A DNA stretch of 64,000 nucleotides from Oscillospiraceae bacterium (lineage in GTDB: Bacteria > Bacillota > Clostridia > Oscillospirales > UBA929). A model generated the notes under the pieces. The model saw only the letters and a list, made by a program, of their open reading frames with translations. It was not told the origin of the DNA and did no database searches. Positions 1-64,000 of this stretch are shown here, one piece after another. The translations under genes and the position numbers were made by a program. Every line of letters starts with the position of its first letter. Position 1 is the stretch's first letter. The stretch is taken from the NCBI GenBank assembly GCA_009782385.1, contig WRJE01000004.1, positions 1,549 to 65,548 of the forward strand, read 5' to 3'.

Positions 1-1
1 C

Positions 2-316
2 GTGATTGCTATTTATCATGTGCCCGAGGGCGAGAACTGCGAGTTTTTGCTTTTATCTTCGGATAATAAAGCGTTAATCGTGAATTCTAAGATTATCCCG
101 TTGAAATCAACAAGAACGACTATAGGCGTGGATACGATAAGTTTGCCGAAAGGACGCGAGTTGTCGTGCGTAATTAAAAATCCCGCGGCGTTATATCAAA
201 ACACGCAGCCCTACAGGAAAGCGAAAATTCCCGTGCGGGGCAGCGTGTTTACGCCCATAGATATAGAAGCGGACCAGATTTCTATGGATAGTATAATAGA
301 CGACGTTGATAATTGA
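2..316 (+). CDS. 3' end of an ORF that begins left of the window; function uncertain (faint resemblance to the C-terminal repeat region of type IIA topoisomerase A subunits)
   Basis: Open frame from the window edge to the stop at 314-316. AT-rich like the neighbouring element genes. No diagnostic motif recognised. Confidence 0.3.
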   Translation: MIAIYHVPEGENCEFLLLSSDNKALIVNSKIIPLKSTRTTIGVDTISLPKGRELSCVIKNPAALYQNTQPYRKAKIPVRGSVFTPIDIEADQISMDSIIDDVDN

Positions 317-320
317 GAAA

Positions 321-527
321 TCACTTAAATTTATTTTTATTCTTCGTCAGTTTGAGCGTAATCACGGCTGTCGCTATGCACGCAACTGCGGCGATTACTA
401 TGCCGATGATTTCGCGGTCGCCTGTTCCGGCTGCGATGTCCGGACCCTGTGCGCTCACTGAAACCGCGAAAATTATATTTAGTATGTATATTAATAAAAT
501 TGCAAAAATCCGTTTAATTATTTTCAT
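321..527 (-). CDS. Small secreted/membrane-anchored protein, hypothetical
   Basis: 68 aa. N-terminal signal-like hydrophobic segment ending VSVSAQG, a second hydrophobic helix, and a basic KNKNKFK tail. Confidence 0.4.
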   Translation of the reverse strand: MKIIKRIFAILLIYILNIIFAVSVSAQGPDIAAGTGDREIIGIVIAAVACIATAVITLKLTKNKNKFK

Positions 528-644
528 GATTTATATACCCTGCACCTTTATGTTTTTAATCTCTTAAAACTATTATAACATATAAATGTTTTAATGTCAA
601 CAGTTTATTAACATTTTTTTATTGGGTATATTTGTAATATTTAG

Positions 645-1958
645 TCAGTTAAGAATCAGCCAGAGTATTTTCGCGGTTTCCGCGCGCGTTATCCCTCCTG
701 AAGCGTTTAAATTATTATCTAACCATTTTGATTTGTCTATATATTTTGACGTGATTGACGCGGCGTTTGTCCTGCTTACTGATTTCTGCGGCCCGAACGC
801 GTAAGTTCTGCCGTCTGCGCCCGGATATAATTTATTATATAATCCGGCTTTGTAACACGCTTTCACGCTGTTTAACGCGTAGTTTGGGATTTTATCAATG
901 TCTGAAAACGGCAGTTTTACTCCGGAAACGTCCGAGTCTTTTATTTTTAGTTTTAAAGTCCTGACCATGAAAACCGCGAAATCAGAGTTATTAACTTCGG
1001 CTTTGGGCGAAAATTCTTTTTTCTGCGCATTATTCGCGGACGCCGCGACAGCGAACATTATGCCCGCTTCGTGCAAATCGTCCGCGTATTTAGCAGTTTG
1101 CGCGTCGTTATTTATATCGCTGAAATATATTGACTTTCCCAGAGAATTCGCGACGGTTTTATATATTAATTTATGCCCCGCGACATTCGGGTGGGGGTCT
1201 GTGTTAAACGTGAGAACCGAGGCGTTCAATACTTTTTTCGTTGATTTTTTAACTGCCGGCTGAACGTCGGCTATAATAAATTTATTTGACGCGCAGGTTT
1301 CTTTTATTATATTATTAATTTTATTTATATAAGTTTCGGCCGTATCATAAATGGGCTTGATAATTTTCTCGTAGTCTTTGTACGGATTATATACTGTTAA
1401 AAAAACGATTTTCGCGGTTTTGTTTTTCGCGAGAATCCCCGCGATTTTATCTATATCCGATTTAAATTTTTCGCAGGCTTTGTTTAAAGCTTTAATCATA
1501 TCGTCGTATTCTTTCACGCCGGGTTTAAAATATTCTGATATATAAGCCGAGATTAATTTCGGGTCGATTTGCTGCTGCGGGTAGTCCCCCATGCTTTCCG
1601 TATCTATATCCGGCGATAAATCTTCGAACGCGTTTGCGAAATTATTCAGGCCTATATTTACAGTTATAACAGACGCCGCCTGAAGCGCGGACGATAAATT
1701 TTTATCGGGATTTGATAGCTGCTTTAATAAATCCGCGGAATCAGCCCCGTCAACTGCGAAATCCCGAAGCTCGTGCGATAAATTTTTCGCGAGCAGATTA
1801 GGATAACTGTCGTTTGATTTATTTTTCAAGCCGTAGCCGGCGGCGATAGAATCGCCGAGCGATAAATATATTTTCGCGCTGTCCGCCGCGACAGAATTAA
1901 AGGGCAAAACGCACGACAAGAGCGCGATAAGCAAAATAAGCGCGGTTAATTTTTTCAT
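645..1958 (-). CDS. Secreted SGNH/GDSL-family hydrolase with C-terminal SLH-like repeats
   Basis: Signal peptide MKKLTALILLIALL. Block I GDSIAAGYG. C-terminal FSDI...ITRAETAKIL segments resemble S-layer homology repeats. GGAGGTG RBS. Confidence 0.8.
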   Translation of the reverse strand: MKKLTALILLIALLSCVLPFNSVAADSAKIYLSLGDSIAAGYGLKNKSNDSYPNLLAKNLSHELRDFAVDGADSADLLKQLSNPDKNLSSALQAASVITVNIGLNNFANAFEDLSPDIDTESMGDYPQQQIDPKLISAYISEYFKPGVKEYDDMIKALNKACEKFKSDIDKIAGILAKNKTAKIVFLTVYNPYKDYEKIIKPIYDTAETYINKINNIIKETCASNKFIIADVQPAVKKSTKKVLNASVLTFNTDPHPNVAGHKLIYKTVANSLGKSIYFSDINNDAQTAKYADDLHEAGIMFAVAASANNAQKKEFSPKAEVNNSDFAVFMVRTLKLKIKDSDVSGVKLPFSDIDKIPNYALNSVKACYKAGLYNKLYPGADGRTYAFGPQKSVSRTNAASITSKYIDKSKWLDNNLNASGGITRAETAKILWLILN

Positions 1959-2179
1959 AGATTAACACCTCCGTTAATATTATAATATATATTGAGGCAA
2001 TCTGTCAACACAAAAAATTTTTTTAAAAAAGGCTTGACAAAGCGGGGGGGGAGCTATAATATATAATGTGAGTAGCGCAACCCTATACTTTTGCATTAAA
2101 TTTAAACAAATAAATAAAGTTTTAGAAAAAACTATAAAAGCGATAAATGGGCAATAATAACGTGTGAGCGTTGAGTTTT

Positions 2180-3775
2180 ATGAAGCGTGTTTGTGCTTAT
2201 TGCAGGGTATCGACAGAGCAAGACGACCAGTTAAACAGCTTAGAGAATCAAAAAAGGTATTTTGAGCAATATATCAGCAATAATCTTGAATGGCAGTTTT
2301 GCGGGCTGTATGTTGACGAGGGTATATCAGGTACGAACGTCAATAAGCGTGCAGGGTTTCAGAAAATGGTACAGGACGCGGAAACACAAAAGTTTGACCT
2401 TGTGCTAACCAAAGAAATAAGCAGATTTGCCCGTAACACCTTAGACAGTATTTTCTATACCAGAAAACTAAAATCACTGGGCATAGGCATAGTTTTTATG
2501 AACGACAACATAAACACATTAGAGCCTGACGCAGAATTGAGATTAACAATTATGTCCAGTATAGCACAGGAAGAAAGCCGTAAAACCTCCGATCGTGTAC
2601 GGTGGGGACAGAAACGGCAAATGGAAAAAGGCGTTGTATTTGGGAAAGGTGTTTACGGCTATCACTTAAATAACGGTATGCTTTCTATTAACGAAGATGA
2701 AGCTAAGATAGTCAGACTGATATTCAAACTCTATCTTGATGAAGGTATGGGCGTATATGTTCTTTGTAAAGAACTTGAAAATAGGGGTATTCGCTCGCCT
2801 AGTGGTGATATGCGATGGAAAGACGCTAGTATACTGCGAATGTTACGCAATGAAAAATACTGTGGGACACTAAAGCAAAAGAAAGAAATCACGACCGATT
2901 ATTTAAGTCACAAAAGAAAACTCAACGAGGGTGAGGAAGATTTTGTTATCATCGAAAATAGCCATACTCCCATAATTGATAAACAGACTTTTGACAGAGT
3001 ACAACAGGAGTTAATAAGAAGACGCACTAAGCAAATTGAAAAGGGCAGACATTCTAACCGTTATGTATGGTCGGGCAAAGTGGAATGTTTTCATTGCAAA
3101 TCGAAGTTTAGACGCAAAGTAAACAATATGAACTCGCCATATCCTCAAACTGTATGGCAGTGTGGCGAAGCTAAAAAATACGGTAGTAAAAAAATCAACG
3201 CCAACGGTCAGATTGCAGGTTGTGACTGTAAGCAAATCCATGAGCTGATATTACAGGCTAGTTTTATGACTGCTTTAGATACGGTGCTAAAAAACAAAGA
3301 AAGTGTTTTAGAGAGGCTAAAAGATGTTATACATGGCACATTATCAGAAATAGGGGACTGTGCCGAAGAAACACGGGAAATTGAACGGGATATTGCACGG
3401 ATAAACGGGCGGAAAGTAAAGCTGATGGAACTGTTTTCAGGTGAAGCAATCACCAGAGCCGAGTTTAACAGTGTAAACGACCAGTACAACAAACAACTGG
3501 AAACCGTTTTTAAGCGTCAAGCTAAAGTCAATGAAACCATTGATAAAGCAGGAGATTTGAAAGAACGGCTTGCGAATATTGACACTTTATTATATAGCCT
3601 TTTCACTAACGCAGTATCCGAAGAAGATTTTATTTTCAGTGAAAAAGTGTGTAATGAGACATTGCATAAAGTGGTAGTTGAGAGCAGGGACAAGGTTAGT
3701 TTCTATTTGAAAGGTTGCGAAAACAATGAACCTTTTTTTATACCCCTTTCCCTAACGAAGTGGGGACTGCGTTAG
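2180..3775 (+). CDS. Large serine recombinase (resolvase/invertase N-domain, recombinase domain, zinc-ribbon/coiled-coil)
   Basis: N-terminus KRVCAYCRVSTEQDDQ...SRFARN (catalytic Ser motif). Central recombinase-domain motifs. Cys cluster CFHC...CGEAKKYG...CDC. ~530 aa. I prefer the ATG at 2180 over the TTG at 2171. Confidence 0.9.
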   Translation: MKRVCAYCRVSTEQDDQLNSLENQKRYFEQYISNNLEWQFCGLYVDEGISGTNVNKRAGFQKMVQDAETQKFDLVLTKEISRFARNTLDSIFYTRKLKSLGIGIVFMNDNINTLEPDAELRLTIMSSIAQEESRKTSDRVRWGQKRQMEKGVVFGKGVYGYHLNNGMLSINEDEAKIVRLIFKLYLDEGMGVYVLCKELENRGIRSPSGDMRWKDASILRMLRNEKYCGTLKQKKEITTDYLSHKRKLNEGEEDFVIIENSHTPIIDKQTFDRVQQELIRRRTKQIEKGRHSNRYVWSGKVECFHCKSKFRRKVNNMNSPYPQTVWQCGEAKKYGSKKINANGQIAGCDCKQIHELILQASFMTALDTVLKNKESVLERLKDVIHGTLSEIGDCAEETREIERDIARINGRKVKLMELFSGEAITRAEFNSVNDQYNKQLETVFKRQAKVNETIDKAGDLKERLANIDTLLYSLFTNAVSEEDFIFSEKVCNETLHKVVVESRDKVSFYLKGCENNEPFFIPLSLTKWGLR

Positions 3776-4121
3776 CTATGGCAAAATCCTCGCGGTTCAC
3801 GTAGTCGATAAGCGTCAGCCCGTTGTCATGCGCCTGCTCGAGCAGCCATAGCGGGATACGCCCGCCAATGCCTATTTGGTCGCCGCGCATAACATTTACT
3901 ATTTCATTGGGACTAAAGGCTTCGCCGATGATATTGACCGCACCCGCTTTCGTCAGCATAGGCAGCGGCCAGATGACGCACTCTGCCCGCGCCACGGCAT
4001 CTTCGATACTGTTTGCGGAGTTCTGCCCGATTCCCCAAGTGTATACCTTGTGACCGTCCTGCAAAAGCAGGCGCGTCAGCCGCGCTTGCCGTTCATCGCC
4101 GCCGATAACTGTATAAATCAA
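3738..4121 (-). pseudogene. dpaA: 5' part (~120 codons) of dipicolinate synthase subunit A, truncated at the recombinase-element junction
   Basis: TTG start preceded by GGGGAGGG. IYTVIGGDERQ...NREDFAIANAVPT is colinear with the N-terminal DpaA/SpoVFA family. After PT, six unrelated codons and a stop follow. The expected family length is roughly 290-300 aa. Confidence 0.75.
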
Positions 4122-4149
4122 AAAAAGCCCTCCCCATAGATACAACGCA

Positions 4150-4196
4150 CAGATAACAGATTACAGATAACAGATAGCCCTGCACACTGTTATCTG
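4150..4196. promoter_or_regulatory. Three copies of CAGATAACAG (two direct, one inverted) upstream of dpaA
   Basis: CAGATAACAGAT at 4150-4161 and 4164-4175. The inverted copy CTGTTATCTG is at 4187-4196. The motif lies 30-75 bp upstream of the dpaA start. Confidence 0.3.
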
Positions 4197-4238
4197 TTCA
4201 CTGAAACGGTTCTACCACATTGTATTCGGGGAGGGGGG

Positions 4239-4718
4239 TTATTGTGAGGATAATGTATCGACTACTTTAAGCAGCTCATCAATATTGACTTCATTGTTAA
4301 AATAAAAACAAATACAAAGAGTGGTCTCTTGGCTGTTTTCGATGTTAGCTGTAATGTCAGAAACTCTCATTTCATCGTTATATATATCACAAAGATAATC
4401 TTCTTCTCCATAAATCTCAAACCTATATTCGCTTGCTATTTGGTGATAATCCATACGGAGAGCTTTTTCTTTTGACAGTTTAATTTCAAGCCAGACGCAA
4501 TCAATATCAATTCCTATATCCCCGATACCATTCAACGAGATAACAGGAATTGGAAAAGTTTCTGTTACAAAAACTCCGTTATGCTTTACGGAATGGTTGT
4601 TGAAAAAACCGCTTTTTATCTGAATCCCCGATTTTTTCAAGGCTTTGCGTATTTCGTCATATTTCGCGCAAATCGGAGCGTATATCTCATTAAGATAATT
4701 CAATACTTCCATGTTCAT
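4239..4718 (-). CDS. Hypothetical cytoplasmic protein
   Basis: 159 aa from the ATG at 4718 (MNMEVLNY) with a GGAGGT RBS. No recognised motif. AT-rich. Confidence 0.5.
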   Translation of the reverse strand: MNMEVLNYLNEIYAPICAKYDEIRKALKKSGIQIKSGFFNNHSVKHNGVFVTETFPIPVISLNGIGDIGIDIDCVWLEIKLSKEKALRMDYHQIASEYRFEIYGEEDYLCDIYNDEMRVSDITANIENSQETTLCICFYFNNEVNIDELLKVVDTLSSQ

Positions 4719-4735
4719 TTTATTACCTCCATCGG

Positions 4736-4768
4736 CAAACAATCCTCGCAGGTGACAATATCAACACC
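4736..4768. repeat. Left copy of a 33-bp direct repeat (duplicate of the 3' end of the DUF1667 gene)
   Basis: caaacaatcctcgcaggtgacaatatcaacacc; 32/33 identical to 6956-6988. Confidence 0.95.
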
Positions 4769-5040
4769 TAAAATAGGTCTGAATGAGTGCCTGTGCGTGA
4801 AGCGGTTAATATCAGCTTTTTCCCGTCAATTAAGTAAATGAGAAGCCAGTCCGACTGAATGTGACATTCTCGAAACCCGTTATAATCTCCGGTCAGCTCA
4901 TGGTCACGGTGCTTCGGGGCAAGCGGCTTTTGCTCGCGGAGCGTTTGAATGATTTCGTCAAGCAGTTCAATTTTAAGACCGCGTTTTTTACATAGGTTGC
5001 GGTCTTTTCTATATTTTTTAGTTGTATGGAGAAATAACAT
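4768..5040 (-). CDS. yafQ: Type II toxin, YafQ/RelE family mRNA interferase
   Basis: KHRDHELTGDYNGFRECHIQSDWLLIYLIDG...RTGTHSDLF matches the YafQ C-terminal signature. The start lies just downstream of the antitoxin gene's stop (2-nt gap). Confidence 0.85.
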   Translation of the reverse strand: MLFLHTTKKYRKDRNLCKKRGLKIELLDEIIQTLREQKPLAPKHRDHELTGDYNGFRECHIQSDWLLIYLIDGKKLILTASRTGTHSDLF

Positions 5041-5042
5041 TA

Positions 5043-5342
5043 TTACGCATACTCCGCATCATACTCGGCATCTAACTCCGCATTGAGTTCGGTAACGGAG
5101 TTATAACCTTTAGATTGAATCTTGCCGCTTGCAATATCCCGCGCTTCTTTCATGGCGGCTAATGTTTCTTCGTTGTATTTTGGTAAAGTTATGTCGAAAG
5201 GCAAGCCGCCGACAATCATAGATTTGTGTAGAAAAATATTTACCGCGTCCGCTACGGTAAGTCCAAAATGAGAAAAGATTCCGTCAACGGTTGATTTAAC
5301 TTCGGGTTCAACCCTAATATTTATACTTGCAGTTTTAGCCAT
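5043..5342 (-). CDS. dinJ: Type II antitoxin, RelB/DinJ family (RHH)
   Basis: MAKTASINIRVEPEVKSTVDGIFSHFGLTVADAVNIFL is a typical DinJ N-terminus. It lies immediately upstream of yafQ. Confidence 0.85.
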   Translation of the reverse strand: MAKTASINIRVEPEVKSTVDGIFSHFGLTVADAVNIFLHKSMIVGGLPFDITLPKYNEETLAAMKEARDIASGKIQSKGYNSVTELNAELDAEYDAEYA

Positions 5343-5366
5343 ATCAATCACGTATAATAGAATCAA

Positions 5367-6943
5367 CCCAAGATTTGGGGGTGGTTCTATTATTTTCCCC
5401 TTTCATAAAATTTGGTTATATCAGCGGGATTAGCTGCCCGACAGATATAATAGATGTGGCGCTGCGGATTTGTACATCTTAATCTACGGCTTTGACTGTT
5501 TCGGGGTGACTCAAACCGCAGACACCTGTCTAAATTGGTAATCAGTTGGTTAACGCATTGACGTTTTATATGCGTGAGTACATGGCAGGTGTTCTGCGGC
5601 AAACCGTGCCGCGCCGAATACTATTTTTTGGAGGTCTGCCAATGAATAACGTAGGAATCGACATCTCAAAGTACAAACATGACTGCTTCATCGTCACCGA
5701 CTTCGGTGAGGTTTTGAACGAAGGTTTTTCCTTCGAGAACAACGCCAAAGGTTTTTCCATGTTGCTGGACGAGCTGCTCAAAAGCGACAAAGAAAACCTC
5801 AGAATTGGCTTTGAATCAACGGGAAACTACAGCATCAACCTCAAATTGTTTCTTGAGAAAAACGGGTATTCCTTCATGGAAATTAACCCGGTTCTCGTTA
5901 AAGAACATATCAAAAGCCAATCTTTGCGCCGTACCACAACGGACAAGCTCTCTGCAATGGCGATTGCAAACTATTTAATCTCAAAGGAGTATTTGCCCCA
6001 TCTGAAATCCTTTTACCACACCTTTTCACTCAAACAGCTAACGAGGCTCAGGAGCGACCTTGTACACCAACGCAGCCGGTATCTCGTTCAGCTCACAAAC
6101 GTATTAGATTGCGTCTTCCCTGAGTTTAAGCCGTTTTTTGACGGGAAGTTCTCGGCAACCGCTCTGTTCATATTGACAAATTATCCTTCTCCTGAAAAAA
6201 TCGCCAACATGAACGTGAAATCCTTTGATATTCTTCGCCGCAAATCCCGCGGCAAGTTTTCAATGGATAAGTTTGTCATGCTCAAACACTTAGCCAAGAA
6301 CACGGTGGGGATGTATACTGATTTCTATGGGATTCAGATGGATGCTCTTTTGGACATTTACTACCAAATCGACTGCAAGCTCTCTGAGGTTGACGCTGAA
6401 ATCACCAAAATCATTACTGAAATTAATCCGCCTACGCTCTCAATAAAAGGGGTCGGCGAGGTGTCGGCCGCTGTAATCGTCTCGGAGTTCGGTGACTTTT
6501 CCCGCTTTCCAAATCCGGGCAAAATGCTTGCCTTTGCCGGACTTGAACCCGGTTATTTCCAGTCCGGCATCGCCGAACATAACGGGCGTATGGTTAAACA
6601 TGGTTCAGCGCATCTGCGCTGTGCTATCCTGAACTGCTGTCGGGCGTTGCGTCTTCACAACGAGGTCTTCGCAGCCTATTACTTAAAGAAAATCGGCGAG
6701 GGCAAGGAACACGGGGTTGCCGTGAGCCATATGGCCAAAAAGCTAATTCGCCTGATTTTCACTCTTGAAACCAAGGGCGAGAGGTTTGACCCGGCTAAAC
6801 TGAGATAGTTTGACTTCTCTTCAAAATCGCCCTTTCACATGGGCTTGTTTGTTATACCGTTTTTCAGCTTGTGAATTTTATTTCAAAAAAGACTTGACTT
6901 CTAATAGTTGGTCACCCCACTTACAGTATACACCATTTTAGAA
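5367..6943 (+). mobile_element. IS110-family insertion sequence (ends not defined)
   Basis: Single DEDD-type recombinase gene flanked by ~275 bp (5') and ~135 bp (3') of non-coding DNA. No terminal inverted repeats, as expected for this family. Confidence 0.6.
5642..6808 (+). CDS. IS110-family transposase/recombinase (DEDD N-domain plus IS116/IS110/IS902 C-domain)
   Basis: MNNVGIDISKYKHDC..., then ...GVGEVSAAVIVSEFGDFSRFPNPGKMLAFAGLEPGYFQSG...KHGSAHLR. GGAGG RBS before the ATG at 5642. Confidence 0.9.
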   Translation: MNNVGIDISKYKHDCFIVTDFGEVLNEGFSFENNAKGFSMLLDELLKSDKENLRIGFESTGNYSINLKLFLEKNGYSFMEINPVLVKEHIKSQSLRRTTTDKLSAMAIANYLISKEYLPHLKSFYHTFSLKQLTRLRSDLVHQRSRYLVQLTNVLDCVFPEFKPFFDGKFSATALFILTNYPSPEKIANMNVKSFDILRRKSRGKFSMDKFVMLKHLAKNTVGMYTDFYGIQMDALLDIYYQIDCKLSEVDAEITKIITEINPPTLSIKGVGEVSAAVIVSEFGDFSRFPNPGKMLAFAGLEPGYFQSGIAEHNGRMVKHGSAHLRCAILNCCRALRLHNEVFAAYYLKKIGEGKEHGVAVSHMAKKLIRLIFTLETKGERFDPAKLR

Positions 6944-7303
6944 TCAAATACAACACAAACAATCCCCGCAGGTGACAATATCAACACCCGTGCCAAGTAT
7001 GTCCGTGACAACCACATCACCCGCAAGAATCGGCGGATTGATATGAGTGCGGCGCAGCACTTGCATACACGGCAGCAGCATTGCTTTAGGCAGCGGGAAC
7101 GCCGATTTTACAGGCACGGGCATACCGTTCCCCGCAACGGCAACCGTTGTTGTGAGCATACGGCGCGGGTCGAACAGCTCCGATTGCGCGTATGTCTCGC
7201 CGCGCTTGCAGGCATTGCCCGTCAGCTTGCTTATCTCCCCACCGTTAACGTCCGCGTTCATGCGGCAGCCCATGGGACACGAAATACACGTTATCTCTTT
7301 CAT
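6944..7303 (-). CDS. DUF1667 family protein of the anaerobic glycerol-3-phosphate dehydrogenase cluster
   Basis: MKEITCISCPMGCRM...CKRGETYAQSELFDPRRMLTTTV. ~120 aa. Follows the two flavoprotein genes, which is typical in Clostridia. Confidence 0.8.
   Translation of the reverse strand: MKEITCISCPMGCRMNADVNGGEISKLTGNACKRGETYAQSELFDPRRMLTTTVAVAGNGMPVPVKSAFPLPKAMLLPCMQVLRRTHINPPILAGDVVVTDILGTGVDIVTCGDCLCCI
6956..6988. repeat. Right copy of the 33-bp direct repeat (within the 3' end of the DUF1667 gene)
   Basis: caaacaatccccgcaggtgacaatatcaacacc; encodes GVDIVTCGDCL on the minus strand. Confidence 0.95.
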
Positions 7304-8550
7304 CAGTCAAAATCCTGTTCCGGCAGCTCAACAGCCACCGTTATTTGTGACGGCGCGTGTTTAAGGTTAACTGTCACTCTCTGCATTTCACCCGGGGTGA
7401 CTATTTGCGCGCGTTTTGAATAGACACGCTCCGCGTCCGCGTATACAACGATATTAGCCTTGCGGTAGACATCTGTCGGGCGGAAGTACAGTATATGCTC
7501 GCCGCTCCCGCAAATAAACTGCGGCACGGCATACCTCACGCGGTTTCCCGCGCGGACGACCGCGCGTTCGCCGCCGTAAGGCTCTCCCTTGACATAACGC
7601 GCCGCTCCCGCTCCCGCGCGGAACGCCTCTTCCGTGACAAAGTCAACCAAATCGTGGACGTGGACGGCGTTGCCGCAGGCGAAAACACCCTCGCGCAATG
7701 TTCGCATATGCTCATCGACTATCGGCCCGCCCGTTGAGTTGTCAAGTATGACCCCGGCAGACTTTGACAGCTCGTTTTCGGGTATCAGTCCCACAGACAG
7801 AAGTATCGTGTCACACTCCACAAAGAACTCAGTGTCAGGAATCGGCTGCCTGTGTTCGTCCACTTGCGCGGCGGTAACGCCCTCAACGCGCTGTGTGCCG
7901 TGTATGCGCGTAATTGTGTGGTTAAATTTCAGGGGGATGTCGAAGTCCTCGACACACTGCACGATATTGCGCGTCAGTCCGCTGCTGTACGGCATGATTT
8001 CGCATATGAGCTTAACTTCCGCGCCCTCGAGCGTAAGCCGCCGCGCCATGATAAGCCCGATGTCGCCCGACCCGAGTATGACGGCTTTCCGCCCCGGCAA
8101 GTAACCCTCGATGTTTACAAGCCGCTGTGCCGCTCCCGCTGTAAATATACCCGCAGGGCGCGTACCGGGTATCAAGAGCGCACCGCGCGTGCGTTCGCGG
8201 CAACCCATCGCCAGCACGACCGCTTTAGCGTCAATTTCCATTGTGCCGTGCTTGGGACTGATGACCGTCAGCGTCCGTTCGGGTGTCATGTCCAGTACCA
8301 TTGTGTCGGTTAAGACCTCTATTCCCAAAGCATTGACCTGTTTTATAAAACGCAGGGCGTACTCCGGCCCCGTGAGTTCTTCTTCAAAGTGGTGCAACCC
8401 GAACCCGTTGTGTATGCACTGCGGCAGGATTCCGCCGAGCCTCTCGCCGCGCTCGATGATTAAAACACCGTCAACGCCGTTCTCTTTCGCGGCTATTGCC
8501 GCCGCCATGCCCGCCGGCCCGCCGCCTATAATTACGATATTACGTTTCAT
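7303..8550 (-). CDS. NAD(P)/FAD-dependent pyridine nucleotide-disulfide oxidoreductase
   Basis: Two dinucleotide folds, IVIIGGGPAGMAAA and AVILGSGDIGLIMA. Translationally coupled to its neighbours. Confidence 0.8.
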   Translation of the reverse strand: MKRNIVIIGGGPAGMAAAIAAKENGVDGVLIIERGERLGGILPQCIHNGFGLHHFEEELTGPEYALRFIKQVNALGIEVLTDTMVLDMTPERTLTVISPKHGTMEIDAKAVVLAMGCRERTRGALLIPGTRPAGIFTAGAAQRLVNIEGYLPGRKAVILGSGDIGLIMARRLTLEGAEVKLICEIMPYSSGLTRNIVQCVEDFDIPLKFNHTITRIHGTQRVEGVTAAQVDEHRQPIPDTEFFVECDTILLSVGLIPENELSKSAGVILDNSTGGPIVDEHMRTLREGVFACGNAVHVHDLVDFVTEEAFRAGAGAARYVKGEPYGGERAVVRAGNRVRYAVPQFICGSGEHILYFRPTDVYRKANIVVYADAERVYSKRAQIVTPGEMQRVTVNLKHAPSQITVAVELPEQDFD

Positions 8551-9932
8551 CTTATTTTGACCTCCGCAACGAACGACGCGCCGCCGGACTTTGTGACCTC
8601 GTTGAGTTCAACTCCGGTTTCCCTAGCTATTATTTCAAGTATGCGCGTCAGGCAAAAGCCGCCCTGACAACGCCCCATACCCGCGCGGACGCGGCGTTTC
8701 ACGCCGTCAACGGTTGTCGCGGGTATGATTCCGCGTACAGCCGCGATAATTTCACCCTCCGTGACATTTTCACAGCGGCAGACCACACGCCCGTAATGCG
8801 GCAGTTCGCCGGACTTGGGTATTCCTTTGCGGATAGGTTCAAAGTTCCCGCGCGTGACTGCAAATCTCGCGTCTTTTTCGCCGAGCAGCTCACGCGCGTA
8901 GAGCGCGATTGCGGGCGCGGCGGTCAGCCCGGGCGAGCATATGCCCATTATGTCCAGCCATTTTTCAGCCGCTTCTTCTATAACAAAATCATCCCCGACA
9001 ATAGCGCGTATGCCTGAAAACGAGTTGATTATATCCCGCTGAGGTACATCCCTGATACTTCTCCGCGCGGATTTCAGCAGCTCGCTCTGACCCTCGCGGG
9101 TAGTCGCGGTGTCGTAAGACGTATCCAGAGCTGTTGGACCGATGAGGATGTTGCCGTCAACGGTCGGCGTTACCAGAACGCCCTTACCCATTTTTCCGGG
9201 AGTTTGGAAAATCGTATGCTTAACCAAGTCCGCGCGGCTCTTATCCAAAAGGCAGTATTCACCGCGCCGCAGTATTTGCTCCCTCTTCACGCCGCCCGCC
9301 ATTACGGACAGAGCGGGTGCGCCCGCTCCGGCGGCATTGATTACATAGTCCGCCGTTATTTTATAGCTTCCGACCGTCAGCGTCCACGTATCGTCTGTGC
9401 GTTCAACCGCTCTGACGGCATGACCGAGCAGAAAATCCGCGCCGTTACGCGCGGCGTTTTCGCAAAGCGCGACGGTGAGCGTCATAGGGTCAACGATGCC
9501 CGCGCTTGGGGCGTGTAACACCCATTCAACGTCATCCGAAAGGTTCGTCTCTGGACATTTATCGCGCGGCAGAATTTCCAAGCCGCCAACGCCGTTTTTA
9601 ATTCCGCGTTCGCGCAAGTCCTCCAAGTGCCGCCTGTCTTCCTCTGAAAACCCCAGTACAAGAGAGCCGTTCCGCTTAAACGGCACACTTAGCTCCGAAC
9701 ACATCCGCTCGTATAGCTCGTTTCCCCTGACGTTCAGTTTTGCCATAAGAGTACCGTTTTTCGCGTCAAATCCGGCATGGACTATGCCTGAGTTGGCCTT
9801 AGACGCGCCGCAGCCGACATCGCATTCGCGTTCAATTACGCAAACGCTGAGTTCCGTGCGGGTGAGTTCGCGGGCGACAGCCCCGCCGACAACGCCCGCG
9901 CCGATTATGGCTATATCGTAATGTTTGCCCAT
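8547..9932 (-). CDS. FAD-dependent glycerol-3-phosphate dehydrogenase/oxidase with a BFD-like [2Fe-2S] domain
   Basis: [21 protein letters not shown] fold. C-terminal [11 protein letters not shown]...[12 protein letters not shown] motif. Adjacent to glpK. Confidence 0.85.
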
Positions 9933-11374
9933 CCTTTTGCCCTTTCAACTGCTCTGCGCCAATTATCAAGCCCCGTCACGTTAAATCCGCCGGGGTTAAA
10001 TATCTCCGCGCCCTCGCCTGTAACCTCCGCGCCGCAAATCCCGGCGGTAATTCCCGCAAGCATTGCCGCGCCTTTCGCCGTTGTCTCAATGTCGCGCGGA
10101 CGCGACACCGAAACGCCGCATATGTCGGCCTGAAATTGCAGTAACGGATCGCTTACAGCCGCGCCGCCGTCAACTTTCAGCACGGAGAGCGGGATACCGC
10201 TGTCTTCCTCCATACATTCCAAAACGTCATAGACCTGATACGCAATCGCCTCAAGCGCGGCGCGGCAGATATGCGCTTTGGTGACACCGCGCGTCAGCCC
10301 CGTTATTATGCCCCGCGCGTCCATATCCCAATACGGTGCGCCCAGTCCGACAAAGGCGGGGACGATAAACGCGCCGCCGCTGTCCGCGACAGTTTCGGCA
10401 AGCCTGTCACATTCGGGCGCGGTTGAAATAAGTCCCAGTTCATCGCGCAGCCACTGTATCAACGCGCCGCCGATAAAAACACTGCCCTCGAGAGCGTAGG
10501 TCGTCTTGCCGCCGAGCGTCCACGCAACGGTCGTTAACATCCCGTGTTTGGATTCAATCGGCGTATCGCCCGTATTTTGCAGTAAGAAACAGCCTGTGCC
10601 GTATGTATTCTTCACTTGTCCCGCGGTGTGGCAGCCCTGCCCGAAAAGAGCCGCGTGTTGGTCGCCCATTGCCGCCGCTATAGGTATGCTCGCGCCGCCG
10701 AGTTTGCATTTGCCGTAAACTTCTCCCGAATCGCGTACTTCCGGCAGCATTTTCATCGGGATACCTAAAAGCTCCGTCAGCTCCGCGTCCCACCCAAGCG
10801 TATGTATATTGAACAGCATTGTGCGCGAGGCGTTTGTCGTGTCGGTTATGTGCGCCGCGCCATTGGTCAGCTTCCATATCAGCCATGTGTCTATTGTTCC
10901 CGCGAGCAAGTCGCCGCGTTCGGCGGCGGCTCGCGCACCGTCCACGTTGTCAAGCAGCCACTTTATTTTTGTGCCGGAAAAATAAGCGTCAAGCACAAGC
11001 CCTGTCTTTGAGCGTATCATATCCCTGTGCGGCTCTAAGCTCTTGCAGATGTCCGCCGTGCGGCGGCACTGCCACACAACGGCGTTGTGAATGGGTTTTC
11101 CGGTGTTCTTATCCCAGACAACCACTGTTTCGCGCTGATTGGTAATGCCAACGGCGGCGACATCGCCCGCCGAAACGCCGCTTTTGATTAACGCTTCGTT
11201 CGCGGCGGCGAGCTGTGTCTCGTAAATTTCCATAGGGTCATGCTCGACCCAGCCGGGGCGCGGGTAATGCTGCGTCAGAGCGCGGGAAGCGTGAGCGAGC
11301 CTGTTCATGCCCGCGTCGTATACGATGGCGCGGGATGAAGTCGTCCCCTGATCAAGTGATAGGATGTACGGCAT
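9911..11374 (-). CDS. glpK: Glycerol kinase
   Basis: [32 protein letters not shown] and [11 protein letters not shown] are FGGY kinase signatures. Confidence 0.95.
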
Positions 11375-11383
11375 AGTTACCTC

Positions 11384-12544
11384 CTACTTATAGTTCAAAA
11401 TTTGCACACTGTCCGCCGCCGTTCCGAGAATTGATGAGATAACCGCGTTCGACACCAAGAAACCCTTAGGTGTGAGCCGCCATCGGTCGCCTGTACGCAG
11501 AGTGATTCCGTGTTCCTCAAAGCGTTTAAGGCTTGTCTCAATACTGTCAAAAGACGCGCGGAACATTCTCGAATATTCGTTTGAGCTGACACCCGTATCC
11601 GTCCTAAGATTGAGCATCAAGTATTCTCCGGCGCGTTCTATTTCGGGAATTATCTCACTTTGCGCGATAACCTCGTTATCGCCGGAAATGCCTTCAATAT
11701 ACCCTTTAATGCTTTTGACATAGCTGAAACGCCGCCCGTCAAAGTCCGAGTGCGCCGCCGGCCCGAAGCCCATATACGGTTGGAGCGTCCAGTATTTCAT
11801 GTTGTGCCGTGATTCGCGCGAGGGTTTTGCGAAGTTCGACACCTCATAGTGCCGAAATCCCGCTTGTACAAGCAGTTCATCCGCCAAAAGGTACATATCC
11901 GCCTGCAAATCGTCATCGGGCAGGGACGGATTTTTCGCGTATAAGGGTGTGTATTCCTCAAGTTTTAAGCCGTAGCATGAGATATGCTCCGGCTGCCATT
12001 TTATAATGCTCTCAAGCGTTCCGCGCCATTCTTCGAGCGTATGACCCGGCAGACCGTAGAGCAAATCCACAGATATGTTTTCAAAGCCCGCCGTCCGCGC
12101 GTCTAAAAACGCGCTCGCCGCCTGTTCGGAGGTGTGTGCCCGCCCCAGTTCCAAGAGCCGCGTGCCGTCTAGCGTCTGCACACCGATTGACAGGCGGTTA
12201 AAGCCCGCGCGGAATAGTTTTTTCAGCAGTTTTTTATCAACTGTGCCGGGATTGACCTCCGCCGTTATCTCCGGATTTTTAGATAGATTGAACGCGCTGC
12301 CGCAAGCCTTATAAATCGCGGCAAGCCGCTTCACGCCCAACAGTGACGGCGTGCCGCCGCCGAAATAGACGGTGTCAACGGTGTATTTTCCGCAAAATCT
12401 GCCCGCCTCTTTTATGTGGGCAATTACGGCTTTAACATATGCGTCCATCTGCGCGGGAGTTCCGGCAATGGAATAAAAGTCGCAGTATTCGCATTTTTGA
12501 AGGCAAAAGGGTACATGGATATACAAACCGAGCGTGTTTTGCAT
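11384..12544 (-). CDS. hemW: Radical SAM heme chaperone HemW (HemN-like, oxygen-independent coproporphyrinogen oxidase family)
   Basis: YIHVPFCLQKCEYCDFYS CxxxCxxC motif, GGGTPS, ~386 aa. Confidence 0.85.
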   Translation of the reverse strand: MQNTLGLYIHVPFCLQKCEYCDFYSIAGTPAQMDAYVKAVIAHIKEAGRFCGKYTVDTVYFGGGTPSLLGVKRLAAIYKACGSAFNLSKNPEITAEVNPGTVDKKLLKKLFRAGFNRLSIGVQTLDGTRLLELGRAHTSEQAASAFLDARTAGFENISVDLLYGLPGHTLEEWRGTLESIIKWQPEHISCYGLKLEEYTPLYAKNPSLPDDDLQADMYLLADELLVQAGFRHYEVSNFAKPSRESRHNMKYWTLQPYMGFGPAAHSDFDGRRFSYVKSIKGYIEGISGDNEVIAQSEIIPEIERAGEYLMLNLRTDTGVSSNEYSRMFRASFDSIETSLKRFEEHGITLRTGDRWRLTPKGFLVSNAVISSILGTAADSVQILNYK

Positions 12545-12565
12545 CGTATCACCTGCCTATAATTA

Positions 12566-12588
12566 GTAGGGACGAACCGCGTTCGTCC
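12566..12588 (+). repeat. REP-like unit (GTAG plus hairpin)
   Basis: GTAG GGACGAAC cgc GTTCGTCC, located just upstream of the hemW start codon (12544, minus strand). Confidence 0.8.
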
Positions 12589-12654
12589 GTTTTACAAGTC
12601 AGCCGCCCCATTTAAGGTAAAATGAAACGGCGTACAGAAAACGGATAAAAAAAC

Positions 12655-12683
12655 TTGACACGGAGTTTAACCAATGGTATTAT
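12655..12683 (+). promoter_or_regulatory. Sigma-A type promoter for a candidate small RNA
   Basis: TTGACA (12655-12660), 17 nt spacer, TATTAT (12678-12683) preceded by TGg (extended -10). Confidence 0.5.
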
Positions 12684-12689
12684 TATGGC

Positions 12690-12788
12690 AGAAAGGGCAA
12701 TACCAAACGGTCTTTGTCCGAAATAGGTCTAATGTTACAATAAGTAACCGCCTACCGGGCTATGGAGGGCGGTTACTTTGTTTTTATT
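12690..12788 (+). ncRNA. Candidate ~100-nt small RNA (promoter to intrinsic terminator), convergent with the 24-codon ORF
   Basis: Bounded by the promoter above and the hairpin plus T-run at 12744-12788. The only ORF is a 13-codon frame with no RBS. Confidence 0.4.
12744..12788. terminator. Bidirectional intrinsic terminator hairpin
   Basis: GTAACCGCC (12744-12752) pairs with GGCGGTTAC (12768-12776). TTTGTTTTTATT follows on the plus strand and TTATTGT on the minus strand. Confidence 0.6.
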
Positions 12789-12847
12789 GCGCGAATGAGG
12801 CTTGCCAGAGCTTGAATTAATTTCCGCAGCTCTATAAGTACACCCAT
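12773..12847 (-). CDS. Candidate 24-aa amphipathic peptide MGVLIELRKLIQALASLIRAIKTK
   Basis: ATG at 12847, TAA at 12773-12775. GGGGGTGA lies 5 nt upstream and sits in a CCCCC-GAAA-GGGGG hairpin. The ORF is below the ORF-track size cutoff. Confidence 0.4.
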   Translation of the reverse strand: MGVLIELRKLIQALASLIRAIKTK

Positions 12848-12928
12848 CGGCTCACCCCCTTTCGGGGGACAAAGACCGCCAACATTGCCCCGTAAACGGC
12901 GTTGCCGCCGCTTACCTGCCATATTGTT

Positions 12929-12957
12929 AAGATACCACAAATCTAAAACTGTGTCAA
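12929..12957 (-). promoter_or_regulatory. Possible promoter for the 24-codon ORF
   Basis: On the minus strand: TTGACA (12952-12957), 17 nt spacer, TGgTATCTT (-10 at 12929-12934). Confidence 0.3.
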
Positions 12958-12986
12958 ATTATAGTCGATATGACGGTAATTCGCCC

Positions 12987-13015
12987 TTGCCGAACCCTGT
13001 AATAATTGATATAAT
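12987..13015 (+). promoter_or_regulatory. Sigma-A type promoter of the LytTR/HPK10 operon
   Basis: TTGCCG (12987-12992), 17 nt spacer, TATAAT (13010-13015), 25 nt before the ATG. Confidence 0.5.
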
Positions 13016-13040
13016 CGTCAAGAGGGAGGGGAAACACCCT

Positions 13041-13745
13041 ATGTACAAAGTCGCCATTTGCGAAGATGAGCAAGTTTTTTCCAACGCGCAGGAGAAAGCC
13101 TGCCGCTCTGTTTTGGAGAAATTGAATATAGAGCATCAAATAGAATTGTACGCGAGCGGTGAGGAGTTTCTCTCTGCCGGACAGAAAGAACGGTATGACC
13201 TTATCCTGCTGGACATCATCATGGGCGGCATGAGCGGTATGGAACTGGCAAAAGTCATCCGCGAATCAGACCGTGAAGCCGTTATCATCTTTATAACGTC
13301 AAGCCGGGAATATGTCTTTGAGGGTTACGATGTAAACGCGCTCCACTATCTGATAAAGCCTGTAGATGTTAACATCTTGGAGCGGCTGATTCGGGAATCT
13401 TATACCGAGAAATTCCAAGACAGCTTCTTTGTATTCAAGACGGGCGGGTTGAATCAGCGCACAGCGGTCAAAGACATCGTATCGCTGGAAACGGTCGGTC
13501 GGAAGGTGGAGGTTACGCTAAAAGACGGTACGCTGCAATATTCCGGCAAGCTGACAGAGTTACTGGAAAAGCTGCCAAAGGGACGTTTTGTCCGCTGTCA
13601 TCAGGCGTTTGCCGTCAACATTGAGAACATAAGGGAGCTTACGCGATTTGAGGCTATAACCCATAACGGGAAAAAGATACCGATTAGCCGTACATTTCAA
13701 AGCGATATAAAGAAAGCGTTTCTAAGACAGATGGGAGGGAGATAA
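13041..13745 (+). CDS. LytTR-family response regulator (AgrA/ComE-like)
   Basis: MYKVAICEDE...LILLDIIMGGMSG receiver domain plus a C-terminal LytTR domain (...FVRCHQAFAVNIENI). AGGGAGGGG RBS. The upstream part of ORF 12885 is rejected. Confidence 0.9.
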   Translation: MYKVAICEDEQVFSNAQEKACRSVLEKLNIEHQIELYASGEEFLSAGQKERYDLILLDIIMGGMSGMELAKVIRESDREAVIIFITSSREYVFEGYDVNALHYLIKPVDVNILERLIRESYTEKFQDSFFVFKTGGLNQRTAVKDIVSLETVGRKVEVTLKDGTLQYSGKLTELLEKLPKGRFVRCHQAFAVNIENIRELTRFEAITHNGKKIPISRTFQSDIKKAFLRQMGGR

Positions 13746-13749
13746 AAAG

Positions 13750-15225
13750 ATGAAAAAATTCATGCCCCCATTGTGGTATATTCTGATTGTGTCCGGCGTT
13801 TTTGCCGCGCTTGTCTATTTTTGCATGATACGCTGGCATATACAACTGTCAAACGGCATACCTCTTGACCCGAATCTCTTCCAAGTCACGAATATGGGTG
13901 AAAAAGCTCCGGGTATTATGCCTTATGTTTTGGAATGGAATGCGTTTAACATAGCGGGATTATTGATTTGCTTGGTCTTGGGGAGTATATGCCTGATTCT
14001 GGGCGTTATCCGCGCTTTGAACAAACTGAGCTGCAAGCATATTTTTTTAATCGCGCTTTTCTCTTTGCTCTTCTCCATTGATAAGCTGTCCGTGTCTGAT
14101 TTTGCGCTCAGAACGTTAAGTGCGGAATTTTTGTTCTATGTTACAAGAGTTACATATATATTCTATCCCATCGCGTTGTTTACGCACTTATACTATTATT
14201 TGCGGCACTCCGCGCGAAAGTGGATGTCTCCGCTTATTATTATGCTCGTTGTGTATGCGGTTGCCTCATGGGTGATGTATCTCGGGTTTGGGCTGCCGCT
14301 CAGTGTGCCTAATATGTTCTATACATATGTATCTGCGGCTTGCTCGGTCATATTCTTGGGCGTTGGTTCATTTGCTGCCGAATCAAAAGCCGCCGCGCGT
14401 TATATCCGCACCATTTCCGCCGCGTGGATTTGTTGGTTAGTATATATGGTTGTTAAAAGCGCGGCAGGTATCCAAACCGTTTGGGCTAACGAGTATATGG
14501 TTGCGATTACCGTCAGTGTTGCGTTCATGTTATCTTATGTGCTGCTTGTAAATACCCTCGAATTGGAAAATTACAAGACAGAAGCTAGATTGTTGGAACT
14601 TAGAAACGGGCTGCTCGTGGAAAACTATCAAACCCTCGAAGCCTATATGTCTCAAATCGCGCAGATGAAGCATGAAATGCGCCATCATCTGCTCGCTATG
14701 AAAATCTTGACGGATGACTGCAAACACGAACAGCTCGCCGCGTATCTGACTGATATTCAAGACAGTTATACTGAAGCTCCGGAAATTGTAATTTGCGGTC
14801 ATCGTATGATACAGTCGGTACTCGGACACGCGGCTCAACGAGCCGGACAAATGGGTTTTGAGATTAGTTTTGACATCTCCCCTCTGCCGCCTCTTACCAT
14901 AACCGATACGGATACCGTCAGCCTTCTAATGAACCTGATAAATAACGCTTTGGAGAGCTGTGAAAAAATGCAATCCCCGGAAAAAAGATGGATTACCGTT
15001 GCGGCTAAACCCCGCGCGCCGTATCTTTATATTTCTGTAAAAAACAGTTCCGGCGGCGATGTGAGGGTGAAAAACGGTCGGTATATCAGCACAAAGGAAG
15101 ACCCGTTTTTTCACGGTCACGGATTGACCGTTGTACACGGCATTGCGAAAAAGTATAACGGATTTGCCGAGTTTGAGCATACGGAAGATTCGTTTTGCGC
15201 GGAGGTCGCGCTGCGTGTGATATAA
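13750..15225 (+). CDS. Polytopic sensor histidine kinase, HPK10 (AgrC/ComD-like) type
   Basis: Multi-pass hydrophobic N-terminal half. H-box QMKHEMRHHLLAM, N-box LLMNLINNALESC, G-box HGHGLTVVHGIAKKY. Confidence 0.85.
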   Translation: MKKFMPPLWYILIVSGVFAALVYFCMIRWHIQLSNGIPLDPNLFQVTNMGEKAPGIMPYVLEWNAFNIAGLLICLVLGSICLILGVIRALNKLSCKHIFLIALFSLLFSIDKLSVSDFALRTLSAEFLFYVTRVTYIFYPIALFTHLYYYLRHSARKWMSPLIIMLVVYAVASWVMYLGFGLPLSVPNMFYTYVSAACSVIFLGVGSFAAESKAAARYIRTISAAWICWLVYMVVKSAAGIQTVWANEYMVAITVSVAFMLSYVLLVNTLELENYKTEARLLELRNGLLVENYQTLEAYMSQIAQMKHEMRHHLLAMKILTDDCKHEQLAAYLTDIQDSYTEAPEIVICGHRMIQSVLGHAAQRAGQMGFEISFDISPLPPLTITDTDTVSLLMNLINNALESCEKMQSPEKRWITVAAKPRAPYLYISVKNSSGGDVRVKNGRYISTKEDPFFHGHGLTVVHGIAKKYNGFAEFEHTEDSFCAEVALRVI

Positions 15226-15244
15226 GTAATACCGAATAAATTCA

Positions 15245-15377
15245 TGTAGGGTCGGGCTTCCATGCCCGACCGTTTTGTATGTTTATCGACAATCCGGCGG
15301 CGCGTCCGGGAAGCCGCGCCCTACTATGCCCGACCGTTTTGTATGTATATCGGTAGGGAACGCCGCCATCGGCGTTC
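15245..15377. repeat. Cluster of three REP-like units (forward, reverse, forward) with an internal 27-bp direct repeat
   Basis: GTAGGGTCGGGCttccatGCCCGACC (15245-15270). GGCGCG...CGCGCCCTAC (15296-15323). GTAGGGAACGCCGccatCGGCGTTCC (15352-15377). atgcccgaccgttttgtatgt occurs twice. Confidence 0.85.
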
Positions 15378-15388
15378 CGCGCCTATTT

Positions 15389-15459
15389 TGTGTCAGTTAT
15401 GTCGGTTTTCGTGTCAACTGCGTCAGACTACTTGAATGTAGTTAATCCTGTTCGTATAC
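15389..15459 (+). promoter_or_regulatory. Candidate LytTR-type direct repeats plus promoter upstream of the first secreted paralog
   Basis: GTGTCAGTT (15389-15397) and GTGTCAACT (15410-15418) are 21 bp apart. Then TTGAAT (15431-15436), 17 nt spacer, TATACT (15454-15459). Confidence 0.4.
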
Positions 15460-15500
15460 TGGGTGCAGGTAACATAATTACTTTTAGGAGGAATCTGACT

Positions 15501-17510
15501 ATGAAAAACAAGAAAATCATATCCCTGCTCCTCGCTCTTATATTCGCGTTGGGAATTATCCCCGCGTTTGCCCCTCCCGCAACGGCGGCGAGCGGCGGCA
15601 CAACCATTGACATGGCGGATACCAACCCGCCGTCTAGCGGCACAGGTTGGACATATGCAAGCAATTCCTACACCATACTAGACGGCGCGAATGTGATTGT
15701 CACCGGAAGCAACGGCGGAAGCCAACGGTATGTTGCGGTCGCGATGGGCGCAACGGTAACCGTCACGCTGGACAATGCGTCCATTATTAATACAAGTTCT
15801 TACTTTTGCCCATTTGCGTCACTGAATAATACAAATGTAACGCTTAATCTCAAAGGAAATAACATCCTCACGGCGGGGCTTGCCGTTCCGGGACTATGGG
15901 CCGCGGAAGGTTCTTCGCTTACCATTAACGGTCCGGGCAGTCTGACCGCAACCGGCGGCGATGGCGGCGCGGGCATAGGCGCGGACGAGGGATTTGCCAA
16001 CGGTAATATAACCATAAACAGCGGCACGGTGGAAGCCATAGCGGGCGGCTCGGGCAACTCGGCGGCTATCGGCAGAGGTCACGATGATGGTGGTGGTGTC
16101 TACATCTTCAACGAAATGGGCGTGATTAACATCGTCAGCGGATTTAACTATTTTACAAACACGACAAACAGCGAGGACGGCGCAGCAGCTTCCGATTCGT
16201 TTGTTTGGAGTGATACATACAGATATATTAAAATAGTACCTCACAATCCGGTAATAAGCGTCAATACACAGCCCGCCGCCGCGACAAACCTCACGGCGGG
16301 AAGCATATCCGGCTCATTGTCCGTGACGGCAAGCGCAACGCTTGGCGCGGAATTGAGTTATCAGTGGTACTCTAACACAAGCGCAAGCAATACGGGCGGC
16401 ACGGCTGTCAGCGGCGCAACGGGCGCGAGCTTTACGATACCGACAGCCTTAACGGAGGGAACTTATTATTACTACTGTGTAGTGAGCGGATTGGTAAGCG
16501 CAACGGGCGGCGCGGCTTCCGTTGCGTCTAACACGGCAACGGTGACTGTTGAGGAAAGCTCCGAACCGGAGCCTTCTCCAGAACCGGAATCCGAACCTAG
16601 CCCCGAACCGGAACCCGAACCCGAACCGGGCGATGATTCTCAAAACAGCGGCACAATCAGCCTAACCGATTCCTCCGCGCCGCATATCAACCTCGCGGCG
16701 GAAACAATATCTTTACCGTTCACCGTTGCGGCATACAGTATAGACGGCGGCAAGAAATGGAAAAAAGGCGAACTGCCCACAGACACCAAATGGTACAAAC
16801 TGTTCGATAACAAAAAAGGCTTGGAACTGTGGGTAACAAACGCTTGGAACGATAAAGACATAAAAGAAGATAAAAAGGTCGTGGAAAAGAAAGGCGTTCC
16901 ATCCGGCGCGACTATTATCAAATTCCCCAAAATAGACGGACGACCGAAAGCAAATCAAGAAAAAGTCGCGCCTTGGTACGGAACGGGAACTGAAACATCA
17001 TTTGTACTGAGTAAAAAGGGTAAAACCTTCTCTACTCCAACGAGTGTTTATGAGTACGCTGAAACTTCAGATGGGAAAACCGCAAGCGGCGCGTGGGCAA
17101 TCTTCAAAGACGGCTTGTCCATACCCGATTCCGGAAAAGTCACATGGCTGTTCCGTTCACCGCCAACAGTAGAAGGAAGTAAATATACACCCGGAAGCAA
17201 AGCCTTTAAGTTAAACGCCGTGGCATATGTCAAAACACCGAACTACAAAGCTCCAACCGAAGCGAAAGCGGGTAAACCAACTCTGCTAAAACTGAAAAAG
17301 GGTGACTTCTGCTTGGTGATGATTGACGGGGAAGTTAAGATATTCGGGTCGGCGACTGCCAAAACGGACATAAAGATTGTAGGGGGAACTCCGGGGGCGA
17401 ACGAGATACCTAGCGGCACTTCGGTAAGCATTTGGAAAGCGGCGACAGGTAAGAAACCGCGTTCATCGGCACAGGAACTGACTATGCCGACAATAACGCC
17501 GCCGACATAG
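15501..17510 (+). CDS. Secreted paralog P1: beta-helix-like Gly-rich N-domain, Ig-like segment, Glu/Pro linker, conserved C-terminal module
   Basis: Signal peptide MKNKKIISLLLALIFALGIIPAFAPPATA. Repeated G-x-ITINSGTV/GGAGIG segments. EPEPSPEPESEPSPEPEPEPEP linker. AGGAGGA RBS at the ATG at 15501. Confidence 0.85.
   Translation: MKNKKIISLLLALIFALGIIPAFAPPATAASGGTTIDMADTNPPSSGTGWTYASNSYTILDGANVIVTGSNGGSQRYVAVAMGATVTVTLDNASIINTSSYFCPFASLNNTNVTLNLKGNNILTAGLAVPGLWAAEGSSLTINGPGSLTATGGDGGAGIGADEGFANGNITINSGTVEAIAGGSGNSAAIGRGHDDGGGVYIFNEMGVINIVSGFNYFTNTTNSEDGAAASDSFVWSDTYRYIKIVPHNPVISVNTQPAAATNLTAGSISGSLSVTASATLGAELSYQWYSNTSASNTGGTAVSGATGASFTIPTALTEGTYYYYCVVSGLVSATGGAASVASNTATVTVEESSEPEPSPEPESEPSPEPEPEPEPGDDSQNSGTISLTDSSAPHINLAAETISLPFTVAAYSIDGGKKWKKGELPTDTKWYKLFDNKKGLELWVTNAWNDKDIKEDKKVVEKKGVPSGATIIKFPKIDGRPKANQEKVAPWYGTGTETSFVLSKKGKTFSTPTSVYEYAETSDGKTASGAWAIFKDGLSIPDSGKVTWLFRSPPTVEGSKYTPGSKAFKLNAVAYVKTPNYKAPTEAKAGKPTLLKLKKGDFCLVMIDGEVKIFGSATAKTDIKIVGGTPGANEIPSGTSVSIWKAATGKKPRSSAQELTMPTITPPT
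16674..17507 (+). other. Conserved C-terminal module, copy in P1 (278 aa)
   Basis: SAPHINLAAET...VAAYSIDGGKKWKKGELP...KFPKIDGRPKANQEKVAPWY...LFRSPP...LKKGDF...WKAATGKKP. Alignable to 25450-26235 and 28003-28824. Confidence 0.85.
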
Positions 17511-17579
17511 GTGTTGACAACGCTCGCAGCCCTCTTTATAATGGAAATAGGAATATTTTCTTATAGAGGGGGATGCTTT

Positions 17580-18653
17580 ATGTTATCATTAAGGCAAGAC
17601 GCAAAGTACGCGCTTATCATTCCCACCAGTATCGGTGTGCGTATTCAGCCGCTTAACGGCGTGCCTGTGCATACAAGCGATACTTTTTCCATGCACGTTA
17701 CAAGCGCGGAATCCAATGTCGCGAGCGTTGCCTCGTACCTTGGACTTCCGGTCAAGATTTTGACCGCGTTTGTAAAAGACAGCCCGATATCGGCACTCAT
17801 AAAGAGTAATCTCCGCAGCCGAGGAATGGATTATGAGGGCAGGGATGTTGAGCAGGGCGGTCCGTGGGGTTACAGGCATCAGTTTAATATAGCCGACAGC
17901 GGATTCGGCGTGCGCGGGCCGCGCGTACATAACGACCGTGCGGGTGAAGTAGGGCGTACTCTGAATGTGCGCGATTTTGACCTAGAGCGCATATTCGGGA
18001 GCGAGGGCGCGCAAATTCTTCATCTGTCGGGGCTTATTGCCGCGCTGTCGCCTGAAACGGGCGAGTTTTGCATAGAGCTTGCCAAAGCGGCAAAGAAGCA
18101 CGGCACGTTGATATCGTTCGACTTGAACCATCGCGCTTCATTTTGGAAAAACCGCGAGGGTGAGCTTGGCGAGTTGTTCGGGCGAATAGCGTCCTTGACA
18201 GATATACTTATCGGGAATGAAGAAGATTTTCAGTTGGCTCTCGGTATATCCGGGCCGGAAACGGGCGCGGGAATCGCCGGAAAAACCGACAGCTTTAAGG
18301 CGATGATCGGCGAAGTGAAGAAAGCGTATCCGGACACTTCGGTCTTCGCCAATACTTTGCGGCAAGTGATAAGCGCGAATCGGCATTTATGGGGTGCGCT
18401 CATGCTTGAGGGCGATAACTGGCACACCGCCAGAGCGCGTGAGATAGATGTTCTTGACCGCATAGGCGGCGGCGACGGATTTGTGGGCGGAATGCTGTAC
18501 GGTATTCTTAAAGGCTGGGCACCCGAGAAATGGATTCAGTTCGGCTGGGCTTCGGGTGCGCTTGCGACAACTTATTCCACCGACTACAACCAACCCGCCG
18601 ATGAGGAGCAAATCTGGAGCATATGGCACGGTAACGCAAGAGTTAGGAGATAA
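17580..18653 (+). CDS. PfkB-family sugar kinase (2-dehydro-3-deoxygluconokinase-like)
   Basis: C-terminal DRIGGGDGFVGGMLYG motif typical of ribokinase/PfkB kinases. Start at the ATG at 17580. Confidence 0.8.
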   Translation: MLSLRQDAKYALIIPTSIGVRIQPLNGVPVHTSDTFSMHVTSAESNVASVASYLGLPVKILTAFVKDSPISALIKSNLRSRGMDYEGRDVEQGGPWGYRHQFNIADSGFGVRGPRVHNDRAGEVGRTLNVRDFDLERIFGSEGAQILHLSGLIAALSPETGEFCIELAKAAKKHGTLISFDLNHRASFWKNREGELGELFGRIASLTDILIGNEEDFQLALGISGPETGAGIAGKTDSFKAMIGEVKKAYPDTSVFANTLRQVISANRHLWGALMLEGDNWHTARAREIDVLDRIGGGDGFVGGMLYGILKGWAPEKWIQFGWASGALATTYSTDYNQPADEEQIWSIWHGNARVRR

Positions 18654-18655
18654 GC

Positions 18656-20095
18656 ATGAACAAATCGGACATCGGAATGATAGGGCTTGCCGTTATGGGC
18701 AAGAATCTCGCTATGAATATGGCGGGAAAAGGCTTTGCGGTCAGCGCGTTTGACATTGACGCGGAGAGAGTAAAAGACGTTGACGGAGAAAAAAATATCA
18801 CAGGCGCGTTAACACTTGAGGAGTTCGTGTCGCAGCTGTCGTCTCCGCGCCGTGTTATGATGATGATAAGGGCGGGAAAGCCCGTGGATGAAGTGATAGA
18901 AAAACTGATTCCGCTGCTCTCTCCCGGCGATATTATCATTGATGGCGGCAACTCCCACTTCCCCGACACCATACGGCGTATGCGCTATACCGAGCTGAAA
19001 GGCATACTGTATATCGGCGCGGGTGTCTCGGGCGGAGAGGAGGGCGCGTTGCATGGACCGTCTATAATGCCGGGCGGCTCGGCGGCGGCGTGGAAAGATG
19101 TAAAACCGATTTTTCAGGCAATCGCGGCAAAAGCCCCGGACAGCAGCCCGTGCTGTGAATGGGTCGGCGGCGATGGTGCGGGTCATTTCGTCAAAATGGT
19201 ACACAACGGGATTGAATACGGCGATATGCAGCTCATTTGCGAGGCTTATCACCTTATGAGAGACTTATTGGGCATGAGCGCGTCTGAAATGCACGAGGTT
19301 TTCAAGGGTTGGAACGAACGCGAGCTAAACAGCTACCTGATAGAGATTACACGCGATATACTTGCGGTCAACGATGAAGACAATACACCGTTAGTCGATA
19401 AAATCCTTGACACAGCGGGGCAAAAAGGCACGGGCAAGTGGACTGCAATATCCGCGCTTGACGAAGGCGTACCGCTAACATTGATTGGCGAGGCGGTATT
19501 CTCGCGCTGTCTGTCGGCAATAAAGGTCGAGCGTGTTGAGGCTTCAAAAATCATAAAAGGAACACGGTCAAAGTTCAGCGGCGACAGGCAAGAGTTCATA
19601 AAAGACTTGGGAAACGCTCTGTACGCGGCAAAATTAGTGTCTTACGCTCAGGGGTTCGCGCTTCTGCGTCAGGCGGCGGAGACACATAACTGGGATTTGA
19701 ACTACGGGAACATCGCCCTTTTATGGCGCGGCGGGTGCATTATACGCTCCGCGTTTTTAGGCAAAATAAAAGAAGCGTTCGATAATAATCCAACGCTTAC
19801 AAATCTTCTGCTTGACCCGTTCTTCCGGCAGGTGATGGAAAAATCTCAGCAGGGTTTCCGCAATATCTGCTCTTCTGCGATGCTGAACGGAGTTCCCGCG
19901 CCGGCGTTCGCTTCCGCGCTGAGTTATTTCGATGGCTACCGCTGTCCGTATCTGCCCGCGAATCTTCTGCAAGCCCAACGCGATTACTTCGGGGCGCATA
20001 CCTATGAGCGAACCGACCGACCGCGCGGTGAATATTTCCATACAAACTGGACGGGACGCGGCGGCAGTACGGCATCTACCACATATAACGCCTAG
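18656..20095 (+). CDS. gnd: 6-phosphogluconate dehydrogenase, decarboxylating
   Basis: IGMIGLAVMGKNLAMN, GAGHFVKMVHNGIEYGDMQLI and QAQRDYFGAHTYER are signatures of this family. Confidence 0.95.
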   Translation: MNKSDIGMIGLAVMGKNLAMNMAGKGFAVSAFDIDAERVKDVDGEKNITGALTLEEFVSQLSSPRRVMMMIRAGKPVDEVIEKLIPLLSPGDIIIDGGNSHFPDTIRRMRYTELKGILYIGAGVSGGEEGALHGPSIMPGGSAAAWKDVKPIFQAIAAKAPDSSPCCEWVGGDGAGHFVKMVHNGIEYGDMQLICEAYHLMRDLLGMSASEMHEVFKGWNERELNSYLIEITRDILAVNDEDNTPLVDKILDTAGQKGTGKWTAISALDEGVPLTLIGEAVFSRCLSAIKVERVEASKIIKGTRSKFSGDRQEFIKDLGNALYAAKLVSYAQGFALLRQAAETHNWDLNYGNIALLWRGGCIIRSAFLGKIKEAFDNNPTLTNLLLDPFFRQVMEKSQQGFRNICSSAMLNGVPAPAFASALSYFDGYRCPYLPANLLQAQRDYFGAHTYERTDRPRGEYFHTNWTGRGGSTASTTYNA

Positions 20096-21336
20096 CCTGT
20101 TTGAATCTTACCGCAGCTTAACCGTCCTTCGGGGCATTTGCCGTCCGCAAAGCAGCTCGCTCCGAATTTCGCGAATAATTTTTCGTCTTCCGCTCGCAAT
20201 TTATCAAGCATATCAACAGCGATTTTTCTGATTTCCCATTGCGCTCTCGTACAGCAGCGCAGCTTAAAGAACAAGTCCATCTCTCTGGCGTTCATGGAAG
20301 TTATAACATCCAGAGTGTTTCCGCTCAGCGCGAGATACGCTTCATCGCTGAAACCGTGTTCTCTGAGTTTATGTATAGCTTCCGCGTTTTTGGCAAACGC
20401 GGCACGGTAACGGTTTTCCAAAGAGCCGTTTTCGGCAACCGATGGCGGTATTAGATATCTGTTGGGGTCGGCGTGCCATATCGGCGGGATGATAATTGAT
20501 TGCAGTCTGTGTCTGACTAAATGTGTCAGCCCCGACAGGGAAATATTTCTGATGATATATGCCGCGCTGATAAACTCTAGCAATCTCGGGTTAGTGTTGG
20601 GGAAATTTTGAACACCCCGCGTGCTGTCCGTATATGAAATAAGTTCAACATTTGAATTTGTAACCGCCGACTCGGGCGAAATTTTAGGGAAACACGGTTT
20701 TTCAACGGGACGATGCTCGCATCGTCCTATGTCTTTAAGTATAAACGGGAATAACTCTTCTAACTGTTCGCGGAGCTGATTTCCCAAATCGGTCAGTTCC
20801 CCGTGCATCGCGCCGCGCCCCTCGAAGATTTCTTTCAGCATATGCTGTAACTCCCGCGCGTTAACGGTGCAGTAAAAATTACTGTGAAACGAGTACGGCA
20901 ATAAAAACCGTGCGTCCTCTTTCGGGATTCCGTTGTTTACAAAGTAGTTATATTCACCGAATAAAAACTCAACGTGACTGCGGTAAAGCCGCTCCGCTTC
21001 ATCGGACATTTTTTCCGGTGTGTAGTATCCCATTTTGCCGAAGTCAACATACCTTCTGGATTTTACTGTATATGACGCAAGGCGGAACTCTATAAAGAAC
21101 TGTTCAACTAAAACGGAAACATTTGAAAATGCAATCGTAAAAACGGCGTGTTCGAGAAATGACGTATGACCTGAACGCAGCACTTTTTCTATCAGTTTTG
21201 AGTTGCCCGCGTTATTCTCCGTGTCTGAAAAAATGCACATTGCATCGCCTTGGGTTGTAGAGATACGCGCCGCGCCGGCGCATATCCGTGTGTTTTCCTG
21301 ATTTACCGATATTATCTTTGCTGTACCTTGCGGCAT
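20092..21336 (-). CDS. Two-domain ThyX-like (flavin-dependent thymidylate synthase family) protein with a Cys-rich tail
   Basis: N-domain: RSGHTSFLEHAVFT...ASYTVKSRRY...DARFLLPYSF...NARELQHML (RHR degenerate). C-domain: LVRHRLQS...NAREMDLFFKLRCCTRAQWEIR. Tail: CFADGKCPEGRLSCG. 414 aa, against roughly 220-250 for usual ThyX. Confidence 0.75.
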   Translation of the reverse strand: MPQGTAKIISVNQENTRICAGAARISTTQGDAMCIFSDTENNAGNSKLIEKVLRSGHTSFLEHAVFTIAFSNVSVLVEQFFIEFRLASYTVKSRRYVDFGKMGYYTPEKMSDEAERLYRSHVEFLFGEYNYFVNNGIPKEDARFLLPYSFHSNFYCTVNARELQHMLKEIFEGRGAMHGELTDLGNQLREQLEELFPFILKDIGRCEHRPVEKPCFPKISPESAVTNSNVELISYTDSTRGVQNFPNTNPRLLEFISAAYIIRNISLSGLTHLVRHRLQSIIIPPIWHADPNRYLIPPSVAENGSLENRYRAAFAKNAEAIHKLREHGFSDEAYLALSGNTLDVITSMNAREMDLFFKLRCCTRAQWEIRKIAVDMLDKLRAEDEKLFAKFGASCFADGKCPEGRLSCGKIQTG

Positions 21337-21384
21337 ATTCTTTACTCCTTACTGTTTGTATAATTTAGGCCGCCCGCCAACTTC

Positions 21385-23832
21385 TTACGGATAATCCAAC
21401 AGCCCAAGCATTTTTGCTTTTATCACCGCCTCGCTCGCGCTATGGACACCCAAACGCCTATACAGAAGCCGCACATGAGTTTTTACGGTGTCATACCCTA
21501 CTCCGGTCGCGTCGGCAATCTCGCCGTAAGACATTTTTTTGTTTAGATACGGCAGCATGGCTCGCTGTTGCGCCGATAGCATGGTCGCTTCAATTTTTGA
21601 AGAACCGCAATTCTTATGAATTTTATCAATCAGCTTGTCAAGCCAAGCGGCAAGCGAATCATCGGCGTTCCCGCTCAGTTCCCATAATAGCGGAAGCAAT
21701 TCCATGCCTTCGCTCACAAACAACTGCGTGAAGCCGTAAGGCATAGCAATAGAGACGGCATTTCCAAGATGAACCGTTGCCTCCTCTTTTTCGCCGCCGC
21801 GCATAAGCGCGACAGACACAAGAATCCCGCTCTCGATTATATCCAAAGGACGGCAATAATCAGACGCTAAAGTTTGCAGTCGTTTCCCGAACGCAACGGC
21901 GGCACTGTAATCTTTCAAAGCGATATATGAGCGCAGCGTGGCGAAATGTCCGGCAAGCTGATAGAACGGCAGCTGTTCCAGACGGCAGGCATAAAACTCA
22001 AGCCATTCCCGCGCCGCCGCGCCGGATTCCGCGCCGCCCCCGCCGATTGCCATTCTCGTTTGCAACGCTTTGAAGTTCGGGCGCAGAAATTGCGCCCTGT
22101 TTTCGATGTATGCCCTGACTTCATCCATGATGTCGCCCGCTTCGTCTAACGCCCCCATCGCGTGCAGAACCGCCGCCAAAATCATACGCGCCGAAAACCA
22201 TGTCTCGGGGTGCGCCTTTTCCTCGCAGGAGAAAACCCCGGTTATGGCGTGACGCGCCGCTTTAAGCAGTTCGCCGCGCTCGTAGTATATCCCGGCAATC
22301 AGCGATTGTTCCATAACCTCGTAATCCTTGCCGATCATTACGCCGAACGTGTTTCTGTATAACGCCAAATCTTCCTCTTTCAATTCGTAATTTTCCGAAT
22401 AATCACGCATTGAGCGGTGGAAAAACGGCAGATTGTGCGTAATTGTATTGGTGGTCGCCGATTCGGTTTCCCGCGCCCCCATCGACCGCATCATAACGGC
22501 AAGCATCTTGGCGTACTCAAGCATCGGAACACGCGGGTCAAGACTGCCCAAAAACCCCACCGTTTCTATAATATCGGGGTATTTTTCGGCAATTTCGGGC
22601 AGTTTTTCCTGCAAAACGTCTATCCAGTAGGTAAAATCCTGCATATCGCCGCCCCAGAATGACGCACAGCAGCACTCGACCGTCAGAAACGGGTTTTCCG
22701 CAATAAACGACATGGGCATATACATAACATTCCGGCTTGTGAAATGGTAGCTTGCCTCTATGGATATGTTTTCCGTCTCCTCGTTGTAAACGGTGATTGC
22801 CCGCTCACAGCGGATAATCCCCTCGTGATCCAGATTTTTGAAAAAATACAGTATGCTTTGAAAATAGTTCCCGCGCCCGAAATACCATTCGGCGGTTACA
22901 TTGTTGAGCTTCCGTATTTCATCGCCGCTCAGATTATTATCAAGGCGTTCCAATAAAAACTCGCGGAATATGTCGTGGAAGCGGTAAACGCCGCCGTCAC
23001 ACGACAAAAAAGCGTTGCCCATTTTCATCAGCCGCTCCAACAGCCCGATACCGTCCGTCTGCTCTGTCAGCCGTTCCGCAAGTTCCGGCGTAATTTCGTT
23101 TGGTACAGCCAAACGCAGGAGCGAGATTTTTGTGTCGCGTGTCCACAGTCCCCAAACACGCTTTTCCAGATACTCTGTCAGTGTATGCGATGTCTCGTCA
23201 TATTTCTTGCCGGACAGCAGCAGCGACAGGTATATCGCCCAGCCGCCCGTCGTTTTTATCAAACTTCCGATGTCTTCCGGCGTAAGTCTACCGTCCGGTA
23301 ATTTTATTTCTTTAACCGTAAAGAGAAGGTCGTTCTGTGTCAAAACCTCAAACCGCCCTGTCTCCGTTAAGAGTTCCGAAGGCTCGGAGCGGCTTATCAG
23401 GCACAGGCAGACATAATAGGGCAGGCGGGCGGTAATCAGCGGCAGATTGCCGATAATTTCCTCGTTATCGAGCATATGAAGGTCGTCGATAAGCAAATAA
23501 ACGCGGCTGTGACGTTTGGACAGCAGGTTTATTATATCAAGCAGCCTGTCAAAGCTCACGTTCGCCTGCGGCAGGAGATGCGCCTTATCCATGAGTATCA
23601 GAAGCGCGCGCGCCAGCTTTTTGTAAAACACAAACGGGGCGTTATCGGCCTCTGTCACGGTTATGCTCTCCGTTTTTTTACGCATATAGGATATCCACTG
23701 CCCGGCGGCAACGGTCTTGCCGTAACCGCCCGGGGCGGTTATATAAATGTTCTTCTTCGCCGACATTGTTTTCAGCCTTTGAACCAAGTGTTCGCGGAAT
23801 ATTACATCATCCTTGATATTTACCGTATCCAT
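21385..23832 (-). CDS. MalT-like STAND ATPase / LuxR-family transcriptional regulator
   Basis: Walker A ITAPGGYGKTVAA, Walker B LLIDDLH, a long helical (TPR-like) middle region, and a C-terminal LuxR HTH (LSAQQRAMLPYL...YGEIADATGVGYDTVKTHVRLLYRRLGV). Confidence 0.85.
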   Translation of the reverse strand: MDTVNIKDDVIFREHLVQRLKTMSAKKNIYITAPGGYGKTVAAGQWISYMRKKTESITVTEADNAPFVFYKKLARALLILMDKAHLLPQANVSFDRLLDIINLLSKRHSRVYLLIDDLHMLDNEEIIGNLPLITARLPYYVCLCLISRSEPSELLTETGRFEVLTQNDLLFTVKEIKLPDGRLTPEDIGSLIKTTGGWAIYLSLLLSGKKYDETSHTLTEYLEKRVWGLWTRDTKISLLRLAVPNEITPELAERLTEQTDGIGLLERLMKMGNAFLSCDGGVYRFHDIFREFLLERLDNNLSGDEIRKLNNVTAEWYFGRGNYFQSILYFFKNLDHEGIIRCERAITVYNEETENISIEASYHFTSRNVMYMPMSFIAENPFLTVECCCASFWGGDMQDFTYWIDVLQEKLPEIAEKYPDIIETVGFLGSLDPRVPMLEYAKMLAVMMRSMGARETESATTNTITHNLPFFHRSMRDYSENYELKEEDLALYRNTFGVMIGKDYEVMEQSLIAGIYYERGELLKAARHAITGVFSCEEKAHPETWFSARMILAAVLHAMGALDEAGDIMDEVRAYIENRAQFLRPNFKALQTRMAIGGGGAESGAAAREWLEFYACRLEQLPFYQLAGHFATLRSYIALKDYSAAVAFGKRLQTLASDYCRPLDIIESGILVSVALMRGGEKEEATVHLGNAVSIAMPYGFTQLFVSEGMELLPLLWELSGNADDSLAAWLDKLIDKIHKNCGSSKIEATMLSAQQRAMLPYLNKKMSYGEIADATGVGYDTVKTHVRLLYRRLGVHSASEAVIKAKMLGLLDYP

Positions 23833-23890
23833 ACATAAACCTCCATATTATTTTTTAACGGCGTACCGGGAAATCGGCGGGCGGACGAAC

Positions 23891-23935
23891 GGGGATGGCG
23901 CGTTATACAACCCACCCGGGGTGAGAGGTGAACCT
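23891..23935 (+). repeat. Copy 1 of a ~45-bp direct repeat containing GGGGATG / GGGGTGAG boxes
   Basis: ggggatggcgcgttatacaacccacccggggtgagaggtgaacc, 60-100 bp upstream of the regulator start. Confidence 0.85.
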
Positions 23936-24000
23936 GTTGCAAATGACATGACCCATACCTTATAATAAAGCAGTAACATCACTCCTTATTCTTCTCTTTA

Positions 24001-24053
24001 GAATCCGTGTCCAATCATTTTGAAAAATTTTTTTCATGATTGGATACAGATTC
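24001..24053. promoter_or_regulatory. Inverted repeat with 18-bp arms and a 17-bp AT spacer in the divergent intergenic region
   Basis: gaatccgtgtccaatcat (24001-24018) against atgattggatacagattc (24036-24053). 16 of 18 positions are complementary. Spacer: tttgaaaaatttttttc. Confidence 0.6.
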
Positions 24054-24093
24054 CATTTTAGCATACTTATATGTAATCGGTCAAGCCCCTACC

Positions 24094-24139
24094 GGGGATG
24101 GCGCGTTATGTACAACACACCCGGGGTGAGAGTTGTACC
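24094..24139 (+). repeat. Copy 2 of the ~45-bp direct repeat
   Basis: ggggatggcgcgttatgtacaacacacccggggtgagagttgtacc, 150-195 bp upstream of P2. One indel and a few substitutions relative to copy 1. Confidence 0.85.
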
Positions 24140-24288
24140 GCTCAACTTTACAGGTTAATGTTTCGATAGTTTACACAGAGGGGGGTGTTTGGAATATCAT
24201 ATAAAAATGGGCTTTTTATATGCGGCTTTGGCGGCAAGGACGACCGCCGGAGAAACACCGATACCATTACTTTTAAGGAGGAATTTTT

Positions 24289-26238
24289 ATGAAAACTTTT
24301 AAGCGAACTTTGTTTGTCTTTTTATGCGCGGCTGTGTTTGCCGCAGTTATCGGCGCGGGCGTACCCGCCCTCGCGGACGATTACGTTTCGTTCACCATAG
24401 AAGAGGGATATTTGGGCGATATTACCATCTACCTCAAGATGGAAGGTTTTGACGATGCTAACGATGAGGGCAGAGCCTTCTATTACGAAGGGGGCTACGC
24501 TGATTACAACTGGGATCCACGACATAACGTAGGCGATACTGTTCCCGCAAATTTTGCCTACTTGAAGAAAATAACAGCCGAAACAACGAGCATTAAAGGC
24601 GATTCCCGCTCGGATAGCAGCGAACTATCTTGGGAGAATGGTGTCTATAGTCAGACCCCCTTTGGTTCCGGTGTAAGGTATCGGGTTTACGAACTTGACG
24701 AAAACCGTAAAGTTCTTAAAATGTGGGAGCTAATCGGTAACGACATGAATCCGCAAGTGAAAATACCCCCTAAAACTCCCACATTGACTACAGCGAATAG
24801 GCAAGGGGGTGTTCTACTTCGTGCAGATTATCTCACTGTTACATCGAACAGATATTATTTTGAACTCAAAGCTGCGCCGTATACGCCCGCGTATAACGTA
24901 GGCGATACCGCTGTCAAAAGCAACCTTACACAGCTTAAGCATGAGGATTCCTATGAAGAGAAGTACGGCGACCCCGGGACAGATATGACGATGTATATGT
25001 ATGAAATCGCGCCTGATAATAAAGTTCTCGCGCGGATTGAATTGACGGCGAAGACGCAGGCGGATTTTACGCCGTATGACGCTGTTTACAAGTGCGGCGA
25101 TAAAATAACGAGCGTACACGCGGCTGTAGCGAACCCGGAATCGGTTATTGCCGCAATCAACAAGAAGATTAAAGAATTGGCGGATGCCGGAGAATTAGGA
25201 GTACATACCGGTGTCTATTTCGAGCGGCAGAATCCAAGTTACGTTCCCGGCAGTACGGGTTCAACTAAAGACTTTGAGGCTTTTCTGCCGGATAAGTGGA
25301 TAGCGGGACGCTTCTATTTGAAAACAGGCACAGTTACAGTCTCAAACGTCACCCCCGGTTACAACGAGCCCCAAATCAAGTTTACAGCCGACGCTCCCTA
25401 TAGCGGCGCACCCGCAAACTCCATCATAGTAAACACCACCACATCCGACGGCGCGACAATCAACCTAACCACTGAGACAATCGACCTCGCGGGGTTCACA
25501 GTGGCGGCATACAGCATAGACGGCGGTACGAAGTGGAAAAAAGGGCCTCTGCCCGCCGGAGAAAAATTCAAGAAGATGCTCAACAAGCCGATGACATTGT
25601 GGCTGTCCGACACTTGGAAAGACAAGGCCGTTAAAGCCGACCCCGACAAAAATATCGAGGCCGTTGCCAAAGGCGTTCCGGATAACGCTAGGATTGCCAA
25701 GTTCCCCGCTCTTGAAAAACGACCCAAGAAGAACGAGGAAAAGCTGAAACCCTATTACGGCGACACACATTGGGTGCTTGCACAGAAGGACAGCGCGGAA
25801 GCGGTGTTCAGCGGCTATGAATACGCCCCGTCATCCAACGGGAAAACCCCGACCGGAAACTGGGAAGCTGTGCCGTCAAGCGGATTCGGAATTGTGTCGG
25901 GCGCGACTAAACTTACATACCTGTTCCGTACCGCGCCGAACAGCACGACCCCTGCCAGCGCACCGTTCAAAATAAAACCCGCCAACTTCGGCAAAGCACC
26001 CGCTTACAAGATTAAGGACACAAAAGACCCCGCAGATAAAACTATAATAATCAAAGTCATCGCCTTTAAGAAGGGCGACCAATACGCCGTTGGAAGCGAG
26101 GGGTACACCCCTGCTTTGGAAGATAAACTGACGCTCACTGTCGCCGAATTAGCGGAGAGGGGCGCGAATCTGAACGTCAGAAAGGCCGCAACGGGCAAGA
26201 AACCACCATCAGACGCGCAGAGCATAGCACTCAAATAA
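24289..26238 (+). CDS. Secreted paralog P2: internally duplicated N-terminal region plus the conserved C-terminal module
   Basis: Signal peptide MKTFKRTLFVFLCAAVFAAVIGAGVPALA. Internal repeat (NVGDT...YRVYELDENRKVLKMWEL / NVGDT...MYMYEIAPDNKVLARIEL). AAGGAGGA RBS. Confidence 0.85.
   Translation: MKTFKRTLFVFLCAAVFAAVIGAGVPALADDYVSFTIEEGYLGDITIYLKMEGFDDANDEGRAFYYEGGYADYNWDPRHNVGDTVPANFAYLKKITAETTSIKGDSRSDSSELSWENGVYSQTPFGSGVRYRVYELDENRKVLKMWELIGNDMNPQVKIPPKTPTLTTANRQGGVLLRADYLTVTSNRYYFELKAAPYTPAYNVGDTAVKSNLTQLKHEDSYEEKYGDPGTDMTMYMYEIAPDNKVLARIELTAKTQADFTPYDAVYKCGDKITSVHAAVANPESVIAAINKKIKELADAGELGVHTGVYFERQNPSYVPGSTGSTKDFEAFLPDKWIAGRFYLKTGTVTVSNVTPGYNEPQIKFTADAPYSGAPANSIIVNTTTSDGATINLTTETIDLAGFTVAAYSIDGGTKWKKGPLPAGEKFKKMLNKPMTLWLSDTWKDKAVKADPDKNIEAVAKGVPDNARIAKFPALEKRPKKNEEKLKPYYGDTHWVLAQKDSAEAVFSGYEYAPSSNGKTPTGNWEAVPSSGFGIVSGATKLTYLFRTAPNSTTPASAPFKIKPANFGKAPAYKIKDTKDPADKTIIIKVIAFKKGDQYAVGSEGYTPALEDKLTLTVAELAERGANLNVRKAATGKKPPSDAQSIALK
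25450..26235 (+). other. Conserved C-terminal module, copy in P2 (262 aa)
   Basis: GATINLTTET...VAAYSIDGGTKWKKGPLP...KFPALEKRPKKNEEKLKPYY...LFRTAP...FKKGDQ...RKAATGKKP. Confidence 0.85.
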
Positions 26239-26255
26239 AACAAAGGCAAGGAAAT

Positions 26256-26391
26256 GTAGGGACGAACTGCGTTCGTCCGCGGGCGGCCAATGACCGCCCC
26301 TACGGCATACCATGCGTTTTCGCGGGCGGACGAACGGCCGCCCCTACGACATACCGTGCGTTTTCGCGGGCGGACGAACGGCCGCCCCTAC
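26256..26391. repeat. REP-like cluster between P2 and P3 (one forward unit, three reverse units including a 44-bp tandem duplication)
   Basis: GTAGGGACGAACtgcGTTCGTCC (26256-26278). GGGCGGccaatgaCCGCCCCTAC (26281-26303). Two tandem units ...cgttttcgcGGGCGGacgaacggCCGCCCCTAC (26304-26347 and 26348-26391). Confidence 0.85.
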
Positions 26392-26463
26392 ACGGGAAAA
26401 TAAAAAAACGGAGCGGCAAGGATGACCGCCCGGAAGACAATTATTATCAAGGAGGAAATTACA

Positions 26464-29400
26464 ATGAAAAAACGATCAATTCTAAGCATGGTGCTTGTAC
26501 TCACGATGATAATTTCCATGTTCACATTCGGCGGGACAATGGCGGTTGCGGCGGAGTATGTGCCGGGTGTGATTACTATCACAAAACAGCCGCCGTCATC
26601 AATAACTGTTACGCAGGGGCAAATAGACACCCAACTTACGATTGACGCGACATCCACCGGAAAACAAAACGCTTATATGGAAGATTACAAAGAACCTATT
26701 CGCGCGGAATGGAAGCAGACCTCTGCAAGCGGAGAACCCTCCGGGACTGACAGCGTTTTGGGACAAGGAATTGGACAGTCGTCTACTCTCTACTTCCTGC
26801 CGTCAACATTTAAGATTCCGACAGGCTTAGCTCCCGGCGTACATTACTTCTATGCTACCGTTATATCTGGTAGACGTACCAGCGGCGATACCGGTACAGG
26901 CTCGCCCAGCGTCACTTCCGATGTTACAAAAGTAATCGTTTTACCAAGCGCGTCTACCCAATCAACGGGTTTGAATACAATAAAAGGTTTATACATGATA
27001 CGAGACAAAACATCCATGGAAGCATTTGATGTAGGCGCGTGGAACAACATAAGCGAGACTATGCTGTTTAACGCGGGTTTTATAGATGAACCGACACTGG
27101 CATCAGAAAAAATTGATGCCGTAATGAATGCGTTAAGAGACGCTCATCCAAATACTGACGGTTCAGAAGCGGCTTCATTGCCGTCTTTCAGCATACAGGA
27201 AATGCAAAAAATTATCTACGGTGCGCTCGGCGGTAAGTATAGGTGGACGGAAACCAATACTCCTGTAGACCCAACGGGAACAAAGGGCGCGTGGACGGTA
27301 AAATTTCCCGAAGATATTGCTACTTCGGATAGAAATTCTTATCCTCCCTTTATTACATTATATCCGGGTGAATCTTATGAAGTAAGATACGATTCACCTG
27401 CGGGCAGTGGAAGCGATAATAGGCAGCCTGCCGCACAGGCGGCTGAAGGCTTCTACAACGCGGTTATGGCATCCGCCGCGATAACGGCAAACTATGATAT
27501 AACCTACTCAGGCGTTACGCTTACTTTCACGCAAAAAGTGCCGAGCAGAGATTTTGCGGATACCGTCAATTCGATTGACAAAAGTAAAATATTACAGAGT
27601 TACTACTTTGGCTCCACATATGTATTGATACCTCAAACCACCTATTTTTCAAATGGTATAACTGCCGGTGCCGGACCCTCTTATGAACCAGAAGTCACAA
27701 GAGTAACTCAACCAATCCCCGTGACACCCGGAATCGCGGGCGTTTACAGGCTTACTATCCAAGCTCCTCTCAGCAAAGGCGAGACGATTAAGATTGGCGG
27801 CGATACATATACATCGGCGGGCGATACGGACGATGCCGCCGCGATAGGCGCAATGACTTTTGATAACTTTACTGTAAGCGTCAGCGGTAATGAAGTTATA
27901 TTCACACAGAAAAATCCAAGCACCTCAAGTAATACCTTAGGCGGCAGTTCGGGCGGCGGAGCAACGGACGGCGACGCGAACGGCACAATCAGTAAGGGTG
28001 ACGCACCCGCTCCTCATATCAACCTCACAGCCGAGACAGTCAACGCCGGGTATGAAGTAGCGGCATACAGCATTGACGGCGGCAAGAAGTGGAAAAAAGG
28101 ACCTCTGCCCGAAGATAAGAAACTGGCGGGACTGTTCAACAAGGGTATGACCCTATGGCTAACAGATAAATATAACGACAAAGACGTAAAAGAAGAGAAA
28201 ACAGTAGTGGCTAAAAAAGGCGTTGCGGACGGCGCGAATGTCGTCAAGTTCCCCAAGATAGAAAAACGCCCCAAAGCCAACGCGGAAAAACTCGCGCCGT
28301 TCTATTACCACGCGACACCCTCGAGCTGGTTCATGACCAAGAAAGGCGCGAAAACGTACTCCGAACCCACAGGCAAGTACGAATGGGCGGATACGGAAGA
28401 CGGTAAAGCCGCGAGCAGCGCGTGGCAGTCACTTCCCGATGTTGGCTGGACAATCGAGGATACAGGCACAAAGAAGACAGTCCTGTTCCGTTCCGCGCCC
28501 GTGGCGGACGAGGGCAAATATATACCCGGAAGCAAGATATTCAAAGTAAAGCCCGCCGCATACGGCAAAGCTCCCAATTATAAGATTAAATCGGTTAAAA
28601 ACCCGGACAATAAAGACACCAAACTCAATGTCTTACCGTTTAAGAAAGGCGACCAGTACTTAGTTGTGGGCGGTATCGGCGGCAGACCGGAAGCGTGGAT
28701 TGAGCCGTTGACAGCCAAGTTGGATATCCAAGTCGGCGAATTGGGCCCGGAGGGTACAAAAGTACACATCAGGAAAGGCGCGACAGGCAAGAAGCCCGCA
28801 TCGGCGATTCAGGAGATAGCTCTGCCCGAGGGCATTGCCAAAATCGAGTATGTAACGGTTACTGTTGCGAGCGATGCGGACGGGGTTAAGTATACATATT
28901 CGCAGTCTTCGCTCGCCAATGCCGTACCCGGAAAGGGTATCAACTTGCCGAAAGACGGATTCAGCCTTATAGTCGGCGCGACCATACACATCCACGCCGA
29001 TTGGGACGATAGTGGCGTTAATAAAGCACAGCAGATAAGCTATAAGGCGATAGGAGCAGATGTTGACGATGGTAAGGCTCTGGCATTCAACGATTGGAAA
29101 ATCGGTGCGCCGAAAATCGCCGCGAAATCTCAACCGAAAGTGACCGAGAAAGAGATTATAATTACAGGCAGCGGGTTTAAGACCGGAACGACCGACATTC
29201 TTTTGCAAAACTTCACAATCGAAGGCAGCGCGGCGGGCAAGGTAACGGGCATAGACGCGACTGCAACAGAGGTTAAGTTCACAACGACAACCGCTTTGGC
29301 ATCGGGCGACAAGATAACGATTACGGCAAAGCCCGCCGCATATAGCACAGCACCCATGCTTAACAGTAACACGGTGACGTTCACGGTTGACGTTGACGAG

Positions 29401-29670
29401 GCGGCGTTTGACACGGCAATCGCAAAACTGACGGCAGTAGAAAACAAACTCGGCGAGATAGCCGCACTCGCGGCTTGGGATGCCGCAGGTGGTCCGGCTA
29501 AACGTAGTCTGGTAGTCGATGCCGTTGCGGCTATAGTTGGAAGTGCGGTTACGGTTTCATCACCTGCGACAACTCCGACCGACACTTCCCATACGGTGAC
29601 TATTACATCCAAAACTAAACCCGAGCTATACTCAAAAGATGTTACCGTTACTTATACAATCGGCTCGTAG
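26464..29670 (+). CDS. Secreted paralog P3: large N-terminal region, conserved module, and an extra ~280-aa C-terminal extension
   Basis: Signal peptide MKKRSILSMVLVLTMIISMF...MAVAAE. AAGGAGGA RBS before the ATG at 26464. The stop TAG lies inside the GTAG of a REP unit. Confidence 0.85.
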   Translation: MKKRSILSMVLVLTMIISMFTFGGTMAVAAEYVPGVITITKQPPSSITVTQGQIDTQLTIDATSTGKQNAYMEDYKEPIRAEWKQTSASGEPSGTDSVLGQGIGQSSTLYFLPSTFKIPTGLAPGVHYFYATVISGRRTSGDTGTGSPSVTSDVTKVIVLPSASTQSTGLNTIKGLYMIRDKTSMEAFDVGAWNNISETMLFNAGFIDEPTLASEKIDAVMNALRDAHPNTDGSEAASLPSFSIQEMQKIIYGALGGKYRWTETNTPVDPTGTKGAWTVKFPEDIATSDRNSYPPFITLYPGESYEVRYDSPAGSGSDNRQPAAQAAEGFYNAVMASAAITANYDITYSGVTLTFTQKVPSRDFADTVNSIDKSKILQSYYFGSTYVLIPQTTYFSNGITAGAGPSYEPEVTRVTQPIPVTPGIAGVYRLTIQAPLSKGETIKIGGDTYTSAGDTDDAAAIGAMTFDNFTVSVSGNEVIFTQKNPSTSSNTLGGSSGGGATDGDANGTISKGDAPAPHINLTAETVNAGYEVAAYSIDGGKKWKKGPLPEDKKLAGLFNKGMTLWLTDKYNDKDVKEEKTVVAKKGVADGANVVKFPKIEKRPKANAEKLAPFYYHATPSSWFMTKKGAKTYSEPTGKYEWADTEDGKAASSAWQSLPDVGWTIEDTGTKKTVLFRSAPVADEGKYIPGSKIFKVKPAAYGKAPNYKIKSVKNPDNKDTKLNVLPFKKGDQYLVVGGIGGRPEAWIEPLTAKLDIQVGELGPEGTKVHIRKGATGKKPASAIQEIALPEGIAKIEYVTVTVASDADGVKYTYSQSSLANAVPGKGINLPKDGFSLIVGATIHIHADWDDSGVNKAQQISYKAIGADVDDGKALAFNDWKIGAPKIAAKSQPKVTEKEIIITGSGFKTGTTDILLQNFTIEGSAAGKVTGIDATATEVKFTTTTALASGDKITITAKPAAYSTAPMLNSNTVTFTVDVDEAAFDTAIAKLTAVENKLGEIAALAAWDAAGGPAKRSLVVDAVAAIVGSAVTVSSPATTPTDTSHTVTITSKTKPELYSKDVTVTYTIGS
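28003..28824 (+). other. Conserved module, copy in P3 (274 aa, internal rather than terminal)
   Basis: APAPHINLTAET...VAAYSIDGGKKWKKGPLP...KFPKIEKRPKANAEKLAPFY...LFRSAP...FKKGDQ...RKGATGKKP. Confidence 0.85.
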
Positions 29671-29780
29671 GGACGAACTTTGGTCGTCCGTGGGCGGCCA
29701 TCTTTTGAACGGTCGGGCATGGAAGCCCGACCCTACGGGAAACCGTGCGTTTTCGCGGGCGGACGAACGGCCGCCCCTAC
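29667..29780. repeat. REP-like cluster downstream of P3
   Basis: GTAGGGACGAactttggTCGTCC (29667-29689). GGTCGGGCatggaaGCCCGACCCTAC (29711-29736) is the exact reverse complement of 15245-15270. ...GGGCGGacgaacggCCGCCCCTAC ends at 29780. Confidence 0.85.
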
Positions 29781-29790
29781 ACGGGAAAAT

Positions 29791-29835
29791 AAAAAAACGC
29801 GGCGGGGTCATTTGACCCCGCCCCGGTTTTTATTA
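29791..29835. terminator. Bidirectional intrinsic terminator between P3 and the anti-sigma gene
   Basis: AAAAAAA, then GCGGGGTCA ttt TGACCCCGC, then cccGGTTTTTATTATTATTT. Confidence 0.7.
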
Positions 29836-30807
29836 TTATTTCCTATTCCTCACAAACCCCACCGTCAGTAAAGCTATACCTGCAAACAGTCCCGTCAGAA
29901 GGGTTATCAAAAAGACATTGGCATCTGTTGTCGTATAGTTCCACACAAACAAGTTTGCTTCGCTAAAGCTGAATATCGGCTTTGCGTCCAGTATCCAACT
30001 TACTATGTTGCCGACGGTTGAGAGGAATACGCCGCCGATTATTGAACATATTCCGGCTCTTATAAACCCGTTGAGCCTTGCGTAGCGGATAATCGCGAAC
30101 AATGCCCAAGGGAACAATACACAGGCGGAGGTAATCAGTATGGCGGGTCTCCAATAATCCGGGCTGCTTCCGTGTATCCCGCTGATAATTATTGTCGCGT
30201 ACAATAACAGCGTGTCGGCGGTCATGATAATCAAGCCCTTGTGCCGTGAGATAAACCCTGTCAACGGCAGCTGATACATAACAACGGGCAGGAACAACAC
30301 CGATAAACCGAACAGCGAAGGTATGACGGCGACAAAGAACCAATTACCGCCGGAATATATGTTGACGGTCAGCAGTAATAAAGTCAGGCTTCCGGCGAAA
30401 CTTCCGACAGTCCAAAGGCCTTTGCGCTGTTCCGCGACCATCGGCACGACCGAAACCGATGCCGCGACCATCAGAGAGGTCAGCACGATAAAGAACCAGT
30501 CAAGCGCGTGTCCGGTTGCGAGATTAACGATAAGGCTTACTACAATGGGCACTGCCATAACCGACGCGATACTGATTCCCGCAATCAGTGATTTACGCTT
30601 GAACTTCTCGGCGTGCCGCCCGACTACATTATCGCGCTCATTAGTCAGCTTTGCCTCAAGCGTTTCATCGTCAATTTTCCGCAGCTCATTTTTGCATTTT
30701 TCACATTCGGAAATGTGTTCCTCGATAATTTGCCTGCTGTGTTCACTGCATACGCCGTCATGGTATAACGGCAGCAAGTCTTTTACCAGTTCGCAAGAGT
30801 GTTTCAT
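29836..30807 (-). CDS. Anti-sigma factor with an N-terminal zf-HC2 domain and a polytopic membrane region
   Basis: CELVKDLLPLYHDGVCSEHSRQIIEEHISECEKCKNEL (H-x3-C-x2-C), followed by several hydrophobic helices. 4-bp overlap with the sigma gene. Confidence 0.75.
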   Translation of the reverse strand: MKHSCELVKDLLPLYHDGVCSEHSRQIIEEHISECEKCKNELRKIDDETLEAKLTNERDNVVGRHAEKFKRKSLIAGISIASVMAVPIVVSLIVNLATGHALDWFFIVLTSLMVAASVSVVPMVAEQRKGLWTVGSFAGSLTLLLLTVNIYSGGNWFFVAVIPSLFGLSVLFLPVVMYQLPLTGFISRHKGLIIMTADTLLLYATIIISGIHGSSPDYWRPAILITSACVLFPWALFAIIRYARLNGFIRAGICSIIGGVFLSTVGNIVSWILDAKPIFSFSEANLFVWNYTTTDANVFLITLLTGLFAGIALLTVGFVRNRK

Positions 30808-31277
30808 TTTATATCCATCCTTTCCTGAATCTTCAGTCTGGCGCGGTGATATGTTACACGAGCCCAGTTTTCGGTTTTTGAAAACAACAGACCAATCTTT
30901 TGAAATGACAGCTCTCCGAATACCCTGAGCTGAAAAACTTCCTTATAGGGTTCTTCCAGATTATGCAGTGCCTGATGTATCCTAAAGGTAGATTCTTCGT
31001 CTTCAAAAGCGGTTTCTATGCTGACATCCGAAACGCTTTCGCTCTCTGACCCGCTGTGCCGCGCCTGCCGTTTGAGTTCATCGTTGAACAGATTTTTAGC
31101 GATAGCGCATAGCCATGTAAACTCTGAAGCGTCTCCCCGATATTTTTTGTCGGTGCTAAGTGCTTTGAAAAATGTTTTCTGCGTTATTTCTTCCGCACAG
31201 TCACTATCTCGCGCCAAGGTCATTACAAATGAATATATTTGCATATAATAAGTGTTATATAACTGCTCGAAGTCCAT
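30804..31277 (-). CDS. ECF (group 4) RNA polymerase sigma factor
   Basis: MDFEQLYNTYYMQIYSFV...AEEITQKTFFKA (region 2) and ...LEEPYKEVFQLRVFGELSFQKIGLLF...RVTYHRARLKI (region 4). AGGAGG RBS at the ATG at 31277. Confidence 0.85.
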   Translation of the reverse strand: MDFEQLYNTYYMQIYSFVMTLARDSDCAEEITQKTFFKALSTDKKYRGDASEFTWLCAIAKNLFNDELKRQARHSGSESESVSDVSIETAFEDEESTFRIHQALHNLEEPYKEVFQLRVFGELSFQKIGLLFSKTENWARVTYHRARLKIQERMDIK

Positions 31278-31310
31278 ATCCTCGCCTCCTTTCTGTTCGA
31301 TTTCAAGGAT

Positions 31311-31337
31311 TAGACTGATTAGCCGCCGTTTCGTTAC
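31311..31337 (-). promoter_or_regulatory. Possible ECF-type autoregulated promoter
   Basis: On the minus strand: GTAAC (31333-31337), 17 nt spacer, GTCTA (31311-31315), ~35 nt upstream of the sigma start. Confidence 0.3.
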
Positions 31338-31540
31338 AAAAAAATAAAATCTTTTGCGTATCAGTTTATCATCGGTTTTGAGATTGTTCAAGCATTAATT
31401 TTTATTATATCCATACCAAAAATCCCAAAAATTATTAAGCATATCAGACGAATCACGGGCAATAATAGTATCGCGGGTAAAACCGCCGTATGTCTTAATA
31501 AAGACATGAAATAAATGTAGTCAACAAGGAGATGTTCTCA

Positions 31541-31729
31541 ATGGCCAGTAATCCTCTTGTCCCGAACGCTAAAGACGCTCTTAACCGTTTCAAAATGGAA
31601 GCCGCTTCTGAAGTAGGCGTTAACCTTAAAAACGGTTACAATGGCGATCTGACCGCGAGTCAGGCCGGTTCTATCGGCGGACAAATGGTCAAGAAAATGA
31701 TCGAACAGGCTGAAAAAAGTATGCACTAA
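31541..31729 (+). CDS. Small acid-soluble spore protein, alpha/beta type
   Basis: MASNPLVPNAKDALNRFKMEAASEVGVNL...GDLTASQAGSIGGQMVKKMIE is a classic SASP signature. AAGGAGA RBS. Confidence 0.9.
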   Translation: MASNPLVPNAKDALNRFKMEAASEVGVNLKNGYNGDLTASQAGSIGGQMVKKMIEQAEKSMH

Positions 31730-31732
31730 CCG

Positions 31733-31756
31733 CAAAGGCATTTTTGCCTTTTGGTT
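31733..31756 (+). terminator. Intrinsic terminator after the SASP gene
   Basis: CAAAGGCA tttt TGCCTTTG followed by GTT. A short hairpin directly after the stop. Confidence 0.5.
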
Positions 31757-31786
31757 ACCAAAACTGTTTTAGTCAATAACTGAATA

Positions 31787-31828
31787 GCGGGAGAGCCGGT
31801 TTGAAAATCGGCTCTCTCGCGTTTTTTT
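31787..31828 (+). terminator. Second, stronger intrinsic terminator
   Basis: GCGGGAGAGCCG gtttgaaaat CGGCTCTCTCGC followed by GTTTTTTT. Confidence 0.6.
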
Positions 31829-31932
31829 CGCGGATACCATATTATGACAGTTATCGCGTGGGACATACCGTATACTTGTTATGTAAACCATTTGCGGATA
31901 ACAAATATTCTTATGATATGGAGGGAAATATA

Positions 31933-32787
31933 ATGAAAAATCTTGCGTTTTGGGAAAAGAACCGCGTTATATACATAAAATCGGGCGAAATAATTCCCAA
32001 TCCGGCACAGCCCCGCAAGTCTTTTGAGCCAAACGGCTTGAAAGAGCTTGCTAACAGCATACGCGAACTGGGTATCTTGCAGCCGCTGACCGTCAGAAAG
32101 TCAAACGGCGGTTATGAGCTTGTCGCCGGTGAAAGACGGCTTAGAGCGTCACGTATGGCGGGGCTTTCGGAAGTGCCGTGTATCGTTACGGAAGCGGACG
32201 AACAGCGTTCGTCGCTTATAGCTCTGGTAGAAAACCTTCAGCGGCGCGATTTGGATTTCTTTGAGGAAGCCGAAGGTATAAAACGGCTTATAGACCTCTA
32301 TGGTCTGTCACAGGAGGAAGCATCGAGGCGGCTTGGCAAATCACAGCCCGCCGTTGCCAATAAACTGCGTATACTTAGGTTTGATGAGCAAACCAGAGAC
32401 ATCATGCGTAACGGCAATCTGACGGAGCGGCACGCCCGCGCGCTCCTGCGCGTTGAAAAACCTGAAAGCAGGCGCGAGGTGCTTGAGTTAATCATTGAGC
32501 GCGGTCTGAATGTCGCCCAGACTGAGGCGTATATTGATGACTTATTAACACAGAAGCCCGCGCGGATTATACCTATAGCTCAACCCCCGCAGAAGAACGA
32601 ACGCCCGGCAAAAATACACTATATCGTTAAGGATGTGCGGCTGTTTTTGAACACGGTCGAGCGTGCCGTAGATGTGATGCGCGGCGCGGGCGTTGCTGCC
32701 GACATGGAAAAAGAGGAACTTGACGATGAAATTATCCTAAAAATAAGCATACCGAGAAAAAAGGCAAAAATAACGGCGTTGCAGTAG
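31933..32787 (+). CDS. ParB/Spo0J/Noc-family DNA-binding protein (no adjacent ParA)
   Basis: IPNPAQPRKSF, GILQPLTVRK, ELVAGERRLRASRMAG and an HTH (SQEEASRRLGKSQPAVANKLRIL). GGAGGG RBS before the ATG at 31933. Confidence 0.85.
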   Translation: MKNLAFWEKNRVIYIKSGEIIPNPAQPRKSFEPNGLKELANSIRELGILQPLTVRKSNGGYELVAGERRLRASRMAGLSEVPCIVTEADEQRSSLIALVENLQRRDLDFFEEAEGIKRLIDLYGLSQEEASRRLGKSQPAVANKLRILRFDEQTRDIMRNGNLTERHARALLRVEKPESRREVLELIIERGLNVAQTEAYIDDLLTQKPARIIPIAQPPQKNERPAKIHYIVKDVRLFLNTVERAVDVMRGAGVAADMEKEELDDEIILKISIPRKKAKITALQ

Positions 32788-32809
32788 GGCGTGACGGTCT
32801 CGGCACGCC
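32784..32809 (+). repeat. REP-like unit overlapping the parB-like stop codon
   Basis: GTAG GGCGTG acggtctcgg CACGCC. The TAG of GTAG is the stop codon. Confidence 0.7.
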
Positions 32810-32826
32810 GTTTGGAATGTCAGAGC

Positions 32827-33603
32827 TTATGGAACAGGGGACGCTGAGGTAAGTTTATCATATATTGAAACTGCTGCTATTGAAACGACAATCATAATGG
32901 CAGATGTAATAGTTACGCCTAAAATGGTCTGATTAGGTATAAACGTACTTGGTCCGGCATTAACCGCGCAATGAAAAAGCAAGCATAAAAATATATTTCC
33001 TTTTGATATTTTATGAATCGCGCCCAATGCAAATGTCCCTCCAAACAAAATAATCGCGGAGAAAAAAGACCTCACTCCCAACGAACTATTCTCCAGAGAC
33101 AGCCATAGGGGGACGTGCCATAATAACCAGATAGGGGCGGTAATTAAACATGAAAGGATGTAACCGAATTTCTTGTTCAATTCGGAATATAGTATATATC
33201 TCCAACCCGCTTCTTCCATTCCCGCGCCGTACAACAGCGACCCAAGCATCCAGACGAAAAACATATATAGAGGCTCTGCCCTATTCAAACCGGAAGTCAC
33301 TATCAGTGAAACCATGAGGACAACAAACAAAGCAATGACAAACAGGTAATTATATACCGATGTTTTGACTGTAAAGATATTCCTCAGCCATTCTTTCATG
33401 CCTGATACTTTATTGTTTCTCTTTAGCACTATGAATGAAGCGATTGCCGGAGACCATGCGCCGATAAATTGAGGTGAATATAATACAGGATATTTTTCAA
33501 GTGTAATTCCAAACTGCCCGCATAAAACTAATCCTCCCCAAAAAATGAGCATAATGGTAAAGGTCAATGCGGTAAAATGAATAACTATTTTTTTATTTAT
33601 CAT
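32827..33603 (-). CDS. CPBP-family intramembrane glutamic endopeptidase (CAAX protease/bacteriocin self-immunity family)
   Basis: Polytopic. Motifs GMEEAGWRY, LLWHVPLW and LLFHCAVN. Confidence 0.8.
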   Translation of the reverse strand: MINKKIVIHFTALTFTIMLIFWGGLVLCGQFGITLEKYPVLYSPQFIGAWSPAIASFIVLKRNNKVSGMKEWLRNIFTVKTSVYNYLFVIALFVVLMVSLIVTSGLNRAEPLYMFFVWMLGSLLYGAGMEEAGWRYILYSELNKKFGYILSCLITAPIWLLWHVPLWLSLENSSLGVRSFFSAIILFGGTFALGAIHKISKGNIFLCLLFHCAVNAGPSTFIPNQTILGVTITSAIMIVVSIAAVSIYDKLTSASPVP

Positions 33604-33644
33604 TGCGTTAACCTTTCTCGTATAATATTGGTTTTAAGTCAGAC

Positions 33645-33713
33645 GGGCGGTCAATGACCGCCCCTACGAACGAGATTGCATTATAAACGGGCGACCGTGA
33701 CGGTCACCCTTAC
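33645..33713 (-). repeat. Two reverse-oriented REP-like units
   Basis: GGGCGGTCaatGACCGCCCCTAC (33645-33667). GGGCGACCGtgaCGGTCACCCTTAC (33689-33713), which overlaps the arsR-like stop. Confidence 0.75.
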
Positions 33714-34027
33714 AGAATCGGAATCATTTTTGACAGTTCCGTTAGCAATTCGGGCGTTAAATGAATGTCAAAGTCTTTTATTTCATAATATTTCATTGAT
33801 TTTCCGGTTTCGGAGATTTCATAGCTCCATGTCACAATAGCGGCTTCCTCGAGTTTTTTTAAGTGCATATAGAGAAGCGGCCTGCTCATGTTCATTATTT
33901 TAGCCAGTTCGCTGACATACCGCCGCTTTTCCGAAAGAACGCCGACAACCTTTATTCTCATTGGATGAGAGAGCGCGTCAAATAACCTTGTGTAATCCTC
34001 ATGGCTTGATAAAATCAAGCTCTCCAC
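33710..34027 (-). CDS. ArsR-family winged-helix transcriptional regulator
   Basis: LFDALSHPMRIKVVGVLSEKRRYVSELAKIMNMSRPLLYMHLKKLEEAAIV is a typical ArsR HTH. Confidence 0.8.
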   Translation of the reverse strand: MESLILSSHEDYTRLFDALSHPMRIKVVGVLSEKRRYVSELAKIMNMSRPLLYMHLKKLEEAAIVTWSYEISETGKSMKYYEIKDFDIHLTPELLTELSKMIPIL

Positions 34028-34028
34028 G

Positions 34029-34289
34029 TTATTCTATCTCCTTCATCATCTTGTTTATGGAGCTAAGACTTTCGTTCATGTCGGCGAGTTCTGCTTTAAC
34101 GGCTTCGATTTCTACCGTAAGTTTAGTTGTCAGTTCTTCAAACGAATTTTTGCTTATGGCAGATAAGCGGGCTTTGTATGCTTGACCTATAACAATAATC
34201 AGCACAACAGCGATAATAGCGATGAAACTAAAAATTAAACTTACCTTCATCACTTCATTACCTAAACCTACCATTAATAACTCATCCAT
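34029..34289 (-). CDS. Small membrane protein with a cytoplasmic coiled-coil tail, hypothetical
   Basis: One TM (VSLIFSFIAIIAVVLIIVIG), then heptad-like ELTTKLTVEIEAVKAELADMNESLSSINKMMKEIE. 1-nt gap to the arsR-like gene. Confidence 0.5.
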   Translation of the reverse strand: MDELLMVGLGNEVMKVSLIFSFIAIIAVVLIIVIGQAYKARLSAISKNSFEELTTKLTVEIEAVKAELADMNESLSSINKMMKEIE

Positions 34290-34317
34290 GTTAACCTCTC
34301 CTTGTTTGTAATTATTT

Positions 34318-34343
34318 CATATGTAATAAAAATATTACATATG
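34318..34343. promoter_or_regulatory. Perfect 10-bp-arm palindrome, candidate operator of the ArsR-like operon
   Basis: CATATGTAAT aaaaat ATTACATATG, 30-55 bp upstream of the 34289 start. Confidence 0.45.
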
Positions 34344-34366
34344 GTATATTGGCATTGTAATATATA

Positions 34367-34397
34367 AAAGGATATTTGTCAACACAAATATCCTTTT
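34367..34397 (-). terminator. Intrinsic terminator after yoeB
   Basis: On the minus strand: AAAGGATATTTG tgttga CAAATATCCTTT followed by TATATATT. Confidence 0.5.
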
Positions 34398-34454
34398 CAA
34401 AATGTTAATTTTTTGTGAACAGAAAAAGGGGGGATTAGCAATACTTATGTAATA

Positions 34455-34715
34455 TTAATCATCGTAATGACCGCCGCATTGAGCAATAATGATTTGGTTA
34501 CGTTCAACTTTATAAACAATACGGTTAGTTTCATCAATACGCCTGCTCCAATACCCATGTCTATTCCCCCTTAAAGGTTCAGGTTTGCCGATACCTTTGA
34601 AGGGGTGGCGATCAATATCCTTGATAATAGCATTGATACGCTTTAGTGTCTTTTTATCTTCTGTCTGCCACTCAATATACTCGTCCCACGCTTTGTCATG
34701 CCAGATTTTATTCAT
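34455..34715 (-). CDS. yoeB: Type II toxin, YoeB/Txe family
   Basis: MNKIWHDKAWDEYIEWQTEDKKTLKRINAIIKDIDRHPFKGIGKPEPLRGNRHGYWSRRIDETNRIVYKV...GGHY is a near-textbook YoeB. Confidence 0.9.
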   Translation of the reverse strand: MNKIWHDKAWDEYIEWQTEDKKTLKRINAIIKDIDRHPFKGIGKPEPLRGNRHGYWSRRIDETNRIVYKVERNQIIIAQCGGHYDD

Positions 34716-34974
34716 CTTCAACCTCAATTAACTCATGAACCGTAAGGTTTCGTCCGGCTTCAATATCGTTTATTCTGCGGGCAAGCTCTGCTTGATTTTT
34801 ATCGCTGTAAAACGGGTCATAAATATCAAAAGGTATTTTTCCCTGCCGCAGGGATTGCCGCGCAAATATATTGAACGCGGTAGATAAATTCATGCCAAAA
34901 TCATTAAACATCCTTTCGGCTTGTTCTTTAATTTCCCTGTCAATCCGGATTGTTACATTGATTGTATCAGCCAT
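34708..34974 (-). CDS. Type II antitoxin with a DinJ/RelB-type RHH N-terminus, paired with YoeB
   Basis: MADTINVTIRIDREIKEQAERMFNDFGMNLSTAFNIFARQSL. AGGAGG RBS. 8-nt overlap with yoeB. Confidence 0.8.
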   Translation of the reverse strand: MADTINVTIRIDREIKEQAERMFNDFGMNLSTAFNIFARQSLRQGKIPFDIYDPFYSDKNQAELARRINDIEAGRNLTVHELIEVEDE

Positions 34975-35045
34975 CACAAGCACCTCCTGTTTGTATTATA
35001 CCACAGTATTTCGTGCATATCAAGTAATATGCACGAAAAATATTG

Positions 35046-35486
35046 CTATACATCGCCAACCATCACAATCGTGTCTTCAAGAGTGAAAAAGTCCAACTTC
35101 TTATAAAAAGCATGAGCCGGGATATTTCTTTGTGTACTCAACATAATAGCAGGTATGCCAAGTACAACCAACTCTTTCTTTACACCCTCCATCAAGGCAA
35201 TACCAATACCCTGCCTTTGCAAATTCGGGTCAACAATATAGTCATTGATGTAATACTCAGTTCCTTTGGTGTAGGGCTTTTCATATCCGAAACAAAGAGC
35301 AATAATCTTGTCGTTTTGCTTTCCTACAAAACCTATGAAAAAGTTGTTTGAAGTCCATTTGCTTATATAATCCACCACAACATCGCGTGATTCCCATTCC
35401 TCATTCCAAGGCTCTGCTGAATATGTTTTCATATATAAGTCTACACATTCATCTAACATAGATACATCAAATTTCTCGATAGTCAT
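35046..35486 (-). CDS. GNAT-family N-acetyltransferase
   Basis: YIVDPNLQRQGIGIALMEGV (acetyl-CoA motif A Q/RxxGxG/A). 146 aa. AGGAGGA RBS at the ATG at 35486. Confidence 0.8.
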   Translation of the reverse strand: MTIEKFDVSMLDECVDLYMKTYSAEPWNEEWESRDVVVDYISKWTSNNFFIGFVGKQNDKIIALCFGYEKPYTKGTEYYINDYIVDPNLQRQGIGIALMEGVKKELVVLGIPAIMLSTQRNIPAHAFYKKLDFFTLEDTIVMVGDV

Positions 35487-35562
35487 TTTCACTTTTCCTC
35501 CTATGTATAGTATAAATACCGCCGCCAAGTCCAATCCGAACAAGGCAACGCAGAAAATAAAA

Positions 35563-35961
35563 CTACTGTACCGTTTTTTGTAAAAATTCTGCCGGTGTCA
35601 TAATAAACGATTCATTAGGATAATCTTTTATATTGCCTGTGATAAGGATTGCCCCTATTGCCATTGCCGTATCGTAGAAAATGCGATCTGTCTCGTCAGA
35701 CATGGGGATATCGCTTTTTTCGGGGGTAATGCTTTCGCCGTAATCTTTCATCTTTGCCAACAGGCTTTCTCTTTTGTGGACGGAAAAAGCAAATTTCGGA
35801 CGACTTAATACTTCGGTGTATTCCTCAAGAATAAAATCATTGAAGACCGGGATAATGTTACTCGGCATCATTTTAATAATCGCAGAAGCATTCCCGTCAT
35901 CGGACCATAATGCCGACACCAAAATATTTGTGTCTATAACAACCCTTATAATACTCTTCAT
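35563..35961 (-). CDS. PIN-domain toxin (putative ribonuclease)
   Basis: RVVIDTNILVSALWS...FYDTAMAIGAILITGNIKDY; acidic residues in PIN spacing. 4-nt overlap with the upstream antitoxin. Confidence 0.8.
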   Translation of the reverse strand: MKSIIRVVIDTNILVSALWSDDGNASAIIKMMPSNIIPVFNDFILEEYTEVLSRPKFAFSVHKRESLLAKMKDYGESITPEKSDIPMSDETDRIFYDTAMAIGAILITGNIKDYPNESFIMTPAEFLQKTVQ

Positions 35962-36257
35962 GCTTGTATCCGTTGTTTTTCGCTGCGGTAGGCTTTTATT
36001 TCCGCATTGATTTCATCAGCAGTCAAAAAACCTTTTTTTTCGTTTTCGGCGCGGATGCTTTCTATCAGTTGATGAAATTGAGCGGCTTCGTTTTCCGCCA
36101 TATGGATTTTGAAAGGTATAGCTCTTTCATTAACCATTTGGCGAACGAAGATATTGATTGCCGTGGACAATGTCATTCCCATAGCATTAGCTATGGAATC
36201 CGCTTCTTTTTTCACAGAACGGTCAATTTTTACATTCAAACTCGCTAAATCGCCCAT
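35958..36257 (-). CDS. Type II antitoxin with a DinJ/RelB-type RHH N-terminus, paired with the PIN toxin
   Basis: MGDLASLNVKIDRSVKKEADSIANAMGMTLSTAINIFVRQMV. Start at the ATG at 36257; the longer ORF to 36440 is rejected. Confidence 0.75.
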   Translation of the reverse strand: MGDLASLNVKIDRSVKKEADSIANAMGMTLSTAINIFVRQMVNERAIPFKIHMAENEAAQFHQLIESIRAENEKKGFLTADEINAEIKAYRSEKQRIQA

Positions 36258-36458
36258 ATCAAACAGCCCCTTGTTAATTGATAGACATATTATAGCATGA
36301 TATTCGCCTGTTGTCAATACAATGGGCGAATATTGCGTGTTAATCAAAATTTTTTCACGCAAATATCGAACATGACATATAGTTGTCGTGTTCGATATGA
36401 TAATATATTTACAATGTCGCTTGCGGGCGCAATTTTGCAAATATTAGGAGGGAAAGCC

Positions 36459-36962
36459 GTGTTAAATAAAGCCTTGGTGGTAATAGATGTTCAAAATGAC
36501 ACAACAAAGAATTACAAGGAGATAATTGATGACATTAACAGAGCTGTTGATTGGGCGGTTAGTAATAATATTCATGTCGTCTATATCAGACACGAAAATT
36601 TATCAGACGGTACAAGGACTTTCAAGCCCAACACTCGCGGTTCAGAACTGGCTGCAGACTTAAAAGTAGTAACAGAAAACATTTTTACGAAATACAAGCA
36701 GAATGCGTTAAGCAGCGAGGAGTTCACGGAATTTATCGGTAAGAATGGGATACGCGAGTTCTATCTGACAGGGGCGGACGCTATTGCCTGTGTTAAATCA
36801 ACTTGCTATAATCTGCTTAAAGATAATTACAAAGTTACCGTCATATCAGATTGCGTAACGAGCTATGATAAAAGGAAAATTGACGAAATGCTGCGTTACT
36901 ATGAGAGCAAAGGCGGCATAATAATCAGCTTGAATGCCTTGTTAGATTCTACCCCTTTATAA
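36459..36962 (+). CDS. Isochorismatase-family cysteine hydrolase
   Basis: [11 protein letters not shown]...[16 protein letters not shown] (catalytic Cys context). GTG at 36459 preceded by AGGAGGG. Confidence 0.75.
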
Positions 36963-37689
36963 GCCTTCTGATTGCGTTTACAGCCAATATTATCGCGTTT
37001 TCGGGGTCGTGGCACTCGTTATCGTCAAGCCCCAAGGCACGGCGTTCTTGATTCCACACCGCGACAAAGCACGAGCCGCAGCGGACACCGAGCGCGTTCG
37101 CCGCGACAAAAAGGGCGGCGGATTCCATCTCTGAGGCGAGTACGCCAAGGCGTTTCCATGCCTCCCATTTTGCCAGCAGTTCCCCGGCAATGGGCATCCG
37201 TGACGGGTTGTGCTGCCCGTAGAACGAGTCCTTGCACTGTACCACGCCGACATGATACGGCAAGCTCCCGGCTTTCGCCGTTTCGGCAAGCGCGTTGAGT
37301 ACGTCATAGTTGGCAACGGCGGGATACTCAATGGGCGCGTATTCGCGCGATGTGCCTTCGTGGCGCACAACGCCCGTGGCAATAACCAAATCGCCGCCCA
37401 TTACCTGCTGCGCTATGCCGCCGCAAGTGCCGACACGCACAAATGTATGCGCTCCGATTGCCGCGAGTTCCTCCAACGCAATGGCGGCGGACGGGCCGCC
37501 GATTCCGGTGGATGTCACGGATACGCGCGTGCCGTCAAGCGTTCCGGTATATGTGACATACTCGCGGTTCTGCCCGACTTTCTTAGGATTGTCGAAGTGT
37601 TCCGCGATTTTTTCGCAGCGTCCCGGGTCGCCCGGCAGTATGACATACTCCCCGACATCGCCTTTTTCGAGATTGATGTGATATTTCAT
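36949..37689 (-). CDS. udp: Uridine phosphorylase / PNP-UDP family nucleoside phosphorylase
   Basis: [17 protein letters not shown]...[18 protein letters not shown]...VGTCGG...SEMESAALF. Confidence 0.85.
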
Positions 37690-37692
37690 AAT

Positions 37693-39732
37693 TTAGCCCT
37701 CCGTATCAATAGCCGTCATTCTGGCTTTAATATCAAAATACGCGCTGAATACCTCTCTCGCTATCGGCGCGACACGCGAGCCGCCCGCGCCTTTTTCAAC
37801 AACGACCGCAACGGCAATTTCGGGGTTTTCATAAGGCGCGTAGGCAACGAACACGCCGTTGTCGGGGCGGTTCGCGCTCGTCTGCGCCGTACCTGTTTTT
37901 GCCGCCACGGGTATCGGATATGACGCGAAAATCCTTGCCGCCGTGCCGCCCGCCTGCGCCGCCATACGCATACCTTCCTGAACGGCCTTTATGTTATCGG
38001 GGTCAAGCTCAAGGTCGTCCATGATTTCGGGCAGATTGTCAAATGTCTCGCGCCTGAAGTCATATGAACGCGCCGATTTTAGGATATGCGGGCGGTAATG
38101 CAGTCCGCCGTTCGCTATTGTCGCCGTGTAAACCGCCATTTGGAGCGGCGTGAAGCTGTTATAGGACTGACCGATTGCCGCCTGTATGGTATCGCCCGGC
38201 ATCCAACGCAGGTTCTGCGATTCGACATATTCCTGACTTGCCAGAACGCCAATGCTCTCGCCGTCCAGCTCGATTCCCGACTTCCGCCCGAATCCCATTT
38301 TCATGGCATATTCGCCGAGGCGGTCGATTTTCAAGAGCCGCCCGACTTCATAATAGTAGTAGTTGCACGAAACTTTTAGTGAATTGTAGACATTGACGCT
38401 GCCGTGACTGCCGTTGCACCTCGGCGTATAGCTCGGCGCGTAAAACATATATCTGACATTGTCAAAAATGGTGGTTCTCGGTTTTACTATCTCGTATTCA
38501 AGAGCCGCTATAGCCGTACACATCTTGTATATCGAGCCGGGGGCGTATGTTCCGGCGATTGCGCGGTTGTACATGGGTCTTGAGGGGTCTTCGTTCATTA
38601 TCTGAAAATTCTGCTTAAAATTAATCAGGCTGAAAGTGGGGTACGAAGCCATTGCCAGAATCTCGCCGGAATTTATATCTATGACGGCGACCGCGCCGCC
38701 CGCCGCCGCGCCGCCCTCTCTGTCAACGCCAGTTGCCCGCAAGTCCTCGATACCGCGCTCCAGAGCGCGTTCAACGGCTTCCTGCAAGCGCAAATCGAGC
38801 GTGGTTATTATGTGGTTTCCCGCCTGTGGTTCTCTTCTGTATCTCTGCGCGGTTATCTGCCCGGAAATTGTCGTTTCAACGCTCATTATGCCGTCAACGC
38901 CTTTGAGCCACGATTCGGCGGCTTTTTCAACGCCGTCAATGCCGACAATAGCGTCTAATGAATACCCCAGTCCTAAATATTCCTCTGCTCTGCTCTCGGG
39001 TATCTGTCCGACACGCCCCAGTAAATGCGCCGCGAAATCAGTCCGGTACTCCCTTGTCGTAACGCTGTTGACGCTTACGCCCGGCAAACGCCGCTCTTCA
39101 ATCAACGTCAGCAGTTTTACGGATATACCGTCCGCGAATATATACGGCGGTATGTTGAAAAAGACGGTTCGCAATTCCAACTCATAGCGTACACCTATTA
39201 CCAGACGCGCATCGTCATCGCTGAACTCCTCTGGGATTTTGTACCGCTCGCGCAAAAAAACCATAAGCTCTTCGGCGGTAAAATCCGGCTGTTCAATTTC
39301 ATCCAAGAATCGTTTCAGACGTTTATCCTGCGCCGATGTCATATCGTTTATATATCGGTACGGCTCATATGTGACCGGGAATGTGTCTTCGTAGAGCGTA
39401 TCTTCACGGCGGCACAGCGCGATAAGGTTCAGAATGCCGCGTGCGGACGAGCCGAACTCATTCGCGTCGGCGAGCGTTAATTGGCGATGGTTCAGCGTGA
39501 TATTGTAGCCCAGTACGTTTGTTATCAGAGGGCGGCCGTAACGGTCAAAAACCTCTCCGCGAGCTGCCGCGACACCGATTTCGGTGGTATAGCGGCGTTC
39601 GGCGCGAGCCGCCGCCTCAGGCACGGTTTGGATTATCTGGAGGTCAAAGAGCGTTATAACAAGAACTGCCGCGAACGCCAGCGTCATGAGACCCAAGATG
39701 CCTATTCTGATGTATAAACGCGGTTTGGACAT
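37693..39732 (-). CDS. Penicillin-binding protein 2 (class B transpeptidase; MrdA/SpoVD-like)
   Basis: N-terminal TM, PBP dimerisation domain, SxxK (PGSIYK), SCN and KTGTA motifs. Follows mreCD. GGAGGG RBS before the ATG at 39732. Confidence 0.9.
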   Translation of the reverse strand: MSKPRLYIRIGILGLMTLAFAAVLVITLFDLQIIQTVPEAAARAERRYTTEIGVAAARGEVFDRYGRPLITNVLGYNITLNHRQLTLADANEFGSSARGILNLIALCRREDTLYEDTFPVTYEPYRYINDMTSAQDKRLKRFLDEIEQPDFTAEELMVFLRERYKIPEEFSDDDARLVIGVRYELELRTVFFNIPPYIFADGISVKLLTLIEERRLPGVSVNSVTTREYRTDFAAHLLGRVGQIPESRAEEYLGLGYSLDAIVGIDGVEKAAESWLKGVDGIMSVETTISGQITAQRYRREPQAGNHIITTLDLRLQEAVERALERGIEDLRATGVDREGGAAAGGAVAVIDINSGEILAMASYPTFSLINFKQNFQIMNEDPSRPMYNRAIAGTYAPGSIYKMCTAIAALEYEIVKPRTTIFDNVRYMFYAPSYTPRCNGSHGSVNVYNSLKVSCNYYYYEVGRLLKIDRLGEYAMKMGFGRKSGIELDGESIGVLASQEYVESQNLRWMPGDTIQAAIGQSYNSFTPLQMAVYTATIANGGLHYRPHILKSARSYDFRRETFDNLPEIMDDLELDPDNIKAVQEGMRMAAQAGGTAARIFASYPIPVAAKTGTAQTSANRPDNGVFVAYAPYENPEIAVAVVVEKGAGGSRVAPIAREVFSAYFDIKARMTAIDTEG

Positions 39733-39763
39733 AAATCCCTCCACTGATTAAACATTGTCATTT

Positions 39764-39811
39764 GTATGGACGCACTATGTGCGTCCACGGACGACCACAG
39801 GTCGTCCCTAC
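39764..39811. repeat. Two REP-like units between mreD and the PBP2 gene
   Basis: GTAT GGACGCAC tat GTGCGTCC (39764-39786). GGACGACCacagGTCGTCCCTAC (39789-39811). The CTAC supplies the mreD stop. Confidence 0.75.
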
Positions 39812-40323
39812 CTTTTAATCAGCGTTCTTCTGTAAATCGTGCGGGCGGGAAAGTATAAAATAGGCAGCAGCGCGAGCGAATAAAGTATTTCCGGCGTTGT
39901 GACATATATATATGCCCACGAGTCAGCCCGCCTGAACAGCAGTAAAAACGCGGAAACGAACAGCACCTGTGTTACAACCAACACGATTATTGCTAAAAAG
40001 TAAGCGGAGAGAAGCGTTTTTCGCAGGCTGTATTCCGCCACCAGTCCGACCGCGATGCAGAAGAGCATAAGAATCATTGTATAGTATGTCGTGGTATACA
40101 CGGAAATCCAATCGCATATAAGCCCGCAGATAAATCCGGAAAAGCCCCCTATATACGGGCCGGAGAACAGCGATATAATTACGCAGACCATAATAAGCAA
40201 GAGCGGGCGCACATTCAAAACGGGCGGCAGAAGGAACTGAAGCGCAAATGTTAGAAAAATGAGGAGAATATACAGCGAAATTTTAATTATCGCTATACGC
40301 ATACGGTAACTCTCTGTATACAC
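39808..40323 (-). CDS. mreD: Rod shape-determining protein MreD
   Basis: Small polytopic protein directly after mreC. The start may be an internal Met (MRIAIIK). Confidence 0.75.
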   Translation of the reverse strand: MYTESYRMRIAIIKISLYILLIFLTFALQFLLPPVLNVRPLLLIMVCVIISLFSGPYIGGFSGFICGLICDWISVYTTTYYTMILMLFCIAVGLVAEYSLRKTLLSAYFLAIIVLVVTQVLFVSAFLLLFRRADSWAYIYVTTPEILYSLALLPILYFPARTIYRRTLIKR

Positions 40324-40325
40324 CG

Positions 40326-41168
40326 CTAATCCTCGCTTTCAAACGACATGATAAGAAAAACCTGTTCAACGTGCGTTAGCTCCGCTGCGGGAGTAATAAT
40401 CGCGGTTACGGTCATGCCGTTACGGTCGTATTCCAAATCGGAGACATAGCCGATAACCAAATCACGCGGGAACACCTCGCCTATGTCGGATGTCAAGACC
40501 TCATCGCCCTCTTTGATGTCCGTGTCCGTGCCGAAGCCTATCATAGTCAGCTTATTGTCATACATAAGCTCGAATCTTCCCCTGCATACGCCGTAGTCCC
40601 TCGACCGAAAGATATACGCGCCGCACGCAAAATCTGAGTCTACCAACATTCTGAGAACCGACTGGTCGGAACCGACCTCTGAAACAACACCTACTATCTG
40701 CCCGAACTCGTTAAGCGCGAGCATTTGCGGCACAACGCCGTGTTTGTCGCCGCGCGATATGGTGAATGTGCGGGCATAGTTGTCGATGTCCCCGGCAATT
40801 ACCGTTGCGGGCATTAACTCGAAATCCCGCCGCTTCTGCTTAAATTCCAATATGTCGCGCAAACGCTCATTCTCTTTCAATGTCTCATGATACAGCCGCG
40901 ATTGTTCGTCTACCGTGGCGGCGTGACGGCGCAGCCGTGAGTTTTCGGCGCGTAGTTCCTCGATTATGCGTCCGCTGCTCCAAAACGTGTTTAATCTCTC
41001 TGAAATTGAGTTTAATGAGGTTTGTATAGGTTTTAGCGCACTGCCCAAAATCCCCGAACCTCCGAGCGCGCGTCCGGGCGACAGAGCCGAGTAAACAGAG
41101 AGCGCGATTGCGGCAATTATTATTGCGGCAACCAGAATTATCCATTTATATCTTAAAATAAATTTCAT
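40326..41168 (-). CDS. mreC: Rod shape-determining protein MreC
   Basis: N-terminal TM, a coiled coil (ENSRLRRH...ENERLRDILEF), and a beta-rich C-domain. Confidence 0.9.
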   Translation of the reverse strand: MKFILRYKWIILVAAIIIAAIALSVYSALSPGRALGGSGILGSALKPIQTSLNSISERLNTFWSSGRIIEELRAENSRLRRHAATVDEQSRLYHETLKENERLRDILEFKQKRRDFELMPATVIAGDIDNYARTFTISRGDKHGVVPQMLALNEFGQIVGVVSEVGSDQSVLRMLVDSDFACGAYIFRSRDYGVCRGRFELMYDNKLTMIGFGTDTDIKEGDEVLTSDIGEVFPRDLVIGYVSDLEYDRNGMTVTAIITPAAELTHVEQVFLIMSFESED

Positions 41169-41175
41169 TTAAGCG

Positions 41176-41736
41176 TTACAGTTTTATTCCGAACTTGTTC
41201 AAAAGCTGTCCGAGACGAAACAACGGCAGCCCCATTACATTGTAAAAATCGCCCTCAATAGCGGAGACAAAGAGCGCGCCCCTGCCCTGTATGCCGTATG
41301 AACCCGCTTTATCAAGCGGTTCTCCGGACGCGATATAAGACTTTATATCATGTATGCTCAACGGCGCGAAACGCACCCTTGTGCGTTCGGTTTCGGTCAG
41401 CATACGCTGACCGTTAAACACCGTGATACCTGTGTATACATCGTGCCAGTGTCCCGAGAGTTTTTCGAGCATCATCTGCGCTTCGGCTTCGTTCGCGGGC
41501 TTTCCGAGGGTATGCCCGTTCAGCTCGACAAGCGTGTCTGCCGCAATGGCAACCTCACCCGGGTATGTTTCAACGCACATGGCTTTTCTGCGCGACAGCT
41601 CACCGACCGCCTGTCCTGCGGGAAGGCTGCAGCACTCGTCTGTCTGCGGGATAACAACACGCAGTTCGTGTCCTTGAAACTGTTTCAGAAGCTCCAATCG
41701 TCTTGGCGAACCTGACGCCAAAACCAACGCAGCCAC
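41176..41736 (-). CDS. maf: Maf-family nucleoside triphosphate pyrophosphatase
   Basis: LVLASGSPRRLELL...AADTLV...DKAGSYGIQG. Confidence 0.9.
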   Translation of the reverse strand: MAALVLASGSPRRLELLKQFQGHELRVVIPQTDECCSLPAGQAVGELSRRKAMCVETYPGEVAIAADTLVELNGHTLGKPANEAEAQMMLEKLSGHWHDVYTGITVFNGQRMLTETERTRVRFAPLSIHDIKSYIASGEPLDKAGSYGIQGRGALFVSAIEGDFYNVMGLPLFRLGQLLNKFGIKL

Positions 41737-42147
41737 TTATAAAAACTCCCTGAGTTGTTCGGTCAGCTTGTCCTCAGAAATACCGACCGAAACGACAAAG
41801 TTAATTCCGTGCGACTTTCCGAACTGTTTCATCCAGACAAAGAATTTTTCCAAATCGCCTATGTCGTCCATCTTGGCTACTTTGTGAAGACTGTCAATGA
41901 AAATGTGGGTAATATCGAAGTTTCCGACATACAGTCCCGTTATAACGCCGCGCATTACCTGAAAACCTTGGATGTCAAACTCCGAAGAGTCGATAAGACG
42001 CACCGCGTTAATGATGTCGTAGCGCAGTTTGTTCCCGCGTTCGATACAGACGACCTGCCCGTTGTCCTCTCTGGCTGTTTTGTTTACCATCTCGATAATA
42101 TTTTTCGTTTTCCCTGTGCCGGCAAGTCCGGCAAATAATTTTACCAT
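41737..42147 (-). CDS. Minimal (136-aa) P-loop NTPase, uncharacterised
   Basis: Walker A GLAGTGKT at residues 7-14. Walker B-like THIFIDS. Abuts the maf start. Confidence 0.5.
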   Translation of the reverse strand: MVKLFAGLAGTGKTKNIIEMVNKTAREDNGQVVCIERGNKLRYDIINAVRLIDSSEFDIQGFQVMRGVITGLYVGNFDITHIFIDSLHKVAKMDDIGDLEKFFVWMKQFGKSHGINFVVSVGISEDKLTEQLREFL

Positions 42148-42153
42148 TTTTAT

Positions 42154-43485
42154 CTACCCCAATCTCTTTAGTAATTCTTCTCTCTTTTCTTCATACCCTT
42201 TTTTGCCCAACAGCGCAAACATATTGACTTTGTACGCCTCAACGCCCGGCTGGTCGAACGGGTTTACACCGAGAGTATAGCCCGAAACGCCGCAGGCAAA
42301 CTCAAAGAAGTAAACAAGCTGACCGAGCGTGCGTTCATCGGGCGCGGCGCAGGAAATTTCTATGTTCGGCACGCCGCCGTCCATATGCGCCAGCATCGTT
42401 CCCTTGAACGCCTGTGTGTTGATTGAGTGTAAGCCCTGTCCGGCGAGAAAATTAAGCCCGTCTCCGTCTTCCGCCTGTGACGGGATGGTTATATCCCTCA
42501 TGGGGCGGTCAAAGGTTACGATAGTCTCCATCAGTTTCCTCTCGCCGTCTTGCAGATACTGCCCCATTGAGTGCAAATCCGCCGTAAGCTCAACGCTCGC
42601 GGGGAATATGCCCTTGCGGTCTTTACCCTCGCTCTCGCCGTAGAGCTGTTTCCACCACTCGCTCATAAACCGAAAGCCCGGCTCGTAGCATCCTAAAACT
42701 TCGATACAATAACCCTTGCGGTACAGCGCGTTACGCGCCGCCGCGTATATCCACGCGGGATTGCTTGCGCCCTCTTTATAGCATACGTCCATCGCTTCTT
42801 CCGCGCCCGCGAACATCATATCGACATCCAGTCCGGCAACGGCGCACGGCAGCAATCCAACGGCTGTCAGAACAGAGTAGCGTCCCCCGATATTATCAGG
42901 CACGGCAAAGGTTTCGTATCCCTGCGCGGTTGCTACTTGTTTAAGTACGCCGCGCGAACGGTCGGTCGTGGCGTATATGCGCCGTGCCGCGCCCGCCGCG
43001 CCGTAACGCTTTTCAATTTCATCCCTGAACAGGCGGAACGCGATAGCCGGTTCAGTAGTCGTTCCCGATTTCGATATGACATTTATCGAAAAGTCGCGGT
43101 CTTTAATCAACTCGAAAATACTGTGTATATAGTCGGGGCTGAGATTGTTCCCGACAAACAGCACGTCCGGGGTCGTCTTTTTTTGCTGATTGTAAAAGGG
43201 CGATTTGATAAACTCAACAGCCGCCCGCGCCCCCAGATATGAGCCGCCGATACCGATGACGAGAAGCACCTCTGAATCCTTGCGTATCCGTGCCGCCGCC
43301 GCTTTTATACGCTCAAGCTCATCGCGGTCATAATCGCGGGGCAGTGTTGTCCATCCAAGGAAATCCTTGCCCGGCCCCGTACCGTTTACAAGTGTTTGAT
43401 GCGCCTTTTCAACATCGGAAAAGACGGCGTTCAGCTCACTTTCCGAAACGAAAGATTTAGTTATTTCGTGGGTGACCTTTATCAT
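42154..43485 (-). CDS. pgi: Glucose-6-phosphate isomerase
   Basis: FLGWTTLP, VIGIGGSYLGARA and GGRYSVLTAVGLLP are typical of the firmicute-type PGI (~445 aa). Confidence 0.95.
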   Translation of the reverse strand: MIKVTHEITKSFVSESELNAVFSDVEKAHQTLVNGTGPGKDFLGWTTLPRDYDRDELERIKAAAARIRKDSEVLLVIGIGGSYLGARAAVEFIKSPFYNQQKKTTPDVLFVGNNLSPDYIHSIFELIKDRDFSINVISKSGTTTEPAIAFRLFRDEIEKRYGAAGAARRIYATTDRSRGVLKQVATAQGYETFAVPDNIGGRYSVLTAVGLLPCAVAGLDVDMMFAGAEEAMDVCYKEGASNPAWIYAAARNALYRKGYCIEVLGCYEPGFRFMSEWWKQLYGESEGKDRKGIFPASVELTADLHSMGQYLQDGERKLMETIVTFDRPMRDITIPSQAEDGDGLNFLAGQGLHSINTQAFKGTMLAHMDGGVPNIEISCAAPDERTLGQLVYFFEFACGVSGYTLGVNPFDQPGVEAYKVNMFALLGKKGYEEKREELLKRLG

Positions 43486-44239
43486 AGAATAGCTCCCTTC
43501 TGCGTTGTTCTCTTTGCTGTTTAAGCGCGTATTTAATCAAATCATCCTTGTCCACCGAATTAGTAAAATGGAACATTGCGCCGATGTAGTATGGATACGG
43601 TATGTCGGGGTCGTTATTTCTGCGTACCCAGTTTATCTGAGCGGTCAGCTTTTTATCAAGCCCGAAAATTTCACTGGGCATTAACAGCTGTATCATATCA
43701 CCGATTTCCGGTCTTTCTCCGGTAAGCATCGCAACGCCGCCCGCCGAAAGATTGTTTATGAGGCAGTCATGTGCAACATACTCTTCCGAGTTTTTTATCT
43801 GCACCTCAAATGATGTCTCGATATTTACATCCACCCTAAAATCCGAACGCCGCTGAAAACGTGTAAAGTAACCGCCGAATCTCATTTCAAGGAAGTCGAG
43901 CTTGTCTTTTGCGACACGTTCGCCCGCAAACGCTTTTGTCTCGTAATACGCGCCGCTGCCCTTCTCCATAAACTCGATTTTTACTTCATCATCGAATGCC
44001 AGCGGATATAATAAAGTCCCACGCATGGGGGCGGAAATAAGAAAATTTTCATCATCGATAACGCTCTCGAACACGCTTCGCAGTATAATCGTTTTATCTT
44101 CTTCGGCCTTTAGTTTAACTATGACCGCCAAGGGTGTGCCTGTCGGCAACTCAATTTCCGACAGATTTTTTTGATGTGTAAGGATAGATTCGCTTGCCTT
44201 GCGGTCACGTTTATTATTTGGCTTACTGAAGTTTGCCAA
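43457..44239 (-). CDS. PilZ-domain c-di-GMP receptor with a YcgR-like N-domain
   Basis: RRSDFRV ... NLSAGGVAM (RxxxR and D/NxSxxG motifs). Confidence 0.8.
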   Translation of the reverse strand: MANFSKPNNKRDRKASESILTHQKNLSEIELPTGTPLAVIVKLKAEEDKTIILRSVFESVIDDENFLISAPMRGTLLYPLAFDDEVKIEFMEKGSGAYYETKAFAGERVAKDKLDFLEMRFGGYFTRFQRRSDFRVDVNIETSFEVQIKNSEEYVAHDCLINNLSAGGVAMLTGERPEIGDMIQLLMPSEIFGLDKKLTAQINWVRRNNDPDIPYPYYIGAMFHFTNSVDKDDLIKYALKQQREQRRRELFYDKGHPRNN

Positions 44240-44250
44240 ATAAATCCCTC

Positions 44251-44649
44251 CTATTTCGGATTAACTATATCGCGCCATCCGAGATCGCCGCGGCTAAGAC
44301 CGTGTATCAATACCTCCGCGGTCGCCACATTCGTAGCAATCGGCACGTTATGAATGTCGCACAGCCGTATAAGTGATATGTCGGGTTCGTGGGGAGCGGC
44401 GGTCAGCGGGTCTCTGAAAAGCAATACCAAATCAATTTCGTTATAGGCGATACGCGCCCCGATTTGCTGGTCGCCTCCCTGAGAACCCGACAGGAATCTC
44501 TTTATATTCAATCCCGTTGCTTCGGCAATCAGTCGTCCGGTCGTTCCGGTCGCGCAAAGATTGTGTTTAGACAGGATACCGCAGTAAGCAATGCAGAACT
44601 GCACTAAAAGCTCTTTCTTTTTATCATGGGCAATCAAAGCGATATACAT
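44251..44649 (-). CDS. mgsA: Methylglyoxal synthase
   Basis: [10 protein letters not shown]...[10 protein letters not shown]...[12 protein letters not shown]...[15 protein letters not shown]. Confidence 0.9.
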
Positions 44650-44667
44650 ACACACAACCCTCCCCGG

Positions 44668-45438
44668 TTACTCAATTCCGGACAAAAACGCGCGTTTTGC
44701 CTTGCTTGTGACTTTCATGTCACTCTGCGGCACACGTTCGCCCAACAGTCTTAACGCTATATCCCGATACGCCTCAGCAGCACCGTCCTGCGACAGCAAG
44801 ACAAGCGGCACACCTTTATTGGTGGCTGCGATAACCCTTTCATCCTCGGGAACAACACCCAAAAGAGGGATACCCGTAGCGTCCATAATATCATCGACAT
44901 AGAGTGCGCCGCGAAACGCGACAAGTCTTGGTCGCACGCGGTTAACCACAAGAAAGGCGCGTTGGTTCAGTAATTCGGATACCCGCGCCGCATCGCGCAT
45001 ACTTACAACATCAGGTGTGACGACCACAACGACCAACTCCGCGATTTCCGCAATCGCAAGATGTCTTTCGCCAAGTCCCGCAGAGCCGTCTATCCATATG
45101 AAGTCGAATTTTTCCTTGTATTTGCCGATTAAAACGCCGAATTTTTCAATATCCATTTCATCTTCGGAGCTTGGCGCGGCAATAATGGAGAGGTTGGGTA
45201 TGTCGGGGTGAACAATCGGCGCGTCTTCCCACGCGACATTGTCCGACAGCGCGTCCCCGAGGTGCATGACGGCTTTATCGGAGACACCCATTATGATGTC
45301 AACGTTTCTAAGGCCGCAGTCCGTGTCAATCAGCAGAGTTTTATGACCCAGTATGCCAAGGCATGAAGCGACACCCGAGCCGACCGTGGTTTTTCCCGTG
45401 CCGCCCTTTCCGGATATCGAAAAAATGACCTGACCCAA
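44668..45438 (-). CDS. MinD/ParA-family P-loop ATPase (no minC or minE adjacent)
   Basis: Deviant Walker A SGKGGTGKTT, LLIDTDCGLRNVDIIMG, and a basic/amphipathic C-terminus. Confidence 0.8.
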   Translation of the reverse strand: MGQVIFSISGKGGTGKTTVGSGVASCLGILGHKTLLIDTDCGLRNVDIIMGVSDKAVMHLGDALSDNVAWEDAPIVHPDIPNLSIIAAPSSEDEMDIEKFGVLIGKYKEKFDFIWIDGSAGLGERHLAIAEIAELVVVVVTPDVVSMRDAARVSELLNQRAFLVVNRVRPRLVAFRGALYVDDIMDATGIPLLGVVPEDERVIAATNKGVPLVLLSQDGAAEAYRDIALRLLGERVPQSDMKVTSKAKRAFLSGIE

Positions 45439-45448
45439 GACTACACCT

Positions 45449-46612
45449 CTATGATTTCAACACTCTGACTTTAATTATTCCCTCCACGGACATAAGTGAT
45501 TCAAGCAGTTTATTGTCTATTTCGGTTGATACGTCCAAAATGGTATAGGCATATTCTTTCAAAGATTTGTTCAGCATATTATCTATGTTGATACCCGCGT
45601 CACCTACCATAGACGATATGCTTGACAGCATTGAGGGTATATTTCTGTGAATCACGCACAGGCGGTACGGCGTTGTTCTCGCCAGCTCGACATCGGGATA
45701 GTTGACGGAGTTTTTAATATTGCCGAACACCAGATAGTTGGACATTTCTTGAACCGCCATTACGGCGCAGTTGTCCTCGCTCTCGGGTGTGGACGCTCCC
45801 AAGTGAGGGATGGGTACGACTTTCGGATGCTTGTTAACGCGCCCGTTGGGGAAGTCGGTGACATAGCACGACACGCGACCGCTGTCCAGAGCCGATATCA
45901 TGTCGTCATCGTTAACCAGTTCGGCGCGGGCAAAGTTGATAATGCGTACACCCGGCTTCATCAGCGATAACGCCACGGAGTTTATCATGTGCTTCGTATA
46001 GGTGTTAAGCGGAGCGTGAATGCTCAGGTAATCACATTCCGCCAGCAGTTTGTTAAAGTCGTGATAGCGGCTGACACTGCGCGAAAGTCCCCACGCCGCG
46101 TCAACCGAGATGTACGGGTCGAAGCCAAGGACATTCATACCCAAGTGGTGCGCCGCGTTGGCAACGCCAACGCCGATTGCGCCAAGCCCGACAACGCCCA
46201 AGGTTTTACCCATGATTTCGGGTCCGGCAAACGCCGACTTGCCCTTTTCGATTTGCTTGGCGACATCATCGCCCTCAAGTCCCGATGCCCATTTAATACC
46301 CGCCGTTATATTGCGTGACGCTAAAAACAACGCGCAAACCGCAAGCTCGCGGACGGCGTTGGCGTTCGCGCCCGGTGTGTTAAACACGACAATACCCTTT
46401 TCGGCGCAAGCATCGAGCGGAATGTTATTAACGCCCGCGCCCGCGCGGGAAACCGCCAACAGGTTATCGGGCAGTTCCATGCTGTGCATATCGGCGGAAC
46501 GCAGGAGGATACCCTCGGGGTTCTGCTCATTGTCATTAAGCGTGAACTGCGCGGGGTCGAGTAAATCCAGTCCTATAGGAGCGATTTTATTCAAGCTGCG
46601 TATAGTATACAT
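45449..46612 (-). CDS. serA: D-3-phosphoglycerate dehydrogenase with a C-terminal ACT domain
   Basis: 2-hydroxyacid dehydrogenase NAD fold GVVGLGAIGVGVA, catalytic HLGAST, and an ACT-like tail. Downstream of serC (the pspC-like gene lies between). Confidence 0.85.
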   Translation of the reverse strand: MYTIRSLNKIAPIGLDLLDPAQFTLNDNEQNPEGILLRSADMHSMELPDNLLAVSRAGAGVNNIPLDACAEKGIVVFNTPGANANAVRELAVCALFLASRNITAGIKWASGLEGDDVAKQIEKGKSAFAGPEIMGKTLGVVGLGAIGVGVANAAHHLGMNVLGFDPYISVDAAWGLSRSVSRYHDFNKLLAECDYLSIHAPLNTYTKHMINSVALSLMKPGVRIINFARAELVNDDDMISALDSGRVSCYVTDFPNGRVNKHPKVVPIPHLGASTPESEDNCAVMAVQEMSNYLVFGNIKNSVNYPDVELARTTPYRLCVIHRNIPSMLSSISSMVGDAGINIDNMLNKSLKEYAYTILDVSTEIDNKLLESLMSVEGIIKVRVLKS

Positions 46613-46637
46613 CTTCAGTCCGTCCTTTTATTATTGT

Positions 46638-46823
46638 TTATATTTGGTCTTGATAGGGCAGTATCAGCGCGGCGACAAAGTACGCAAACAACCCCACACC
46701 TGCAAATGCCGAAATCGCCCACACCAAGCGGATAATAGTTGGGTCAATATCCAAAAACTCGCCTATACCGCCGCAAACGCCGCAAATCTTGCCGTTGCGT
46801 ATCTTATAAATTCTCTTATTCAT
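46638..46823 (-). CDS. PspC-domain membrane protein
   Basis: KICGVCGGIGEFLDIDPTIIRLVWAI followed by a TM helix. Confidence 0.75.
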   Translation of the reverse strand: MNKRIYKIRNGKICGVCGGIGEFLDIDPTIIRLVWAISAFAGVGLFAYFVAALILPYQDQI

Positions 46824-46838
46824 TTTTCTATTCTCCTT

Positions 46839-47924
46839 TTATTTCCCGTATTCAAACTCAAATTCTTTCATAAAGTCACAGAGTGTTTTTATACCCTCAA
46901 CGGGCATCGCGTTATAAATACTGGCGCGTATGCCGCCTGTCGCGCGGTGACCCGCGAGCGAAACCAGTCCGCGCTTTGCCGCCTGAGTGACAAACTCTTT
47001 GTCCAGTTCAACGTTGCCCAAGTTGAACGTGACGTTCATCATCGAGCGAGAATCCGTTGCGACACTGGCGCGGTAAAGGTTGGAGTCATCAATCAGAGAG
47101 TAAAGCATATCGGCTTTCCTGCGGTTATACTTCTGCATTGCCGCAAGACCGCCCTGCTTCTCCACCCAGTCGAGAACCAGACTTAACAGGTAAATGCCGT
47201 ATGTCGCCGGGGTATTTATCATCGAGTCGTTCTGCGTCTGCGCCGCGTAATCCATTACAGACGGAGTTAACGGCATTGCGTTTCCTGTCAAATCACGGCG
47301 GATTATTACCACGGTTAATCCCGCGGGACCCATATTCTTCTGCGCCCCCGCGTAGATGATACCGAACTTAGACACGTCAACGGGTTCGGAGAGTATGGAC
47401 GAGGACATATCGCAAACGAGCGGCACTTTGCCCGTGTCAGGAGTATACGGCCAGCGCGTTCCGAAAACGGTATTGTTGTGGCAATAGTGGAAATATGCCG
47501 CGTCGGTGTCAACGCTGTACGCCGACTGGAGCGGTATTATGGTATAATCGCTGTCCTTTGTGGACAGGGCAATGCGCGCGCCGCCGTATTTTTTGCCCTC
47601 AACATATGCTTTGTTGGAAAAGAATCCCGTTACGGCGTAGTCCGCGCTTTTGTGACTGCCCATGAGGTTCATGGGTATTGAAGCGAACTGGAGTGTCGCT
47701 CCGCCCTGTAAAAACAACGCTTTATGCGTATCCGGGATACCCATTACGCGGCAGAGCTTCGCTTCGGCCTCCTCGTATACTTTCAAATAATCTTTCGAGC
47801 GGTGGCTCATTTCCATAACGGACATTCCGGTATTGTTGTAATTTTCCAGTTCCGCGGCGGCACGCCTAAGCACTTCTAAAGGAAGCATTGACGGACCCGG
47901 CGAAAAGTTAAACACTCTTTGCAT
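46839..47924 (-). CDS. serC: Phosphoserine aminotransferase
   Basis: FNFSPGPSMLP...MEMSHRS...GAQKNMGPAGLTVVI...GGIRASIYNAMP. Confidence 0.95.
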   Translation of the reverse strand: MQRVFNFSPGPSMLPLEVLRRAAAELENYNNTGMSVMEMSHRSKDYLKVYEEAEAKLCRVMGIPDTHKALFLQGGATLQFASIPMNLMGSHKSADYAVTGFFSNKAYVEGKKYGGARIALSTKDSDYTIIPLQSAYSVDTDAAYFHYCHNNTVFGTRWPYTPDTGKVPLVCDMSSSILSEPVDVSKFGIIYAGAQKNMGPAGLTVVIIRRDLTGNAMPLTPSVMDYAAQTQNDSMINTPATYGIYLLSLVLDWVEKQGGLAAMQKYNRRKADMLYSLIDDSNLYRASVATDSRSMMNVTFNLGNVELDKEFVTQAAKRGLVSLAGHRATGGIRASIYNAMPVEGIKTLCDFMKEFEFEYGK

Positions 47925-47995
47925 AAAATATCCCCCTCTATATTGTTATGCCTATTATACGCTATGTGTTTTATGTTGTCAATAATTTCAACGGT

Positions 47996-49750
47996 TTAAT
48001 ACTTCCCGTACTCTCCGCCGCCCTCATTATACAACGTATTTTCCGGCATTGTGAACTGTTTTTTGTGTCCCGCGCCTAAACCGCTTCCCGTTGCGCCTTT
48101 CAGCTTGAACTGCGCGATAAGCTCCTCGAGTATCGAAGACTGTCCGCTCATTTCTTTTGAGGCGGCCGCGCTTTCTTCGGCTGTCGCGCTGTTCTGCTGA
48201 ACAACGTTCGCTACTTGGTCAATGCCTTGGTTAATCTGAGAGATACCCGCCGATTGTTCCTCGGACGACTGAGCTATCTCACTGACTATCTGGCTGCTCT
48301 CGTTAATTCCGCTGACGATTTCGGCAAGACTTGCGGCGGTCTCGTCCGCGATACGCGAACCCAGTTCCGCCTTCTCCATTGAGTTCTCTATCATTTCTCC
48401 TGTTTCTCTCGCCGCGTCCGCACTCTTGCTCGCGAGATTGCGGACTTCTTCCGCAACGACCGCAAAGCCTTTGCCGTGCTGTCCCGCTCTTGCCGCCTCA
48501 ACGGCGGCGTTTAGGGCGAGGATATTCGTCTGGAACGCTATATCGTCTATGACCTTTATAACCTTTTTGATGTTTTGGCTCGCCGTGTTGATGTCCTTGA
48601 CGGCGGCTGTCATTTCACCCATCTGGCGGCTGCCCTTTTCGGCGTTGCCCTTAATGGTGTTGGCGAGCAACGCGGCTTTATCGGCCTTTTCGGCGTTCTC
48701 TTTTGTCTTTTGCGCGATTTCGGAGATAGATAAGGACAGCTTCTCAACCGATGCGGTCTGTTCGGTCGAACCGCGAGCAAGTGCCTGCGACCCGTCCGCT
48801 ATCTGTTTCGCGCCTGTGGAAACGTGATTGGAGGAAGCGTTTATATCCCTAAACATATTGTTGAAGCTGTCAGTCATGTTATTAAGGGATTTTCCCATTG
48901 CGTCGGCATCCGAGAGCAGCTCAACATCCGTGGTTAGATCGCCTTCCGCAATGGATTCCAGTTCTCCGGCGATACGCGCAACGTGCCGGATAAACGCCGA
49001 AGCACCGCCAACCAAGTCCCCGATTTCGTTCTTGATGCCGGAGAGCCTTTGGATGAACGCGGATTCCTCCGCTCCGATGTTGATGTCCCCCGTAGTACCG
49101 GCTTTTTTCATAAATGTGGAAACCAGTGTTAGCGGCTTAATGATACCCGCCGGAATGAACCATGAGAAGAAAATGCCAACAATCAGAGCCACGACAACGA
49201 ACGCAATGATAACGATTGTCACCGAAGCACCGTCGGCGACAATTTCCGATGTTTTCGCGTCTATCAGCACAGCGTAGCGATCATCCATCTGTACCAGAAT
49301 CGAAATGACCTTTTCCGTTTCCGGCAGAATAGTATTCATGGCGTGCGCCAATGCCATTTCCCTGTCATCGTTTTGTAAATACACGTTAATTGCCTTTGCC
49401 TCGTTGTGTATAAAGTGGTGGGGCTGGTGAATGCTGTCAATCAGCATAAGCACTTCAGAATCGGTTATCTGTCCTTCTTCACTACTGAGCCACTTGCCTA
49501 AGGCACAGGTGTCAGGGTCAACCGACCCTGTAAAATCCTCACCGGACACCGACGACATTATAAGTCCGTGCCTCCATGTGTAATGGGCTTGCAGCACAGT
49601 GGCAATTCCTGCCGCCTCCACCTCTAAATCATGCAATTCGTTGGACATTCGCGTTAAGTCGAATATAGACAGTATCCCCACGATGCCGACAATCAGCCCA
49701 ATCGCAATCATTATTACAAATCCGCCGCGGATTTTTGTACCGATTTTCAT
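47996..49750 (-). CDS. Methyl-accepting chemotaxis protein
   Basis: Two TM helices flanking a sensor domain, a HAMP domain, and the conserved signalling hairpin ([37 protein letters not shown]). Confidence 0.9.
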
Positions 49751-49894
49751 TTGAAAACCGCCTTTCCATTTAGATTGCTTACAGCGCAGCCGTGCCGGAG
49801 CATGACGGCACTTACTATACCATCATACCATAGTCCGTATCATTCCGCAAGATTTATATTTAATTGTCGGTCGGGTGCTAAAGAGAGGAAATAA

Positions 49895-51100
49895 TCACGC
49901 CTCCAGTTCTGTTTTCGTACTTCTGAACGCGCGTTCAGACTGGTTCAAATGTTTTCCGATTACAAGCGCGACACAGAAGAACGCCGCCATAAACGCGAGC
50001 TGTATCAGCATTGCCTGCCACACGGGTGATAACGATTCCGCGCTGAACGATGTCAGGCTGACGATGTTATCAAGCGTGACCGTATACCAATACATCGGGG
50101 TGAGCCTTGACACCTTCAGCACACCATCCCCCAGCATTTCGAGCGGAACGAACACGCCGCCCAAGAAACTGAGAGCCAACGCCAAGAAGTTGGCGGCCGC
50201 GTTCTGCGCGTTGGGGCTTGTGATAAAAACAGACGCTAATGTTGCGATTGACAGCGAGAGCAGTGTGACAATAAATGACGTGAGCAGCATCAGCGCGATA
50301 ATCCTGCCATCGGTGTCCCCGAGCAGAGAGCCGTAAAACAATAATCCCTGCAAGATTATCAAAGCCCATGCCGCGATGCTGACCAACAAACTGCAAAGTA
50401 TCTGCTGAAAACTCTGCGAACGCGGCTTCATCGGCGAACATAAGTTACGCATACGCACATCGGGGCGGCGGAACGCCTTTGTTATATTGCTTACGCTGAC
50501 TATAATCAGCACTAAAATAATATAGCTCACCATACGCATATATACATGAACCTGACCGTTTATCGGCGCGCTCGCGCCGAATCGCTTCATTTCGACTTGC
50601 GCCTCCGCCATTAAGTCACTCAAAACCAGATTCACAAGAGCTTTTTCATCTTCTACTGTCTCTTTATACAGCCGCGCGAGGTTAAAATATTGATTAACAA
50701 GCCTGTCCGCGTAGTAGCCTTTTGCGGATTCGACCGTTAAGACGGTTTCGATTACAGCGTCACCGCCGTTGAAAAATGTTTCATTAAACCCCTTGGGCAG
50801 GATAATTATAAAGTCTGTCGCCTGATAAAAAGCCGCGTCTTGCAGGGCGCGTTTATCGTCCTCGAGCTCTACCGCAACGCCGTGTCTGTTAAGATATTCT
50901 GTCAAGCCGACTGATAACGGGGAATCAACATCGCGGTTTATAACGGTAAAATTAGGTTTAACTGAGCTGATATCAAAGTTGGTTTCATCGATATAAACCC
51001 GTGACATTACCAACTGTAAAGCCAGAAATACCGCAAAATATAATAAAAACGAGCCGGCGTGCCGTTTTATTATGGTTACACACGTACTAAATACTTTCAT
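49895..51100 (-). CDS. ABC-2 family transporter permease
   Basis: N-terminal TM, a large extracytoplasmic loop, and a C-terminal 5-TM bundle. Overlaps the upstream permease gene. Confidence 0.75.
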   Translation of the reverse strand: MKVFSTCVTIIKRHAGSFLLYFAVFLALQLVMSRVYIDETNFDISSVKPNFTVINRDVDSPLSVGLTEYLNRHGVAVELEDDKRALQDAAFYQATDFIIILPKGFNETFFNGGDAVIETVLTVESAKGYYADRLVNQYFNLARLYKETVEDEKALVNLVLSDLMAEAQVEMKRFGASAPINGQVHVYMRMVSYIILVLIIVSVSNITKAFRRPDVRMRNLCSPMKPRSQSFQQILCSLLVSIAAWALIILQGLLFYGSLLGDTDGRIIALMLLTSFIVTLLSLSIATLASVFITSPNAQNAAANFLALALSFLGGVFVPLEMLGDGVLKVSRLTPMYWYTVTLDNIVSLTSFSAESLSPVWQAMLIQLAFMAAFFCVALVIGKHLNQSERAFRSTKTELEA

Positions 51101-52223
51101 AACGCTGCCTCCCGATAAAAAATGATGTAATTACAAGCAATACAACCGTCATTGCCGAAATAATTCCTATATTCAAGAAAAATCGTTCGTAATTGTCATA
51201 ATAGTAAAGACAATAGAACGCATCGACTATTCTCGATGCCGGATTCAGCCACGCGGCTATCGGCACGTTTTGCATTACTATATAATTCATATTGCCAATC
51301 ATAAGCCCGGAGAGAAAAACGCAAATCATATTAACGGTAATAAGAATCGCCGTCTTCGCCTGTTCCTTTATTTTCGGGTTGACGCTTACCATCGCGCCGA
51401 ACGCCACGCCCAGAACACTGCCGACAAAGCAAGTCAGAAGCACCATTCCGAGCTTTGAGCCAAAATCTATACCCAACACAAAGATGATATACGCCACACA
51501 GAATAACAGCGAGAGATAATGAACCGTCATACCGCCGAGTAAGTCATATGTCACCATGCGGAAACGCCCGACCGGGGACATTGTACGCCGCGCCCCAAGC
51601 GCGGATATGTTGGCTTGCAGATATGACACGGATACCAGACCCTGAAAGCAGCCGTACATACAAATCATCGCCAGCATTGAGTAAAAATAACCGATTTTAG
51701 CCGAGACAGGATTGTCGGAGAGTGAGATTTTCTCTGTGTAGTTCACGCGGCTAAGTAATTCCTCAAGATTTCCCAACTGTGACAAATCCCGCGTTATAAC
51801 CGCTTCAACGCTGTTTTTTGTTTGAAGGTAGCTGTCGAGAAAGCTCTTGGCTATCGTCTGGTTCAAGCCGTCACTTTTTACAATAAGGCTCAATGCACCT
51901 CCCGCGATGATATATCCGTCTATTTCGCCGCTCTCCAACGCGGCATCCGCCCCGTTAACATCGGGAAAATATCGCAAATCAAACAGCCTGTCTTCTCCGG
52001 TTGAGACCGATTCCAACGCGGAAACAAAGGATGCGTCCTGCCTGTACTGCTCGTTATCCACAACGCCCATGGGTATTACTTTCAGCATACCCGCCGCGTC
52101 AAGTCCGGCAAAAGCGAAATAGAACAGTGTAGCCAGCATAATGGGGAAAATCCATGTCCATATCATTGTTTCCTTGTCGCGTATGCCTGCAATTACGCGC
52201 TTGCCGTAAATATTCCAAAACAT
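51087..52223 (-). CDS. ABC-2 family transporter permease
   Basis: Same architecture as the neighbouring permease. Follows the ATPase gene. Confidence 0.75.
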   Translation of the reverse strand: MFWNIYGKRVIAGIRDKETMIWTWIFPIMLATLFYFAFAGLDAAGMLKVIPMGVVDNEQYRQDASFVSALESVSTGEDRLFDLRYFPDVNGADAALESGEIDGYIIAGGALSLIVKSDGLNQTIAKSFLDSYLQTKNSVEAVITRDLSQLGNLEELLSRVNYTEKISLSDNPVSAKIGYFYSMLAMICMYGCFQGLVSVSYLQANISALGARRTMSPVGRFRMVTYDLLGGMTVHYLSLLFCVAYIIFVLGIDFGSKLGMVLLTCFVGSVLGVAFGAMVSVNPKIKEQAKTAILITVNMICVFLSGLMIGNMNYIVMQNVPIAAWLNPASRIVDAFYCLYYYDNYERFFLNIGIISAMTVVLLVITSFFIGRQRYESI

Positions 52224-52239
52224 ATAAAACTCACCTCTC

Positions 52240-53169
52240 TCAGTCTTTCAGCTCTTTGCCCGTGATTTCAAGGAACACATCGTTGAGCGTTGGCGGTTCG
52301 GAGAACACGCGCCCCACCCCCACGTTATTGCGTCTCAGTATATCCAGCACGGGAATCAAAGCGTGGCTTCCGGCGGTATACCGCACGGTCAAGAGATTGT
52401 CCGTGTAGTCAGCCGAAAATGTGCCGTCCAGCTTTTGAATCTCTTTAAGTACGTTCGCGGGCAGGTCGTATATCTCCGCCGTCATCTTCTCGCCTGTGCG
52501 TATCATCGCCTTTAGCTCTTCTTTTGTTCCTGTCGCAACGGCTTTACCGCCCGACATAATCATAATCCGTGTACAGAGCTGCTCGACCTCCTCCATGTAG
52601 TGCGAGGTATAAACTATGGTCGCGCCGTTCCTGTTCAGCTCGCGGATACCCTCAAGTATGTGATTGCGGCTCTGCGGGTCAACCGCCACGGTAGGCTCGT
52701 CAAGAAAGATAAGCTCGGGTTTGTGCGCGATACCGCAAGCTATGTTTAACCTTCTCAGCAGTCCGCCGCTGAGTTTCTTAGGCAGAAATTTACGGAAGTC
52801 ACCAAGTCCCGTGAACTCAACGGCTTCATCCACAAGCTGTCTGCGCTTTGCCTTGTCAGGAACGTAAAGCCCGCAAAAATAGTCGATGTTCTCAATAACG
52901 GTCAGCTCGTTAAAGACCGCGACATTTTGCATGACAACGCCTATGCGCCGTTTCAGCGCGTAGTTATCTGACGACATGGGTTCTCCGAAAAGGTGTACCT
53001 CGCCTTTGCCGTATTTCAGCAATGAGAGCATACAGTTAATAGCGGTTGTCTTGCCCGACCCATTGGGACCTAATAACCCGAAAATCTCGCCTTTTTGAAC
53101 GTTTAGGTCAAAGTGATCTAACGCGAGTAAGTCCCCGTACCTTTTAACTAAACTGCGTACTTGAATCAT
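52240..53169 (-). CDS. ABC transporter ATP-binding protein
   Basis: Walker A GPNGSGKTT, signature LSGGLLRR, Walker B LIFLDEPT. Confidence 0.9.
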   Translation of the reverse strand: MIQVRSLVKRYGDLLALDHFDLNVQKGEIFGLLGPNGSGKTTAINCMLSLLKYGKGEVHLFGEPMSSDNYALKRRIGVVMQNVAVFNELTVIENIDYFCGLYVPDKAKRRQLVDEAVEFTGLGDFRKFLPKKLSGGLLRRLNIACGIAHKPELIFLDEPTVAVDPQSRNHILEGIRELNRNGATIVYTSHYMEEVEQLCTRIMIMSGGKAVATGTKEELKAMIRTGEKMTAEIYDLPANVLKEIQKLDGTFSADYTDNLLTVRYTAGSHALIPVLDILRRNNVGVGRVFSEPPTLNDVFLEITGKELKD

Positions 53170-53303
53170 GAATGCGTCCTCCTATAATTTATATTTCCAT
53201 CATAACAGAGCGTTTTACCGAAAAACAGTGATTACAGTCACGAGATTTTGCCGCGCGAAATGACATTTGTAATTTGCTGTGATATAATGTTGTCGGTGAT
53301 GTT

Positions 53304-54371
53304 ATGCAAAAACTGATTGACAAATTGATATTACTCGGTCTGTGCGTACTCGCGCTGTCAATGACACCGTTCGCGCTTGTAAGCGTAATCGCTCCGCTTG
53401 CGGTGATTGCGGTCAGCTCGTTAAACAGTTATCTGGAAAACCGCCTCCCGATATATCTGTGCGCGTCATATGTGGTAATATGTATGTTCGTACCCGAATT
53501 CGCCTTCTTTCTGCCGCTAATCGTATATGACTGCGCTCATTTTGAAAATCCGCTTCCGCGCTTTTGCTGGATTGCCGCGCTGCCGTTTATTGTAATCGCG
53601 CATAATGTCTTTTTTATAACGGCTATAGTGCTTTTCTCCGCAGTGGCGTTTCTTCTGCATTACAAAACGAATGTTCAACTAAAAATCCAAGGCGACTACT
53701 TCTCGCTTATGGACGATGCCAAGGAACGCGCGGCGCATCTCGAGCGCAGAAACCGCGAGCTTATGGAAAAGCAGGATTATGAGGTAAGGCTTGCGACCCT
53801 TGCGGAACGCAACCGCATTGCCCGCGAAATACATGACAATGTGGGGCATTTGCTCACGCGCTCAATCTTGCAGATTAGCGCGTTACGGGTGGTAAATACA
53901 AGTGAGGGCAAACAGAGCGAAGAGCTTGACCTTGTGCGTGATACTCTCTCCGAAGCGATGGACAGTATTCGCAGCAGTGTGCATGATTTGCGCGACGAGT
54001 CGGTAGATTTGAAAATGCGGTTGGATTCTATGATTGATAAATTTACATTTTGCCCGGTTAAGCTCAATTACAACGCCGATGATTTGCCCGTTGAAATAAA
54101 AATATGCTTTGCTTCTATAGTACGCGAAGCTCTCAGCAACATAGCCAAGCATAGCAACGCCGCCGAGGCGGCAGTCACCGTAACGGAACATCCGGCATTC
54201 TTTCAGCTCGTTATAACCGACAACGGGACGGTTCGGGCAAGCAAAGCAGATCGCGGTATTGGACTTCAAAACATGACCGACCGCATTGACGCTCTGGGTG
54301 GAATATTCCGCGTTGAGAGCGGCAAGGGTTTTAGGATATTTATATCTGTGCCTAAGGGGGAATTAGCGTGA
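53304..54371 (+). CDS. Sensor histidine kinase, HisKA_3 (DesK/LiaS-like) type
   Basis: Polytopic N-terminus. H-box RNRIAREIHDNVGHLLT. GHKL motifs NIAKHSNA and DRGIGLQNM. Confidence 0.85.
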   Translation: MQKLIDKLILLGLCVLALSMTPFALVSVIAPLAVIAVSSLNSYLENRLPIYLCASYVVICMFVPEFAFFLPLIVYDCAHFENPLPRFCWIAALPFIVIAHNVFFITAIVLFSAVAFLLHYKTNVQLKIQGDYFSLMDDAKERAAHLERRNRELMEKQDYEVRLATLAERNRIAREIHDNVGHLLTRSILQISALRVVNTSEGKQSEELDLVRDTLSEAMDSIRSSVHDLRDESVDLKMRLDSMIDKFTFCPVKLNYNADDLPVEIKICFASIVREALSNIAKHSNAAEAAVTVTEHPAFFQLVITDNGTVRASKADRGIGLQNMTDRIDALGGIFRVESGKGFRIFISVPKGELA

Positions 54372-54988
54372 AAGTAGTAATAATCGACGATGACGGCTTT
54401 ATTTGCGCGTCACTGAAAACAATATTACAGGCAGACCCCGAAATTGAGGTTGCCGCCACGGGAACGAGCGGGGAAGAGGCGATAACGCTGTACGAAACCG
54501 TCCGCCCGGACATCCTGCTGACGGACATACGGATGGACGGTCTGAGCGGCTTGGAGGCGGGCGAGCGGATTCTGCAAGCACATCCCGAGGCGAAGATTCT
54601 GTTTCTTACAACCTTTTCCGACAACGAGTATATCGTAAAAGCCCTGCGTATGGGCGCGAAAGGGTATCTGATAAAACAAAACGCCGAGGCTATCGCCCCC
54701 GCGCTGAAAGCTGTCATGTCGGGTCAGAGTGTTTTCGGAAGTGAAGTCGTTTCAAAGCTGCCGTCATTTATAAGCGGTCAGGTAAAACCCGATTTGTCTG
54801 AATACGGCATTATTGAGCGGGAAATGGAAATCATCGAGCAGGTGGCAAAGGGACTGAACAACAAGGAAATCGCGGACACATTGCACCTCAGCGAAGGCAC
54901 GGTCAGAAATTACCTGAGCGTTATTCTGGAAAAGCTCAATTTGCGCGACAGAACTCAACTGGCAGTGTTTTATTACGAAAATCATTGA
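54368..54988 (+). CDS. NarL/LuxR-family response regulator
   Basis: Receiver domain (MKVVIIDDD...DILLTDIRMDGLSG) and a LuxR HTH (EREMEIIEQVAKGLNNKEIADTLHLSEGTVRNY). Confidence 0.9.
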   Translation: MKVVIIDDDGFICASLKTILQADPEIEVAATGTSGEEAITLYETVRPDILLTDIRMDGLSGLEAGERILQAHPEAKILFLTTFSDNEYIVKALRMGAKGYLIKQNAEAIAPALKAVMSGQSVFGSEVVSKLPSFISGQVKPDLSEYGIIEREMEIIEQVAKGLNNKEIADTLHLSEGTVRNYLSVILEKLNLRDRTQLAVFYYENH

Positions 54989-56268
54989 CATTTCAGCAAA
55001 ACCACACATTCAACGTGTCTCGTCCTCGGGAACATATCAACAACGCCCAGTTTTTCCGCCGCAAAACCCCGCTCCGCAAATAGCTTAACATCCCGCGCCA
55101 GTGTCGCGGGGTCGCAGGAAACATAAACAATCCTGTTCGGTTCAAGGGCTGTTACAGCGTTTATCGCCTTAGCGTCCAACCCGCTTCTGGGCGGGTCTAA
55201 TACAACGGCTTCAACACGTTGCGGCAATTTGACCGTTCCCGCGTCGCCAAGGAAAAACTCCGCGTTTACAACGCCGTTTCGCTTGGCGTTCCGTTTCGCG
55301 CACTCAACGGATTCAGCAACTATTTCAACGCCGAATACCTTTTCGGCTCTGCGTGCCGTCCACAGGGTCAGTGTCCCCGTGCCGCAGTACAAATCGGCGG
55401 CGGCGGAGCAGTCGCCGATATATTCACTCGCGAGATTGTACAGCTTGACCGCCTGTTTCGTATTCACCTGCGCGAACGCGAACGGGTGCAGCTCAAACAC
55501 AAATTCGCCTAACCGCTCGTCAAGCGTCAGTTCGCCCCATAGTGTTTTTATGCTGCCCGCAAGCAGAACATTGTCTGCACGCGGGTTTTCTATTACGAGA
55601 ATACTCTTAATATCACGGCAATTCTCGCGCAAATCCGATACCCAAGCATCGGAATTATCAAGCCCGCCATTGACGACTAATGCCGCCTGAACCCCGAACT
55701 CCGTAGCTCTTACCATCAAATGCCGCGCGGTTCGGATGTTATATTTTTCCAGAAACTCCCTCGTAACGCGGGCGCAGTCATTTATCTGCGGCGCGTTCGT
55801 TTTACATTCAAGGTACGGCACAATGTCGTGGGTTCGGGATCTGTAGTATCCCATTGCGATTTCATTCCCGCCTATCGGGATGACCGCCTTATTGCGGTAT
55901 CCGCCCACGCTGTCCGCTCCTATAATGTCATTCGCGCTCAACTCAACTCCGCCGATACGTTTTAACGCCTGCTCGGCTTTATTAACCTTGAAACGCAGTT
56001 CTTCATCATAGCTTATATGCCGCAAGTCACAGCTCCCGCATTTGGGAAACACGGCGCAGTCATCGGAAACGCGCTGTTCCGACGGCGTAATAAGCTCCTC
56101 TATTCTGCCCCAAACCGCTTTTTTATCGGCACTGATAACCTTAACTGCCGCAATGTCACCCCGCGCCGCCCCGCGCACAAAGACGGCGTGTCCCTCATGG
56201 CGGCACACGCCCATACCCTCGCTGTTATAGTCTATAATTTTGGCGGTAAATATGTCGTTTTTAGTCAT
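54982..56268 (-). CDS. 23S rRNA (uracil-5-)-methyltransferase, RlmD/RumA family
   Basis: N-terminal TRAM domain, Fe-S Cys cluster (CAVFPKCGSCDLRH), SAM motif DLYCGTGT, and C-terminal YVSCDPATLARD. Confidence 0.85.
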   Translation of the reverse strand: MTKNDIFTAKIIDYNSEGMGVCRHEGHAVFVRGAARGDIAAVKVISADKKAVWGRIEELITPSEQRVSDDCAVFPKCGSCDLRHISYDEELRFKVNKAEQALKRIGGVELSANDIIGADSVGGYRNKAVIPIGGNEIAMGYYRSRTHDIVPYLECKTNAPQINDCARVTREFLEKYNIRTARHLMVRATEFGVQAALVVNGGLDNSDAWVSDLRENCRDIKSILVIENPRADNVLLAGSIKTLWGELTLDERLGEFVFELHPFAFAQVNTKQAVKLYNLASEYIGDCSAAADLYCGTGTLTLWTARRAEKVFGVEIVAESVECAKRNAKRNGVVNAEFFLGDAGTVKLPQRVEAVVLDPPRSGLDAKAINAVTALEPNRIVYVSCDPATLARDVKLFAERGFAAEKLGVVDMFPRTRHVECVVLLKCQ

Positions 56269-56375
56269 AGCGGTCTTCTTTCATTCATTTTATAGAAATA
56301 TTGTACTATAAAAAGTGAAATATGCAAGTGTTTTACGTAATTATTTCAGAAAGCGGAGAAAACGCCAAATATTGT

Positions 56376-56404
56376 TTGACTTTGACGTATTAAGCATATA
56401 TAAT
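56376..56404 (+). promoter_or_regulatory. Sigma-A type promoter of carB
   Basis: TTGACT (56376-56381), 17 nt spacer, TATAAT (56399-56404). Confidence 0.45.
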
Positions 56405-56432
56405 GTATAACTGCGAACAGGGGGAATATTAT

Positions 56433-59400
56433 ATGCCAAAAAGAACGGATATTAAAAAGATACTTATAATCGGCTCAGGGCCGATTATTATCGGGCAAGC
56501 GTGTGAGTTCGATTACTCAGGCACTCAGGCGTGCAAGGCGTTGAGGGCGTTGGGATATGAGATAGTGTTGGTAAACTCCAATCCGGCAACGATAATGACA
56601 GACCCTTCCACCGCCGATGTCACATATATCGAGCCGCTGAATGCCGCGAGGCTTGCGGAGATTATTGAAAAGGAACGCCCCGATGCCCTGTTGCCCAACT
56701 TAGGCGGGCAGTCCGGATTGAATCTCTGTTCGGAACTGGGCAAGGCGGGCATTATTGATAAATTCGGTGTTAAGGTAATCGGTGTGCAGATTGACGCGAT
56801 TGAGCGCGGTGAGGACAGGATTGCCTTTAAGAACGCGATGGACGAGCTGGGTATCGAGATGGCGCGTTCTGAACCCGCGTATTCGGTCGAGCAGGCGGAG
56901 GATATAGCCGAAAGGCTCGGTTACCCCTGCGTAATACGCCCCGCGTATACTATGGGCGGCGCGGGCGGCGGTTTTGTTCATAACGCGGATGAACTCCGCG
57001 TTATTGCCGGGCGGGGTATTTCGGCAAGTATGGTCGGGCAGATTTTGGTCGAGGAGTCTATCGCAGGGTGGGAAGAACTTGAACTTGAGATTGTCCGCGA
57101 CAGCAAGGGGCATATGATAACCGTCTGCTTCATTGAAAATATCGACCCGTTGGGCGTGCATACGGGCGACTCGTTCTGCGCCGCGCCAATGCTGACTATA
57201 TCTGAAGACACTCAAAAGCGTTTGCAGGAGGCGGCATATAAAATCGTCGAATCCATACAGGTAATAGGCGGTACGAACGTACAATTCGCGCACGACCCGA
57301 AAACCGGGCGATTTGTCGTTATAGAGATAAACCCGCGCACATCGCGCTCGTCCGCGCTCGCGTCAAAGGCAACGGGCTTTCCCATCGCGCTTGTTTCGGC
57401 ACAGCTCGCGGCGGGGCTTACTCTCGATGAACTGCCCTGCGGCAGGCACGGCACGTTGGATAAATATGTACCCGCAAGCGATTACGTTGTAATTAAATTC
57501 GCCCGTTGGGCGTTTGAGAAATTTCGCGGCTCGCATGATAAGCTCGGCACACAGATGAAAGCGGTGGGCGAGGTTATGAGCATCGGAAAGACATACAAAG
57601 AGGCGTTTCAAAAAGCTATCCGCAGTCTTGAAATCGGGCGTTACGGTCTTGGCGGCGTGTTCCCTGACGAGACTAAGGAAAATCTTCTTGATATGCTGAA
57701 AAATCCGAGCAGCGAGCGGCACTTTATAGCTTATGAGGCTTTGAAGAAGGGCGCGGCAGTCGATGAAATAGTAAGCATCACAAAGATAAAACGGTACTTT
57801 GTCGAACAGATGAACGAACTGGTCGAGACAGAGAAAAACCTTGTCGCCGCCGGAAAATCCGTTGACGGCGAGCTGCTCGTTAACGCTAAGAAAGACGGCT
57901 TCTCCGACCGCTACATCGCGGGATTGACGGGATTGACGGGATTGACGGAGGAACAGATACGCGGAAAGCGCGTTGGCTTGGGTGTTAACGGCGCGTGGGA
58001 TTCAATCCACGTCTGCGGCACGGAGGACGCGGCGTATTATTATTCGACATACTGCTCCGTGGGGCGCGGCGACCCCGACAAGCCGAGAGAGACCTCAAAA
58101 CGCGATAAGGTTATTATATTGGGCGGCGGTCCGAACCGTATAGGGCAGGGCATAGAGTTCGACTACTGCTGTGTTCACGCGGCGTTTGCCCTGCGGGACT
58201 TGGGTTTTGAAACGATTGTCGTCAACTGCAATCCCGAAACGGTGTCCACGGATTACGACACCTCCGACAGGCTCTATTTTGAGCCGCTGACACTTGAGGA
58301 TGTTTTGAGTATTTACGAGGAGGAAAAACCCTTGGGCGTTATCGCGCAGTTCGGCGGGCAGACACCGCTGAACTTGGCGTTCGAGCTGGAACGCGCGGGA
58401 GTTAACGTGCTTGGCACGTCACCCGGTGCTATAGACTTGGCGGAAGACCGCGACAGATTCGCTAAGATAATGGAAGATTTAGGGATTCCCATGCCCGAAG
58501 CGGGCATGGCGGACAATGTAGATGACGCGCTGAAAGTTGCGGAGAAAATCGGCTACCCGCTGATGGTACGACCGTCGTATGTCTTGGGCGGACGCGGCAT
58601 GGAGGTCGTCTATGACGCGGACGCGCTGAAACGCTACATGAAAGCCGCGATTGGCGTGACCCCCGAACGTCCGATACTGCTTGACCGTTTTCTGTCTAAC
58701 GCCCTTGAGTGCGAATCTGACGCGATAAGCGATGGGGAAAACGTATTTGTCCCCGCCGTCATGGAGCATATTGAACTGGCGGGCATACACTCGGGCGATT
58801 CGGCGTGTGTCCTGCCGCCCGTCACAATACCTGATGATACAACGGAGACGATTATAGAATATACGCAGAAGATAGCGAAGGCACTCAATGTCGTGGGACT
58901 TATGAATATACAGTACGCCATTGAAAGCGGGCGGGTGTATGTGCTTGAGGCAAATCCCCGCGCTTCGCGCACAGTACCGCTTGTCAGCAAGGTGTGCAGC
59001 GTGAATATGGTACGCATAGCGACTGAAATCATAACCGCCGCCGTCACGGGGCGAAAATCTCCCGTGTTGGAATTAAAACGTAAAAAAATCCCCTACTTCG
59101 GGGTTAAAGAGTGTGTTTTGCCGTTTAATATGTTCCCGGAGGTCGATCCAATACTCGGACCGGAAATGCGCTCGACCGGAGAGGTTCTCGGCATAGGTAT
59201 TTCAATGGGCGAGGCGTTCAGAAAGGCGCAGGAGGCGACGGGTACGAGACTTCCCGCTTCCGGCACGGTGCTTCTAACCGTCAGCGACAGGGACAAAAGG
59301 GAAGCGATAGAAATAGCGCGTATGTTTGTCGGGCTGGGGTTTAGGCTTATATCCACTGCCGGAACTCATGCCGCGCTGAAAGCAAACGGCATAGAGAGTG

Positions 59401-59654
59401 TTTCCGTAAACAAAATCCACGAGGGCGGTCATAATATTTTTGACGCGCTGGTTAACAATGAAGTTGACCTTTTGATTAACACGCAGTCCGGCAGCATGAG
59501 CGCGCATGACGACAGCTATATCCGCAAAGCCGCCATACGCCACAACGTGCCTTATGTAACGACAATGGCGGCGGCTCGCGCCGCCGCGTTGGGAATCGGT
59601 TCGCCCGATGGCGGAGTTAAGGCTCTGCAGGAGTATCACAAGGATATTATGTGA
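56433..59654 (+). CDS. carB: Carbamoyl-phosphate synthase large subunit
   Basis: [25 protein letters not shown]. Duplicated ATP-grasp halves and an MGS-like C-domain. ~1073 aa. No carA next to it. Confidence 0.95.
57921..57947 (+). repeat. In-frame 9-bp tandem triplication inside carB
   Basis: ggattgacg x3, encoding GLT-GLT-GLT. Confidence 0.95.
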
Positions 59655-60216
59655 TTTTCCTGCTGCCGGGTTTGACAAGCTCCAACTTCCCCTCTTTGCA
59701 CAGTGGGCAGTCGTCCGCGTCATAGCTCTCGACATTGAATTTTACCGCCGGATACCGTGGAAACCCCAAGTCACCCGTGTATCTGTCCGCAATACACGCA
59801 ACCCCAACGACCGTACCGCCCGCCGCGCGTATGACATCCGCCGTTTCTAGGGTGGACTTGCCTGTCGTGACAACATCCTCCATTATGATAACCTTCGCGC
59901 CGGGCTTTATGACAAATCCGCGCCGCAGGCACATAACGCCGTTCTCGCGTTCGGTGAATACATTGGGCTTGCCTGTCTGGCGCGACAGCTCATATGCCGC
60001 TATGATACCGCCCATGGCGGGACCGACTATAATATCAAAGTCCACATTTTTCAACTGTTCAGCCACCGGGGCGATAACTTCGGCGGCTGTTTTCGGGTCT
60101 TCAAACAATCTCGCGCATTGGCAGTAGCGGTTGGAGTGCCGCCCGGACGAGAGCAGGAAATGCCCCTCTAGGTACGCTCCGGCGTTGGTTAGCGCGGTTA
60201 TGGTTGTGTTGTTCAT
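59647..60216 (-). CDS. pyrE: Orotate phosphoribosyltransferase
   Basis: [14 protein letters not shown]... and the PRPP motif [13 protein letters not shown]. Start at the ATG at 60216; the longer ORF runs through a REP cluster. Confidence 0.9.
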
Positions 60217-60251
60217 ATTATCGTTCCTTTCTTGAAATATTACGTTTTTTT

Positions 60252-60363
60252 GTAGGGTGCGCCGCCCTCGGCGCACCGTTGTAAATATTACCGCCGATGA
60301 CAGGGAAAATGGCGGAACGCACAGGATAGGAAACGGCGGAACGCCGAGGGCGGCGTTCCCTAC
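60252..60363. repeat. Inverted pair of REP-like units between pyrD and pyrE
   Basis: GTAGGGTGCGCCGccctCGGCGCACC (60252-60277). GGAACGCCGagggCGGCGTTCCCTAC (60338-60363). The CTAC supplies the pyrD stop. Confidence 0.85.
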
Positions 60364-61256
60364 AATACACCTCTTATTTCGTCCAGATTTTTTATTCCCA
60401 AACTGTCCATCAGTTCCGGCAGTTCGCCTGTGATTTCCGCGCCTGCCATGGGGTTTACGAAGTTCGCCGTTCCGATCTGAACACACGCCGCGCCCGCCAT
60501 GATAAATTCCAAGACATCGGCGGCATTGCTTATGCCGCCAAGCCCCACAACGGGTATTTTTACCGCCTTACATACCTCATAGACCATCCTCAGCGCAACG
60601 GGTTTTACCGCAGGACCGGACAATCCCGCAAACACATTGTCAAAAACGGGTTTTCTCGCGGCTATATCAACCGCCATACCTTTGAGCGTGTTTATCAGCG
60701 ACAGCGCGTCCGCGCCCGCGTCCGCGCAAGCCGCCGCCATATCTGTTATGTCCTCCGCGTTGGGAGACAGCTTAACCATCAGCGGCTTTTTGCAGTGTTT
60801 TCTTATCTCGCGCACAAAATCATGCGCCACTTTCGACTTTATGCCATACGCCATGCCGCCTTTTTTTACGTTGGGGCATGAGATGTTAAGCTCGATTATA
60901 TCCGCGCCCGTTTTATTAAGCAGGTTTATGCTCTCGATGTAGTCCTCAGGCTCATTGCCGCCGACATTGACGATTACAGCCGTCCCAAGCCCGAGCATGA
61001 AAGGCAGTTCACGCTCGATAAACGCGGCGACACCGGGATTTTGCAATCCTACGCTGTTAAGCATACCCATCGGTGTTTCATGCACGCGCCGCCCGCCGTT
61101 GCCCTCGCGCGGCTCTAATGTCAGACCCTTTGTGCATATGCCTCCGAGCTTTGACAAGTCGTAAAACGCTGAATACTCGCGCCCGAATCCGAATGTGCCT
61201 GATGCCATTATAACGGGGTTTTTCAGCTCAATCCCGCAGAGATTCACTCTTACCAT
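60360..61256 (-). CDS. pyrD: Dihydroorotate dehydrogenase (class 1B) catalytic subunit
   Basis: [13 protein letters not shown]...ELNISCPN...[13 protein letters not shown]...GGISNAAD. Start at the ATG at 61256. Confidence 0.9.
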
Positions 61257-61996
61257 AACAACTCGCCCCCCTTGAACACAGGACCATCGGCACAGCACCG
61301 TTCATTGCCGTTGACAGTCTTGCACGTACAGCACAGGCAAGCACCCACGCCGCAAGCCATGTATCTGTCCATGGAGATAAGCAGCGGTACGTTCGCCTTT
61401 ACGCACATTTGCGCGACCGCTTTTGAAAAACCCTCCGAACCGCAAGCCAGAATAAGGTCAAAATCCTTCGGGTCAAACAGTTCCGTTACAAGGCCTCTAT
61501 GCCCCTCAACGCCGTTGTCGGTGGCGATTTTTGTGTGCGGCGTGCCGAGGGCGTTGCGCCCTACAAATCTGTACGTCAGATAACTTTCACCATGAAACCC
61601 GCAGAAACACTCGTACTCGCACGTCAGCCTTTTGCAGACCTCAATAAACGGCGCGATACCGATACTGCCGGACACCACCGCGACACGCTTATGCTTATTG
61701 ATAAAATCCATATCAAAGCCGTTGCCGAGCGGCCCGGTGAGATTTATTTCGTCACCCACACGCATTTCTGAAAACTCCAGTGTACCCGCGCCCACAACGG
61801 CATAGCAGAACTCCAACCAACCGCCCCCTATTTCGCACACGCTTATGGGGCGCGGCAGAAGCTCCCCGCGGGGTTGCAGCATATAGAACTGACCCGGTTT
61901 TACACTTTCGGTTTCTGCGGTTACTTTCATGCTGTAAATGCCTTCGGTTATTTTGTCGTTTGAGATTATTTCAGCGCGTGAATATTTCATAGACAC
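61250..61996 (-). CDS. pyrK: Dihydroorotate dehydrogenase electron-transfer subunit
   Basis: FAD/NAD-binding fold and a C-terminal [2Fe-2S] motif [11 protein letters not shown]. Precedes pyrD. Confidence 0.85.
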
Positions 61997-62844
61997 CCGC
62001 CAATCGCGTCACGCATTCTTACCGTCTCTTCTCTCGCGTAATGCTCGAAACGCTCCGAACCGTCCGGGTGTTTTTTATAGGCGGTCAATATCGCGCGTGA
62101 GCTGTTGACGACACCGCCGTTGCCGTCTTTCAGGAACAGCGCGGCATCTCCCGCGCTTCCACCCTGCGCTCCGAATCCGGGTATCAGCAGGAATGTTGTC
62201 GCGAGCATTTCCCGCAGTTTTTTAATTTCATCGGTGTTTGTCGCGCCCATGACCGCGCCGACAGATGAGTAGCCGCATTCTCCCATGTATTTTTTGCCCA
62301 GCTTTTGCAATTTTTCGCCGACAATCTCATAGACCTTTTTCCCGATGTCGGTCGTTAAGTATTGGATGTCGAACGATCCGGTGTTGGACGTTCGCATAAG
62401 CGCGAAACAACCCTTGCCCTTTGCGAAATACGGCTCGAACGGTTCGAGCGTATCCATGCCCATGTATGGGTTCAGCGTTACAAAGTCAGCCTCGAAGTCG
62501 CCGGAGAAGTGCGCTTTGGCGTACATTTCCGCCGTCTCTTTGATGTCGCCGCGCTTTATGTCCGCTATGACGAGCTGCCCCACGCTCTTAATGTACTTCA
62601 GTGTTTCGGCGTAAGCCGCAAGCCCGTCCAGACCCAACGCTTCGTAATAGGCTATCTGAACCTTGTAGCAGGCTACAACGTCATGCGTTGCGTCGATGAG
62701 CTTTTTGTTGAACGCGAAGACCGCTTTACCCGGTGTGCCGTAATTCTTTTTGAACTCCTCGGGAATGTATGCAGGGGACGTATCCAACCCAAGACACACC
62801 ACGCCGTTTTTGGCGACATTCTTAAAAAGTTTGTCGATGTTCAT
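61987..62844 (-). CDS. pyrF: Orotidine-5'-phosphate decarboxylase (long, type 2 form)
   Basis: VCLGLD...YKVQIAYYE...VIADIKRGDI...LIPGFGAQGG. Confidence 0.9.
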   Translation of the reverse strand: MNIDKLFKNVAKNGVVCLGLDTSPAYIPEEFKKNYGTPGKAVFAFNKKLIDATHDVVACYKVQIAYYEALGLDGLAAYAETLKYIKSVGQLVIADIKRGDIKETAEMYAKAHFSGDFEADFVTLNPYMGMDTLEPFEPYFAKGKGCFALMRTSNTGSFDIQYLTTDIGKKVYEIVGEKLQKLGKKYMGECGYSSVGAVMGATNTDEIKKLREMLATTFLLIPGFGAQGGSAGDAALFLKDGNGGVVNSSRAILTAYKKHPDGSERFEHYAREETVRMRDAIGGCL

Positions 62845-62859
62845 ATTATCCTCCCTTAT

Positions 62860-63618
62860 CTATACCGTTCCGATATAACACTCTGTAAACTGCGGATAGC
62901 GAATAATTCCGTCTTCATTATAGGCATCAAAAAGTGCGTTTAACTCTTTAACAAGTCCGTGGTACTTGTCGGGGTCTTTGTCTTCGCGCGGGCTGTATGA
63001 CCTCGACAAATTCATGCCTATATAGGCTTCACGGTTTATAACCATGTCGTTACTGAAAGTTTCTTTTGTTTTCTGTGAAAAGAAATCAGATAAATCTGAT
63101 GGCGCGTTTCCGCCTTTGCCCAATCCTTTCGTGTCTATGCAATATCTCTCCCTAATAACATAATCTTCTTTGACAAACTTTGCATTGTAATCTCTTGTAT
63201 TCCACACAAGGATGATTTTTCCGCCGGACTTTAATATTCGTTGGCACTCTGCCTTAAATATCTGTCTGTCAAACCAATGAAACGCTTGCGCCGCAGTTAC
63301 AAAATCAATACTGCTCTCATGCAGCCCAGTATTTTCAGCAGTTGCTTTTACAGATACGAAATTATTGTAATCCTTTAAGTCCTCTTCTGCAAGACAGCGC
63401 ATATCATTGTTTGGCTCAACACAATAGACATTGCTGCCTCTGTCCAACAAAAGCCGACTGAATATTCCCGTTCCCGAACCAATATCGGCTATTATGCTGT
63501 CTTTGCGGAATCCTGTTTCTGAGTATAGGTAATCAAAGAGTTCTTTGGGATACGATGCCCTGTATTTTTTATAGACATCCGCCTTGCCTGTAAATCTCTC
63601 CTCATTTTTAGTATTCAT
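62860..63618 (-). CDS. Class I SAM-dependent methyltransferase
   Basis: Motif I IADIGSGTGIFSRLLL. ~252 aa from the ATG at 63618. Confidence 0.8.
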   Translation of the reverse strand: MNTKNEERFTGKADVYKKYRASYPKELFDYLYSETGFRKDSIIADIGSGTGIFSRLLLDRGSNVYCVEPNNDMRCLAEEDLKDYNNFVSVKATAENTGLHESSIDFVTAAQAFHWFDRQIFKAECQRILKSGGKIILVWNTRDYNAKFVKEDYVIRERYCIDTKGLGKGGNAPSDLSDFFSQKTKETFSNDMVINREAYIGMNLSRSYSPREDKDPDKYHGLVKELNALFDAYNEDGIIRYPQFTECYIGTV

Positions 63619-63681
63619 CAAACCCTCCCTTACATAAAAAAACCGCGGCGGAGGGGAAATCCCCAATCGCCGTGGTATATA

Positions 63682-63894
63682 TCATGCTTCTTTCGTCTCC
63701 AAACCGAATTTGCGTTTGAAGCGGTCAACACGTCCGCCGGTATCCACAAGTTTTTGTTTGCCGGTAAAGAACGGATGGCACTTGGAGCATATTTCAACGC
63801 GGATTTCCTTTTTAACAGAGCCGGTCGTAAATGTCTCGCCGCAGGCGCACCGCACGTTGACCTGTTTATATTCGGGATGTATACCCTCTTTCAT
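63682..63894 (-). CDS. rpmE: 50S ribosomal protein L31 (Zn-ribbon type)
   Basis: [22 protein letters not shown]...[13 protein letters not shown]. Confidence 0.95.
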
Positions 63895-63914
63895 CTTAAA
63901 TCACCTCTCACGGT

Positions 63915-63943
63915 ACAATAACATAAATTGAATCGCTTGTCAA
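63915..63943 (-). promoter_or_regulatory. Sigma-A type promoter of rpmE
   Basis: On the minus strand: TTGACA (63938-63943), 17 nt spacer, TATTGT (63915-63920). Confidence 0.45.
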
Positions 63944-64000
63944 TGCAAAAATTAAAAATTTCAGCACAATTTCTGTACAAGTGTCAATGATAGGTGACAA

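Follow-up and report, generated by a model that had tools for sequence, protein, structure and literature searches.

Three secreted proteins of an uncultured gut bacterium of the Oscillospiraceae, with related genomes from termite guts, encoded within one 64-kb stretch of DNA (the window, meaning the whole stretch analysed), share a basic module which, judged from its sequence, is a previously unannotated and lineage-restricted domain module of ~250-275 residues. We propose, with a probability of roughly 50%, that this module would serve as a new anchor held non-covalently to the cell envelope, an analogue but not a homolog of the SLH, CWB2 and GW modules. The proposal draws on a large family, a predicted fold class, positional conservation of charge, diversity of heads, flexible placement and head swapping, all of which are documented here, and from them we infer that the module binds a ligand and that the proteins are retained on the cell.

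One module in three secreted proteins

The three open reading frames with Sec signals named by the sequence-only reading are all present where it placed them, on the forward strand and in the ORF list. P1 (15501..17510; FWG36_01270, MCL1819266.1; 669 aa) consists of a signal peptide, a Gly/Ser-rich head, an Ig-like segment (16251..16571, forward strand, aa 251-357), a Pro/Glu-rich linker and a C-terminal module. P2 (24289..26238; FWG36_01295, MCL1819271.1; 649 aa) has a signal peptide, an acidic head that matches no family and again a C-terminal module, and in P3 (26464..29670; FWG36_01300, MCL1819272.1; 1068 aa) the signal peptide and a Thr/Gly/Ser-rich head are followed by an internal module and a 281-aa C-terminal extension (28825..29667, forward strand, pI 5.1), whose only homolog among 51 post-module tails compared is the tail of the family member P0026. 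The signal peptides were read by eye from the sequence with the n-region/h-region/AxA rule rather than a dedicated predictor: in all three N-termini a basic n-region precedes a hydrophobic core and an AxA site, and in P1 the predicted peptide would span 15501..15587 (forward strand, aa 1-29, ending in PATA before AS).

The module copies, as delimited by the HMM, lie on the forward strand at 16674..17486 in P1 (aa 392-662; pI 9.62, net charge +16), 25450..26235 in P2 (aa 388-649; pI 9.56, net +13) and 28006..28824 in P3 (aa 515-787; pI 9.51, net +14), so that of the limits first drawn those in P2 are kept and the end in P1 and the start in P3 are shifted. The aligned segments are 41-56% identical over ~270 residues, with a mean column identity of 66%, and pairwise tblastn comparisons among the three copies give E values of 6e-40 to 1e-73. 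The window holds exactly three copies, with no fourth found by tblastn within the 64 kb. Every motif block previously quoted for one module common to P1-P3 is seen in the alignment, and the likeness claimed at DNA level is also there, since GCGGCATACAGYATWGACGGCGG occurs exactly three times (at 16728, 25504 and 28060) against 0 expected. Nucleotide identity over the whole module is only 52-60%, indicating that the copies are old paralogs. The module falls outside known domain families, as had been suspected, with no match in Pfam, NCBIfam, PHROGs or PDB sequences; PF26918, precomputed on the relative P0004, was rejected as its Pfam model, being Ig_Eae (a weak match) on a Big_2 head.

The heads, described as mutually unalignable, mostly are so, the exception being the Ig-like segment of P1 (aa 251-357), which aligns with aa 36-166 of P3 (BLASTP, E=8e-8, 27% identity) and was placed by this alignment together with a sub-threshold match to Ig_3. 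The beta-helix and Ig-like domains proposed for P1 correspond in Pfam to sub-threshold matches only, and the signal for an internal duplication in P2 is weak (local score 52, z=4.7, equalled by at least 1 of 300 shuffles).

A large family with a constant module and variable heads

An exhaustive HMM profile search returned 684 clusters (50% identity) with the module, 268 of them at E<=1e-30, and word-indexed homolog searches gave nine matches with one alignment and six with a diverse 26-sequence alignment; a word index is ill-suited to this family. Nearly all named hosts are Oscillospiraceae MAGs, with one Defluviitaleaceae, and the samples that can be traced come from termite gut. The MAG from which the window derives has at least five certain paralogs and probably carries seven. 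In current annotations the relatives are either called 'hypothetical protein' or described by the head alone.

The profile search, together with Pfam scans of relatives, bears out the view of P1-P3 as members of a large and modular family, whose Sec-secreted proteins combine the constant module with widely differing heads. Each member gives a single module match to the HMM. The heads include Peptidase_C1 (papain-like) with Lectin_like, BspA-type LRR_5, Flg_new, aBig_2 and Transglut_core, as well as WG repeats, RCC1, Glug, He_PIG, S8 and M64, and enzyme heads (CBM26, GH17-like, S8 and C1 proteases) are occasional. A crude Sec-signal test was passed by 103 of the 131 representatives that start with Met. 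Of 151 representatives, 93 have the module at the C-terminus; in the others it is internal or follows the signal peptide immediately, the head then lying at the other end. In this set the modules have a median pI of 9.64 (94% above 9) and a net charge of +13, and the heads a median pI of 4.64 (98% below 6). Head swapping is seen within the source MAG itself, where P1 and P0013 are 77% identical in the signal peptide and 95% in the module and have unrelated heads (17%); this pair shows cassette behaviour, the head being swapped and the signal peptide and module kept.

Predicted fold and conserved positions

The AlphaFold2 model of the whole module (P2 copy, pLDDT 90.3) is built nearly wholly of beta-strands, with helix confined to two short stretches, and the predictions indicate three small sub-domains, D1-D2-D3, of which D2 and D3 would be Ig/FN3-like beta-sandwiches. 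In P2 their approximate limits, drawn from strand groupings, are 25450-25713 (D1), 25714-25983 (D2) and 25984-26235 (D3) on the forward strand. The D1-D2-D3 order is fixed in the family, about 28% of which has an extra, fourth conserved domain of ~95 aa.

Foldseek with the whole module found two-domain Fab light chains in the PDB (E ~3e-4, TM about 0.16) and phage FN3 arrays in BFVD (E ~6e-5, TM<=0.36). Overall these Fab and FN3 matches have TM values of 0.13-0.36 and 8-18% identity, figures that compare the whole module and not its sub-domains singly, and they would fit two tandem sandwiches (D2-D3) in a differing mutual orientation. The likeness to tandem FN3/Ig arrays is one of fold class only and would concern D2-D3. 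No Pfam FN3, Ig or Big model matches the module, and D1 has no structural match: with the D1-only model (pLDDT 86.3) Foldseek found nothing significant among solved structures. Sequence and profile searches of the PDB with the module gave only a marginal profile match, to the Asp-box region of an anhydrosialidase, and neither Foldseek search, with the whole module or with D1, assigns it a function.

D1 is highly conserved and contains an Asp-box-like SxDGGxKW hairpin (S23-x-D-G26-G27-x-x-W30; S 98%, G 92-98% and W 100% conserved). The Asp-box motif of BNR repeats (PF02012; S-x-D-x-G-x-T-W) is present and nearly invariant in D1, but here it forms one hairpin within a small domain and the fold is not a propeller, and Pfam BNR stays below threshold on P1-P3. 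Across 124 diverse modules K/R accounts for at least 75% of residues at 19 positions, eight positions are aromatic and only two acidic, and since K/R occupies fixed positions the positive charge is conserved by position and is not compositional only. The basic D1-D2 linker KRPK..N.EKL is strongly conserved (R92 98%, P93 89%), and the S, G, W and R positions are invariant.

A putative anchor on the cell envelope

In the mechanism that we propose the proteins would first be exported by Sec, after which the strongly cationic module would attach non-covalently to something anionic in the envelope of the producing cell itself, candidate ligands being a teichoic-acid-like polymer, a secondary cell-wall polymer or a partner in the surface layer. 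The variable, acidic head (protease, LRR/Ig adhesin, transglutaminase or others) would thereby be kept on the cell surface, and P1, P2 and P3 would belong to a set of at least five proteins that this bacterium displays there. A wall- or partner-binding role is plausible given the charge of the module, the architecture of the proteins and the lack of any other anchor.

Several features argue for an anchor. The diversity of the heads is that of the usual cargo of surface-anchor modules, and the module occurs at either end of the protein, as SLH and CWB2 do and as a terminal sorting signal would not. It is basic where the heads are acidic, with K/R conserved by position, and the cassette behaviour of P1 and P0013, the presence of at least five paralogs in one MAG and the single module per protein point the same way.

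Moreover no alternative anchor was found in the representatives. The earlier statement that LPXTG, SLH, choline-binding and other known anchors are lacking agrees with the Pfam, NCBIfam, regex and TM scans, neither Pfam nor NCBIfam giving a known anchor family in P1-P3 at E<=1. Specifically, SLH, CWB2, LysM, GW (SH3-8), CW_binding, CWB1, WXL, ChW, SPOR and PGB1/2 are absent from P1-P3 (E<=1) and from the Pfam matches listed for 80 relatives, namely 20 representatives scanned singly and a 60-member census with its 25 commonest families listed; a rare co-occurring anchor could lie outside those 25. Gram_pos_anchor is likewise absent from P1-P3 and from the matches listed for relatives, none of the 151 representatives has a C-terminal TM segment in a hydrophobicity scan, and the one LPXTG regex match among them has no TM segment and looks spurious. 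The layout of sortase substrates (PF00746), in which LPXTG is followed by a hydrophobic segment and a basic tail, is absent from the module proteins scanned. An SLH-domain GDSL hydrolase encoded at 645-1958 in the window serves as the SLH positive control.

Basic anchors that attach non-covalently to wall polymers have established precedents in GW/SH3-8, CWB2 and SLH (reviewed in PMC5817068). In Clostridia and Bacilli, SLH triplets (PF00395) hold secreted proteins non-covalently to a secondary wall polymer from either end (PMC5817068), and the module resembles them as a constant set of three units that unrelated Sec-secreted proteins carry in large numbers at one end or the other, with many paralogs per genome that differ in their heads. 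There is however no sequence match, and SLH motifs, whose helical fold is established (PDB 3PYW, in PMC5817068), are ~55-aa helical units with ITRAE, in contrast to a module of ~265 aa predicted to be almost all beta-strand. CWB2 triplets (PF04122) of the Clostridioides difficile Cwp proteins (~29 paralogs, with proteases, adhesins or other heads) are N- or C-terminal and bind anionic wall polysaccharide (PMC5817068). Their three tandem units form one anchor, as those of the module would, and they share with it placement at either end and varied heads; there is again no sequence match, and the sub-domains of the module are not mutual repeats: D1 is distinct from D2/D3, and the single HMM match per protein indicates that the three are not detectably repeats of one another. 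The GW modules (SH3-8, PF13457) of Listeria InlB and Ami are basic and held electrostatically on (lipo)teichoic acids (PMC5817068). The likeness here is a strongly basic C-terminal region that would retain an acidic functional head; GW modules, however, are SH3-like barrels with a Gly-Trp signature and variable copy number, which the module matches neither in sequence nor in fold class. Lactobacillus S-layer proteins have comparable basic anchoring regions.

Other considerations weigh against an anchor. Ig/FN3-like sandwiches are commoner as stalks or adhesive units than as wall anchors, and the high pI would be equally suited to anionic external substrates. The SLH protein at 645-1958 implies that the SLH and module systems coexist, and since SLH anchoring is already available in this genome a second anchor system is not required. 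SLH is accompanied by a polymer-modifying enzyme, CsaB; no conserved neighbour gene of this kind was seen beside the module in nine loci (five genome and four short metagenome loci, too few for co-occurrence statistics).

Alternative explanations

Part of the same evidence would suit a CBM-like or adhesin-like unit that steers freely secreted proteins to an external polyanion (dietary fibre or humus particles, the host gut lining or other microbes) and not to their own wall, which we consider unlikely. A cationic module with conserved aromatic and basic positions resembles many glycan-binding modules, the Asp-box-like hairpin of D1 is a motif common among glycan-active proteins, and both the termite-gut origin of the traceable samples and the enzyme heads of some members (CBM26, GH17-like, S8 and C1 proteases) are in keeping with such a role. 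Yet it is adhesin-type repeats (LRR_5, Flg_new, Big, He_PIG, RCC1) and proteases that dominate the heads, not polysaccharide-degrading enzymes, and an adhesive head would still require a second attachment point on the cell, for which no other anchor was found. Were the module instead a ligand-free structural unit, either a rigid beta-sandwich stalk or a self-associating part of an S-layer-like lattice, the resemblance of D2-D3 to tandem Ig/FN3 arrays (Fab in the PDB, phage FN3 in BFVD), the additional D1 or D4 units in some members and the sharing of one module by many paralogs, as among S-layer-associated proteins, would be expected. This too seems improbable, as a stalk depends on an anchor farther along the chain, yet 93 of 151 representatives end with the module, and stalk domains are usually variable in number and poorly conserved, unlike a single-copy module with a fixed order and invariant S, G, W and R.

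A role in recognition by a dedicated secretion, sorting or processing pathway, with KRPK..N.EKL as a possible cleavage site, would have its precedent in the T9SS CTD (Por_Secre_tail), a beta-sandwich that forms the C-terminus of numerous secreted proteins unrelated to one another. The module is also mostly C-terminal, partly beta-sandwich and carried by many unrelated cargo proteins, and strong conservation of its D1-D2 basic linker (R92, P93) would agree with processing. The T9SS CTD is however Bacteroidota-specific, ~80 aa long, strictly C-terminal and removed after export, whereas the module is found in Clostridia, is internal or N-terminal in a substantial minority and, at ~265 aa, is far above the size of known sorting domains. 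No T9SS CTD Pfam match was obtained on P1-P3, the proteins already have Sec signal peptides and no conserved machinery gene adjoins the module in nine loci, all of which makes this role very hard to credit. The chance that P1-P3 come from a phage or prophage as structural proteins (tail fibres or decoration proteins, for example), as the sequence-only reading had allowed for, is in our estimate close to nil. The BFVD fold matches are indeed phage FN3-containing tail or structural proteins (E down to 6e-5), but these are generic tandem FN3 with 9-14% identity and TM<=0.3, PHROGs gave nothing relevant and 2.9 million viral contigs encode no relative; all three proteins have Sec signal peptides, and their neighbours (6PGDH, ThyX, PfkB kinase, ParB and regulators) are chromosomal housekeeping genes.

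Candidate regulators

The suggestion that neighbouring regulators control these genes holds in part, for a MalT-like/LuxR-type regulator (TPR_MalT and GerE HTH in Pfam; 21385..23832, reverse strand) divergent from P2. Another MAG (locus L007) has a homolog, 68% identical, upstream of a P2-like gene and divergent from it, and the regulator is absent from the remaining related loci. Upstream of P2 the element CACCCGGGGTGAGA (23913-23926, forward strand) abuts a promoter-like site identified by promoter scan (TTGCAA 23937-23942, TATAAT 23961-23966, forward strand) and is conserved in the L007 spacer; a second copy (24118..24131, forward strand) lies within a ~45-nt direct repeat (23891.. and 24094..). 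With this homolog and the kept spacer element, the MalT-like regulator is a partly supported candidate controller of P2 and P3 only. Control of P1 by LytTR is unsupported: a terminator-like hairpin, also a GTAGGG REP-like unit (15250..15271, forward strand), stands between the LytTR/kinase pair (13041-15225) and P1 and argues against their co-transcription, the region upstream of P1 is free of direct repeats, and the pairing is repeated in no related locus. The 15-mer GCGGGCGGACGAACG, which flanks P2 and P3 and has five copies against 0.39 expected, was rejected as a regulator operator and locus-specific signal because it is part of GTAGGG-headed REP-like palindromes in intergenic regions throughout the window.

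Significance

Surface anchors are the key to the Gram-positive surface proteome, and SLH, CWB2, LPXTG and GW flag outward-facing proteins. The bacterial families bearing the module dominate termite-gut Clostridia, and several hundred clusters, including proteases, BspA-like LRR adhesins and transglutaminases, carry a module that no annotation resource names. It is possible, though somewhat short of an even chance, that D1-D2-D3 is an unrecognised non-covalent anchoring system of Clostridia and a counterpart of SLH and CWB2, in which D1 would be a new fold reading a specific wall polymer, and that it would define, and make predictable, the surface proteome of the dominant uncultured Oscillospiraceae/Defluviitaleaceae in termite guts. 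If the module is an anchor, it would offer a one-step predictor of surface display in uncultured lineages, a new wall-polymer recognition domain with a D1 that has no solved relative, and possibly a display scaffold for engineering. If it binds external substrates, it would represent a large targeting-module family from an ecosystem that degrades lignocellulose and humus. Either way the module deserves a Pfam/InterPro entry.

A conserved module shared by three secreted proteins

Three ORFs described in the sequence-only reading, P1 (15501-17510), P2 (24289-26238) and P3 (26464-29670), are present and are identical to MCL1819266.1 (FWG36_01270), MCL1819271.1 (FWG36_01295) and MCL1819272.1 (FWG36_01300), respectively, of an Oscillospiraceae MAG, all annotated as hypothetical. 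The Sec signal peptides ascribed to them are recognisable by eye from the sequence: each N-terminus combines a basic n-region and a hydrophobic core with a site of the AxA type. Likewise, the three proteins share one alignable module of ~270 residues (41-56% identity, 66% mean column identity), in which all the motif blocks reported for it were found. When each module was used as a tblastn query exactly three copies were recovered (E 6e-40 to 1e-73), with none beyond P1, P2 and P3 in the 64-kb window. The likeness noticed at the DNA level is also real, with the 23-mer in question occurring three times in the window versus 0 expected. Nucleotide identity across the whole modules is just 52-60%, and P1, P2 and P3 are therefore old paralogs, not recent duplicates.

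The remainders of the proteins, here called heads, had been considered unrelated to each other, which does not hold throughout, as an Ig-like segment is common to P1 (aa 251-357) and P3 (aa 36-166; E=8e-8). The internal duplication proposed for P2 is weak (z=4.7), and the beta-helix and Ig-like calls in P1 correspond to sub-threshold Pfam matches only. P1 and P0013, a paralog from the same MAG, are 77% identical in the signal peptide, 95% in the module and 17% in the heads, with a beta-helix-like head in P1 and a transglutaminase head in P0013; in this head swap the module behaves as a cassette.

Distribution and architecture of the family

The module maps to no characterised domain family, as had been supposed from its sequence: no match was obtained in Pfam (2025 copy) or NCBIfam (2026) at E<=1, sequence and profile searches of the PDB were both empty, and a literature search found no published description of the family. 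Word-indexed searches recovered few relatives, and an exhaustive profile search recovered 684 clusters (50% identity), 558 of them at E<=1e-10 and 268 at E<=1e-30. Named members come from Oscillospiraceae MAGs, plus a single Defluviitaleaceae S8 peptidase, and their database names (for example 'C1A family cysteine protease', 'InlB B-repeat-containing', 'lectin like domain-containing') cover the heads only. The traceable loci originate from a higher termite, Termes hospes (gut dataset Th196, Ga0099364), in which the Clostridia are dominated by Ruminococcaceae and Defluviitaleaceae (PMC7024585). Counting module proteins in the MAG of the window, a check proposed with the sequence-only reading, gave at least five paralogs (FWG36_01270, 01295, 01300, 01685 and 10665), and, judged by accession range, it likely carries two more. 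On the short termite-gut contig Ga0099364_10081870 two module stretches (locus positions 1660-2472 and 2792-3427) lie side by side, recalling the P2-P3 tandem.

Among 151 representatives the module occurs once per protein, being C-terminal (<=30 aa beyond it) in 93, starting within the first 110 residues in 27 and internal in the remainder. It is directly followed in 42 of the 151, including P0024, P0035, P0036 and P0039, by a fourth conserved domain of ~95 aa (signature LTCAxGKI…YExYD..K.KWGG.PK…IRLKTT.KGTSGNAAS), for which the members scanned individually gave no Pfam match; P1, P2 and P3 lack it and the window holds no copy. Among 51 post-module tails, the 281-aa tail of P3 has a counterpart only in P0026.

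Structure prediction of the module alone (AlphaFold2, P2 copy) produced a confident model (pLDDT 90.3, pTM 0.76) that is nearly all beta-strand, its strands forming three groups of ~85 residues each, the sub-domains D1, D2 and D3. Foldseek searches with the whole module returned only two-domain Ig structures (Fab light chains; PDB) and tandem FN3 phage proteins (BFVD), all at low TM and low identity; as matches of fold class, these indicate generic Ig/FN3-like sandwiches, which we assign to D2 and D3. Modelled alone, D1 (pLDDT 86.3) had nothing significant in the PDB by Foldseek (best E=1.9). This sub-domain, whose first ~50 residues are duplicated in a few members, bears an Asp-box-like hairpin, S-x-D-G-G-x-x-W, that hardly varies across the family; a marginal profile match to the Asp-box region of a sialidase agrees with this.

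Regulators and genomic context

The neighbours of P1, P2 and P3 include a LytTR/GHKL two-component pair, a PfkB kinase, 6-phosphogluconate dehydrogenase, ThyX, a MalT-like/LuxR regulator, an ECF sigma/anti-sigma pair, ParB and CarB. Control by the LytTR system, one of two regulators put forward earlier, is not borne out: a terminator-like hairpin (15250-15271) lies between the LytTR/kinase pair and P1, no LytTR-typical direct repeats were found upstream of P1, and none of the related loci has the pair.

The other proposed controller, the MalT-like regulator, fared better locally. Its gene is divergent from P2, and the same divergent layout recurs in another MAG (contig WRJK01000022) between a homolog of 68% identity and the P2-like gene, with CACCCGGGGTGAGA common to both spacers and abutting a TTGCAA-N18-TATAAT promoter; a second copy of CACCCGGGGTGAGA is present in the window. 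These data support a local link to P2, which possibly extends to P3, since no '+'-strand terminator is listed between P2 and P3. In the related loci the association is not family-wide. The MalT-like/P2 spacer also contains a ~45-nt direct repeat (23891-23935 and 24094-24140; GGGGATGGCGCGTTAT..ACAAC..CACCCGGGGTGAGAG), the 3' part of which is kept in the orthologous spacer of WRJK01000022. The repeat opens with GGGGATGG, which resembles the E. coli MalT box, GGGGA(T/G)GAGG, and is a lead only. The homolog itself (WRJK01000022.1, locus positions 6676-9702) matches the window regulator over the first ~550 residues only, followed by an unrelated C-terminus of ~450 aa with weak LRR and dockerin matches in place of TPR and GerE HTH, which could reflect domain replacement, a frameshift or misassembly.

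REP-like extragenic palindromes, in which a GC-rich hairpin comes after GTAGGG (as in GTAGGGTCGGGCTTCCATGCCCGACC and GTAGGGACGAAC..GTTCGTCC), are concentrated in the P1/P2/P3 spacers, yet are found elsewhere in the window too (12566, 15246, 15324, 15353, 26256, 26303, 26347, 26391, 29667, 29736, 29780, 32784, 33667, 39811, 60252, 60363 and 61564); the 15-mer GCGGGCGGACGAACG, part of one type, occurs five times versus 0.39 expected. The 3' flanks of P2 (26239-26410) and P3 (29671-29800) are homologous and share an identical stretch of ~55 nt, gtgcgttttcgcgggcggacgaacggccgcccctacacgggaaaataaaaaaacg; either the flank was copied in the ancestral duplication or REP clusters were inserted at both sites. 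A 44-nt unit is duplicated in tandem between P2 and P3 (26289-26376).

Elsewhere, positions 1-6800 are of low GC (0.40-0.41 versus ~0.50 outside this stretch) and are probably a mobile-element insertion; a large serine recombinase lies at 2171-3775 and a transposase of the IS110 family at 5546-6808. The ThyX-like protein (20092-21336, - strand) has 414 aa. Its two Thy1 stretches suggest that this flavin-dependent thymidylate synthase is duplicated in tandem or fused, where the usual form has a single domain. Within 59647-61996 (- strand) the long ORFs 59647-60486, 60360-61298 and 61250-61996 overlap mutually and contain the GTAGGG palindromes; some may not be real genes.

A candidate cell-envelope anchor

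The heads are extremely varied, among them LRR_5/BspA, aBig_2, Peptidase_C1 with Lectin_like, Flg_new, Transglut_core, WG repeats, Glug, RCC1, He_PIG, S8, M64, CBM26 and phospholipase C, and the cargo is often adhesin-like or proteolytic. Heads are acidic (median pI 4.64, 98% below 6) and modules basic (median pI 9.64, 94% above 9, net +13). The module's positive charge is positional, with 19 conserved columns at least 75% K/R, 8 aromatic and only 2 acidic, and is distributed as +2, +5 and +6 over D1, D2 and D3. R92, K94, K99, K155, R161, K175, K183 and K251/K252 (module numbering) are among the conserved basic residues. Neither a convincing LPXTG motif nor a C-terminal TM segment was found in the 151 representatives, and, from the catalogue of recognised wall anchors (PMC5817068), SLH, CWB2, LysM, GW and CW_binding were absent among the Pfam matches listed, including those of proteins with N-terminal or internal modules.

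Sec export, a constant cationic module at either end, varied heads, several paralogs per genome and the lack of another anchor in the proteins scanned therefore lead us to propose, with a probability of about one half, that the module is a non-covalent cell-envelope anchor. It would bind an anionic wall polymer or a surface-layer partner of the producer cell and so display the head. Its feature set is that of the established non-covalent anchors, and SLH triplets, CWB2 triplets and GW modules are the closest functional systems; profile comparison, with fold class added wherever it could be judged, places the module in none of them.

The same features could belong to a module that targets an external substrate, which we regard as unlikely. 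Slightly less probable still is a ligand-free stalk or lattice unit, since in most proteins nothing follows the module, which occurs in a fixed single-copy order. A role in sorting or processing is hard to reconcile with a position that varies and with proteins that already have Sec signals, and we give it very little weight. Practically negligible is a phage origin, with prophage structural proteins having been named as the case that would undo the shared-module idea: PHROGs gave no relevant match, no relative is encoded on a viral contig, and the gene neighbourhood is chromosomal, with nothing phage-like.

The principle behind the proposed anchor, a shared anchoring part with variable heads, is well known, and it is the domain family itself that is undescribed in the resources searched. 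A GDSL-family hydrolase with an SLH domain (645-1958, - strand) shows, as far as domain content predicts, that this organism uses classical SLH wall anchoring too. For the anchor reading this is a caveat: with a genuine SLH protein present, anchoring by the module would be a second, parallel system.
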